Notes: generated by a model not told the origin, from the sequence alone. A DNA stretch of 63,080 bases, filler included, from Jimgerdemannia flammicorona (GCA_003990765.1; 3 parts of 3 records of this genome joined end to end with filler, not necessarily neighbours in it); one strand, 5' to 3'; positions 1 to 63,080 are shown, counted from the first letter of the whole stretch. Numbers and translations are program-made.

Positions 1-133
1 GAAGTTTGAGGACTATAAGACCTTGGGAAGGCACTCCAATAAGAACTTGCTTATAACAACTTGAGTTAGTCTAAGAGATACACCTTGAAGAGAATCTGGC
101 GTATTTGAAGAACTCAGCGACCACTACATGACA
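1..133 (+). repeat. 3' end of an LTR of Gypsy family C (cut by window edge)
   Basis: Reverse complement of LTR C at 60161-60293 and 52952 onward; ends ...TGACA at 133. Confidence 0.9.
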
Positions 134-239
134 ATACTAATATACATATATATAAGTCAAGATCAATCACCAGTATCTTTCTCTATTAATATTTATATAA
201 TATAAACTTCACAACACACTTTTGAGGATTTTATTCAAC

Positions 240-3095
240 TTTTTGTAGTATAATTGATCTCTAATTCTTCTTATATAGTAGTACTCTTAGACTAAGATTT
301 TGACTCCTCAGATATAAGGACAAAGTTGCAAAGTGCTGTTATCTTCTCTAATATCCCTGAGACTCTCACTATCTTCTTTCAAAAGTTCTGAAACAGGCCA
401 TCTTTATCAGGAGCTATGCTCTGTATCATGGCTGACAAGATACTCAAAATTTTATCTTCTTAGACTAGTAGAACCAAGTCTCTAATACTATCAACCTGTA
501 TCTCTAGAGTATACTCAATAGTCTCCTATCTATACTTTCTTCTTTTTTACTCTATAGATCTCTCTATCTATTATTCAGAGAACTCAAGATTGGCTGTATC
601 TTATTTACTAGAGAATTCTTCTCATCATATGTATATACTATTCTACCTCTCTCTTACTCTTTTTATCTACAGGAGTCTAGACAGATACTTAGTAGTCCTC
701 TTATCTTTCTCAAGTTTCTGACACTATAGCTAAGCTGTTATACTCTATATCCTAGTTTCCTCCACCTTCTTCAATACTCTCTCCAACTCCTCTACCTCTA
801 TCTGACCCTTCCTATTCTTCAATCTTCTACATCCTCCTATTTTAACAACTCTGTCAACTCTAACTATACCTGCTCCATTCTCCTGGAGGCTCTCATCTGC
901 CATTACTATTGAGTCTCTATAAATATCTCAGTTTACTCTGACAGCCTCTTTCAACTTCACTCAACAGAGTTCTACTGAGGACCTCTTATATGTATATCTA
1001 GTGAGTAATCATTGTCTTAATATCTACTACTCAAGTATTCTATAGTTCCTTTTTCTCTAATAGATAGAAATTGAGATACCAATGTCCAGGCCCATCTCCA
1101 CTCCTCTTAATCTGACCACACCTCAATAACTTCCAATGACCAGATCACAGGATCCAAAGCGATCCAGATATCTATCTCTCAGTAGTCTGTAGTCAATATC
1201 TGGTCAATTTTCATCTTAAAACTATTTACTCAAAACATATAGATACTCTGGTTACTCCATATTATCTTTCCAGTATTTACTAATAAATTCAGATACTCTA
1301 CTATCCTCCAAACATCCTGACTACTACTATGATCTATGGTGTACTACTCTTTATAAGTTCTGTTCAACAGTATATTCCATACTATATTAAAATTCCCAAC
1401 TAGTATATCTATACTAGCTTTAACAAGTGTACTTATACTCATAAAGTCTATCTATCTACTCTACTCAGTTACTCCTAACTGTTAGATAATAGCAAGAGTC
1501 TACAACTACCAGCTCTCACTCTAGCCTCTGCTATACTCCCCATACTAAACAGTTATCCTCTCCTCCAATCTCACAAATCTCTCTCTGTATCAGAATCTCT
1601 GCCTTATCCCTCCAGACTACCTCACTACTGCACTCCCTAGTCTATATCAGTCTATTTATTTTCTGTTTACAGTATATATTCTATAGTAGAAAAAGATCAA
1701 CTTCTAAACCCTCCAGCCAAGTAAAAATATTTTAATACCTTATAGAGTTCTACAAACTATTTATAGGAAAAGTATTATTATGATACTGTCTCTTCTCCTT
1801 TACAGTTTCATACTCATCTCCTCCAGAGCTAGGTCTAGACTATTCTCTATAATGACCTCCTCATCCTCATCCTTCTTAGTATCTATTCTAGCTAGTATTC
1901 TAGCAATCTCATTATTATTCTTAGCCTCTATCTCCTCTCCATACTCTACATATATCTTCTGCTAAAGCTCATTCTATATCTCTGCTTCAACCAGAAAGCA
2001 GTATATTCTCCTACAACTACTACTAATTCTGTCTCTCTTACTATATCTACTTCATAACTAGTGCTCTTAATAAATCAAATGAAAGATCTAACTCAATTGA
2101 ATTTGAATTGAATCAAAGACTAATTTGATTTGAAATTCAATTTTGAATCTTATATATTAGAATATACTAACTTGATAAATATATATCTAAATTTAACTAT
2201 CTTTAGTATATTAGATTTCCCTATATGAGATAAATCTATCAAGCTAAAGATTCTTAAATTTGGACATAGTTTCATTAAGTTATTATATTTCTAAAATAGA
2301 GTTCAAATTAGACTCTCAATTCAATTTGTTTTAAATTGATTCAATTTATTGGTAAGTACTATTCATAACCTTCTCTCTCTAAAAAACTGCCAGAATTTCT
2401 GCCTTCAGCTTCTCTATTACTCTATCAACTCTCAATACTGTTATCCATTACTTCTTACTGATAATATACAGGTCTATCTCTCATATTTTCTAAAGTTAAG
2501 CTCTATTATCATTGCACTAATCCAGGATATATTACTAATTAGTTTCTCACTAGAAGTTGTAGGCCTCTCCTCCTCCATCAAGGTAGTAATAGCTCCAGTA
2601 CTAGCAGACTTATCCCACTCCTCCTCCAGAATACTGTAGCTCATCCTCCTCTATTTTGACCACCTGCTCTCTCTTGACTACATCCAGCATCCCAAACCAG
2701 AACCTATACATGTCTCTTATCTCTACATTCTCTACAATTCTTCTTTCTCTAGCCTCAGTCCCCTGATACTCCTTTTACTTCTTCCAAACCTCAAGTATAC
2801 TATTATTATAAAGCTATTGATCTCTTATCTCTCTACTCTCTGCCAATCCTCTATTCTCTCCTCAGTTCAATATCTAGCCCATTTACTTCCCCTCATCCCC
2901 TCCAAGCCCTCTCCTGCTCCAGACTCCAGCCTCTACTTCAGATTTACCAACAAATTCCTCTATTTCTTCCTTCTCTGTAATTTCTTCCACATTATCTTAT
3001 TTATACATATCTGCTTAGCATTCACTATTTTTAAGTATATTGATATAATATAGGCTCTCTATACTACCATCTAATGCTCTATCACTCTACTGAGG

Positions 3096-3097
<2 letters not shown>
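240..3097 (-). mobile_element. Old degenerate LINE, left part (start of RT, APE endonuclease, ORF1 C-terminal half)
   Basis: Colinear with the LINE at 3098-9034, e.g. FTWLEGLEVDLFLL* near 1690-1730; many stops; interrupted by the MITE and the younger LINE. Confidence 0.8.
2059..2361. mobile_element. hAT-type MITE (303 bp)
   Basis: 8-bp TSD TTCATAAC at 2051-2058 and 2362-2369; decayed TIRs TAGTGCTCTTAATAAATC / ATTTATTGGTAAGTACTA; AT-rich, many TTGAA/TTCAA subterminal repeats; no ORF. Confidence 0.8.
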
Positions 3098-3167
<70 letters not shown>

Positions 3168-3242
3168 GTTACTCAGACTCTCTCTTTATTATACTCATCT
3201 ATCCCATAAAAGTACAGTGAACTCACCCCCTACCCTATCCCC

Positions 3243-6200
3243 CTAGGGGGGCCCCTCCCCTCTACCCCTTCTCGATGAAACACCACTCTATCAAATACAA
3301 TTCCCACCCTCCCACCACTCTGATTGCATATCTTTATCACCAAACCTCACCATTGCCCCCCTGAAGGACTTCAACCTATCCACCATCCAGTCATCAGATC
3401 TCCCAGCAGCTTCTTCCACCTTAAGACCTTCTCCTGCAGGCTCACCTACCACTCCTCCTCAAACACAAATAACCAATGTCTCGCCAATCCCATCCAAATT
3501 GCTAACACCCACCCAACAGTGAGCCAACTATCCCCCACCCCCCCCACTAGCTGAGACCTCAAGTCCTCTCAGCGATCCCCCTCACCCACCAGCCAGCACC
3601 CCACATCCAGCCTATCTCCTATTGCAACCCAAAAGTCCCCCAAAACCTCACACTCTCCTAGCCAATATTCTGGTGTCTGCACCAAACCCCCAGCTTGCCC
3701 TACATTGTAACACTCCTCATAATTGAAACAGCCACCATCCACCAGATGCCTGGTGTGGAAATTTGGCATGACATTCTGCTGCAGCATTCGCCACCACACC
3801 ACCCAGAACTTGGGGGGAAGCCACTGCTATACCTTAGCACTCCAAGATCAGATACCCACTCAGTCCCACTTCTTGCCAATCCCGACTGCCTGCCAGCTGC
3901 TTGGCCAAAGATCCTGGCCAAGACCCTGCTGATACTCCACTCTATCCCCAATATCAAAAGCAGCAAGTGGAGCACCCCCCAGTAGCAATCTATCCCATTG
4001 CCACATACTAGGTCCCCACAACATCTCCCCCTCATTGCCCTGCCAGTGCAGACCAATTCTGTATACTCCATCGACCACTCCCCACCAAAAGCCCTTAAAT
4101 CTCAGCCTCTGAATTCCTTTGAACCCCACCAAAGAGTGTAGAGCTCCTGAGGACCCTTGAGGGGAGGTTTGCATCTCCCACACCTTCTGCAACAGAGGCA
4201 CCCAACTCCCTCCTTGCAGTTCAGCTGCTCTCTTCAACCACCAGGCTCACAAGCAGTATAACCTCTTAGGGAAATCTACAAGGCCAAGACCTCCCCTGAC
4301 CACCAGTGTTGCAAGAGTATCCCAACTGATCTGAGACCTCTGCCCTGCCCAAATCCAATCCCTATCCACCTTTGTCAGCCTCTTCATCACCCAAGCTGGG
4401 AAATCAAGGTGGTAGGCCACATACCACAGCTTGGGGAACCAGTACACATTCAGAATTGCTACCTGCCCTGCTAGAGAGATATAGCAGCCTCCCTAGCCTT
4501 GAAGGGCCTCTCCCCAAGCAGCCACCCTGCCCTCCCACCACACTCGCAGCAGGACAGAGCCATATACCAAGAGGAAGATTCCCAGATACCATACCACCTC
4601 ACCAGTAGGGACAATTGTTCCAATGATGTCCCCACCCACCAGCCCATTCCCCAGCACCATAGTCTCACACTTATGCCAGTTGAGCTTCACCCCAGAGTGA
4701 TCCTCATACCAATCCACCACTACCTTAATTACCTCAACATCTGCTACAGACCCAAGGCCAACTGCCATATCATCTGCAAATGCTCCCACCTTCCACACTA
4801 TGCCATAGATAGAGAGCCCTATCACCTTCCAGCGAATTCTATCCATCAAAGGTTCCAAAGAGAGGGCATACAAGATAGGGAACAGGGAGTCCCCCTGAGG
4901 AACCCCTCTTTCCAAGGTAAACGCCAGACTACAGTGACCATTGCACATCAGTACCACCTGACTGCCCTCTAGCAGACTCAACATAGAAGCCCAAAATCCT
5001 GGGGGAACACCAATATGATCCAATACCTTGCCCAGCCAAATCTGCTGGACCCAGTCATAGGCCTTCTCTTGGTCCAAGAAAACCAACCTTCCATCCAGGC
5101 CACAAGCCTGGGCCCCTTCAATGATACCATGCACCCAAGCAGTCCCATCTCTTATAAGTCTACCCCCAACAAAGCCCTGCTGCTCCTCCCCCAGTACCTG
5201 TTGGGCAACCTTCTGCAGCCTTGCAACAACCACCTTAGTTACCATCTTCCTGTCTATGTCCAAAAGTATGATTGGCCACCAGTTCTTCCAGTCTTCTCTC
5301 CTCCCCTTGTCTTTGTACAATAAAGCCACCAGCCTGAGGTCCTGCTCTCCAACCCACTCACCACTCTGAAGAACATAATGACAGAGAGCAGTCATCTCAC
5401 CCAAAACATCAGGGACTGTAACCATCTTCTTTCAAAAATCCCATGGTAGTCCATCCTCCCCTGGTGTTGTTCTGGGTCTAGTTGCTGCAAGGACATTCTG
5501 GACCTCCTCACCTCGCACCAGCAAGGCCAAGTCATCCAGTCCAGCCACTTGTGGTGGCCTCCATTCCCTAATATATCTTCAATAGCCACATCAGCACCCC
5601 CTTCTTCCTCACTCCACAAACCCTATCATCTCTCTTTCAAAACCCCTAAGATTCATCGTGTGCCATGTACCATATCCCCATTGGTATCTAGGACTCCATC
5701 CCACCGATGTCTCACCCTCCTAGCTTTGAGCAGATGGGACAAAAATCTAGTAGGCCACTCACTCTCCTCGAGCTCCTGCCACCATAGCCTTGCAGCCATA
5801 CCTTGTATATGCACCTCTTCCTCTTCTCTCAACACCTGTTGCAGTTCCATTATCTCCAATCTAACCCATGCCAACCTCCAGTCCTCCACCCCATCAGCAG
5901 CAAGCAGACCTGCCCAATCCATATGCAATCTCTTCAGCCTATTGGAAGCACACCTCATGCACCTCCTCCTCCACCTCCCCTCTTCTCTCCCAGCCTCCCC
6001 CCAATAGACCCTTGTAGCCTCTTTCAATCTCATCCAACAGACACCCACTGACAAACCCTCACACCTCCAGCAGGAAATTTTCACCTGAATGTCCTCTACC
6101 CATGAGTCCCACAACTCCTTCTCAGCCAGCAGGGAGGAGTTAAGGCACTAATGTCTGGGTCCATCTCCACTCCCCCCAAACTGCCCCTGTCCCAACAGTC

Positions 6201-6906
6201 CCCAGTGATCAGACCATGGGCACCATTCTACCTCCAAAGCCTTCCAGACATCAGACCCCCAACAATCTGCCATCAGAATCCAGTCAATCCTTGTACCTAA
6301 GCCAATTACCCAATGTGTGTAGACCCTTGAGTTGCCCCATCACATTCTGCCCATATCGTCTAAGGAGCTCAGCCTCTCCACCTCCTCCCATATATCCAGG
6401 CCACTACTCCTCCCTTCTGTACTCCACCCACCATCAGTTTGGTCCAGATGCTAATCCTGAACTATATTAAAGTCCCCCCCAAGCACATCAACCCCTTCCT
6501 CCAAGAGAATACCTTCCTCCAGCAGCTCCTTAATCCATGCAATCCTCTCACCTCTAACCACAGGGCAGGAGCAAGAGCCAACCCTCACCGACTCCCACCC
6601 CGGCTGATGCCAATCTCCCCAGACCAAGCAATCACTCCAGCTCCCAATATCCCCCAAGTCACCTCTACCCTTCCTCACCAGAATTGCCACTTTTCTAAAC
6701 CAAGCAGCAGCCCCACCCCATTCCCTAGTCCACTCAACCCAATCATCCTCATCCTCATACTGAACATCCTGCAATAAAAAGAGATCAGCCTCCAATCCCT
6801 TGAGCCAGTTAAAAATGTATTTACACCACCCAGATCCCCTTAGCCCATTCACATTCAAAGAGAAAATGTTGGTTATACTATTCATAAGAGAAAAATATTG
6901 TATCAT
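3243..6906 (-). pseudogene. LINE ORF2: APE endonuclease, reverse transcriptase, C-terminal Cys/His motif
   Basis: NIFSLNVNGLRG, GGDFN, WSDH; RT motifs EQQGFVGGR, LDQEKAYD, GVPQGD, AFADD (ORF 4493-5425); stops and frameshifts; 3' end approximate. Confidence 0.92.
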
Positions 6907-6909
6907 GAA

Positions 6910-8952
6910 CCCACCCTCTACAATTCCGCATCCTGCTCCTCCTGCAACAAATCCAAGTTATGATCTGTAGCTAGTTCTCTCTCACCAGCTTCCTGTGCCT
7001 CCAAGCCTCTCAGAAGTTCTACCATTGCCCCATCTTCTCACTCCTCAAAGTCCTCACGATATTCCTGATAAGCCTCCTACCAGAACTGCAAACCATACTG
7101 CTCTGCCCAAGAGTATGCCACCTGCTCCCCAGCGACCACCGCCAGCTCGGCCCTTCTCACCTCATCAACCTCATATCCCCCCTCCTCCAGGAAAATCGAA
7201 AGAATCTCCCCCTTCAGTGCCTACACCACTCCCTTGCCATGCAGAATCTGTGCCCAATGCTCCTCAGGCATTATCTGCAGGTCCACCTCCCCCAAAGTCT
7301 CAGCCGCGAGGTTATCCATCACCTTGCTCATCTACAGCAAGTTCCCCACCTCCTTCCCTCCCAGAGTCTCTGGTCATCCAATGTCCAATATCATGGTGTC
7401 AGCCCCTACACTGGCAGCCTCATCCCACTTCTCCTCAGAGATATCCACCAGCTCATCCTTGCCAACTGCCACCACCTGACCCCCTTGTTCCACATCAGGG
7501 ACCCTAAAGTGCACCTGCTGGGCCCCCTTCATTGGCGTATCCTCAGTTATCTGCCTCCTTCCAGCCAGGCCCCTTCTGATAAGAGGGGGGGTCGCATCCA
7601 GCTCTGGCTCCCAAACCTTGAAAGTGCCATCAGCAAAGGGGTCCTTGCTCAGAACCTTTTCAGCCCCTTTCTTATCTGCCACCTCCCACCCCCTTTGCTC
7701 GCCCAAACACTGGCTTCGACACCCTGAGACACTTTAGCTCCCACTGCCTTCTGCTTTGCCTCCACCACCATACTTGCTAGAAGCTCTCTCTGTCTCCTGC
7801 ACCCCTGTGCCCACTCCCACAGCTTCCTGTCAGTATGGATGCATTTCCCATCCACAACCTCTAGATGCATCGACTCCTCATACATCTTCCAGGCCCTTGC
7901 CCTCCTCTCCACAGCTCCACTCATCTCCTCCAGTGCCTCCAACAAATCCTCCTCCTCCTCCTCACTTCCCTTCACCCTCGAAACCTTACAGATGAACACC
8001 CCCCACATCAGCACAGAAGGCCAGTCACATGCCTTCCCCATGACCTCCTTGCCTACCAGCTGAATCCTGACATCAATGTCACCTGTCCTGATCATTGTCC
8101 CCTCCCACACCTGAAAGCCATTATTCACCACATCACCATACTCAACCATCACTTCCTCCACCCTCTTCCTAGTCTCTTCCTTAGTCACCATGGGCACCCC
8201 CTTCACCAGAAACTGTACCACCCTGGGATCCCATTGCAGGCACCACACCATAGGGACCACCACCTCCCCAACCATGACACCAGTTTTCAGTACCTCATCC
8301 AGTGGGCCAGCCTCCTCAAAGCCCACCTCAACCCCCTCCAGACCCTTCAGGAACTTCACTGAGGCTGCCCCAGCCACCTGCTTCGAACAAGCCCCAGAAC
8401 CATCCTTGCCATCACTGCCAAGCCCCAGAAGCACAAGGTCACTGCGAACTCCAAGATCAACTTTTTGACCAACAGGGTCACTGCCAGCCCCATTACACCA
8501 TCTGCCAGGTCCCCCTTCCACATCAGGAACCCCTGCCCCACCTGGCCATCAGCCATCACATCTCTTTTTTTTTCCTGATTCCCTGTCACACTCCTATCAA
8601 TAGTTATACCCCCAGCCACAGCACCTCCAGCCCCTACTCCTGCACTCCCAGCCAGAGCACCACCCCCCCTTCTAAGACTCGCCTTGCCCTTCCCCTCAGC
8701 AGCTCCAGTCCTAGTACCCGCTGGCCACCTACTCTCCTTAATCTTGTCCATGAAGCTCAGGAGTCCAGATCTTCCCCCATCACCACCAGCAGACCCTAGA
8801 CCTCCAGCCCCACTCCCTCCTCCACTGTTTCCTCCCACCAGCAGGCCTCTCATACTTCCCCCCAAGCCAGGGCCTCTCCCCACTTGCTGCCATTTGAACA
8901 CTCCAGAGTCACCCTGCCCAGTACATACCTCAGGATACTCGTTGGTTGCCAT
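6910..8952 (-). pseudogene. LINE ORF1 (Gly-rich N-terminus), frameshifted
   Basis: ATG at 8952 (MATNEY); fragments in ORFs 8356-9126, 7649-8521, 7374-7706; homologous text in all other copies. Confidence 0.8.
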
Positions 8953-9045
8953 GATGCTAGTAGCTTGTCTCCAGAAACTGTGTTGAAAGTGTTGCCAAAG
9001 ATTGTGTAACCTGAATGTTACCAGAGGAACCCTGCTACTGAGGTC

Positions 9046-10120
9046 TTTCAGTGCCTCTAGCAAATCCTTCTCCTTCTTCTCACTTTTCTTCACTCTAATT
9101 ACCTTACAAAAAAAAGTACTCCACATTAGTACTAAGGACTAGTTCTGAGCCTTTCTGGTGATCTCTCTCTCAGCAAGCCAGAGCTAGACATTTATATCTC
9201 TAGTCCTGAATGAGGTCCCTCCCTAATACAGAATTAAATATCTACTACATTACTATACTTCTTTATAATCTTCTCTACTCTACTTCTTTTCTCAATAGCT
9301 ATCACTATAGGTACTTCTTTTACTAGAAGCTAAACTACTCTCAGATCTTATCAGCCATCAGTACCACTACTTCTCTCACTATCAACCCAGTCCTCAAGGC
9401 CTCCTCTAATGGCCCTACTTCCTTAAAGCCAACCTCAATCTTCTCTAACTTCTGCAGAAATCTCACTAAGACTACTTCAGCAATCTGATTTATAATCAGA
9501 CCCAAGACAATCTTGGTAATCACTACTAGCCCCTAAAGTACAAAGTGACTCTAAATTCAGAGATTGACCTTTTGAGTAATAAAGCCCCCCACTAGATCTA
9601 TTATAATATCTACCAGATCTCTCTCTTCTCTGTGCAATGTCTGCTCAGCTCTATCATCAATAGTCACATCTGAATTATTTTCAGATCTCTCATTACTCAC
9701 TATCAGCAGTTATATCTCTCTCCTCAGTGACAGCCCTACCAGTCCCTATATCTGCTCTGTCCAACATTGACCCTTTAGCTCTCTTAGTATCTACTCTTCT
9801 TTTATAGACTTCTTATCTTAAGTACTCTCAGATCAACTCTGTACCTTATTAGCAAAGCTTATCAGCCTCTGCTCTCCACTATCTATGCTTAGTAGCCAAC
9901 TTCTGTCAGATTCTTTCTACTTACTTATACTATTAAAAAAACCAATCTTCATTCTACAACCCCTTCTGATATATTGTCAGCTAAAGGTCTTAGGTCCATC
10001 TAATTAGCATATCTATTAGAACTCCTATATATTATTATATTACTAGTATCTTTTCTCCAAAAACTGATTAAAGTAATAAAAGATATTTGTATAATATAAA
10101 TTACATATACTGAAGAAAGA
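9046..10120 (-). mobile_element. Old degenerate LINE, right part (ORF1 N-terminal half and 5' end)
   Basis: KVIRVKKSEKKEKDLLEALKDLS continues across the TSD into 3097; 9970-10120 resembles the LINE 5' end at 25110-25260. Confidence 0.8.
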
Positions 10121-10166
10121 TATCTAGTGGTTATTTTGTTGCTATTGTCTTTTAGTTATATTTTTA

Positions 10167-11105
10167 TATTGAAATATCTTAATTATAGCAACTCAATATA
10201 TAGTATTATAGCCTAACTATAATATTATATAAATGTTATCAATATGTGTAAAAGCATATAAGTTAGTATCAATAAATAATATTCCTTCCTCTCTTGGCTC
10301 TTCCAAGTATTCTACAATAAAAAGTTATAAGCTCTACTAGTGAAAGTAGATAACTAATATATCTCTTATACATATACTATACTATGCTATAATATATATA
10401 TCAGTCAATACTTATAGTATATCAAGTCTAAGTAGTATAAGCAGAATAAGATCCAGAATAGATACCAGTAGTATAAGTATGCCTAATATGAAGTTATAAC
10501 TATGATGATTTCTATAGTAGTACCAATGATGATAAAGAGAATGATTTCTGTCTTTAATAGTAAAGATTACACCATATGAGTATACCATAGAAAGAACTTT
10601 TAAAAGAATATAGTTTAGAGGACTACTGAAAGCCACAGATATATATAATATTATACAAAGCTGTAAAGGATTACAGAGCACTAAGGGAGATTATGTTCAC
10701 TCTTTTAAATATGTAAATGAAACTCATCATCAATACTATAACAAAGAATGAAGTCTGAGAGATATTATGTAATTACTATCAGCAGACATCTATATCAAAT
10801 AGATTTTATCTGAAAGTACAACTATTTAATCTCTAAATGAAGTCCAAGGAGAGTATCTAGAATTATACCAACTATGTTAATAATCAAGTGAATCAAGTGA
10901 ATTCTCTTTCTATATTGGCAGATCTCATTAAGAATGAAGATGAGGTTCTGGCCCTCTTCCTGAGACATACAATATAGTTATTACTGCTATGAGAGAATCT
11001 GAGAAACAATTGAACTATAAGTATATATATTATTATAAGTCTTTTAAATAAGAAATCAAGACTGGGCAGTAATGACAATAATGATGGTAATAAAAAGCCT
11101 TATAT
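10167..11105 (+). mobile_element. Degenerate Ty1/Copia, 5' part (probable LTR, PBS, gag)
   Basis: TATTGAAATA at 10167 (decayed TGTTG); AGTTATAAGCTC at ~10323 resembles the copia-type GGTTATGRGCCC PBS; contiguous across an ATAT TSD with the Copia pol at 19186; boundaries uncertain. Confidence 0.5.
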
Positions 11106-12734
11106 TGTAACATGCCTTACTCAATGGAGGCAAATTACAAGGTTGGAGATTGATGTAGTTTGGCTTGAGCCCCCAGTTACTTTGACAAAAAGCAAACAAA
11201 ATGATCTAAGATTCCTGAGATCCTTGGTGTTTAGTGGTATAATAATCAAAACTGGATATCTGTAAGTGATTTGTATGTCAATTTCCTAATTGAGATGGTT
11301 CTCTAGGTATAGTAGTAATTGGTGGGAATGGGTTTCCTTCTTAGGTCAATCTGAGAATTGGTAGAATTTCATGTGTAGCATGACAATCTTCCTTATGCAT
11401 AATGGTCTAGCAATTTGGCAGTTCTCCTTATGTAATTTCTGCATGACAATCTCTATATAGCATGAGTGGATTCCTTATGCAGTGTGATCTGGCAATCTGG
11501 TAGATAACTTGATTTGGTACAGATTCTCCAAAAGCAGTGGGCTTCTTGAATGTCATGGATTCTTCTTACTGAGAATTATATTGGTGGTGGATAATACAAT
11601 AACTCAAACTCACTGGGAATAACAAATAACTTAGATGTTGCAGATTCTTCCTGAATTGGTGGCTTCAACTGAGAGTGTGGTGGATAACTTAGAAACAGTG
11701 GATGATACGAATTTGGCTTTAACTGAGAATACTACTTGGATGGCACAAGTTCTTCTGAATTGGGCTCTTCTGGAAATATAATAGTACAGATTCTGGAAAT
11801 GTAGAGAATAATGGAAATGGTGGTGAAGCTCTTTCTAGAACTTTTGGTGGCAAACTCGGATTCTTCAGGCTTAGTCTGGTAAGTATACCAATAGCATAGC
11901 TTATTCCTTAAGCAGTAGGTTCTACAGGCTTAGTCTGGCAAGCATATCAATAATTCCAAAGGTGGCAAAGTTCTTCACTTGAACTTGGCAGCAAAATATT
12001 TAAGCTTTGTATCAGAAAGTGGAATGAAGTGGGGAAATAAGCTCACAATCTCCTAGCAGTGGCTGTAGAGTTCCTCTTGAAGTGTGGTAGGCAGACTTGT
12101 CTTTTGCTTCAATTTTGGACTGAGGTTTATTCACTCTTGTCTCTGGGGTAATTTATATATTATGGTTGCTATCTCGTTGCTATGTGGCTAACTATAGGTT
12201 TGCTACTTATGACAGGTGTATAGAGTCTATACAGTGTATAGAACCTGTACAGTAAACAGAGTCTATACAGTATAACATAGTGGATGCTTACTCTTGAAAG
12301 TATGTCGGATTTCTGTATCTTGAAAACTTGACTGTTCTGACTCTTACAGAGTCTCTTGAAGTTGCAGGGGAGGGTGGGTGAGTTTGAAGTGTATCAGCCT
12401 GCAGGCTTACTAGTTTCTTTGCTATCTCTTTCTTTGAACTATTTCGATCTGAGGTTTATTCACTCAAAGATACTGGGTTATTTATACAAGTTTGCTAGCT
12501 ATGAGATGGTTACTGGGTTATGTAGCTAAGTTTATGAGTCATTTAACACTTTGCAAAATATTTTACCAGTTGTGAAATACTATACTATATTGAGAAGCTC
12601 AATCTTACACTTTGCGAAATATTTAGCAAGTAGCAAAATCAAGTACTGCTAACTATGTGGCTATACTACTTTGGGACTAAGTGTGATCAAGTGTCTGTTC
12701 CCTATTTCCTTCTTCCAAATCTGGCTATACTGTC

Positions 12735-13236
12735 ACAACTTCCTCCTGAATAGATGATCTTGTCCCTGAAGTATCTATTCAAACTCCCAGGCTTCAATGG
12801 TCTGTATGGTCTTGTGCTGTGCAATTTGTTGTATTACTGTTTCCCAATGATGTTGCCTGACTCGGTTGAAGTCTGAGGGAGTCACTCCTTGCAGGTGGGC
12901 TAATGCTGGTTCATCCTTTTGGAATAGCTTGTGGATTCTCTTAGCAATGGTGATCTGGGAATAGGAGAGCTGGCATTCTGCGATTCAATTTTCTTTGGTC
13001 ATTTCTGGGTTTTGGTTGAGTACTTGGCCAAGTTTGAAGTACTCTTGAAATTTGTTTCGATGCTGATAGGCCTTGAAGTGTGCGATTCGAGAGAGATGAA
13101 TCTGCATGATGCTTTGGATACTGTCATAAGACTCCTCTATGGTTGGAGGCTTGGTGGTGCACCATTGTCTCTCAATGGCTCTTTGGGCAGTACTAGTGAT
13201 CTTGAGTGCCATTACAGTACTTTTGTTACTGGCCAT
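12735..13236 (-). pseudogene. Family A accessory ORF between integrase and PPT (~165 codons, unknown function)
   Basis: MASNKSTV...QEYFKLGQVL...TIAKRIHKLF...VTPSDF in one frame with two internal stops, ending at the LTR edge; similar to the U3 ORF of family C. Confidence 0.75.
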
Positions 13237-16200
13237 GATATTTCTTGAGTCAGTTTTGATGAATAGTGGTGGGGATTATTGTGTCTGAGGGTTTTCATAG
13301 CCAATAGGTAGTCCCTTTTATATCTTGCACAAGGTAAGGTCCTTCCCACTTGGGCTCCAGTTTTCATGACCATGAAGCTTCTACCATATTCTGATACACT
13401 AGGACTTTGTCTCCTATCTTGATAATCTCCAAGAGTTTGTGGGTCTTTTCCACATTCCTCCATTATAGTGTCTGCAACTTGGTTATGTAATCCTCAGCCT
13501 TCTTCCTGATTTGGTGTAGTCTCCATATTTCCATGTCCACATGTTTCCATACAGCATCTCTATTGGATAATAGGGTTCCCTGAGAACATTCTTCTCTGAA
13601 CAGCATTTCTTGAGGGGTAAAGTGGGTACTTTGTGATCGGATATCTCAGAGAGCAGATAATGCTATTGGCAGATAGTGATCCCAGTTCACGTAGTTATTA
13701 CAGATCTTGGCAATAATGTTCTTGAGGGTTTTGTTGGTCCTTTCTACTTATCCGTTTCCTTGAGGGTGATATGCTGTGGTCTGAATATGCTGGATCTTGT
13801 ACTTCTTATAGAGAACTTCGAAAAACTGGTTCACAAATTCCGTTCCTCTATCTGTGGTTACTTGCATTGGGGTCTTGAATTGGCAGATGATTTCTTTGTG
13901 GAAGAAATCAGTGATTGACTGTACATTGGCTTCCATAAGGAGTCCTGCTTCTATCCATTTTGTAAAAAGGTCTACAATGACAATAATGTATCAGTTGCCA
14001 GTCAAAGTCAAGAGTAGAGGGCCAATTACATCCATTGCAATGTGGGTGAATGGTACTGGTTCTATGTATACTAATCCTGGGGCTCGATTTCATTGTTCTT
14101 ATTTCTATTTCTGGCATTTGTTGCAGATCTTGACGAATTGTCTGATATCTTCCTCCATCCCTGGCCACTATATTGTTCTTCTTGCCTTATTATATGTATT
14201 TGTTCCTCCTAGATGGCCAAGTTCATGTACTGATTTCATCGCTTGCTCCTTCTTGTGTTCTGGTATAACTAGTAGTTTTCCTTTCTTCAGTGTTTCTCCA
14301 TCAGTTTCGAATTGTTTCCATATTCTGTTGATAATTATTTGTGTTCATTCTTCCAGATGTTGGGGCATCTTTCACTGTTCCAGATATGTGATAATTCCAT
14401 AGTAGAGCTCCTTATTCATGATTGATTTATTGGTTGGAGATAGTTTGGGGTGTCCATGAGAGGGCATCTGCATTGGCATTGGTTCTTCCAGAGTGGTGTA
14501 CAATGGTTACATTATGAGCTTGCAACTTCATTATCCATCTAGCATAGATTCCTTTGGGTCATCCAGTTGTCAGTAGCCAGGTGAGAGCTGAGTGGTCTAT
14601 TTGGATGGTAAAGTGTCTTCCAGCCAAGTAGTAGTGAACTTTTCTATGGCCCAGATAACTGCGAGGCATTCCAACTTGTAGGATTTGTATTCTTTTTCAG
14701 CTCCTTGGGTTCTGCAGCTGAGGTATGCAATGACATACTCCACTTTATCTTTCTTTTGAGCTAGAACTGCTCCTAGTCCTTGTGCACTTGCATCAGTCTG
14801 TAGGATGAATTCTTGAGTCCAGTCAGGTCTTCTGAGGATGGGTGCCTGGGTCAGTCTGACCTTGAGTTCATCAAATGCTTTTTGTTATCTGCCAGTCCAC
14901 TGGAACTTGGTAACCTTCTTGTTAAGTTCATAAATTGGTCCTGCAATATTAGAAAATCCTTTAATAAATCTGCGATAATAGGAGGCAAGTCCCATGAAGG
15001 CTTGGGCTTCCGTAACAGTAGTGGGTCTTGGGTATGCTGCCACTGCTTGTATCTTGAGGGGGTCCGTGTGTGTTCCATCTTAGTTGATGATGTGGCCAAG
15101 TTAGGAGATCTCAATTTCTGTGAATTTGCATTTTTTGGGCTTGATGTATAGGCCATGCTTTCTCAGTCTTTCCATTATCTGCCAGATGTGCTGCAGGTAT
15201 TCTTCTGGTGTCTGGCTGTAGATGATTACATCATCAACATAGACCATCATCCATCTTCCCATGTCATAGTAGAAGATTTTGTTCATCATTTGCTGGAAAC
15301 TTGCTGGTGCATTGTATATTCCAAATGGCATTCATAGGTAGACATAGGTTCCATCTGGGGTGATGAAAGCTGACTTTTTACTTGCCATGTCTGTGAGTCC
15401 GATTTGGTGGAATCCTGAGTATAAGTCCAAAGTACTGTAGTACTGTACTTCATCTCCCAGTGTTATGAGGATATCATTGATGAGGAGCAGTGATTGGTGA
15501 TCCTTTTTGGTAACCATGTTGAGCTTTCTGTAGTCAACACAGAGTCTTGGGGCAAATTCTCCAGGCTTGCTGCCCTTTTTCGGGGCTAGTACAACAGGTG
15601 AGGACCAGGGGCTGCTGGCTTCTTTAATGATGCCAGCTTCTTCCATCTGCTTGATTTCTTCTCTGAGCCATTCTCAGTAGGCTGGCGGGACAGGTCTTGC
15701 TTTCTGATAAATTGGTTCGGTGTTTCCAGTATCTACTTCATGATAGTAGTGTGGGGTCTTTCCTTTGATATCCTTGAAATCTGAGTCAAGGACATCTTCG
15801 AATTCGTGGAGTATTTTCTTGAGTTCTTTCTTGAGTGGAAATTCATTTCTGATGGTGTAGCTGTACTTACTTGTGTTTTCCTCCTTCTTATGCTTGAGTT
15901 CGGTGATCTTGGTACTAGTAAATACTCCTCTTCCTGTGGATCCAAATCTTTTCTTTCCTCTTTTTGTTTCCTCCAGCTTCTTAACTTCTATGATCTTTGG
16001 TTATAGGATCAGAAAGATCAATCTTTGTGCCAATCAGTCCTTCTTCTTGACTGGAAATGGGATTGTAGGATTGTGATTCCTAGCAATGAGTAGAATTTCT
16101 CCAGTATAGTCTGAATTGATGACTCCTCCTTTGATTGTGATTTCGCTTCTAGCCAGGCTGCTTCTTGTCTTGAGAATCCCAACATAATCCTTTGGGATGG

Positions 16201-18403
16201 TCATTTCCAGTCCAGTTGCGAGTAGGGTGGTTGTCTGGGATTCTAGTATAGTCTCTTCTACTATAGTAATGTCTATTCTGGCTGCATTTTCTGACTTGTA
16301 TTCTGGTAAGACTGTATCAGGGTGAATCTTTTGAATCTTGACCTTGATTTCTTCTTCATCATCACTGTCCTCCAGAAGGGCTGGTGGTTCATCATCTTCC
16401 TCCTTCTCTTCTTCCCTGATCTGTTTTTCAAGAGCTTTCTGCCTTCTTTCCTGGGGAATCTTCTTGATTCCAATGATATACTGATAGCAATCATGGACAT
16501 GCTCCATATAGTACATCTTGATCCCATGAGGACAGACTCCTTGTGGGGCATAACCTTCTGTGATCTTCTTGCACCATTCTTCTTTACTTATCTATCCAAC
16601 TTTCTTCTTCTTTGGAGTAGTCACCATATAAACTTCCTCTTGCTTGCTCTCTTCTTCCTCTATGTCGGGCAGGACTCCTTTGTTGATATTGATGGGAATT
16701 CATATCTTCTGTCCCTGGTAGGTGATCTGCATCTTCTGGACATTGAGATCGATTACTGCCTTGGCTTTGTGAAGCCATTGATTGCTGATGAGGATGTCAT
16801 AGTTGGTGGTGTTGGTTACAATTACATCTACTGGGATGGTTGCTCCTCCAATCTTGATGGAAACATCTTAGATCTTTCCCAGAGGTGTGGCTCTTGTGCC
16901 ATCGGCTATGACAAACACCAGCTTAGTTGCTTCTTCCATATCCCAACCTAGGTGGTCCACTGCCTTCTTGCTGAGGAGACATCCTCCTGTTCCCATATCA
17001 ATGATGGCTTTAAAGATTCTATCTTCGATTTGGCATATTGCATAAGCAGAGGTTTTGCGATTGTCCTCACTTTCTTCTCCTGAGTCCTCTTGAATGTTAT
17101 TGGCCTCAGTTATCTTCCATCCTTGTTTCTTAGTTGTTTCGGCAAGTCCAAACCTCATTTGCTGTCTGAATTTTGGGATTTCTGCGAGCTGACCAAAGGT
17201 TGTATTGACCTTTTGTTGACTGAGGTCCTTGAAGATATCATACTTAAAGGTCTTGATCTTGCGAAGCTTCTTTTCTTTTTCTCCTTCACTGGCTAGAGTG
17301 GTTCCTTGGAGGATATCTTGAACTGCTTGCTCCAGCTCTATATCTTGGTCCATCTCTTCGGCTTGGCTTTCTGTGGCAGTTTCCATCTGCTTTTCCACTG
17401 GGTTCTTCTTGGGTCTTCCTGGTGGTCTCTTGTAGGGTTCTTTGCGAACATCCTTCTTGGTGGTTTGAGCAGGATAGGCCTCCTATTCCTCTTCATTGGA
17501 TTCTCTGATTTCTTTAAAGGTGATTATATTGGCCTGTTCCTTATTTCTAGTAGCATTGCTTGGTTGGACCTTATGCTTAGTTTCACTCATACATTCATAT
17601 GAGTAGTGGCCTTCTTCTCCACAGCTGTAGCAGGTACCTTTCTTCTTATCTGAGGTGGTGGTAAACTTCTGAACAGGGTGGTGGTCTCTTCCTCGAATTT
17701 CCTTTACCACATCTCCCAGGTGGGCAGTCATTTCAGCAAACCTTTTGGCGAGTTACTCCATAGGGTTACTGTGATTTTGCTGCTCTGTAGCTTTTGGCTG
17801 AGGTGTGTTTCGATTGATCATTGTGGTAGGGATCACACTGGTTGCCTTGGGTGCTTCAATTTTGACTCCCATGACCCTTTCCATTGTATGGTCTTGTGGA
17901 TGTCTGGCTATCCAGTATTGCTGAGCATAGGTGACCTTCTGTGGCAGATCCAGAATCACTGGTGATGAGTGGATGGCCATGGCTATCTCTGGGTGGACTC
18001 CTTTCATGAAGATTGCTTCAGCTACTTGGTCTTGGATAGCATCGGCATATTCTGCAAGAATTATCTGATATCGGATTCTGGTGTAGAATGTATTTGGATC
18101 TTCGCTCATTCCTTGGTATATTGTATTGAGCTGATCCTTCAGAGCTTGCTTGATCTCATCTGTATAGTAGGTGGTTTGAAGCCAGGTCTTCTGTGCTGTC
18201 AGTATAGCATTGGCATCATTTCCCATGTGGTTTACAGCTGTGAATGCTGCTCTTGCAGGGCCTCATAGGCTAAAGAGCATAAGGGCTACTTGCTGTACTG
18301 CTGTCAGGGTCCTTATAGCGGCATACTGCTCGAAATTGTCAATGAAGATGATGATTGATTCATCTGAGATATATCTATAGAATACTGGCAGTCTTATATC
18401 CAT
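13237..18403 (-). pseudogene. Family A gag-pol
   Basis: Zn knuckle CYSCGEEGHYSYEC; protease AIIDMG; RT SPWSSPVVLAPKK, LDLYSGFHQI, MPFG, YVDD; integrase TDRGTEF, TAYHPQGNG, WEGPY. Confidence 0.93.
15930..16350 (-). pseudogene. dut: dUTPase domain of family A, between protease and RT
   Basis: KTRSSLA, GGVINSDYTGEI, C-terminal KRGKKRFGSTG. Confidence 0.9.
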
Positions 18404-19185
18404 CTTGTCTGGGTATTGGGGCTTGGTTTGTATGGTTGTTTGGGTAGTGGTGGTTGTTCATTGTTCAGCTTGAAAGTGAGGAATTCATCTTGAATCACCA
18501 GCCAATGGGCACCAAGTTGTAACATAGCAGACACTTACTCTTGAAAGTATGTCAGATTTCTGTATCTTGAAAACTTAACTGTTCTGACTCTCACAGAGTC
18601 TCTTGAAGTTGCAGAGGAGGGTGGATGAGTTCGAAGTATATCTGCCTGCAGGCTTACTAGTTCCTTTGCTATCTCTTTGCTTTGAACTATTTTGATCTGA
18701 GATTTATTCACTCGAAGATACTGGGTTATTTATATAAGTTTGCTAGCTATGAGATAGTTACTGGGTTACATAGCTAAGTTTATGAGTTATTTAACACTTT
18801 GTGAAATATTTTGCCAGTTGCAAAATGCTATACTATATTGAGAAGCTCGATCTCACATTTTGCGAAATATTTAGCAAGTGGCGAAATCAAGGACTACTAA
18901 CTATGTGGCTATACTACTTTGGAACTGGGTGTGATCAAGTGTCTGTTCTCTATTTCCTTCTTCCAAATCTGGCTATACCATCACAACAGTGTACAGAGTC
19001 TGTACAGATAAACAGACCCTTTCTGGTATGTCTGGCTAATTATAAGTGTGGCAGGCATGAGTAACAATAATATACTGGAAGTTATGTCATGCTGTGAGCC
19101 TATGTCATCTGGTTAAATATGCTAATTGTTCACATCATCTGGTTAAGTTATAATTCAGGTGGTATATTTTGGTTTGTTACAATAT

Positions 19186-20950
19186 GGTACATATAGATAA
19201 GATAAGAGCAAGCAGAGCAAAGGATGAGGCAAAGGTCAGCAATATAAGAAATTTGATAGTAAATACTTCTATTATAATAAGTATGGATAATACAAGCAAG
19301 ACTATAACTATAAGAAAAAGGAAAAGAGTAGTCAAGGTGAGCAATGTCAGTAACAGCAAGCAAATATCATAGATACTAACAACAATTATGAAAGCAGTAG
19401 AAGTAGCAGAGGTCTGTTTTTTACAGAAGTAGTAATCTCTCCACATACAAAAGGAATTATAGAAATGAAAAATATTGATATAGGTACTAGTATAAATATA
19501 TACTATATACTAAGTACTTATATATGTAGTGAAAAAGTCTGGCTTAAATATTCTAGTACAATACAGTACATGATAGCTTACTGTGAGTAGTTCTCTATAT
19601 ATATATAAGAAGTTCAAGTATCTCATATTTAGCAAACTAGGTAACAATAATATTATTTATGCTAAAGGTAAGAGAAATATTAGTATACATCTAAATGGAA
19701 AAGTCAATGAACTCTTAGGCACCTTTGTAGATATATTATATAGTTCAGATATCAGTAAGAATCTCTTCTCAATAGGCCAGATAATGGCTTGAGGAGATAA
19801 AAGAGTAAATATATAGCTGAAGAGTCTAATTATAATCAATCTAAAGAATAATAAGGAATTAATATATGTATAGAAAAAGGAAAACCTATATATAATAGAT
19901 AGTACACCAAGTGGTATATTATCTATATATTCTGTTATAACTAGAGAGAATCTTTGATATATATAATATGAATACTTAAGACATTTAGCAAGATAAGCTT
20001 GGAATAGATAATAAGGAGTAAATCCATATATAGATTATCAAACTATACAATACTCACCTTTAGCTTTTATATTAGATATATGACAAATAAGACTTCTTGT
20101 TAACCTTTTCAGAAATAGACAAAGTAAGTAGCCAGTATTCTTAACATAATATATACAGATACCTACAGCTCAATATAAATGGTAACATACTCTAAAGAAG
20201 TATTTTATTACTTTTATTAATAATTATACTTATAAAGCTTATATATACTTCTATATAGTGAAGAATGAGATATTCAAAAAATTTTGAGAATTCCAAACAA
20301 CTATAAAGAATGAAATGAGATATAAGATATGGACCCTACTCTTAGATAATAGTAAGAAATATATCAATAAAGTCTTCAGATACTTCTTGAAGAAGTATAG
20401 TATCTAATACTCTGTAATAGTTCTCTATATAACTAAGCTGGATGGTGTGGCAGAGTGCTTCAATTAAATAGTAATAGAGATGGCTCAAATAATAATAAAT
20501 ATGGCCAGCTTACAATACTCCTTCTGGACTAAAGTGGTGAATACAATAGTATATATCTGAAATTATTATATTTCTCAAGCTATAAGTAATGACTTCAGTG
20601 ATATAGCAGATCAATAATAATCAATAATCCAGAAACAATGTTGATCTTACTACTAAAGAATTATAGAATAGATATAAGTTAGATATTTTACACTTATAAA
20701 TATTCAGAAGTGAGGCTTACATCTTAGATAAGAGTAATAATAGAGGTAAATTCAAACCTAAAACAGATATATATATATTTCTTAGATATGATAGAGTAGT
20801 ATAAAGATTGTAGAACCCACAGAAAAAATATCATATTGTCATCTTATATAATATTTAATTCAAAGAATCTAAGCTTAAAAATTCCTATTCTGACTAATCT
20901 GATGGTACAGCTAGCTAACTTTAAAGATAAGTAGAATAATATCTATATCT
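19186..20950 (+). mobile_element. Degenerate Ty1/Copia, protease-integrase region
   Basis: Decayed motifs NLFSIGQI, IIYTDT, YFITFINNY, LDGVAECFN, FWTKVVNT, IFRSEAY, GKFKPKT; integrase follows protease (Copia order); ends at the gap. Confidence 0.85.
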
Positions 20951-20962
20951 TTTTTTTTTTTT

Positions 20963-21062
20963 NNNNNNNNNNNNNNNNNNNNNNNNNNNNNNNNNNNNNN
21001 NNNNNNTTAATTAATTAANNNNNNNNNNNNNNNNNNNNNNNNNNNNNNNNNNNNNNNNNNNN
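20963..21062. other. Scaffold gap with artificial TTAATTAATTAA linker
   Basis: N-run, 12-mer, N-run totalling 100 bp; same design at 42023-42122. Confidence 0.97.
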
Positions 21063-21082
21063 AAAAAAAAAAAAAAAAAAAA

Positions 21083-24000
21083 GAGAGTTCTGCCACCTTC
21101 TTGTAAATTCTATCCATTAAAGGTTCTAATGAAAGAGCATAGAGAATAGGGGACAGAGGGTCCCCCTGAGGAACTCCTCTTCTCAAGGGAAATGCCAGAC
21201 CTCAGTGACTATTATACATCAGTATCACCCGACTGCCCTCCAACAAACTCAATATAGAAGTCTGAAATTGAAGGGAAACACCAATTCTATCCAATACCTT
21301 GCCCAACCAAACCCACCATACATGGTTATAGACCTTCTCCTGATCCAAAAAGACCAATCTACCATCTAGTCCACAAGTCTGGGCCCCTTCAATGATACCA
21401 TGCACCCAGGCAGTCTCATCTCTGATAAGTCTGCCTCTTACAAAGCCCCACTGCTCCTCATCTAGTATCTGTTAGGCCATCTTCTGTAGCCTTGCAACAA
21501 TCACCTTAGTCACCAACTTCCTATTCATATCCAGAAGTATGATTGGCCTCCAGTTCTTCCAGTTCTTCTACCTACCCTTGTCTTTATATAATAAGGCTAC
21601 CAATCCTAAGTCCTGCTCTCCAACCCACTTGCTATTCAAAAGAACATGGTCACAGAGGGCAGCTATCTCTCCTAACACTCCAGGGACCTTCATCATCATC
21701 TTCCAGAAGTCTCAAGGTAACCCATCCTCCCCTGGTACTGTCCCAAGCTTAGTTGTCACAAGGACTTTCTAAATCTCCTCCTTTTGGACTGGTAAGATCA
21801 GATTACTCAGTTCCTCTATCTGTGGTAGCTCTCACTCTTCCAGCATATCTTCAATTGCCTCTCCACCAGCACCTTCTTCTTCCTCACTCTACAGACCTTA
21901 CTATCTTTCCTTCAAAATCCCCATGATCTATTACATGCCATATACTATATCCCCCTCAGCATTCAAGACTCCATCCCACTGATATTGTACCCTTCTAGCA
22001 TTGAGGAGTCTAGACAAGTATCTAGTAGGCTGCTCTCTCTCCTCAAGCCTTTGCCATTATAGCCTGACAGTCATACCTTTCATAAGAGTCTCCTCCTCCT
22101 CCCTCAATACCTGTTGTAGTTCCACTACCTTCAATTTTCTCTAACCTCCAATCCTCCCCCTCCTCAGAAGCAAGCAAATTAGCCTATTTCATCTGTAATC
22201 TCATCAGCCTATCTGAAGTACACTAGACATGCTTCCTTCTCTGTCTCTCAGCCTCTCTACCAGCTCCTCCCCAATAAACCTTTGCAGCCTCCTTCAACCT
22301 CATCTAATGAATATCCACAGATAATCCCTCATACTTCCAAATGAGAAACTTTGCTTAGATGTCCTCCACCCATATATCTCATAACCCCTTCTCATCCAGC
22401 AGGGAGGAGTTAAGGTGCCAATATCTGGGGTCTATCTCCACTCCCCCCAAACTGCCCCTGCCCTAATAGCCCCCAGTGATCAGACCATGGGCACCACTCT
22501 ACCTCCAAAGCTCTCCAAACATCAGCACCCCAACGTTCAGCTGTCAGAATTCAGTCAATCCTTATATCCAAGCCATTTACCAAATGTGTGTAGACCCTCA
22601 TATCACCCCACTATATTCTGCCTGTATTCCCTAAGAAGCTAAGGTTCTCCACCTCCTCTCATGCATCCAGACCACCACTTCTCCCACCTACATTCCTTCC
22701 TCCATTTGTTCTATCTAGTCACAGCTCCTGAACCATATTAAAATCACCCCCAAGAATATTGGCTCCTTTCTCCAAGAGAATACTCTTCTCCAGCAGCTCC
22801 ATAATCCATACAATCCTCTTGCCCCTAGCTGTAGAGTAGTAGTAGGAGCCAACCCTCACCAATTCTCACCCTGGCCAATACCACTCTCTCCAGACTAAGC
22901 AATCACCCCAGCTCCAAATTTCTCCTAGATCTCCTCTATCCTTCTTTACCAGAATTTCCACTTTGCCAAACCAAGTAGTAGCCCCACCCCATTCTCTAGT
23001 CCACTCCACCTGATCATCCTCATCCTCATACTGCACATCCTATAGTAAAAAGAGGTCAGTCTCCAATCTCTTGAGTCAAGTAAAAATGTTCTTACACTAC
23101 CCAGATCTCTGTAACCCATTCACATTCAGAGAGAAAATATTAGTTATACTGTTCATGAGAAATAATGTTATTTTTAGAACTCATTCTCTACAAATCCACA
23201 TTTAACTTCTCCTGCACCAAGTCCAAGTCATGTTCTGCAGCTAGTTCTTTCTCTTCAGCTTCCCATGCCTCTAACTCTTCCAGAAGTTCAGCCATCACTC
23301 CATCCTCTTTCTCCTCAAAGTCCTTACAGTACTCTAGACATATCTTCTGTCAGAGTTGCAAACCATGATGCTCTGCCCAACAGTAGGCAGCCTGCTCACC
23401 AGCAATAACTACCAGCTCTGCTTCTCTTACCTTATCAATTTTGTATCCCTCCTCCTCCAGAAAAATTGCAAGAATCTCCACCTTCAGTACCTCCACCACC
23501 CTATCTCCATGCAGAATCTGTACCCAAATCACCTGCAGGTCCACTTCTCCCAACTCCTCAGCCATAAGATTATCTATCATCTTACTCATATATAGCAGGT
23601 TCCCCACCTCCTTTCCTCCAGAAGTCTCTGGCTGCCCTGTATCCAGTATCATGGTGTCTGCTCCTATACTAGCAGTCTCATTCCACTCCTTCTCTGGGAC
23701 ATCCACTACTTGGCCCCCTTTTGCCACATCAGGGACCCCAAAGTGTACTTACTGGACCCCCTGTATCAGTACATCCTCTGCTGCCCCTCTCTTTCTAACC
23801 AGGCCCCTCCTAATAAGGGAGGGGGGGGGGGGGCTATCTAACTCCTGCTCCCAGACCTTGAATATACCATCTACATAAGGGTCCTTGCTTAGCACCCTCC
23901 TAGCCCCTTCCTTGTTCACCCCTATCTCCTCTCCTTCTTTACTAGTCCAGACACTGGCTTCGACACCTCCAGACTCCTCAGTTCCATCTACCTTCTTCTT

Positions 24001-25255
24001 TGCCCCTTCTTTTATACTTGCCAAAAGCTCTCTCTGCCTCCTACACCCCTGAGCCTACTCCCACTACCTCTTGTCAGTGCAGATATGCTTCCCCTCCACA
24101 ATTTCCAGATGTGTCAACTCAACATATTTTCTCCAGACCTTTGCTCTCTACTTGACAGCCCCACTCATCTCTTCCAGAGCCTCCAGTAGGTCCTCTTCCT
24201 TCTCCTCACTCCCTTTTACCCTTGATACCTGACAGCTGAAAGCCCCCCAAAGCATCACTACTGGCCAGTTACTCATCTTCTCAGTGGCCTCCTTTCCTGC
24301 CAGTCAAATCCTGATATCAACATCTCTAATCCTAATGGTAGTCTCCTCCCAAATCTGGAAATCAATATCAACTACATCTCTATACTCAGCCATCACCTCC
24401 TCAACCCTCCTCCTCATCTTGACTGCTATCACTGTAGGCACTCCCTTTACCAACAGCTGTACCACTCTGGGGTCCTACCTCAGGCAATGCACCATAAGGA
24501 CTACTATCTCCCCAACTACCACTCTAACCTTCAGAGCCTCATCCAGTATGCCTGTCTCCTCAAAGCCCACCTCAACTCCCTCTAGCCCCTTCAGAAATTT
24601 CACTGATGCAGCCCCCACCACCTGCTTCAAAATAAGCCCCAGAACCATCCTTGCTGTCACTGCCAAGCCCTGGAAGTACAAGGTAGCTACAAACTCCAAA
24701 ATCAACTTCTTGAGTAATGGTGTCACTGCCAGCCCTGTCACACCATTAGCCAGATCCTCCTTCCACATTGGGAACTCCTGCCTGACTCTGCCATCAGCTA
24801 TCCCATTTCTTTTTTTTTCCTGATTCCCCATCACACTTCTATCAGCAGTCCTACCCTCAGCTACAGTACTGTCAGCCCCTATACTCACCTCTCCCACCTG
24901 AGTACCTCCCCTCCTCTCAAGGCTCACCTTACTCTTCCCCTCAGCAGCACCAGCTCTAGATCTCACTGGCCACCCACTCTCCTTCATCTTGTCTGTGAAA
25001 CTTGAGGGTCTGGGCCTTCTCCCATTGCCACCAGCTATTGGTCCACCCCCAGAGCCCTCTCCACCCTTAAACCCTCCAAAGGCCCCCATCTCCAGACCAT
25101 AACCCCTCCCTACATTCTGTCAGCTGAAAGTCCCAGATCCACCTGACCCAGCATGCCCATCAGAACTCTTACTCAATAATATTTATATAATACCTTTTCT
25201 CTGAGTTATGTCAAAAACCATTACTTGAAGTTGGTGTAACATGAATTGTACAGGA
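21083..25255 (-). mobile_element. LINE copy (5' end, ORF1, APE, first part of RT; cut at the gap)
   Basis: Colinear with 4830-9030; LDQEKVYN, NIFSLNVNG, ORF1 fragments 24475-25089 and 23350-23727. Confidence 0.92.
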
Positions 25256-25259
25256 GAAA

Positions 25260-26751
25260 GGTGTCTTGGTCTCTCTCCTACTATCTCACCTTTGTTAGGT
25301 GAGGTCCTGTTATGAGAAGCTGAGTGGTAGAGGATGTACTAATGCAGAGTACCCAGCAAGTATATTTTGGAGTTTCAAACATAGTGAAAGGAGATCAGGT
25401 GGTGGCTGTTGGTGAGGATAAGCTGGTAGATGTGATGGAGGAGGAGTGAGATGAGACTGTGAGTATAGAAGCAGATATCATAATACTGAGTGTAAAAAGA
25501 CCAGCATCTAGTGTCTCTGGGTGGAAAGGAGTTTGGAAACCTACTATATATGAGCCAGATGATGAATAACTTCACTTTTCTCAGCTACCACTCACATTAT
25601 ACACACTTTTACAATATACTTTCAAAGTATTTATTGAATAAAAATACTAAGGTCATAGTAACCAATAAATAAGCCTACATGCATACTAGGTCAGGTGGAC
25701 CTGGAGCCTTCAATTAGTAATATATTAGATGAGAGTATGGATTAGGAATGGGGTCTTTCAGTGGTCCAAGTAGACAGAGTAGTTTAGGTAGTAGAAGCAG
25801 CACTGGGGGAAAAGTAGGAGGACAGAAGAGGTGGAGCTTCACTAATATGCTGAAGACTAGCAGATGGCCTGTGAGATCTTGTGGTGAGCAGACAGAGAGA
25901 AAGAGAAAGTAGAGAGAAGGAGAAGTGGGAGATATAGCTCATCAGTCAGTGGGTGGAAGGACTGATAGGAGTAGAGAGGGAACTGCTGATACATAGTAGT
26001 ATAACTGGGAATCTGAAAAAAAATCCAGATATGACTGTTGATGGTGGAACCAAGCAAGTGGGCCCAAAGAGGAAAGAGGACCTGGCTGATGGTGTAATGG
26101 AGCTAGTGGTAGTACTATTACTGAAGAGGTTGTTCTCAGAGTTTGCTATAACCTTGTATTTCTGGGTCTTGGCAGTAACAGCAAGAATGGTTCTAGGAAT
26201 TATCTCAGAGCAAGTTGCTGGAGCTGCCTTGGTGAAGTTTCTGAAGGGATTGGAGGGGGTTGAGGTGGGTTTCAAGAAGGCAGGTCCACTGGAGGAAGCT
26301 TTGAAGACTGGAGTAGTGGTAGGAGAGGTGGTGGTCTCTATGGTATAGTATTTGAGGTGGGACCCAGAGTGGTTTAGTTACTGGTAAAGGGGGTGTCTAT
26401 AGTGATGAAGGTTGAGACTAAGAGAAGTGTAGAGGAGATGATAGTGGAGTATAGAGATATGGTTGATATTGGATTCCAGATGTAGGAGGGGACCACTTTC
26501 ACTATACCTTTCTCTGATACCATTCACATTACACTAACTTCAAGCAATGGTTTTCAATATAACTCAGAGAAAAGATACTATTATAATGTTATCAAGCAAG
26601 AGTTCTGATGGGCATACTGGATTAGGCAGATCTGGGGCTTTCAGCTGGCAGAATGTAGAGAGGGATTATGGTCTGGAGATAGGGGCCTTTGGAGGATTGA
26701 AGGGTGGAGAGGGCTCTGGAGAAGAACCAATGTCAGGTAGTAATGGGGGAA
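25260..26751 (+). mobile_element. Stack of three LINE fragments: ORF1 C-terminal piece (25260-25570) and two 5' ends (from ~25571 and ~26497)
   Basis: Each 5' piece starts with the family 5' motif (e.g. CATTCACATTACAC) and runs into ORF1 (KFLKGLEGVEVGF at ~26240); junctions approximate. Confidence 0.8.
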
Positions 26752-28269
26752 GCATCTCTCTCTGCTACAATTCATGTTACATACACTTTTATAACACACT
26801 TTCACATCATTTATTAGAGAAAGGTATTAAGGTAATATCAACCAGCAAGCAAGCTGATGTATGTGCTAGGTTAGATAGACCTGGAGTTCAACTGGCAGTA
26901 TATTGGATGAGGATATGGACTGGAGATGGGGTCTTTCAGTGGTCTGAGTGGATAGGGCAGCTCAGGTAGTAAAAGTGGCACTAGTGGTGGGGCTGAAGGG
27001 TAGGCAGAGAGGAGTTTTATAGATATGCTGAGGGGTGGTAGTTGGTCAGTAAAGACTCAGAGTGGACAGACAGGAGGGAAGAGAAAGCAGAAGATTGGAG
27101 AAGCTAGAGGAGCTAGAGATTCTGGACCTTAGCAGGTAGGTAGTAGGGCTAGTGGAGTGGCTGCTGGGAGTAATGGTGGGACTGCTGATGGTGGCATGAC
27201 TGGGAATCTGGAAAAAAATCCAGATGTGACTGCTGATGGTTGGGCTGGGCAGATGGGCTCAAAGTAGAAGGGGGACCTGGCTGATAGTATGATAGAGCTA
27301 GCAGTGGCACTATTACTCAAGAAGTCAATTTCAGAGTTTGCAGCTACCTTGTGCTTCCAGGGCTTAGCAGTGACTATAAGGATGGTCCTGAGGCTTATCT
27401 TGTAGCAGATGGCTGGGGCAGCCTCAGTGAAGTTTCTGAAGGGGCTGGTGTAATAACTCTCACTTCTACCCCTCTCTTATTCTTTGGATAATTAGGGAAG
27501 TAGACTATTACTTAGAGACTTAGTACACAATGTGTACCAAGAAGCCTTCAGTTTGAGAAAGTACTTGCTTATAAGTAAGTATAGCAGCAGTACCTTATCT
27601 TTCAAAGGTCTTTCTCTATTGCCCTATTTCGAGGGTCTTGTTCTTTGCTGTACACAAACTGAATTCACCTTGGAATTCAGATTCAATGGGTTTACTTAAG
27701 TCTTTGGAGATTTATATACCAGTCTCAGTTCTGGCAGAAATTAGCTATGCTTTTGGAGTTTAGTCAGAAACACTAGAGTCACTTAGGTATCATTACTAAG
27801 ACTCAGGGGAATATGTGTGTGTGGGGGAGACTTGATTCTTATATCAAGGACTGAACTAAAACTGCTTTATTTCAGATAGAAACTGGGGGATATTTATACA
27901 AGTTGGTCTGTGATTTCTGACTAAGTATGAGTGACTAATTTGGTAACTATAATGAGGTTTGTGATCATGACCTTTGTTAGGTGGTTTTTGGCAAAAACAA
28001 CTTTGTGATCAGGACCTCAATTACTAGGTAATGATTAGCTACTGTGGTAGCTGTTGCTGTAGTGCCAATTGTTAAGGGTAAGCTGGATATTATTTTCCAT
28101 GTTATTTTACATCATTCACATCATTCGTCATTTGTAATTTGTATATTGCACTTCATTTGTATGATGATATCATCACTGCCAGGTCATGTGATTGCTCATC
28201 TCATCATGTCCCATCTGTTCATTCATTTGTATCTTGTCTGTTCTATTACATTCTTTTCTCCTTAAAAAT

Positions 28270-29260
28270 CAACATTCTCATTGATTCAGAAATTGAGAAC
28301 TAGGGGAGAGAAAGGTGCAAAATCCTCCTCTGAGTTGTTATCATCTTCTTCAGTGATAGGGGGGGTGGTTGCTGATGGCTTGCTGTCCAGGATGGAGAAG
28401 TCAATGAGATTTGCAAATAGTTCTTGCATAGGGATGGGTGCTGGTGTAGGGGTTCTCCATCTAATGTCCTAGGTCCTGGCTGGAGAGGTTAAGGGCCTCT
28501 GAGCAGTGGTTCCTTCCTTAGATAGCAACTTGGATGTATCCAAAGAGGCAGTCAACCTGGCTTGAGAGGGGCTGACTATAGTGGGCAGTTTGGCAGCAAG
28601 TAGCTTGGTTGTGGATAGCAGGCATTCTTGTCTTATCTTTTCTTTGTGAGGAGAGAGAGATGAGGGTTGCGGGATATTCTTGCCTTGGGTATTTATACTT
28701 ATTCACCCATCTAGTGTGATCTTCTTTTGGTAATACTTTCTGACAAAATGTATAACCTGTTGCTGTAAGTGAGATATGTACTGATCACATGAGAAAATCC
28801 TGATTTCAAAGATATCGACACTCGTGGATATGGTTATACAGGGTTAACAGGTCTTGGTCCACTTTTTTTTTGTCTGGTTGATATATTTGTGAGGACTGGC
28901 CAACCTTGTCTAGGGTGAGAACTCCCATTATCACAGCTGGGGGTTCGAACCTCTCAGAAATAGACTTTTCTTGTAATCTGAGGCAATTCCTAAGTAACAA
29001 TATCTATCACATAGATGGACTTAGACTGGTTTCAACATCACCAGCTTTCCTAAGTTCTATATAAAGCATCTGTCATCATCCAGCAGAGATGATACAGATG
29101 GCATAAAATGGAGTTGTTCAAATATATTTTGCTGTAATATGCTAGATTGTTCTTTTGCTAGAGCATCCTCTTGTTGGTTATCCATAGTGTTCCTTTTTTT
29201 CACAATGTTTAGTATTATATATTTCCAGATAAAATATGTGGTATCCTTCTGCTCACTGTG
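28270..29260 (-). pseudogene. Possible extra ORF of family B between chromodomain and PPT
   Basis: Same-frame ORF pieces 28806-29000 and 28518-28706 continue into an acidic tail (ANLIDFSILD...EEDDNNSEEDF); no recognised domain. Confidence 0.45.
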
Positions 29261-29271
29261 TGCTCTAATAC

Positions 29272-32200
29272 TTAGAGCTGTAGTTCTTTCCTTTGCTGGA
29301 GAGTGAGTGTTTCCATGTAGTCCTGGAGGGCTTTATGTATATTCTTCAGGGCTTCTTCTTTTTCCCAGGTGGTGTCATGAGTGGAGTAACCCTTCCACTT
29401 GATCAGGAAAAACCGCTTGACTGTTTTGGGGTATTTGTGGACCTTGTGGTCAAGTACTTCCTTAATTTTGAATTCCTCATGATCATTGATCCTAATTAAG
29501 GGTGGTGGTGGAACTGTATGCTCGGGGAATGGATTCTCATAGTAGTTCACTAATTGGCTGATATGGAATACTGGGTGTACCTGGATATTGTCGGGGAGTT
29601 GCAACTTATAGTTGACTTCACTGATTTTTTCCAAGATCTTATATGGTTCAATTCTTCTAGTGCAGAGTTTCTTGGCTGGTTGTTGTGCTAGAGTGTCTGG
29701 GTGGAGATAGTCTGTTCTAAGCATAACTGTGTCACCAATATTGTAGGAGGCTTCTCTTCACTTCAAGTTTGCATACTTGGTCTGGTAGTCTTGTACTTCT
29801 ATGAGAGCATCTCTTGTCATTCGCGTAAGGTCAGAAATTGTCTCAGCCAGATCTTGGGCTACTAGGACTGCTGATTTCACAGTAGTACTTAGGGTCCTTG
29901 GGTGTTGACTATGGTTCAGGAAGAATGGAGTCTTCTTCATAGAGGTTTGCTGACTGTTGTTATAGACAAACTCAGTATGGGCTAGGTACTTGTCCCAATC
30001 ATTTTGCTTATAATAGCAGAAGATACTAAGCATCTGTTTGAGAGTCCTGTTGGTTCACTCAGTTTGACCATCAGTCTGAGGGTAGTAGGCAGTAGAGAAC
30101 TTCAGCTTGATTCCATGGAGAGAGAAGAATACCTTCTAGGAGTTGCTTGTGAACTTGACATCTCAGTCAGATACAATAGTACTAGGCATACCATGTAGTC
30201 TGAATACTTGATTGAGGAAAATCTCAGCAATCTCTGGTACTGTAGCAGTAGTCTTGGTTGGTACAAAATAGGCTTGCTTACTTAGGTGGTTCACGAATAC
30301 CATAATAGCATCCCATCCTGCCTTAGTTTTGAGGAGTTGGACAATGAAGTCCATTGCAATCTGACCCCAGTTGTGGCTTGGGATAGGCAAGGATTACAGG
30401 AGTCCTGCTGGTAGCTTGTTGCCACTTTTGAATCTTTGGCACATCTTGCATGAGGCCATAAAGTCTTTGATGTTCTTAGTCATCTTTGGCCAGTAAAACT
30501 CTCTTGAGAGGAGGTTGTATGTCTGTTCAAAACCAAAGTGTTCTGCTGCAGGAGTGTCATAGAGTTCCTGCATGATCTTGAGTCACAGAGTATCATTGTT
30601 GAGTACAATCACTCTATCATGATCTCTGTAGATAAGTCTATCATGGTAAGTGAATCTCTTGGCCATTTGCCTCAGGGGTTCTGGGACCTCAGCTTCTGGG
30701 TCTTGGCAGTATTGAAGGAATTTCATCAGGGGGCTGTCTTGCTGGTAGCTATCCTTGATCATCTGGGTGAGGTCTCCAATTACCTAACCATGAAGACAAG
30801 TTTATCTTCCATATATCTGGAGAAACCATCAGCCACACAGTTAGTTTTGCCAGGGATATACTTGATTTCCATATCAAAGTTGGCAATGATTTCCATCCAG
30901 TGGGCTTGTCTGTGAGTCAGCATGGGCTGTGTGTAAATATACCACAGAGCATAGTGATCAGTATAGGTCACAAATAATTGCCCTAGGAGGAAATGGCACT
31001 ATTCCTGGAGTACAGTAACAATGGCCAGGAGTTCCTTCTCATGGGTGATATACTGGGTCTCAGCTAGTTTGAGCTTTTGGGAAAGGTAGGCCACTGGGCA
31101 GTCCTCTTGGCTGAGCACTACTCTAATAGCAATGTCAGAGGCATCTGTGGTCAGAGTAAATAATCTGGTAGGGTCAGGTACAATTAGTACTGGGGCCTCA
31201 ATAAGGAGTCTCTTGAGATGGCCCATAACCAGGGTGTATTCAGAGGTCCATTCAGTTTTGATGTTTATGTCTTTGTAGGCCAGGCTGGTCAGTGGGGCTG
31301 CAATAGCAGAGTATCCTTGGATAAACCTTCAGTAATACCCAGCAATACCCAGAAAGTGCTGGAGTAGCTTGAGGGTTGTGGGGATAGGGATATCCTTAAG
31401 GGCAGATACCTTTCAGGGGTCTACATTAATACCTTCAGCAGAGATGATATGTCCTAGATATTCAATCTGGTCCTGATAGAACTTGCACTTGCTCATCTTG
31501 GTATAGAGCTGATATTCTTGCAGAAGGATCAGTACCTGTCTGAGGTGGGTGTAGTGTAGCTCTACTGTCTTACTGTAGATTAGTATATCATCAATATACA
31601 CAAGGACACAGATGTTGAGGAGTGGTCCAAAGATATCATTCATCAGATACTGGAATGTTGCTGGTGCATTGATCAATCCAAAGAGCATGACTCAGAACTG
31701 GTAGTATCCAAACCATGTTTGGAAAGTTGTCTTCTCAATGTCCTTTTCATCAATGAGAATCTGGTGGTAGCCATTTCGCAAGTCTAGTAGGGAAAAGGTC
31801 TTGGCCTTGAAGATTTGGTGTAGCAACTTATCAATCCTAGGCAAGGCATACTAGTTCTTGATGGTGATCTTGTTGAGGGCTCTGTAGTCAATACATATTC
31901 GCAGAGAGCCATCCTTCTTCTTGATAAATAGAATGGGGGCTCCAAATGGAGAGCAGCTGGGTTCAATGTATCCTTGGGCCAGTAGTTTGGTCAACTTATC
32001 CTTGAGGGTCTTAAGTTCAGATTGGGCCAGTTGGTAGATACTCTTGTATGGGAGTTCAGATCCTGGAATAAGATCAATTCCATGTTAGATTTGGTGCTTA
32101 GGCAGAAGTCCTTGGGGGTCTTGAAATATATCTTGGAATTCTTCAAACAGTTCTTGAGCTTCTGTTGGAATTGGGCTACTTGTAGCTCCAGTGACTTCTT

Positions 32201-35200
32201 GTACTGTACAGATGAAGTAGGTGTTTTCCTTTTTTCAAGAGAGTCTCTTCATTTGAATGGTATTGATGATTTCGATTTCTTGGTGGTTAGTACCTTTCTG
32301 GGGTATCAGGGTGATCTTTCTGCCTTCGTGAATCAGGTTCACCTTGTTGGTTCTCCAGTTGATGTCTGGGTTGTACTGGGTCAACCAAGCTTTTCCTAGG
32401 ATGATGTCTTATCTTGAGAGGTCTACAATACTGAAGTCCAACTTCTCTTGATATTTGCCAATCTTAAGCAAGAGATCTTCACAGATCTTGGTCAATAGTA
32501 CAGTTTTTCCATCACCAAAGGTAATACTTCTTTTTTCAGTAGCTGGCCTGCTTCAGGCTCCAATCCTCTTGGTGGTCTTAGTGCTGATGTAGTTTCTAGT
32601 AGCACTGCTATCAAGCAAAACATTGACATTCTGTCTGTGGACTTGGCCTGTGAACTTGATGCAACTGTCCTCCTTCTTGATGGTATTGAGCTCTTTATCT
32701 TCATTGTTGTCCCAATTACTGTCAGTCTCCTTGAAGTCAGTTTCTCTCCATCCTTTACAAGGAGGGTTGTCTTGTTTGGATTCCTCAGTCTGTTGGATTT
32801 GGTATTTCTCGGATTGAATTTTGAAAACTTTGGAGAGGTATGCATGGAATTCACCAATATATTCCATGCAGCACATTCTTATAGAATGAGGGCATCATCC
32901 ACATAGTGCATAACCATCTGCAATTCTCTTATACCAGTTTTCATCATCTTCCTTTATGGTAGTGACCTTTTGACTGGAAGGTTTGTTGGTAGATTCTAAC
33001 CTTTTCTTGCTATAGTCTGTGAGTTTGGGGACTTCTTTAATGGTGAGATCTTGATGGATTTCTTCAATGATTGCTTGGGCAATCCTTTGGTCTGTTTTGA
33101 CTTCAAATGATATATCTCCAAAATTTTGCAAGATGACACAGATTTTGCTAGTAAATTCTTGATCAACTACTCCTCCTCCTAGCCCAATGTTGAACTCTTT
33201 GGCTAGGCTGCTTCACTCAGTAAGGCAGATGTATGTACCTTTGGGAGCTTGCATTGCAATTCCTATTTACACTGTAGCATTGGTACTTGGTGGAATAGTG
33301 AGGTCTTGACTGCTATAGAGGTCATATCCAGCATTAGTTGGATGGGCCTTAGTGGGGATGGTAGCCTTGTACCATAACTTCTGTACTTTGATGACATTCT
33401 CAGGGTTCTTCTTTCCTGGACCTTCTCTAATAATAGTAATGTTCTGGTTACTGGGTTCACCTGTTTTGTTCTTCTTCTCAGGACATCAGAATGAGATATA
33501 TCTTGCCTTTTTGCAGATGAAGCACAATCCTTTTTCATGGAGCTGCTTCTTTTCATTCTTGGTGGGAGGCCTGGGTCCTCTGGGGTTTTGCTAGTTCCTT
33601 TTATCATTCCTTTGATCATATCTTTGATCACTCCTTTGATCATTTCTCCTGGTAGGATTTCTTCTATCTTAGTTATCCTTCTTGTATTTTTGATTTCGTG
33701 GGGCTTGTGTAGCAAGGATTTCATGGGCTCTTCTTTGTACTTGGGCAAAGCACCATGAGTAGTGGGGGCATTCTTGGAAAAGACCTTGTTCCTTGATCTT
33801 CTGGGTGAGCCAGTCTGGTAGGGCTGCAAAAAGGTGGTTGGCTCTAGTACCATTGATGGCAAAGTTGTTCTCCTGGTAGGTAAGTCCAACAGTTTTGAGG
33901 TAGGCATCTATTCTGGTGGCAAAGGTCTCTAGATCCTCTTTACTATTCTTGTGAAACTTCATCTGGGAAAGCTTGTTCTAAGTTTCTTGTATATAGGCCA
34001 CATTTTGGAATTTGGTTAGTAGCAAGGCCTTGAGTTCTGGGCCTGCTTCATAGTCATCCCAACCTGGTCTGTTGTTGGCAGGTACTTGTCTATTGACTTG
34101 AGGGTGGACTTCCCAGGTTACTGGGTGTTGTTCTAAGGTTTGCCAGAATTCAGCTACTGTTCCAGTAAAGAATGTGACTACTGTTTCTACTTGTGCTGCT
34201 GATGTGGCAAATAGTTATTGAAGGGTGCTGTTCTGGTTATTGGTGAGCATTACTATAGGCACTCAGTTGTCATTCCATTGGTTTGCTCAGTAGCCTGTAT
34301 CAACTGTATTGATGAAGTTTTCAATGTTGCTGTTTTTTCCACTGAATGTTGGAATTCACAAGGTCTTAGTTGGCTTGTTCTGTTCAGCAATCTGTCCTAC
34401 TATCCCTGCTAGTACCACTAGCTAGATAGTCAGTGCTGCAATATTAATATTTATTATTGTATTGACTATTGGTGGTGGGCTTGTTTGGGTAGATTCTCCT
34501 GAAAATTGATCTGCTTGGTGGGGTTGTAGTGCTGTATAACTTAGGATTACTTGGTTTCCAGATATCAGATCAAAGAGTCCTGTGAGAGAGAGTAAACCAA
34601 ATCTTTATATAGGTGGCTGAGTTGGTTCTGGGGTCTGATCTTCTTGGCCTGTAGTTCCTTGGTAAATTTCTAGGCCTACTGTTCCTAGTTGGCTATTGTC
34701 AGACTGGTAACCTGTAGAGTCTTCATCTGACTCTCTTCCCTGATGAGATAGTGCATTCTCATACTAGCTAGATCCTTCAAAGAGGATATCAGTCTCTGGC
34801 TGGGTAGATGGGCCTACTTCTTATTCAGCAGTAGGAGATGGTTGGCCTGCTTGCTCATTCTCATACCTAGTTATAGCAGAGGCATAGTTTACAACTAGTC
34901 TGTAGTAGAGGGAGGTCTTGGTAGGGATATGATATCTATCAGAGGCAATCCACTCGGCAGCTGCTTCTCTTATAGTAGGGGGTGTGATATAATCTAGAAA
35001 ATTCTGGATGGCTGTAGCAGTAGATTCTGGGGTCCTAGTAGTTCCAATGTATCCTTAGAGGAGTTCGTAGAACCTATCACAGCTGACAATATTCCTAAGT
35101 CCTGGGTGGTATGTCCTAAAGACCTGGTATAGATCCTTGTAAGCCTGGTCAATTATAAGCTAGTGGGTCCTTGGGTCTGTGGTTTCCTGGTACCATCTGG

Positions 35201-35230
35201 TTCTAATAGCAAGGACTTCTCTAGCTCTGG
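29272..35230 (-). pseudogene. Family B gag-pol with integrase C-terminal chromodomain
   Basis: Chromodomain EFKIKEVLDHK...FLIKWKGYSTHDTTWE; integrase IAMDFIVQL, VSD; RT FGLINAPATFQ, YIDD; RNase H TTDASD; protease LLDSSAT; 5' end approximate. Confidence 0.93.
32985..33400 (-). pseudogene. dut: dUTPase domain of family B, between Zn knuckle and protease
   Basis: NAGYDLYS, SSLA, GGVVDQ, RIAQAII. Confidence 0.9.
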
Positions 35231-38006
35231 TTTGAGGATCTACAGTTAATTTTGGGGGTTACTCCTGTCCAAGGTTGGTCTTGTTCCAACTTCAGGAGTA
35301 TGTTCTTTGGTGCCTTCTTGGCTGGTAATCTACTGCTACCAAGTTGTAATAACTCTCACTTCTACCCCTCTCTTATCCTTTAGATAATTAGGGAAATAGA
35401 CTATTACTTAGAGACTTAATACACAATGTGTACCAAGAAGCCTTCAGTTTGAGAAAGTACTTGCTTATAAGTAAATATAGTGGCAGTGCCTTATCTTTCA
35501 AAGGTCTTTCTCTGTTGCCCTATTTTGAGGGTCTTGTTCTTTGCTGTGCACAGAATGAATTTGCCTTGGAATTCAGGTTCAATAGGTTTACTTAAGTCTT
35601 TGGGGATTTATATACCAGTCTCAGTTCTGGCAGAAGTTAGCTAGGCTTCTGGAGTTTAGTCAGAAACACCAGAGTCATTTAGGTATCATTACTAAGACAA
35701 AGGGGAATGTGTGTGTGTGGGGGAGACTTGATTCTTGTATCAAGGACTGAACTAAAACTGCTTTATTTCAGATGGAAACTGGGCGGTATCTATACAAGTT
35801 GGTCTGCGATTTCTGACTAAGTATAAGTGACTAATTTGGTAACTATAATGAGGTTTGTAATCATGACCTTTGTTAGGTGGTTTTTGGCAAAAATAACTTT
35901 GTGATCAGGACCTCAATTACTAGGCAATGATCAGCTGCTGTGGCAACTATTGCTGCAGTGCCAATTGTTGGAGGTAAGCTGGATATCATTTTCCACATCA
36001 TTTCGCATCATTTGTATCATTCATCATTCATAATTCGTATGTCACACTTCATTCATATGATGACGTCATTGCCACCAGGTCACGTGATCACTTGTCTCAT
36101 CATATCTCATCTGTTCATTCATTCGCATCTCATCTGTTCTATTACAGCTGGAGAGGGTTGAGGTGGGCTTTGAGGAGGCAGGCCCACTGGAGAAGGTACT
36201 GAAAAATAGAGTGGTGGTTGGGGAAGTAGTAGTCTCTATAGTACAATATCTTAGATAAGACCCCAGAGTGGTATAATTACTAGTGAAGGAGGTGTCTATA
36301 GTGATGAAGGTTGAGACTAGGAGAAGGGTAGAGAAGGTGATGGTGGAGTATGGTGATGTAGTGGATATTGACTTTCAGGTATGAGAGGGGACTACAATTA
36401 AGACAGGTGACAGAAGCTGAAGAGAAGGGACTAGCTGCAGAATATGACTTAGACTTGGTATAGGAGGACCTAAATGTGGATTAGTAGTAGATGAGTGCAA
36501 TAAATAATAGTATTTTTTATGAATAGTATAACTAACATTTTCTCTCTAAATGTGAATAGGTTACAGGGTTCTGGGTAGTGTAAGAACATTTTTACTTGTC
36601 TCAAAAAATTGGAGGCTGATCTCTTCTTACTATAGGATGTACCATATAAGAATGTAGATGATTGGATAGAGTGGACTAGAGAATGGGGTGGGGCTACTGC
36701 TTAGTTTGACAAAGTGGTAATTCTGATGAAGAAGAGTAGAGGAGACTTAAGGGAAATCAGGAGCTGGGGTGATCATTTAGTCTGGGGAGAATGGCATCAG
36801 GCAGGGTGGGAATCAGTAAGGGTGGACTTCTGCTATTGCCCTATAGTTAGGGGCAAGAGGATTATATGGATTAGAGAGCTGCTGGAGGAGGGTATTTTCT
36901 TAGAGGAAGGAGTCGATGTTCTTGGTAGTGATTTTAATATGGTTCGAGATCTGTGACTGGATAGATCTGATAGAGGGAGATATACAGGTGGGAGAAGTGG
37001 TGGTCTGAATGCATGGGAGGAGGTGGAGAATCTTAGCTCCTTATGGAATATAAGCAGAACACAGTAGGGTAGGGTCTACACCTATTGGATAAATGGCTTA
37101 GGCATGAAGATTTACTGGATTCTGATGGCTGAATATTGGGGTGCTAATATCTGGAAGACTTTAGAGGTGACATGGTGCCTATGGTCTGATTACTGAGAAC
37201 TGTTAGGGCAGAGGTAGTTTGGGAGGAGTAGAGATAGACCTAGAAATTAGTATCTTAACTCCTTTCTGCTAGCTGAGAAGAGGTTGTGGGACTTATGGGT
37301 GGAGGACATCCAGGCAAAGATTCCTGTCTGGGGGCATGAGGGTCTATCTGTGGGTATCTGTTGGATGAGATTAAAAGAGACCACAAGGGTCTATTGGAGA
37401 GGAGCTGGTAGAGAGGCTGGGAGACAGAGGAGGAAGCATATATAGTATACTTCAAATAGGCTGATGAGATTGCAGATAAAATGGACTAATTTGCTTATTT
37501 CTGATAAGGTGGAGGATTGGAGGTTAGAGTGGGTGAAATTGGAGATAGTGGAACTGCAACAGGTGTTGAGAGAGGAGAAGGAGACTCATATGTGAGGTAT
37601 GGCTGCCAGGCTATAGTGGCAGGGGCTTGAGGAGGAAGAGCAGCCTACTAGGTACCTGTCTAGGCTCCTCAAAGCTAGGAGAGTGTGATATCAGTGGGAT
37701 GGAGTCTTTGGTGCTGAGGGAGATATGGTGTATGGCATGAAACAGATCTTGGAGGTCTTAAAGGAGTGATGGTGGGGTCTGTGGAGTGAGGAAGAAGGGG
37801 GTGCTGATAAAGAGACAATTGGAGATATACTGGAGGAGTGGGAGCTGCTGTAGATAGAGAGACTGGGTGACTTGATCTTATCAGTTCAAGAGGAGGAGAT
37901 CCTGAGAGTCCTTGTGGCAACTAAGCTTGAAATGGTACTAGGGGAGGATGGGTTACCTTGGGATTTCTGGAAGAAGATAACAAAGGTCCTTGGAGTGTTA
38001 GGAGAG

Positions 38007-41000
38007 TGTAATAGAATGAACAGATGGGACATGATGAATGACAAGCGATCACGTGACCCAACGAGTGATGATGTCATCATACGAACGAAGCATGACATAT
38101 GAATTACGAATGACAAATGATGCGAATGATGTAAAATGATGCAGAAAACAATATCCAGCTTATCCCCAATAATCAGTACCGCAGCAACAGTTGCCACAGC
38201 AGCTGATCATTACCTAGTAATTGAGGCCCTGATCACAAAGTTGTTTTTGCCAAAAACTATCTGACAAAGGTCACGATCACAAATCTTATTATAGTTACCA
38301 AATTAGTCACTCATACTTAGTCAGAAATCGCGGACCAACTTGTATAAATACCCCCCAGTTTCCATCCGAAATAAAGCAGTTTTAGTTCAGTTCTTGATAT
38401 AAGAATCAAGCCCCCCCTCCACACACACATTCCCCTGAGTCTTAGTAATAACATCTAAGTGACTCTAGTGTTTCTGACTAAACTCCAGAAGCCTAGCTAA
38501 CTTCTGCCAGAACTGAGACTGGTATATAAATCCCCAAAAACTTAAGTAAACTCATTGAACCTGAATTCCAAGGCGAATTCAGTCTGTGTACAGCAAAGAA
38601 CAAGACCCTCGAAATAGGGCACAAGAGAATGACCTTTGAAAGATAAGGCACTGCCGCTACAACTACTTATAAGTGAGCGATTCCTCAAACTGAAGACTTC
38701 TTGGTACACATTGTGTACTGAGTCCCTAAGTAATAGTCCACTTTCCTAATTATCCTAAGGATAAGAGAGGGGTAGAAGTGAGAGTTATTACAACTTGGTA
38801 GCAGCAGATTACCAGCCAAGAAGGCACCAAAGAACACACTCCTGAAGTTGGAACAAGACCAACCTTAGACAGGAGTAACCCCCAGAACCAACTGTGGATC
38901 TCTAAACCAGATCCAGAGAAGTCCTTGCCATTAGGACCAGGTGGTACTAGGAAACTACAGACCCAAGGACCCATCAGCTTGTAATTGACCAGGCTTACAA
39001 GAATCTATACCAGGCCTTTAGAACATATCACCCAGGACTTAGGAATATTGTTAGCTGCTGTAGGTTCTACAAACTCCTCTGAGGACACATTGGAACCACT
39101 AGGACCCCAGAATCTACTGCTGCAGCCATCAAGGATTTTCTAGATTATATCACACTCCCTGCTGCAAGAGAAGCAGCTGCCAAGTGGATTGCCTCTGACA
39201 GATATCATCATACCCCAATCAAGACCTCCCTCTACTACAGGCTAGTTGTATACTATGCCTCTGCTATAACTAGGTATGAGAACGAGCAAGCAGGCCACCC
39301 ATTCCCTACTGCTGAACAAGGAGCAGGTCCATCTACCCAGCCAGAGACTGATATCCTCTTTGAAGGACCTAGTCAGTACGAGGACACACTATCTTATCAG
39401 GAAAGGGAGTCAGACGAAGACTCTACAGGTTACCAGTCTGATGATAGTCAATAAGGAACAGCAGGCCTAGGAATTTACCAAGGGATCACAGATCAAGAAG
39501 ATCAGACCCCAGAACCAACCCAGCTATCTATACAGAGGTTTGGTTTACCCTCTCTCACAGGACTCTTTGACTTAATATCCAGGAACCAAGTAACTCCAAG
39601 TTATACAGCACCACAACTCCACCAAGCAGAACAATCTTCAGGAGAATCTACCCCAACAGGCCCACCACCAATAGCCAACACAATAGTAGATGTCAACATT
39701 GCAGCACTGACTACCCAGCTAGCAGCACTAGCAGGAATAGTAGGACAGATTGCTGAACAGAACAAACCAACCAAGACTTTGCAAATCCCAACATTCAGTG
39801 GAAAAAACAGTGACATTGAAAACTTCATCAATGCAGTTGATACAGACTACCGAGCAAACCAATGGAATGATAACTGAGTACCTATAGGAATGCTCACCAA
39901 CAACCAGAACAGTACCCTTCAACAGCTGTTTGCCACATCAGCAGCACAAGTAGAAACAGTAGCTACATTCTTCACTGGAACAGTAGCCGAATTCTGGCAA
40001 ACCTTGGAACAACACCCAGTAACCTGGGAAGCCCACCCTCAAGTCAATGGACAAGTACCCGGCAACAATAGACCAGATTGGGATGACTATGAAGCAGGCC
40101 CAGGACTCAAGGCCTTGCTACTGACCAAATTCCAAAATATGGCCTACATACAAAAAACTTGGAACAAACTATCCCAGATGAAGTTCCACAAGAATGATGA
40201 AGAGGATCTAGAGACCTTTGCCACCAGAATGGATGCCTATCTCAAAACTGTTGGACTTACTTATCAGGAGAACAATTTGGCCATCAATGGTATCAGAGCT
40301 AACCATCTCTTTGCAGCTCTACCAGACTGGCTCACCCAGAAGATCAAGGAACAAGGTCTTCCCCAAGGATGTCCCCACTACTCATGGTGCTTTGCCTAAG
40401 TACAAAGAAGAGCCCGTGAAATCCTTGCTGTACAAGCTCCACGAAATCAAGAACACAAGAAGGATAACCAAGATAGAAGAAATCCTACCAGGAGAAATGA
40501 TCAAAGAAATGACCAAAGATATGATCAAAGGAACCAGCAAAACCCCAGAGGACCCAGACCCCCCACTGAGGATGAAAAGAGGCAGCTCTGTGAAAAGGGA
40601 TTGTGCTTTATCTGCAAGAAGGCAGGGCACATCTCAGTCAAATGCCCTGAGAAGAGAAACAGAACAGGTGAACCCAGTAACCAGAACATTACTATTATTG
40701 GAGAAGGCCCAGGAAAGAAGAACCCCAAGAATGTCATCAAAGTACAGAAGATATGGTACAAGACCTCACCATCCCACCAAGTACCAATGCTACAGTGCAA
40801 ACAGGAATTGCAATGCAAGCTCCCAGAGGTACATACATCCACCTTGCTGAGCAAAGTAGCCTAGCCAAAGAGTTCAACATTGGGCTAGGAGGAGGAGTAG
40901 TTGACCAAGGATTTACTGGTAAAATCTGTGTTATCTTGCGAAATTTTGGAGACACATCATTTGAAGTCAAAGCAGGCCAAAGAATTGCCCAAGCAATCAT

Positions 41001-42022
41001 TGAGGAAATTCATCAAGATCTCACCATTGAAGAAGTCCCTGAACTCTCCCAGACAAATTGTGGCAAGAAAGGGTTTGGATCTATCAACAAACCTCCCAGT
41101 CAAAGGGTCACTATCATGAAGGAAGATGATGAAAACTGGTACAAGAGAATTGCAGATGGTTATGCACCATGTGGATGATGCCCTCATTCTATTTGAATGT
41201 ACTGCATGGAACATGTTGGTGAATACCATGCATGCCTCTCCAAAGTTTTCAAAATTCAATCCGAGAAATGCCAAGCTCAACAGACTGAGGAACCCAAACA
41301 AGACAACCCTCCTTGTGAAGGATGGGGAGAAACTGACTTCGAGAAGACTGACAGCAATTGGGACAACAATGAGGATGAAGAGCTCAATACCATCAAGAAG
41401 GAGGACAGTTGCATCAAGTTCACAGGCCAAGTCCACAGATAAAATGTCAATGTCTTGCTTGATAGTGGTGCTACTAGAAACTATATCAGCACCAAGACTG
41501 CCAAGAGGATTGGAGCCCGAAGCAGACCAACTACTGAGAAAAGAAGTGTCACCTTTGGTGATGGAAAGACTGCACCATTGACCAAGATCTGTGAAGACCT
41601 TTTGCTCAAGATTGGCAAATATCAAGAGAAGTTGGACTTCAGTATTGTAGATCTCCCAGGACAAGATATTATCTTAGGAAAAGCCTGGTTGACCCAGCAC
41701 AACTCAGACATCAACTGGAGAACCAACAAGGTTAACCTGACCCATGAAGGCAGAAAGATCACCCTGACACCCCAGGAAGATATCAACCACCAAGAAATCG
41801 AAATCATCTCTGCCATTCAAATGAAGAGACTCTCTTGAAAAAAGGGAAACACCTACTTCATCTGTACAGTACAAGAAGTCACTGAAGCCACAAGTAGCCC
41901 AATTCCAACAGAAGCTCAAGAACTGTTTGAAGAATTCCAAGATGTATTCCAAGATCCTCAAGGACTTCCACCCAAGCGCCAAATCTAACATGGAATTGAT
42001 CTTATTCTAGGATCTGAACCTC
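38007..42022 (+). mobile_element. Second family B chromovirus (D): 5' LTR, gag, dUTPase, protease; cut by the gap
   Basis: LTR 38007-38792 is the reverse complement of LTR B; PBS TGGTAGCAGCA 38796-38806; CFICKKAGHISVKC; GGVVDQGFTG, KKGFGS; LDSGAT. Confidence 0.95.
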
Positions 42023-42122
42023 NNNNNNNNNNNNNNNNNNNNNNNNNNNNNNNNNNNNNNNNNNNNTTAATTAATTAANNNNNNNNNNNNNNNNNNNNNN
42101 NNNNNNNNNNNNNNNNNNNNNN
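42023..42122. other. Scaffold gap with artificial TTAATTAATTAA linker
   Basis: N-run, 12-mer, N-run totalling 100 bp. Confidence 0.97.
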
Positions 42123-42648
42123 AGGGGGGCCACCCCCCCCTATCCCTTCTTGATAAAAGACCACTTTATCAAACATTATTACCACCTGTCCACCACTCTG
42201 CATGCAGATCCCTTCCACCAGATGGTGACATCACCCACCTTGTGGTCCCCATCCAACCCATCACCCCATCAGCAGATCTGCTACTAACTCCTCCCATCTC
42301 AACAACTTCTCCTGTATCCCTATCTGCTATCTCTCCTCAAAGACAAAGAGCCAATGTCCTGCCAACCCCACCCACACTGCTACAACCCACCCTACAGTAA
42401 GCCACCTATTGCCAATACCCCCCCCACAAGCCGAGATTCCAGATCCTCCCAATGACCCCGCTCTCCATCTGGTCTCCTTTCAACCCCTAGCTGGTCCCCA
42501 ACAGCTATCCAAAAGTCCCCCAGCACCTCACACTCCCCCAGCCAATGTTCCGGCATTTGTACAAATCTCCCAACCTGCCCAATATTATAACACTCCTCAC
42601 AATCCAGCTGACCACCATCCACCAGATGCTCAGCACAGAAGTCGGCAT
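42123..42648 (-). mobile_element. 5'-truncated LINE (ORF2 C-terminus)
   Basis: CEECYN...PEHWLGEC matches 3569-3802; joins family A gag at GGCAT. Confidence 0.88.
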
Positions 42649-43445
42649 CATTTCCCACATAGTTCACAGCTGTGAATACTGCTCTTACAGGGCCTCATAG
42701 GCTAAAGGGTATAAGGGCTACTTGCTGTACTGCTGTCAGGGTCCTTACAGCAGCATACTGCTTGAAATCATCAATGAAGATGATGATTGATTCATCTGAG
42801 ATATATCCACAGAATACTGGTGGTCTTATATCTATCTTGTCTAGGTATTGGGACTCAGTTTATATGATTGTTCGGGTAGTGGCAGTTGTTCATTGTTTAG
42901 CTTAAAAGTGAGGTATTCATCTTGAATTATCAGCCAATGGGCACCAAGTTGTAATGTAGCAGATGCTTACTCTTGAAAGTACATCAGATTTCTGTATCTT
43001 GAAAACTTGACTGTTCTGACTCTTCGCAGGGTCTCTTGAAGTTGCAGGAGAGAGTGGGTGAGTTCGAAGTGTATCTGCCTGCAGGCTTACTAGTTCCTTT
43101 GCTATCTCTTTGCTTTGAACTATTTCGATCTGAGGTTTATTCACTCTAAGATACTGGGTTATTTATACAAGTTTTGCTAGCTATAAGGTGGCTAAGTTAT
43201 GAGTCATTTTCTGTAAGTCAGTAAGTGTAAATTCTCTATATCTGCCAAAATCTTTACAATCGTAAAGGATTTACATCTGTAGAATTTCTATAGTTGCCAA
43301 AGTTTCTATGAATGTTAAAGTTTCTATACTTGTAAAATATGACTGTTATTTGTAAGGCTAAGCTATATTGAGAATTAGATTCAGGTACTATGATCAAATG
43401 TCTAATTCCCCTGATTCATGTTACTAATTCGGATTGACCATCACA
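42644..43445 (-). mobile_element. Family A-related Gypsy (A2): 5' LTR (42950-43445), PBS and start of gag
   Basis: Matches 18211-18790; PBS TGGTGCCCATTGGC; LTR TGTAAT...TCACA followed by ATAT. Confidence 0.9.
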
Positions 43446-43914
43446 ATATATATCAATCTAATTTTAAAATTAATTATATAGAAGATATATTCAAAATAAA
43501 TTAATATTAACTTATAAGAAAATAGTCTTTCAGAATATTTAAAACTATTTGAAACCTCTTTTAAAGCTATAATAATATTTTAAAAAAAATATTCTTTTAT
43601 AGTTTGAGTAGTAAATTTAAATAAATTAATTTAATTTAAATCAAATCAAATATAGTAATCTAACACACTTGCATTCCTTTTAGTTTATATCTGAATAATT
43701 ATTTTGATCACAAGTCATCCATATAGAGTATCCAGAACTTTATGCTTGAATGTGATCTCCAACTACTCAATGTCAAGTTAAAGATATTGCTAATAATGAA
43801 CAAGGTAACAGGCAAAAAAAAAAAAAAAAAAATGCACAAGTGCTTCTTAAGAGATATAAAGAGGCAAGTAAAAATAGTTTTACTGGTAATATAGATGAGG
43901 AATAGTGGCGTGAT

Positions 43915-44084
43915 GGCAGCTTACTAGGTCATCGATCCATCCAAGGCTATTAGCTGAAATCACAAAGTCAAAGCTGTTAAGGCATAGGTGGCTTACTAGG
44001 TTCAAGGTTATTAGCTGACCTGGCACCGACTCCGTCAGAGTGTGGGCAGCTTACTAGGTCGTTTGCCGTTCAAGGCTATTAGCT
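43915..44084. repeat. Three spaced imperfect repeats GGCAGCTTACTAGGT...CAAGGCTATTAGCT
   Basis: Units at ~43915, ~43987 and ~44045 separated by unrelated 27-30 bp segments. Confidence 0.8.
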
Positions 44085-44744
44085 CATCTGACAGGATGGA
44101 AAACTAGTTAAGGAATTGGAGGCGTGTTAATCGAGACAACATTTACTAATTTTCCTGAATACCCTATTACAAAGGTGCTCAACCAGGTAAACATGTGGAA
44201 GGAGGCCTTGATCGCCAAAAAACTGTCCTGATCCCCACTTACACCGTCCGATTATTACTGGCCCGACATTTAAGGGTAGCTCTCTGGCGATCAGAACCAT
44301 TAATGGTGAAGCTTTCAGAGTCAAATCGCCTGAAAGAATTATACGGAAACCTACAAGTCAAGGAGAGATACAGTCGGTGGATGAGGATGGACGATAATCC
44401 CGATCAGGCTGAGACCTGTGATCTATTGGTGTTGTCCAAGTATCATCACATAATCTACACCGATCGATGCGAAATCTGATGAATGTCTAGATGTTGTCCA
44501 TATGAACGTTGCATTCAATAGAATCTACAACTAACTTTTCTCTGCTATCTGAACTATGTCTTTGACTGCAACAAGGAACTGAAGGTGCATGCTGCTGCAA
44601 TCGGAACCAGAAGACATTAAATTACAACGCGCTATTATAATGATGATGAGGCAGCAGCACAAAGTTCAGTGAGAAGATTGTGCATGGTACAATGTTATTC
44701 ATTATTTTAACCCACTCATATTAATGAGCGTAGTTTTGCATTTT

Positions 44745-46200
44745 TAGAGAGGCAAGAGGAAACGCAAAGTTACCTGGCAAGAGAATTCTGAGAAAAAGGT
44801 CGGAGTAAAGCTCATCTTATTGCTAGCAACTCTTATTTTATATCTCAACTTCCGATTGTTGAACATGTGTATATAGATCAAGGCCGGTGATGATTTCCAC
44901 GAGAACTTCGACCAAGACGGCGAGTATGAGATGATGGCGAGAAGAATTCGACTGAGGTCTGCGTCAAGATTGATATGGATGCTCAGCACCTCTTCTTCAT
45001 CTCAAATACTTCTCTCACTTAAATACACATAAAGATCGTGGCCTCCAAAAGGCCCATATGGCCATTGTGACCAATAAATATGCTTCGTGGGAATTCGACG
45101 GAGAACCACCCAGTTAGTTGTCCAAAGCAATTAAGGAATATCAATCATCGACCTCGGAAGCAGAGACACTGTAAGTATGCTTGACAGATGCCAATTTTTT
45201 GTTAATGCCGATAATGACTTCCTCAGATTCAACTCTGATTATTTTAATAAAGCAATCGATAGGAAAATCATCAATGCATCGGACCGTGATCATCTTTTGA
45301 CCTTTTTAACAGAGGAGGAATTCTTGAGCCTCAATAGCATCTTTGGTTCTGCTATAAATGGTTGGAAGGTTCTTGCGCCTGCAGCCGAAAGGTGTTTGGA
45401 AATATTGACCAAGGTAATGTTGCCAGATTATGTTACTTTTTGTTCCTATGTTATACATTCTCCATCTAAGTTATATTCGGTTTGACCTCTAGCTCAACAG
45501 CAACCAACTTCAATCCATCGGACGTATCATCCAAATTGAGGGTGTTCGTGGCGCTATCAAGCGGACCCTTTATTTGGTGGAAAGCACTATAGCATCTGAA
45601 GAGCCTACTCTTGATGATAATAATGTCAATGATGGCAAAAATGCAGCTTCAGTAGATCTTCTCGAGGAAGAAGACTGCAACCATACTGACGTCTACTACA
45701 TTTCTGAACTCTTGACCGGCTGTGAAATGTTGGACAAAGAAATTCCGCAGAGAAATAATTCAGAACGAGGCATTGATATTGCCATCATTTTCCTGCCTGG
45801 ATGGCATCCATGATAAAACACTAGTAAATTTGGCATCTTTTCAATGGTTTCTTCATCCATTGTAATTAATACTCATGTTCCATTGATGGATCACTCAAGT
45901 AGGGAGATATTTTCTCATACTTCTCGCAACCGACGAGCGCTTGCCGTTGGTGCCTCCAAAAACGCAAAAGGTTATCATGTGGACTGGTTGTTCACGGTAT
46001 GTTAAATCTATTGAGATCTATAATAATTCCAAGGGTTGTTCAATATCACTGCATTCTGCATTCACAGCGTCATGACCTAGCAAGGAATTCAGCTTGGGGA
46101 AGAGAATTCTCATTGTGTGAACGCGCAGGATAAGCTTCGAGAACCGGCAAAAAATCTCATCCGATACCATAAAAGTCCAAAAAAAAACAACCTTACCTGT
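44745..46200 (+). pseudogene. Multi-exon host-like gene with premature stops; C-terminal part resembles a PD-(D/E)xK restriction-endonuclease-fold domain
   Basis: Frame-preserving GT-AG introns 45171-45226, 45414-45492, 45997-46067; EIFSHTSRNRR...GYHVDWLFT|RHDL...WGREFSLCERAG; stops at 45115 and 46131; CpG retained; ends approximate. Confidence 0.65.
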
Positions 46201-46289
46201 CTCTTCATGATGCTATCACCGAGGCAGGCAATGGCACGTCGAAGTCGGTGTTAAGCCCAAACCACAAAGTTGCTTATGCCAGGCTTTAT

Positions 46290-47800
46290 TTCATCCTATT
46301 TCTTTGTCCGTACCCTGCTCGTAGTGTATGTTGCTATGCATCTTTGGATTTGGCCGAATTCGACATCCAATGACAAGGAAATGTCCTTAAGGTAGCGCGC
46401 ACAATGCTGCAGATAAAGTAAGTTGAGAATGTCTCGGTGATGCTATTCGGATATAATATTAATAATACCCATGCCACTGTACATTTGTATCATGAAGAAA
46501 TATTATGGCATCAACAGTTGCTCGATTCAGAGTTGGCGGTAGAAATGTAGCCGCCTGCCATTACACCAAAAAAAAAAAAAAAAAAATGTGTGGATAGCTG
46601 CTAACAAGATTCTCTCGGTGAAGCTTTTGATAATAATACTTTGATATTGAGTCTTATCAAAACCTATAGTAAATGATAGAATTATGAATGAATATGAAAA
46701 AGCTTTCCATTTCTTGAACGTGGGGTGGACTGCGGGTCTGCGGGGGGGGCAACGACGCGTGCGGAAGGGTATTCTTTTGAGTGCAAATGCGGAAGGATTC
46801 GACGATATTAACAATTACCGCATAACGCTCAGACACGAAATAAAATAATACTCTTCTGAAAAGACATCATTTTCGTAAACCCAGTTTTGACAGATAGAGA
46901 TGATTGCCGCAGGAATCATGGGCACCCCTTGCTTTCTTTCATACTCCATGTCGATCTCAGCAAGGAGGTTATTTTTCTCGCGTGAGCAGCTCATTGAACT
47001 CGATATTTTCTCACGCGTCCACACCAGACTACATTTTATTTTCGTAGAATAAAAGAAAAGAATGGGTCGATATATTTTGCTAATGAAATTCTGCTACGTA
47101 ACAAATGTAAGAAACTACCTAAGGTTTTGATAATTGTATAGAATTTCCAATGGACGACAAATAATGTTACAATTGAGAGACTTATCAAAAATCCCGTTCA
47201 TAAACGCCTTCCGGTAACCTTGCCAAGTCTCCAGTATTTCAAATGTTTGAAATTATTTACACAAACTCGTCCATTTCGGCGACATCCTCATCCTCATGAA
47301 TTTCGGCGACTTCCTCGCAATTTAAATAGATTTGAAACATTGCTCCCACCCGCTCAAGTCCAAGACACCTTTACCCGTGAGCTGGATACCTTGCGTTATC
47401 CGCAGGGATTGAAGATTGCGAGCATGGTGAGTACAATGGTTCGAGAAGTTCCAAACGTTTGCAGTTCAAATGTTTTAAGGTGAAGGCAGGACTACAAAGA
47501 GACTGCTCGGAGATGGCCGAGGAGAACGATTCCGGTATATACGTTGGTCCAAGCATCTAGAATGAAGTTCTGGATGTGGTTGAGTTCTCAAATGGGACAA
47601 CCTCGTAACTGTCTTCCAGAGCAGTGGGAGAGCCAGTCGTGCGAGACGAGTGAGCAATTGAAGAGGTCTGTGTGAAAGGTATAGTGTTCAATGGCGTCTT
47701 CCGCGCCTGCGAAAATTTCGTAGTGGATAGGAAATATGGTAATGGACAAAATATTAACAAAAACTGTCCACGGGGCTTCTGGTTACCACTTTGCCCATTT
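46290..47800 (-). pseudogene. Possible second spliced (pseudo)gene, product unknown
   Basis: CpG-rich; same-frame ORFs 47557-47760 and 47371-47556 separated by one stop, with splice-like flanks; further coding-like piece 46815-47024. Confidence 0.3.
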
Positions 47801-48239
47801 CGCCTCGACTTATCTGTAAGTATCTGTTATGCTAGATAGAAGCGCCCATCGTTCTTGACCATACATAAAATCTATATTTTCCCCTTTCCCGTCCACATAC
47901 CGGACCCAAATGGGGCACGCGCCGGACGGATGGTTGGAGTCGGACACAGATAGACAACACAACATTGGCCATTACTAGCCAAGCTGCCTTTCACATGTCC
48001 AACTGGTGCCCTGTTAAGGACAATTCCACTCCACAAAGCCTGGCAAACTCATAGGCACATCATTTCCTAGCCAATTATTTTATGTATCTGCTGATCTTAT
48101 TCTATTTCAGCACTGTTGTTGAATTACAGTCAAAGATGCTCAATTTCTAATACATAATATAGAAAAATAAAGAAGTTAGATTTGTAAAAAAAAAAAAACA
48201 GAGCCTTGTTGCTTCTTTTTCCTCTATAATTACAATATA

Positions 48240-49046
48240 AATAATAGAGAGTCTTCTTTTTAAATATAATTATAGTTATAGAGGGCTATCAAGTACAAGT
48301 TGTGTGATGAGATTGGTAGAAGTAAGATACAGATACCAGAGTATGTCTTGGTAGGTTGTAGGGGAATAGAAGGTTTCTGGTAAGATTTGGAAGATTATTG
48401 GAGTAGTGGAGATTAGAGGATGAGTGAGGCTATGGAGATGACTATATAGTAATAGTTAATTGAAGAGATGGGAAATATATAGAGAGGATCAGCTCAGGGA
48501 AAAATTGTATAGATGTCTGAACATTGGCTAGATGAGTAAAGATTATTAGTGACTTCTGAAAGAGGGTTGGGAGCTATCTGAGAGTGATGCAGTATGTAGA
48601 TAGAGAGGAGAAGAGATGAGATAACTTGAGAGAGTAGTTAGTAGAATATATTGATAATGAGTGACTCACTATTGGGTAGACATTGGCAGTATAGATAGGG
48701 TTGACTAGATACTGACTATATGTATTTGAGAATAGAAGGTAATTGACCTCAGAGAAAAAGATGATACAGTGGCTTCCAAAACTATAATAATAATTTAATT
48801 AATTATATATTATATCTGTATCCTAGGTAATCTTAATTATCATTATTTTATATTAATTAAGTTAATTTTCTGATTACAATGTAATTTTTAAAAAAGGTTG
48901 GATATTGTTATAGTTTTGTTATGATTATTGTCTAAATGATAAATTGTCTTCTAGAGTATTTAGTAGTTAACATATATCTATGAAAATTCATACAGTTATT
49001 CTTTAAGTAATTCTTCACATGCCCATACCTTTTTTTCCCCTAATTT

Positions 49047-49077
<31 letters not shown>

Positions 49078-50570
49078 TTATGAGAGAAATTAGTATCAAC
49101 TTTTGAAATACTATCATTAATTAAGTAAATTCAGATCTATCTATCTAAAAGATAGCTACAAATATAGATATTAATCTCATGACAGTCAGTTGACTTAGAA
49201 AAGAATATTATACAGATATCAATTTGTCTAAAGAAGGTTATCCAAGCCTATTAACAACTTATGATAAATCATAAATTATACATCAAACAATATCTATCAA
49301 GTCAGATACTGTCTCTAGATTGCCAAAGATCTTAGAAATGATGGCTGAGCATCTATTAGTAATTAGACTATCTACTAAGTTCTGAAAAATACTGAGTTAA
49401 AGGCTGTAATCAAGTAGAAAAAACTAAGGTTATTATAATAACATATTAAAGCTCAGTTTGCCTTTATCTAGAAGTACAAAAACTAGACTGAGGATAACTG
49501 AAAATATGTCATATTCTCCAATAAGATTAAAATTAACTATCTAGGATCAGATGGACAGATATGGATATAGAAGAAGTCTGGTGAGAGACTTATTAATTAT
49601 CTGATATTCAGAATGGTAAAATTTAGTATCAGATCACTCATACTTTGGAGCTATATAATATACAATAGACTCAGATTTATATATCACATTGACAGTATTA
49701 TGAATGCAGATCTATATATCAGTATTCTTAATGCAAACATTCTAATATTATAATATTGACTCCAAAATATCAATATTTTAACAAGATAATAATTCTAAGT
49801 ATATATCTAAAAAGATATACAAATGGTTTAATAACTATACAATTGAACTACTTAACTAGCCTGTATAATTCCCAGATATTAATTCAATTGAACATTTCTG
49901 ACATTATCTCAAACAAAAGCTAAATAGGTATAAAGAGGTACTGAAGGAAATAATAGAACTTTGAGAATATATTAAAAAGGAGTAAAATGCCATTTTTGCA
50001 AGTATATATGTATATAGATTTAATAAAGAGTATACTTAGGTATATAAATATAGTATTTAAAGTCAAGAGGATGTACACTAAATATTAAAAAAAAAATAAA
50101 GAAGTTCAAATTTAATATTAGTAACAAAACTAGTAATAATGTGGTCCCCTTTTGAAAAATTTATTTATGATAGAAAAATTAACTTAATCAGTATAAAACT
50201 ATAATAATTAAGATTATCTAAGATATAGATATATAATTAATAGAATCATTGTTACAGTTTTAGAAGCCACTATAAAATAAGAGAAACTGATGGTAGATAT
50301 TGTATCTGGCTGATAGAGAGAGTGAGGTCCTCAGAGAGGTCACTATTAATATATGATAGAAGAGATATGTGAGAAGAGTGATAGATAGATTATAGTAATT
50401 AATAATATAGTTATCTTTGAGAGAGTAAGAATAGAGGGAGAGAGTATGTTGGGATAGAGTAGAGTAGAGTAGATTGAGTTAAGAGTATCAGTATGATATA
50501 AGAACTATATATTTATTTTAGATTAGTTAATAAAGAGATCTAGTATCTGTAAATAATAATAATAATAATA
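48240..50570 (+). mobile_element. Degenerate 3' fragment of the LINE family, split by Tc1, ending in AATAAA and an (AAT)n tail
   Basis: Resembles the reverse complement of 3170-3900; AATAAAGAGA at ~50529 as in the full-length copy. Confidence 0.7.
48767..50272 (+). mobile_element. Tc1/mariner DNA transposon, degenerate
   Basis: TA TSD; TIRs of about 160 bp starting CAGTGGCTTCCAAAAC; transposase remnants VIFSNK, GSDG, QDNNSKY, FPDINSIEH, YTKY*. Confidence 0.92.
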
Positions 50571-50580
50571 AAGAGATAAT

Positions 50581-52930
50581 CTGCTCCTTTCTTCACTACT
50601 ATATTAGTTATAAGATTTTGATAAGCAATCTTCTGAGTCTCTTTTCTATAACTTATTTTCTTTTTATTTTAAGTTAGTTTGCTATATCTATTATAGAATA
50701 GTAAGCAAAAGACAATAGTGATAAGTTATCTTTTTATCAGTATTGGATTGATACTTTCTCTACTCAACTCCTTTCTCTGCTACCTTACCAGTCACAAGGT
50801 TTGATAGGTGACCTTCCAAGTTCCCTTTCCTCTAATATTACCCCCTCTACCTTGGGTTGGTTTGCTGTGCCTACAGGAGCATAGTGGGAGGAGGGCAATG
50901 GTGATGAGTTGCCCCTTTATCGGTGTCAGATTGGTGATTCCTCCACTTTTTTGCGGATTCTGGTGCCTTCAGCTACATCTGGGGTATACCCGTTTTGGTG
51001 TGGCACCTTCTTCCTTTTGCTGCTGCTAATAAGGAGTTGTCTCAGTGTGTCTTGGGCTACGTAGGGAGTCGGCCGACCTTGGGCGTCAAGTGCTCAGTAT
51101 AGGTTACCTGCAGGTTCTCAGTACCTGTGGTGGGGCCCTCTGGCTTTGGCGAGCTTCCCGGTGAGTATAGTTCTGGCATAGGTGACTGTTTTTCAGATGA
51201 TGTCGGGATGGGAGGGGAGATGGCCGTCACAGATAGGAGGAAGGGCGATTACAGTGAACCAGTAGGGTGCCAGGCTGGGAGCGGTCATCGGGACTAGGGT
51301 GGATGCTGCTTTGGTGGGGCCTTTTGATTGGTGTGATATGGTTAGGTGATAGGTGTCACTCTTGGCTTCTTTTGGCAATTCATGGGGTTGGGCCCCAGTT
51401 GTCAGGGGGGGTCGGGGGGCCCGAGGCTACCCATTTCAGGCATCTTGGCTGCACTTAACTGGAACCGGGAGCTGATATGGCAATGTGATTGAGGCCTGCA
51501 GGCTTGAGTAGTAGGGTATTGGGGGTCTCCTCCCACCTCACGTGTAAGTCCTCTACTTACCTCAACTGGGAGAACCAGGCCCTACCCACCATGTTGTGCT
51601 TTGATGAAGGTTTTTTCTTTGTCTATCATTCTCTTTGAGGTGGCAGGGGCTATTCTATTCAGCTCGGGTGTGGCCTTGTACATATGTTGGGTTCTCAGGC
51701 ATGCACTTTCGGTCATTGGCATATGGCTGGGTTTCCCCTGGTGGTAGGGAGAGCATGGTGCGCAGAATGAGGTGCGGGCTACTTTTCCCTGCTGCACCTG
51801 GCATGGTCGAGCTGCTGGACAATAGCTAGCCTAGGTTAATGGGGGGGCAGTGCTTGATGGGTGGTGGGGGAGGGTTTTGGCCTATATAGTCTAGGTTCCC
51901 TTCCAATAAAAATCCACAGGACATCGAGTCTATTAAACAAAAAAAAAAGATACTTTCTCTACTTTTCACAATTTCTAATATCTTTAACTATCTGGAGTAT
52001 ACTTATTTTGATATAGTGTTTTTTTCCTTTTATTATTATCAATAAAATAGTATTTTGAAAATTATCTTAGAATATATAGAGAGTTAGCCAATCTTGGATA
52101 TCAAATACTAGTATAGATTATCTGTAAGTCTTTAGTATCTATAGTAAGATCCTCTGAGCTTTAGCAAACTTTCTAGTGAGTATAAGTAACTGTTTTTTGA
52201 GTAGAGTCAGGATGAGAGAAGAGACAACTATAATAAATAAGAGAAAGAGTAATTATAGTAAACTAGTAGAGTACTAGACTGATGATAATTATTAGAGCTA
52301 GTATAGATATTATATTAGTGGAGATTTCTGATTAATATAGAGTAGTTAGATAGTAGATATTACTCTCAATAGCTCTCAGTAATATGTGAGATTAGGCTCT
52401 AGTTATTGAAGATTATTAAGAGATCTGAGACTATCTAGATCAGATATTTTGACTATACTTAATTAGAACTGAGAGCTGATATAGTAACATAATTAAGACT
52501 TATAGGAAGCTTAAGTAGTGATATTGGAAGTCTTCTCCTACCTCTTATATAAGTTCTCTACTTATCTCATTAGAGAGAATTAGGTCCTACTTACTATTCT
52601 GTATTTTTTGAAGGTCTTTTCTTTATCTGTCACTCTATTTGAAATAGTAGAGACTATATGAATTAGCTCAGATATAGTATATTGAAGTTTTAGACATATA
52701 TCTTTGGTTGTGAGTATATAGTTACTTTCTCTCTAGTGATAGAAAGAGTATAGTATACAGAATGAGATATAGATAACTCTACTCTATTATATTTAATATG
52801 GTCAAGTTACTAGATAATAGCTAGTCTAGGTTTATAGAAGTATAGTACTTAGGGTGGAGGTGAGAGAGGGTTTTGACCTATATAGTCTAAATTTTCTTCT
52901 AATAAAAATCTGCAAGACTTGAGTTTGTAA
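50581..52930 (+). mobile_element. Old copy of a ~1.2-kb non-coding poly(A) retroelement (50581-50764 plus 51964-52930)
   Basis: Aligns by eye end to end with 50765-51948; AATAAA at 52901; differences mostly C>T and G>A. Confidence 0.85.
50765..51948 (+). mobile_element. Young copy of the ~1.18-kb non-autonomous retroelement (SINE-like or retroposed RNA)
   Basis: 15-bp TSD GATACTTTCTCTACT at 50750-50764 and 51949-51963; AATAAA at 51905; A-tail 51939-51948; no long ORF. Confidence 0.9.
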
Positions 52931-53382
52931 AATATATATATATACATATATTGTCATATAGTGGTCACTGAGTCCTTTAAATATACCAGATTCTTTTCAA
53001 GGTATATCTTTTAGACTAACTCAAGTTTGTTATAAGCAAGTTCTTATTGGAGTGCCTTCCTAAGGTCTTATAGTCCTCAAAATTCTTATCTTTAAACTGT
53101 CTTGTTATCTCTTAGATTGCTTACAAGGAAGTATGTATATTGCACTAAAAGGAACTAAATAGACTGACTTTATTTCAGAGAAAATAAGAAGAGTATTTAT
53201 ACAAAATATAATTCAATGGTTGCTAAGATATAAAGCTAAATATAAATTCCAATAACTAAAATAAAATGCCAGGACAGGAAAAACTGCTAAGTTTCAGAGT
53301 TGGTACTAATGGTTATACAGGTTCAGGATGCTGGTATAATTTTGGTATTATATCAGAATGTCAGTACTGGTATAACTCAGTA

Positions 53383-54240
53383 TTATATCAGAATGTTGGT
53401 GCTGGCATAACTCAGTATAATTAAAGAACTTTGGAGCAGAATGTTCAAGACCATAGGGGCTTTATTCTTATTATCACTAAAGGAGATGAGATCTACAAAT
53501 TTATTATCATCACATTGATCATACATTTTGCATATATTGTGTGTGATGATATTATCACCAATGACATCATCATGTTCAGCAGTAGCAGGAAGGAGGTCTG
53601 GGGCTCTCCAGTTTATAAGGTTCTCTTCCACAAAATAGGGGACAAATGTGGAGTCTTAGAGAAGTCTAACCTGGATACTTGGGCCTTAGAATACTGAGAT
53701 CAATCTTTATAGGAATTGGTCTGGGTTATCCTGAAGGATAGGATGCCAGAAGTCTTCTACTTTATCACTATTGAGGGTAATAGTAGACTGGACTTCTGTA
53801 GCTACTCTGGTTTCTAGTACATTGATACAGTAGGATGATAGGTCTCTGAAATCTGAGACTCTAACATATTCCAAGTTGGAGATTGACTATAGTGTATGCC
53901 TGAAGATCTGATAGATCTTCTTAGCTATTCTTGCTTTATATATGTCCATGGAAGTAGCATCTTGTAACTCTTGGGGGCTGGCCTGTGGGAACTCCTGGCA
54001 GAGGAGGTTTCCTATTTCATACTTTTGCTATATTTGAAGACATTTAGTAGCAATGGTGATCCTTATTTCCATTTCATGGCAATAGAGGATATAATGATAA
54101 GGGTCACTAGTACCCAGGTTGACACTAGGAGTCCTTCTTGAGCAGGTCCTCATGGCTCTTCTGATGTCTTGGAACATCTTTTCTTTAACTGAGACACCTT
54201 GGTAGTTCCTTGACCTTGAGGTTTGGCAAGCAGCAGGCAT
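53383..54240 (-). pseudogene. Accessory ORF inside U3 of the 3' LTR of family C (~285 codons with internal stops)
   Basis: ORFs 54028-54240 and 53383-53631 are in one frame; the middle reads YEIGNLLCQEFP...RIAKKIYQIF...VRVSDF. Confidence 0.75.
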
Positions 54241-54795
54241 TTCATTTGTGGTAAGTCTTTGAGCTATTTTGGAATTAGTGGGTCTTGTTGGTTGCTGCTA
54301 CTGTAGTTCCTTGATTTTTTTTTTATATTTCTCAAGATATCTAAACTGTGGTCACAATAACTCACAGTTGGTTATCATTACTCATCTTATATACTATATG
54401 ATCTTCTTGTGCTCCAATCTGGTGGCTTGTAAGAAAAGGCTGTCTTTTGTACTAATGTCATAATTCTGGGATCACCATTATATCTTCCTCCTGAATAAGG
54501 ATCTTCTTGAGCATCCTTATTCATTGGTCCAGTCCTGAAAAATTTGCTAATTCCATAACCTCTGGCAAGGGGTTGAAAAGTGGTGTTTATGGACTGGTGT
54601 CTTCTCTATGTATTTTGGTATGATAGTGAAGAGTCATTCCCTTCATATAGAGCAAGGGCCTGATTCTGATCTTGATCAATCAGTTGATAGTTTGAACTCC
54701 TCTGGCTTTGAAAGTCTCATAGATGAGTAGTTGCTAGTGCCATATATCTTAGAGAATGGTCCAGACAGATAGTCTGCTAGTCATGGAACATGCTG

Positions 54796-57700
54796 TTATG
54801 ATTTGCAGACTAGAATCTCATGGGTGGTCATCACATTTTGCTTCTCTTATATAGGTTCATAGTACTTCTTGAGTCTGTTCCTGTGTACCATGGTAGGCAG
54901 TATGGTCTCTGAGATTTTTCTAAGCTAAAAGGTAGTTCTCTTGATATCTTACACATAGAAGGATCCTTCCCACTTGGGCTCCAGTTTTTATGACTACAAG
55001 ACTTCTACCATATTTCAATATAGTAGGACCTTTTCTCCAATTTGGATGGGTTCTAGGGTCTTGTAATTCTTTTCTGCATTCTTCCTTATCAATACTTGTG
55101 ACTTGATAATATAATCTTCAGCCTTCTTTCTGATTTGGTGTAGTCTCCAGATTTCTACATCAATCTATCTCCAAGTTAGGTCTAGATTTGTGGCTGAGGT
55201 TCCATCAGAATCTTCTTCTCCAAAGAGCAGTTCTCTTGGGATAAAGTGTGTGCTCTGTGACCATATGTCTCATAGGACAGAGAGGGCAGTTGGGAGATAA
55301 TTATCCCAATTCTCATATGTCTCTGAGATCTTCACCAGGATGTTCTTAAGGATCTTGTTGGTTCTCTCTGTCTGTCTATTTTCTTGAGAGTGGTATGTAG
55401 TAATCTTGATGTACTGAATCTTATATTTCTGATACATTATCTCATGGAATCCATTGACGAATTCTGTGCCATGGTCTGTTGGATTTGCTTCAGTATCTTG
55501 TAGTGACAGATAATTTCTTGGTACAAGAAGTCAGCTATAGAGAGGACATTGGCTTCTTGTAATGCTCCTACTTCTATCCATTTGGTAAAGAGGTCTATAA
55601 TATCTATAATATAGCAGTTTCCTGATAGTGTTACTGATAGTGGACCAATGATATCTATTGCAATGTGGTGGAAGAGAATAGGCTCAATTCTTAATGACCC
55701 AGATATCTGGCCTTACTGATCTTGTTTCTGTTTTTGGCACTTATCACACCCTTTGACAAATTGGCACAGGTCTTCTTCTATCTTGGACTACCACATAGTT
55801 CTTCTTGCCTTGTTGTATATATTGGTTCCTCCTAGATGTCCTTGCTTGTATACTTCCTTCATTACTTGATACTTCTTGTATTCAGATATTACTAGCTTTT
55901 CTCCTTTTCTGAGTGTAGTGTTGTCTAGTTCAAACTGTTTCCAAGTCTGGTTGATAATGGTAATTGTCCAGGGTTCAAAGTGGTTGGGCATCTTTTACTG
56001 CTCAAGATAGCTGATTAATCTATAGTATAACTCCTTATTTATGTTGAGTAATATTAATAGGGGTATTTTAGGGTATCCTTGAGAGTGCATCAGCATTGGT
56101 ATTGATTCTTCCTGAGTGGTGCTTGATAGTACAGTCATACTCTTGCAGCCTATAGATCTATCTGACATATATTTCTTTGGGGTTTAGAGTGTGGAATAGC
56201 CAGGCAAGAGCAGAATGATCTGTTTGAATAGTGAAGTATTTCCTGGCTAGGTAGTAGTGGAACTTGTCTACTGCTCAAACTACTGCTAAGCATTCAAGCT
56301 TATATGACTCATAGTTCTGTTCTACTCCATGGATACCTTGGCTTGCATAGGAGATAACATATTCATGTCCATCTTTCTTCTGAGCTAGGACTGCTCTAAG
56401 TCCTATAGTACTCACATCTGTCTGCAGGATGAATTCTAGATTCCAATCTGGTCTTCTGAGAATAGGTGCTTGGGTCAACCTGATCTTGAGTTCATTGAAG
56501 GTTTCTTGGTGTTCCTTGGTCCATTCGAATTTGGTTTCCTTCTTCAGTAGCTCATAGATAGGTACTGCAATATTAGAGTATCCTTTGATGAATCTTCTAT
56601 AATAACTGGCCAGTCTAAGGAAGGCATGAACTTCTGTGGTCATTCTGGATCTCAGGTAGACTACAATAGCTTCAATCTTCATGGGGTCTGTATGGATTCT
56701 AGTCTGGTTGATGAGGTGTCCTAGGTAGGTGATTTCTTGAGCTGCAAACTTGCATTTCTTGGGCTTGATGTAAAGGCCATACTCCTTGAGCTTCTTGAGA
56801 GCTAGCTGTATGTAATTGATATGTTCCCATATAGTGTTACTGAAGATGATCACATTATCAATATAGACAAAGAGCCATTTTCCAATCTTGTTACTGAAGA
56901 CTCTATTTATCATTCGCTGAAAACTTGCTGTGGCATTGCACATTTCAAATAGCATTTGTAGGTAGATATAGGTGGCATCAGGTGTGATGAAAGCTGATTT
57001 CTCACTGGTATCTTGAGTGAGACCAATCTGATGGAAGCCTGAGAACAGATCCAAGGTGGTATAGTATTTGGCTTTGTTTCCAAGAGTAGTAAGGATTTCT
57101 TGAATATTTGGCAAGAGCTGCCTATCCTTTTTGATGATGGCATTGAGCTTCCTGTAGTCAATGTAGAGTCTTGGTATAAACTCTCCAGGCTTGCTTCCTT
57201 TCTTTGGAGTGAGGACAATGAGTAAAACCCAGGGACTGATAGCTTGCTTGATAATTTCAGCTTCTTTCATTTCCTTGAGTTCTGCTCACAGCCATTCTCT
57301 ATAGGCAGGTGGTATGGGTCTGGCTTTCTGATAAATGGGTTTGGTATCACCAGTGTCAACTTCATAGTAGTACTTGGGTTCTTGATTGTGGATATCTCTG
57401 AAGTCTGTAGCAAGTACTCCTTCATTCTGGTACAGGATCTTGAGAAGTTATTCTTTCAGGGAAAAGTTTTCTCCAATAGTATATGTGTACTTGTTCTGGT
57501 TCTTATCTTTCTTGTGTTCAAGTTCAGTGATCTTAGTGGTAGTATTTGCTCCTCTTCCAGTAGATCCAAAGCCTTGTTCTCCTCTCTTGGTCTTGATGAG
57601 CAGCAATCTTGAGTTTCTTGATTTTGTGAATCAACATCTAGCCAATTCTGTCATGCTTCTTGACTTTGAATGGGGTAGTGGGGTTGTGATTCCTAACTAT

Positions 57701-60040
57701 GAGGAAGATCTCACCAGTATAATCAGGGTCAATTACTCCTCCTTCAACTGAGATTTTACTTTTGGCTAGACTGCTCCTGGTCTTGATAATTCCAGCATAG
57801 TTCTCTGACAGCTTGACTCCAATTCCAGTACCAAGTAGGGTAGTGGTCTGTGGTTTAAGGATAGCATCTTGAATGCTGGCAAGGTCCATTCCTATGACTC
57901 CTTCAGTCTTATATTCTGGGATCTTGGCTTCAGGGTGGAACTTCTTGACTTTGAGAGTGATATCTGGTTCTTGGTCCTCCTCATTACTGTTAGCTTGAAG
58001 CTCTGGGGGCTGGTCATCTTTGGCTTTCCTTTTTGCTTTGGCAGCTTCTTACTCATGTTTCTGTTGGTGGATTTTCCTGACTTCACTGATACAGGACCAG
58101 TAGTCATTCAGGTGTTCAGAGCAGTACATCCTAGTACCATGGGGGCATCTTTCTTAAGGGGTATAGCTATCAATGATCTTGTTGTACCACTGCTCATCTG
58201 TGAGCTTGGGTGTCTTATTCTTATTCTTGTTCACCAAGTATATGAAGACCTCTGTGTCTTCTTCATCTCCTTCCTCTATATCTGATAGGACTTCTTTGTG
58301 GACATTGATAGAGATTTGTACCTTTCTTCCTCTATAGTTGATCTGCATCTTCTGGACATTGAGGTCAATGATGGCCTTGGCCTTGTGAAGCCATTGGTTG
58401 CCAATGAGGATGTCATAGTTGGTAGTGCTTGTAACAATCATGTCTACTGAGATGGTAGCTCCTCCTATCTTAATAGAGACTTCTTGGATTTTGTCAAGGG
58501 GAGTAGCTCATGTACTATCTGCTGTAACATAGACCATCTTGGTGGACTCTTCAATATCTCAGCCTAGGCAGTCAATTGTCTTCTTGCTTATGAGATATTC
58601 TCTAGCACCAGTATCAATGATAGCATCAAAGATATAGTTTTTGATCTGACATAGGGTATAGGTTGATGTCTTGCACTGGTCTTCAGATTCTTTACCTGAG
58701 TTTTTGGATTCTTTCTGTACATTATGAGCTTCTACAATCTTGTACTCTTAATTCTTGGCAGTAGTTGCAAGTCCTACTCTCAACTGCTGTCTGAAGGCAG
58801 GGACTTCGGCTAGCTGTCTAAAAGTAGCATTGACCTTCTATTCCTTAAGGTCCTTATAGATATCATACTAGTGGATCTTAGTCTTGGGTAGCTTCTGTTC
58901 CTTCTTGCTTTTACTTTCTCCTGAGACTGGAGTAGTACCTTCAATGATTTGGCAGACAGCTTCATCTAACTCTATGTCTTGATCAATCTCCTCAGGTTGA
59001 GTCTTGCTTTGAATAGTGATAGCTGGAGTCTTCTTTGATCTTCCAACTGGCTTACTGTTGCTCTTCTTGTCATAGGGCTTGGACCAGATTCTGGTACCTT
59101 CAGTAGCAGGGTAGAATTCAAGCTCCTCATAGTATTCTTTATCATCAGTATCACCAATCTCCTTGATGACTACTGTATTAGTTTATTCTCTAGTTCTACT
59201 AGTATTGCTTGATTGGGCTTTGTGTCTTGTTTTGGTCATGCAATTTTTTGTATAGTGGCCTTCTTCTCTACATCTGAAGTATGTGATATTGTGTTCTTCT
59301 GTAGCAGCTGCAAATCTCTGCACTGGTCTCCTGTTGGTGCTTTAGACTTCTCTAACATCATTAAGGTGTGCAGTCATCTCGGTGAACTGCTTGACAAGTT
59401 CCTCCACTGGATCAGCTTTGGCTATCTTGGGAGTAGGTAGGGATGGTTGTCTGTTTACAACTGTAGCATATATGATACTAGTTGGTTTTGGTGGCTCCAT
59501 CTTGATACCAGTTATTTTCTCCATTAAGTATTCAGCAGGGTATCTGGCAGTCCAATATCTCTATACAAAGACCACTTTCTGATCAAGGGTCAGTGCAGCT
59601 AGAATTGATCAGATTGCTAGAGCAATTTTAGGATGAACTCCTTTAAGAAAGGTTGAATCCACTATTTGTTCTTTGAGGACATCATCATAGCCAGCCAAGA
59701 CAATCTAGTAGTAGATTTGGGTATAGAATGAGTTGGGATCTTTACTGAGTCTCTGGCAGATAGTGTTGAGTTGATCCTTGAGAGCTTGCTTGATCTCTTC
59801 AGTATAGTATATTGTTCTGAAGAAGGCCTTCATATTGGCAAGTTTGATTGCACCATTATTAGCAATAGTGGCTGCATTGAACTTGTCTCTGGCAGGTCCT
59901 CTGAGGCTGACTGGTAGAAGGGCCAATTGTACATCTACACCAAGGGCTTGTATGGTAGCAAATTGTTCAAAGTCTTCAATGAAGGTCAGGATTGACTCTT
60001 CAGTAGTATATCTATAGAATATGAGGGGACACATTTCCAT
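54796..60040 (-). pseudogene. Family C gag-pol
   Basis: MEMCPLIF gag start similar to family A; protease IIDTGA; RT/RH ORF 56275-57270 (LDLFSGFHQI, YIDN, LQTDVS); integrase WEGSF, HRNRLKKY. Confidence 0.93.
57555..57965 (-). pseudogene. dut: dUTPase domain of family C, between protease and RT
   Basis: GMDL, KTRSSLA, GGVIDPDYTGEI, KRGEQGFGSTG. Confidence 0.92.
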
Positions 60041-60534
60041 CTTGTCTTAAATTCTTGCAGGGGTGACTCTTATAGTCAGGGTAGTTGTTGTGGGGGTTGT
60101 TCATTTTTCAGTTTAAAAGTGAGAGATTTATCTTGAATCACCAGCCAATATGCACCAAGTTGTCACATAGTAGTTGCTGAGTCCTTCAAATATGCCAGAT
60201 TCTCTTCAAGGTGTATCTCTTAGACTAACTCAAGTTTGTTATAAGTAAGTTCTTATTGGAGTACCTTCCCAAGGTCTTATAGTCCTCAAACTTTTTATTT
60301 TTAAACTGTCTTGTTATCTCTTAGATTGCTTGCAAGGAAGTGTGTATATTGTTCTAAAAGGAACTGAATGGATTGACTTTATTTCAAAGGAAATAAGAGG
60401 AGTATTTATATAAAATATAATTCAATAGTTGCTAAGATATAAAGCTAAATATAAATTCTAATAACTAAAATAAAATGCTAGGACAGGAAAAACTGCTAAG
60501 TTCTAGGGTCAGCACTGATAGTTGTACAGGTTCA

Positions 60535-60630
60535 GGATACTGGTATAATTTCAGTATTACATCAGAATACCAGTGCTGGCATAACTCAGTGTTATATCAG
60601 AATGCCAGTGCTGGCATAACTCAGTATAAC
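60535..60630. repeat. 35-bp tandem repeat (about 2.5 copies) in U3 of LTR C, upstream of the TATA box; also at 53330-53420
   Basis: GTGCTGGCATAACTCAGTGTTATATCAGAATGCCA unit. Confidence 0.8.
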
Positions 60631-61447
60631 CGAAGAACTTTAGAGCAGAATGTTCAAGACCATAGGGGCTTTATCCTCATCATCACTAAAGGAGATGAGA
60701 TCTGTAAATTCATCATCATCACATTGGTCATGCGTTTTGCATATGTTGTATGGGATGATATCATTACCAATGATGTCATCACATTCAGTAATGGCAGGAA
60801 GGAGGTCTGGGGCTCTCCAGTCTATGAGGTTCTCTTTTACAAAATAGAGGACAAATGTGGAGTCTTGGAGAGGTCTAATCTGAATACTTAGGCCTTAGAA
60901 TACTGAGATCAATCTTTATAGGAATTGGTCTGGGTTGTTCTGAAAGATAGGATGCCAGAAGTCTTCTACTTCATCACTATTGAGAGTGATAGTAGACTGG
61001 GCTTCTGTAGCTACCCTGGTTTCTAGTACATTAATACAGCAGGATGACAGGTCTCTGAAATCTGAGACTCTAATATACTTCAAGTTGGGGATTGACCATG
61101 GTGCATGCCTGAAGATCTGATGGATCTTCTTAGCTATTCTTGCTTCATATATGTTCATGGGAGTGGTATCTTGTAAATCTTGTGGGCTGGCCTGTGGGAA
61201 CTCCCAGGAGAAGGTTTCCTATTTCATACTCCTGCCACATTTGAAGGCATTCAGTAGCAATAGTGATCCTTGTTTCCATTTCATGGCAGTAGAGAATATA
61301 ATGATAAGGGTCACTAGTACCCAGGTTGATACTAGGAGTCCTTCTTGAGCAGATCCTTATGGCTCTTCTGATGTCTTGGAATATTCTTTCTTCAACTGAG
61401 ATATTTTGGTGGTTTCTTGACCTTGAGGTTTGGTGAGCAGCAGGCAT
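60625..61447 (-). pseudogene. Second copy of the U3 accessory ORF in the 5' LTR of family C (frameshift near 61205)
   Basis: ORFs 61145-61447 and 60916-61158 match the 3' LTR copy; lower end approximate. Confidence 0.75.
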
Positions 61448-61699
61448 TTCATTTGTGGTAAGTCTTTGAGCTATTTTGGAATTGGTGGGTCTTGTTGATT
61501 GCTGCTACTGTGGTTCCTTGATCCTTCTTTTATATTTCTCAAGATATCTGAACTATGGTCACAATGACTCACAGTTGGTCATTATTGCTCATCTTATATA
61601 CCATATGATCTTTTTGTGTTCCAATCTGGTAACTTGTAAGAAAAGAATATCTCTTGTGCTGATGTCATCATTCTGGGGTCATTATTATAATATATAGAG

Positions 61700-63080
61700 A
61701 ATTGAAGAAAATTGTTGATTTATAGATAGTAATAACTATATATTAGTATTGAGTATTTGAGAGAGAGTGGTAAATAGGAGTCAGAGAGAGAACCATATTG
61801 GTCAAAAAGTCTAGATAGAAATTGGATCTCTACAGTACAGGAGAAGGGGGGTCATCAATGCCCTAAGATTGAGTATATCTGGAGTAGTGAGAGAAGAGAA
61901 GTCTAATGATGTTAAGTTGCCCCAATCTCAAGGCTGTAGTTTTCAAGAACTCAAGGTTTCAAGGCTTCAGGGACCAGATAGTACAATGTAGGCTCTGAGA
62001 GCTACTGGCAATAATACAAAGAGATGAGGAGTCTTTCTTCTAGTAGAGTGGCTGGCTTTGTAGTGAGTATCTAACTCACTGGTATGCTCTGGTAGACTGG
62101 GGGATATGAGTTAGGCCCTTAGGCTTTCTTTCATACTGGAGGGACTTTTACTATATCTTCAAGGTATAGAGATATATCAGGTAATTATCTAGAGGATTTT
62201 GAAAGGTATAGTAGATAATTGGCCAAGATAGATGAGGTGATTTCAATATATTGTATAATGGTAGCAGATGATTGATAGATGTCAGATAGTGCAATATAAG
62301 ATAATAGTGATGATCAGGCTAGAGGATTAGTCAGCAATGACATGATAATCAGCAAGATGATTAGCAGGGTGACTACTTCACTACTTTAGAGAGAGGAGAG
62401 CCAGTAGATTGAGTACAGTGCTACAGAGATACTCAAGGTACTGGGGTTACATCCAGTGACCCTTTGGAACAAGATCAGGTATGATAGCAGTACCACTTGA
62501 GGTACTGATATCACAAGTCAGATGGTAACTTCTAACTCAGAGCTGGGCAGAGAGAGCAGAAGTTAGATAGCAGATCTATTCATTAGATATATAGACTGGT
62601 ATAGGGCAGCTAAGAAGGAGTAGAGTTACTTATTGTTGAAGTTTATTCCTGATGATAAGGTTAGGTAAGAGGTGTCCTGAGGCTACTCTTTTAGAGAGAA
62701 CCAGGCCTCTACTATCTGGTATTGGTCAGGTTAGATATAGAGTATCCTGAGACTACTCTTATAGAGAGAACCAGACCCTCTCTACCTTGGATCTGAGAAC
62801 TGAGCCTGTATGCTACTTTATTTTCTTATTTCATTACTAATATGTAATATTTGTATGAGGGAACCAATTGTGACCTTGGTGGAGACATTGTTATCAGTAG
62901 GGAGAGGGGGGTAGGAGTGGCCCAGAATAGAGAGAACTAGGCTCTAACCATCTTAGCTCTGCTAAGGTTAGCTCAAAACTACTCTGTTATATGGCTTGAC
63001 CTCACTTACTTCTTGTCAGGAAATCCAGAGAATGTTTTCCTGCTGTTCACTATGTAATTGTATTCTGAATAAATAAGTGT
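61700..63080. other. Unclassified CpG-depleted repeat remnant with a ~45-bp direct repeat (62668 and 62739)
   Basis: CpG-depleted like the flanking TEs; TCCTGAGRCTACTCTTWTAGAGAGAACCAG twice; no motif recognised. Confidence 0.35.

Follow-up and report, generated by a model that had tools for sequence, protein, structure and literature searches.

An orphan accessory gene family was found both in the usual place after pol and fully inside the LTR of related retroelements, with signs of module exchange between them. It was recognized in a 63,080-nucleotide stretch (the window, by which we mean the whole stretch of DNA that was analysed) occupied by dense degenerate retroelements on the minus strand, and its products form an orphan protein family that occurs in at least three Ty3/Gypsy lineages bearing a dUTPase. 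In elements A and B of the window, and in a metagenome contig, L001, the gene is placed between integrase and PPT, whereas in element C it is inside the LTR (Table 1). Our explanation is that the window holds dead copies of a real gene that may have been captured into U3, may have its own promoter and may act as a regulator, and we regard this account, taken as a whole, as probably correct.

Table 1. Positions in the window of the elements, accessory ORFs and candidate signals discussed in the text
Feature	Position	Strand	Basis or remark
C 3' LTR, 1532 bp	52951-54482	-	89.0% identity to 60160-61689; PPT adjoining upstream, 5-bp TSD downstream
C 5' LTR, 1530 bp	60160-61689	-	PBS after, 5-bp TSD before
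C PBS	60140-60159	-	Nearly identical to A PBS
C PPT	54483-54496	-	14-nt stretch TATTCAGGAGGAAG common to A
C degenerate gag-pol	54863-60046	-	Pfam, ORF pieces, RT-RH identity to A
C gag piece	59705-60046	-	
C protease	58157-58507	-	
C dUTPase	57641-58048	-	Pfam 2.3e-19
C RT-RNase H	56278-57285	-	Pfam RVT_1 7.8e-25, RT_RNaseH_2 2e-24
C integrase	about 54863-55994	-	
C non-coding tail, integrase end to PPT	54497-54862	-	Stops in 3/3 frames
Accessory ORF copy, C 3' LTR	53428-54240	-	271 codons, single frame, profile match i-E 3.5e-108
In-frame stops in C 3' copy	54028-54030, 53887-53889, 53707-53709, 53686-53688, 53656-53658	-	
Accessory ORF copy, C 5' LTR	60640-61447	-	Stop 60640-60642; broken
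35-nt tandem repeat, 2.1 copies	53345-53418; 5' LTR copy 60551-60627	-	Directly 3' of C ORF
TATAAA, C 3' LTR	54322-54327	-	Candidate ORF promoter; 87 nt 5' of ATG, LTR nt 156
TATAAA, C 5' LTR	61529-61534	-	-87 from ATG
TATAAATA then AATAAA, C LTR	53169-53201; 5' LTR 60378-60410	-	LTR nt 1282 and 1309 in the 3' LTR (nt 1280-1309 over both copies)
A 3' LTR, 467 bp	12273-12739	-	91.2% identity to 5' LTR; 5-bp TSD
A 5' LTR, 468 bp	18520-18987	-	
A PPT	about 12740-12753	-	
A accessory ORF, 153 codons	12778-13236	-	Profile match 3.1e-70; between pol stop and PPT
TATAAA, A	13317-13322	-	86 nt 5' of ATG, within integrase codons
Element B	27449-36146	-	Chromovirus with dUTPase
B 3' LTR, 802 bp	27449-28250	-	90.0% identity to 35345-36146; 5-bp TSD, PBS, PPT
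B 5' LTR	35345-36146	-	
B PPT	28251-28263	-	B ORF ends here
B C-type accessory ORF remnant	28262-28625	-	C profile i-E 1.7e-10 at 28458-28625 (six-frame scan)
TATAAA, B	28692-28697	-	72 nt 5' of ATG
B integrase C-terminus and chromodomain	29275-29757	-	Pfam SH3_Tf2-1 1.8e-19, Chromo 1.3e-10

The accessory gene in the LTRs of element C

Element C has the features of a Ty3/Gypsy element, with paired LTRs, a TSD, a PBS, a PPT and the order PR-RT-RH-IN; its direct repeats are accompanied by a 5-bp duplication, a PBS and a PPT and are therefore true LTRs. A chromodomain was recognized neither in C nor in A, where pol stops, by reading, ~20 codons past the SH3/GPY module. The original prediction had placed an ORF of ~285 codons wholly inside both 1.53-kb LTRs of C. 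The placement was borne out by the LTR identity, TSD, PBS, PPT and profile matches, and the frame was right, but the length was not: the true ORF has 271 codons, occupies nucleotides 243-1058 of the 1532-bp LTR in sense orientation and finishes at 53428 in the 3' LTR and with the stop 60640-60642 in the 5' LTR. The longer estimate arose because the 3' copy, in which the normal stop position is read through as far as 53383, reads on into the 35-nt tandem repeat. The LTR position is known from one full C element, the other C-type genes being proteins or contigs of <1.7 kb. Between the two C LTRs there are 166 differing positions, of which 159 are transitions, and one 2-nt indel; CpG decay was considered as the source of this divergence and rejected, as possible CpG sites account for just 19 of the 159 transitions.

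Both C copies in the window are dead, and their parent gene is real. The 3' copy has in-frame stops at codons 71, 118, 178, 185 and 195 and is 66% identical to the intact 271-aa protein P0003; the 5' copy is broken by a single 2-nt deletion near 61207 and by two in-frame stops, 60916-60918 and 60895-60897, which correspond to the stops at codons 178 and 185 in the 3' LTR. A profile of intact relatives matched 53434-54237 (3.5e-108) in the first and 60643-61212 (9.4e-79) and 61208-61447 (2.5e-27) in the second. The two stops common to the copies both stand in a favoured hypermutation context. As these stops are shared, the C parent may already have been broken, in which case the gene would not be needed in cis; parallel hypermutation hits are another possible source of them.

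Intact relatives came from several searches. A 177-codon part of the C ORF, with X at the stops, was searched against 5.8 billion proteins and gave three relatives among 14 candidates (P0002, P0003 and P0004, 70-80% identity), of which P0003 is an intact full-length C-type protein of 271 aa. An exhaustive HMMER search of 1.84 billion representatives gave four proteins, two of them distant, P0016 (41%) and P0017 (34%, 342 aa), and contig L001 was found to carry an intact C-type relative of 291 codons. The full-length forms P0003 (271 aa), L001 (291 aa) and P0017 (342 aa) all start with M-P and have 20 invariant alignment columns. For the open frame of L001, the per-frame probability by chance is about 4e-6. 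Of 4360 candidates from a profile search of the protein database, only nine were C-type proteins; as the A type is beyond the reach of the word index used, the search is uninformative on A-C homology. Intact conserved relatives together with the shuffle test indicate a conserved gene of which the window copies are dead. An LTR frame that is open merely by chance, in non-coding U3, would suit the broken state of both window copies, but this reading is almost certainly wrong in view of intact relatives that are 42-54% identical to one another with the same start and motifs, and of an L001 frame length that was reached in 0 of 5000 shuffles.

Related sequence words were present in six sequencing runs, as a small share of each, and five of these were soil metagenomes (presumed DNA), the sixth being a run from an organism; no RNA run was among those listed. 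In four of the runs the contigs were short and related at 80-99%, with depth in all 30 bins. LTR-to-LTR joints in four sequencing runs reflected mapping ambiguity, and there were no usable splice-like joints. Relatives were not found in the viral contigs or genome contigs searched. L001 was too diverged from the window copies for dS.

Position of the gene and origin of the LTR-borne copy

Element A had been predicted to carry an ORF of ~165 codons between integrase and PPT. The location was correct, whereas the length was found to be 153 codons, and its LTRs, predicted at ~468 bp, measured 467 and 468 bp. The ATG of the A ORF overlaps the final pol codons, its terminal stop is at 12775-12777, and it has one internal stop (12985-12987); it shows 80% identity to P0005, an intact protein of 153 aa. 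When it was used in the search of 5.8 billion proteins, 11 of 15 candidates had E <= 0.1, with 59-80% identity to the window copy.

Within the window alone, a tblastx comparison of A with C gave a weak match of 27 residues at E 0.004. Profile alignment of the two ORFs by hhalign, with 11 A-type and either 6 or 7 C-type sequences, gave alignments of 99-100 columns with 27% identity and P values of 3.1e-4 and 2.9e-4; the score was 32.9 compared with 14.7 for a reversed profile, and none of 200 column shuffles exceeded 23.7. The C profile scored 16.0 bits on the intact A protein P0005, a score that none of 16,000 shuffled decoys reached; one decoy in 16,000 did so for each of P0006 and P0008, and P0010 was intermediate (8.0 bits; 19 of 16,000). 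The other four of the eight A-type proteins tested (P0012, P0011, P0007 and P0014) scored much lower, their scores being reached by between 250 and 10,958 of 16,000 shuffles. Conversely, the A profile scored 10.1 bits on P0003, reached by one of 10,000 decoys. The match of motifs between A and C that had been predicted is thus beyond chance, for the N-terminal parts of the proteins. In a joint alignment the A protein, of 153 aa, lines up with the N-terminal ~135-165 residues of the longer C type (271-342 aa), and it is very likely, judging from these alignments, that the two are homologous over about 100-135 residues. The alternative that they are unrelated, and have the motifs QEY, AK(K/R)IH and DF in common by chance or convergence, is improbable. 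It would accord with the low identity (just 27-28%), with an hhalign probability of 39-40% and with the weaker A members P0007 and P0014, which score no better than shuffles; it has to contend with the hhalign P value of 3e-4 and its 0/200 column shuffles, with two hmmsearch tests (0/16,000 and 1/10,000 decoys) and with 99-100 collinear columns. The A-C homology is also aided by the same strand and the same post-pol place in related elements.

The two-family account of the original prediction was incomplete, in that element B, a chromovirus, also carries an internal remnant of the C type. In this remnant an internal deletion has brought together the N-terminal 54 codons and the C-terminal ~68 codons, which are 54% and 39% identical to the L001 ORF, and its ATG is separated from the integrase C-terminus by a 650-nt spacer. 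The upstream part of L001 aligns with the B spacer (z 4.4), and in both B and L001 the stop codon abuts a purine tract that is followed by TGTAAT, which in B is the start of the LTR repeat. As the gene is internal in A, B and L001 and LTR-borne just in C, the LTR position is derived. The tail of C between integrase and PPT was tried as a relic of an A-type ORF and rejected, since it matched neither ORF profile; it also had no similarity to the B spacer (z -0.4).

The identities of pol and of the ORF are incongruent. In RT-RNase H, C is 62% identical to A and 36.5% identical to B of the window. The C ORF is 45% identical to that of L001 over 260 aa and 42% identical to P0017, which stand in for B in this comparison as the B ORF is mostly deleted, and 28% identical to that of A over 135 aa; A had been named as the partner of the C ORF, and the B/L001 type proved to be much closer. 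That the C pol is nearest to A but the C ORF nearest to the B type suggests capture of a cassette into U3. A rate shift in the shortened gene of A would equally give this incongruence.

The LTRs themselves bear on how such a capture could have occurred. As predicted, A and C share a nearly identical PBS and the 14-nt PPT TATTCAGGAGGAAG, the A copy of which extends 2 nt into the LTR repeat by blastn bounds, and they also share the first ~22 nt and the last ~40 nt of the LTR; because PPT and LTR termini are common to both, a simple shift of the priming site or PPT does not explain the difference between them. The A LTR could be aligned with the final 471 nt of the C LTR (z 4.9, 0/300 shuffles) and, weakly, with the first 471 nt (z 2.9, 3/300 shuffles), but not with the middle blocks (z <1); for its own first 240 nt there was no counterpart in those final 471 nt (z -0.2, 0.6). 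C aligns with L001 from about 95 nt 5' of the ATG, and the likeness stops near the C-type stop. From this pattern the C LTR resembles an A-like LTR into whose U3 about 1 kb has been added.

We propose, with about an even chance of being right, that a B-type gene was taken up into the U3 of an A-like element. The piece acquired would have run from ~95 nt 5' of the ATG through about the last conserved codons, the capturing element would have kept its own PPT and LTR ends, and the next cycle would then have placed a copy of the U3 cassette in each LTR. A different origin, by shift or duplication of the LTR boundary, is possible, although we consider it doubtful. Here an ancestor with the order IN-ORF-PPT-LTR would have begun to prime its plus strand at a site upstream of the ORF, or gained a second PPT and LTR start there, so that the entire ORF-PPT-LTR stretch turned into a new LTR. 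Such an event would be in keeping with the ORF lying directly 5' of the PPT in all relatives, and with a stretch 3' of the C ORF of 471 nt, near the 468 nt of the A LTR and aligned with it; yet downstream of the C ORF neither a purine tract or relic PPT nor a clear relic of an LTR start was seen, the first 240 nt of the A LTR are unmatched there, the C PPT and LTR start are the same as those of A, and the C ORF is nearer to the B type than the C pol is. Whichever way the C ORF came to lie inside the LTR, reverse transcription copies it into both LTRs.

Candidate expression signals and the encoded protein

A TATAAA lies 72-87 nt 5' of the ATG in each of the four lineages examined, at -80 in L001 and at the positions listed in Table 1 for A, B and C. 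Exactly one was present in each of five upstream stretches of 200 nt, from four lineages, with a background of 0.55 per kb per strand, and the C integrase is without a TATAAA at the place that matches that of A. The recurrence of TATAAA at -72 to -87 in four lineages points to a promoter belonging to the gene, and we suggest tentatively, at somewhat less than an even chance, that the accessory gene may have its own TATA promoter. Given AT-rich DNA and related lineages, the four TATAAA matches do not count as four independent events. The TATAAA of A sits inside integrase codons, which counts against an own promoter.

Downstream of the C ORF, TATAAATA is followed at a distance of 18 nt by AATAAA, and the A LTR has the same pair, at nt 254 and 280 of 468. 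We read TATAAATA-AATAAA as a candidate element promoter and poly(A) module. With this module 3' of the C ORF, the ORF would lie in U3, and the predicted U3 placement is sound as an inference given that the module is common to A. In A and B, an mRNA from an own promoter would end at the poly(A) site of the 3' LTR; in C, each LTR, a solo LTR included, would form a full unit of TATA, ORF and AATAAA.

Retroviral env and accessory genes are expressed via spliced subgenomic RNA. One explanation that dispenses with an own promoter is that the gene is expressed in this way from the LTR or, in A, by termination-reinitiation after pol. The A ATG that overlaps the last pol codons would allow for this, as would an AG 20-25 nt 5' of the ATG in C and L001, but in C the ORF begins about 620 nt past the pol stop, beyond a tail with stops in all frames, and the TATAAA would go unexplained in four of four lineages; such expression is conceivable but rather unlikely. 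A further alternative is that the TATAAA at LTR nt 156, which is present in both C LTRs, is the element promoter, and that the ORF is the first ORF of the genomic RNA in a long R/U5 leader. This is considerably less probable, because A, with an LTR that lacks the ORF, has the TATAAATA-AATAAA pair and the pair of C falls in the part aligned with A, and because most transcripts would then terminate ahead of gag, at an AATAAA about 1150 nt from the cap in the 5' LTR.

The protein had been predicted to be uncharacterised and, for want of a TM segment, not env-like, and both points held. The highest 19-residue Kyte-Doolittle mean was 0.19-0.74 in four of four intact proteins, so that none has a TM segment and they are not env-like. 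Pfam gave no family at E<=10 for five of five intact proteins and only noise (E>=0.16) for the accessory ORF pieces of the window; a match to GDSL esterase or DEDDy exonuclease was likewise absent from Pfam. A PDB profile search gave no chain at E<=10 for the C type, and for the A type a single asparaginase match (E 0.046) was set aside as chance. There was no likeness to fusion glycoproteins, judged by Pfam with the five proteins and by PDB with the C-type profile, and no confident match to a described retroelement domain. In the ESM Atlas, the best score for P0003 (0.83) was at chance level, and that for P0005 (0.95) was to unnamed small helical clusters only. AlphaFold2 models were mainly helical and of low confidence, with pLDDT 39.9 from 6 sequences and 46.8 from 15.

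With such poor structure models, a guess at function has to rest on composition. Residues 1-60 of P0003 have a net charge of +8 and residues 121-270 of -25, and the tail has the motifs DL-I-x-F and a conserved P-x-V-L-N-F. The protein is therefore inferred to be soluble, with a predicted basic helical N-terminal part and an acidic tail bearing conserved hydrophobic motifs. By analogy, it could serve as a nuclear regulator or adaptor, with activation of the element's transcription as the likeliest role, although this assignment is speculative. Equally conjectural is the fuller proposal that the C LTR is a self-contained gene for a trans-acting nuclear regulator, and that its cassette was swapped between a chromovirus and a chromodomain-less Gypsy element.

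Each insertion doubles a gene that lies in the LTR, and such a gene would survive in solo LTRs. With a promoter of its own, should it have one, it would spread with LTRs as an autonomous gene. If the LTR is indeed a self-contained source of a regulator, solo LTRs would keep making the protein and supply the family in trans, and they would offer a ready-made gene for host domestication.

Comparison with known systems

Genes inside U3 are known from few complex retroviruses. The Sag protein of MMTV, a vertebrate retrovirus, is a type II membrane glycoprotein encoded by a U3 ORF that is present in both LTRs. As with MMTV sag, the C gene is a sense ORF inside the LTR and occurs in both LTRs; the accessory protein differs from Sag in being without a TM segment and without a Pfam match at E<=10, and its hosts differ from MMTV in being env-less Gypsy retrotransposons with relatives that carry the gene outside the LTR. 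Lentiviral nef, likewise a 3' accessory gene, overlaps U3 in part and the PPT as well. Unlike nef, to which it has no similarity, the entire C ORF would lie within U3 together with its putative promoter. The MMTV sequence in question has been described as the ORF region of the 3' LTR (PMC2118998, partial text). Literature phrase searching for an ORF in a retrotransposon LTR led to MMTV only, which is weak evidence of absence.

The accessory gene is also like foamy virus tas/bet, in that it is a 3'-proximal accessory gene with a candidate second promoter (TATAAA) upstream, and its acidic C-terminal half may be set beside foamy virus Tas by analogy. The foamy virus internal promoter lies in env. 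In the elements described here the TATAAA is in spacer, integrase codons or U3, and there is no sequence similarity to the foamy virus proteins. Tas acts on LTR and internal promoters (PMC8670036, PMC13220597, partial texts).

A parallel in position is seen with the bdelloid ORF3, the plant aORFs and the fungal 'add. ORF', which are extra ORFs between pol and the 3' LTR. To our knowledge, extra ORFs of LTR retrotransposons are common and almost none has a known role. Extra-ORF types are family-specific yet common to distant retroelement lineages, as is the case here. The accessory protein is unlike the described ORF3 types, as it is neither env-like or TM, nor a GDSL esterase, nor a DEDDy exonuclease, and the C gene is unlike the described extra ORFs in being inside the LTR; in the partial text of a review of plant aORFs (PMC7264820) the wording 'in/within/inside the LTR' has no occurrence. 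Fungal Gypsy elements have been drawn with an 'add. ORF' whose function is given as unknown (PMC2864245, Figure 3 legend, partial text), and in the bdelloid elements Vesta, Juno and TelKA, ORF3 types are shared between lineages and a dUTPase is found between PR and RT (PMC5408684, partial text). The occurrence of one orphan gene in both positions within related elements makes the step from internal gene to LTR gene directly open to study, and the incongruence between pol and ORF adds a case of module exchange in Gypsy elements that may be compared with the bdelloid ORF3s (PMC5408684, partial text).

Substitutions between paired LTRs

The LTR pairs of the three Ty3/Gypsy elements in the window, A, C and the chromovirus B, differ almost entirely by transitions: these account for 159 of the 166 differences within the C pair, for 38 of 40 within the A pair and for 75 of 80 within the B pair. 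A CpA/TpG context holds 174 of the 272 LTR-pair transitions from A, B and C, against a background of 37%. CpG observed/expected across the window is 0.13, and at sites that read A or T in the window, related metagenome contigs mostly show G or C. From these base counts, RIP-like or deamination hypermutation looks like the source of the LTR substitution pattern in all three elements.

Tail motifs and upstream ATG of the accessory ORF

The acidic tail, comprising the C-terminal halves of the database relatives P0003 and P0017 and of the product of the intact ORF on metagenome contig L001, contains a short motif of the type DL-I-x-F, which occurs one to three times. Close to the end of these proteins is a conserved P-x-V-L-N-F, which forms the C-terminus in the C type. 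Judged by sequence, both tail motifs look like candidate short linear binding motifs. C alone has an additional ATG, out of frame with the accessory ORF and 5 nt upstream of its start (54245-54247 and 61452-61454); in the 3' LTR copy, the one examined, this ATG starts a 31-codon frame that overlaps the accessory ORF.

Further copies, LINE-like elements and dUTPase domains

A second B-type copy is inverted relative to the first and lies head to head with it (32054-36123 versus 38010-42019, 88.5-90.5% identity). An inverted 3'-end fragment of a C-type LTR opens the window (1-154, 89.7-93.3%), and a fragment made up of 5' LTR and leader of the A type is also present (42644-43191, 90-93%).

The window also holds two LINE-like copies, which belong to different records and are 16.27 kb apart only as counted along the joined stretch. 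The stretch surrounding the first is GC-rich (0.47-0.52) with a strongly negative GC skew (-0.4 to -0.5). At each of the two joins between records (20963-21062 and 42023-42122), where repeat copies end, the filler shows up as two runs of 44 N with 12 bases in between.

Additional features located in the window
Feature	Position	Strand	Support
Additional B LTR	38010-38792		
Non-LTR (LINE-like) retrotransposon	4496-6957	minus	Pfam RVT_1 3.4e-20, Exo_endo_phos 1.9e-05
Second LINE-like copy	about 21082-24881		74-81% alike to 4496-6957 copy
dUTPase, family C	57641-58048		Pfam 2.3e-19
dUTPase, family A	16037-16591		Pfam 9.7e-15
dUTPase, family B	40681-41175		Pfam 9.3e-21

By Pfam, a dUTPase domain sits between protease and RT in all three Gypsy families of the window, and family B additionally has a chromodomain. 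According to passages in two published accounts, retrotransposons rarely carry dUTPase (PMC5408684, PMC2864245).
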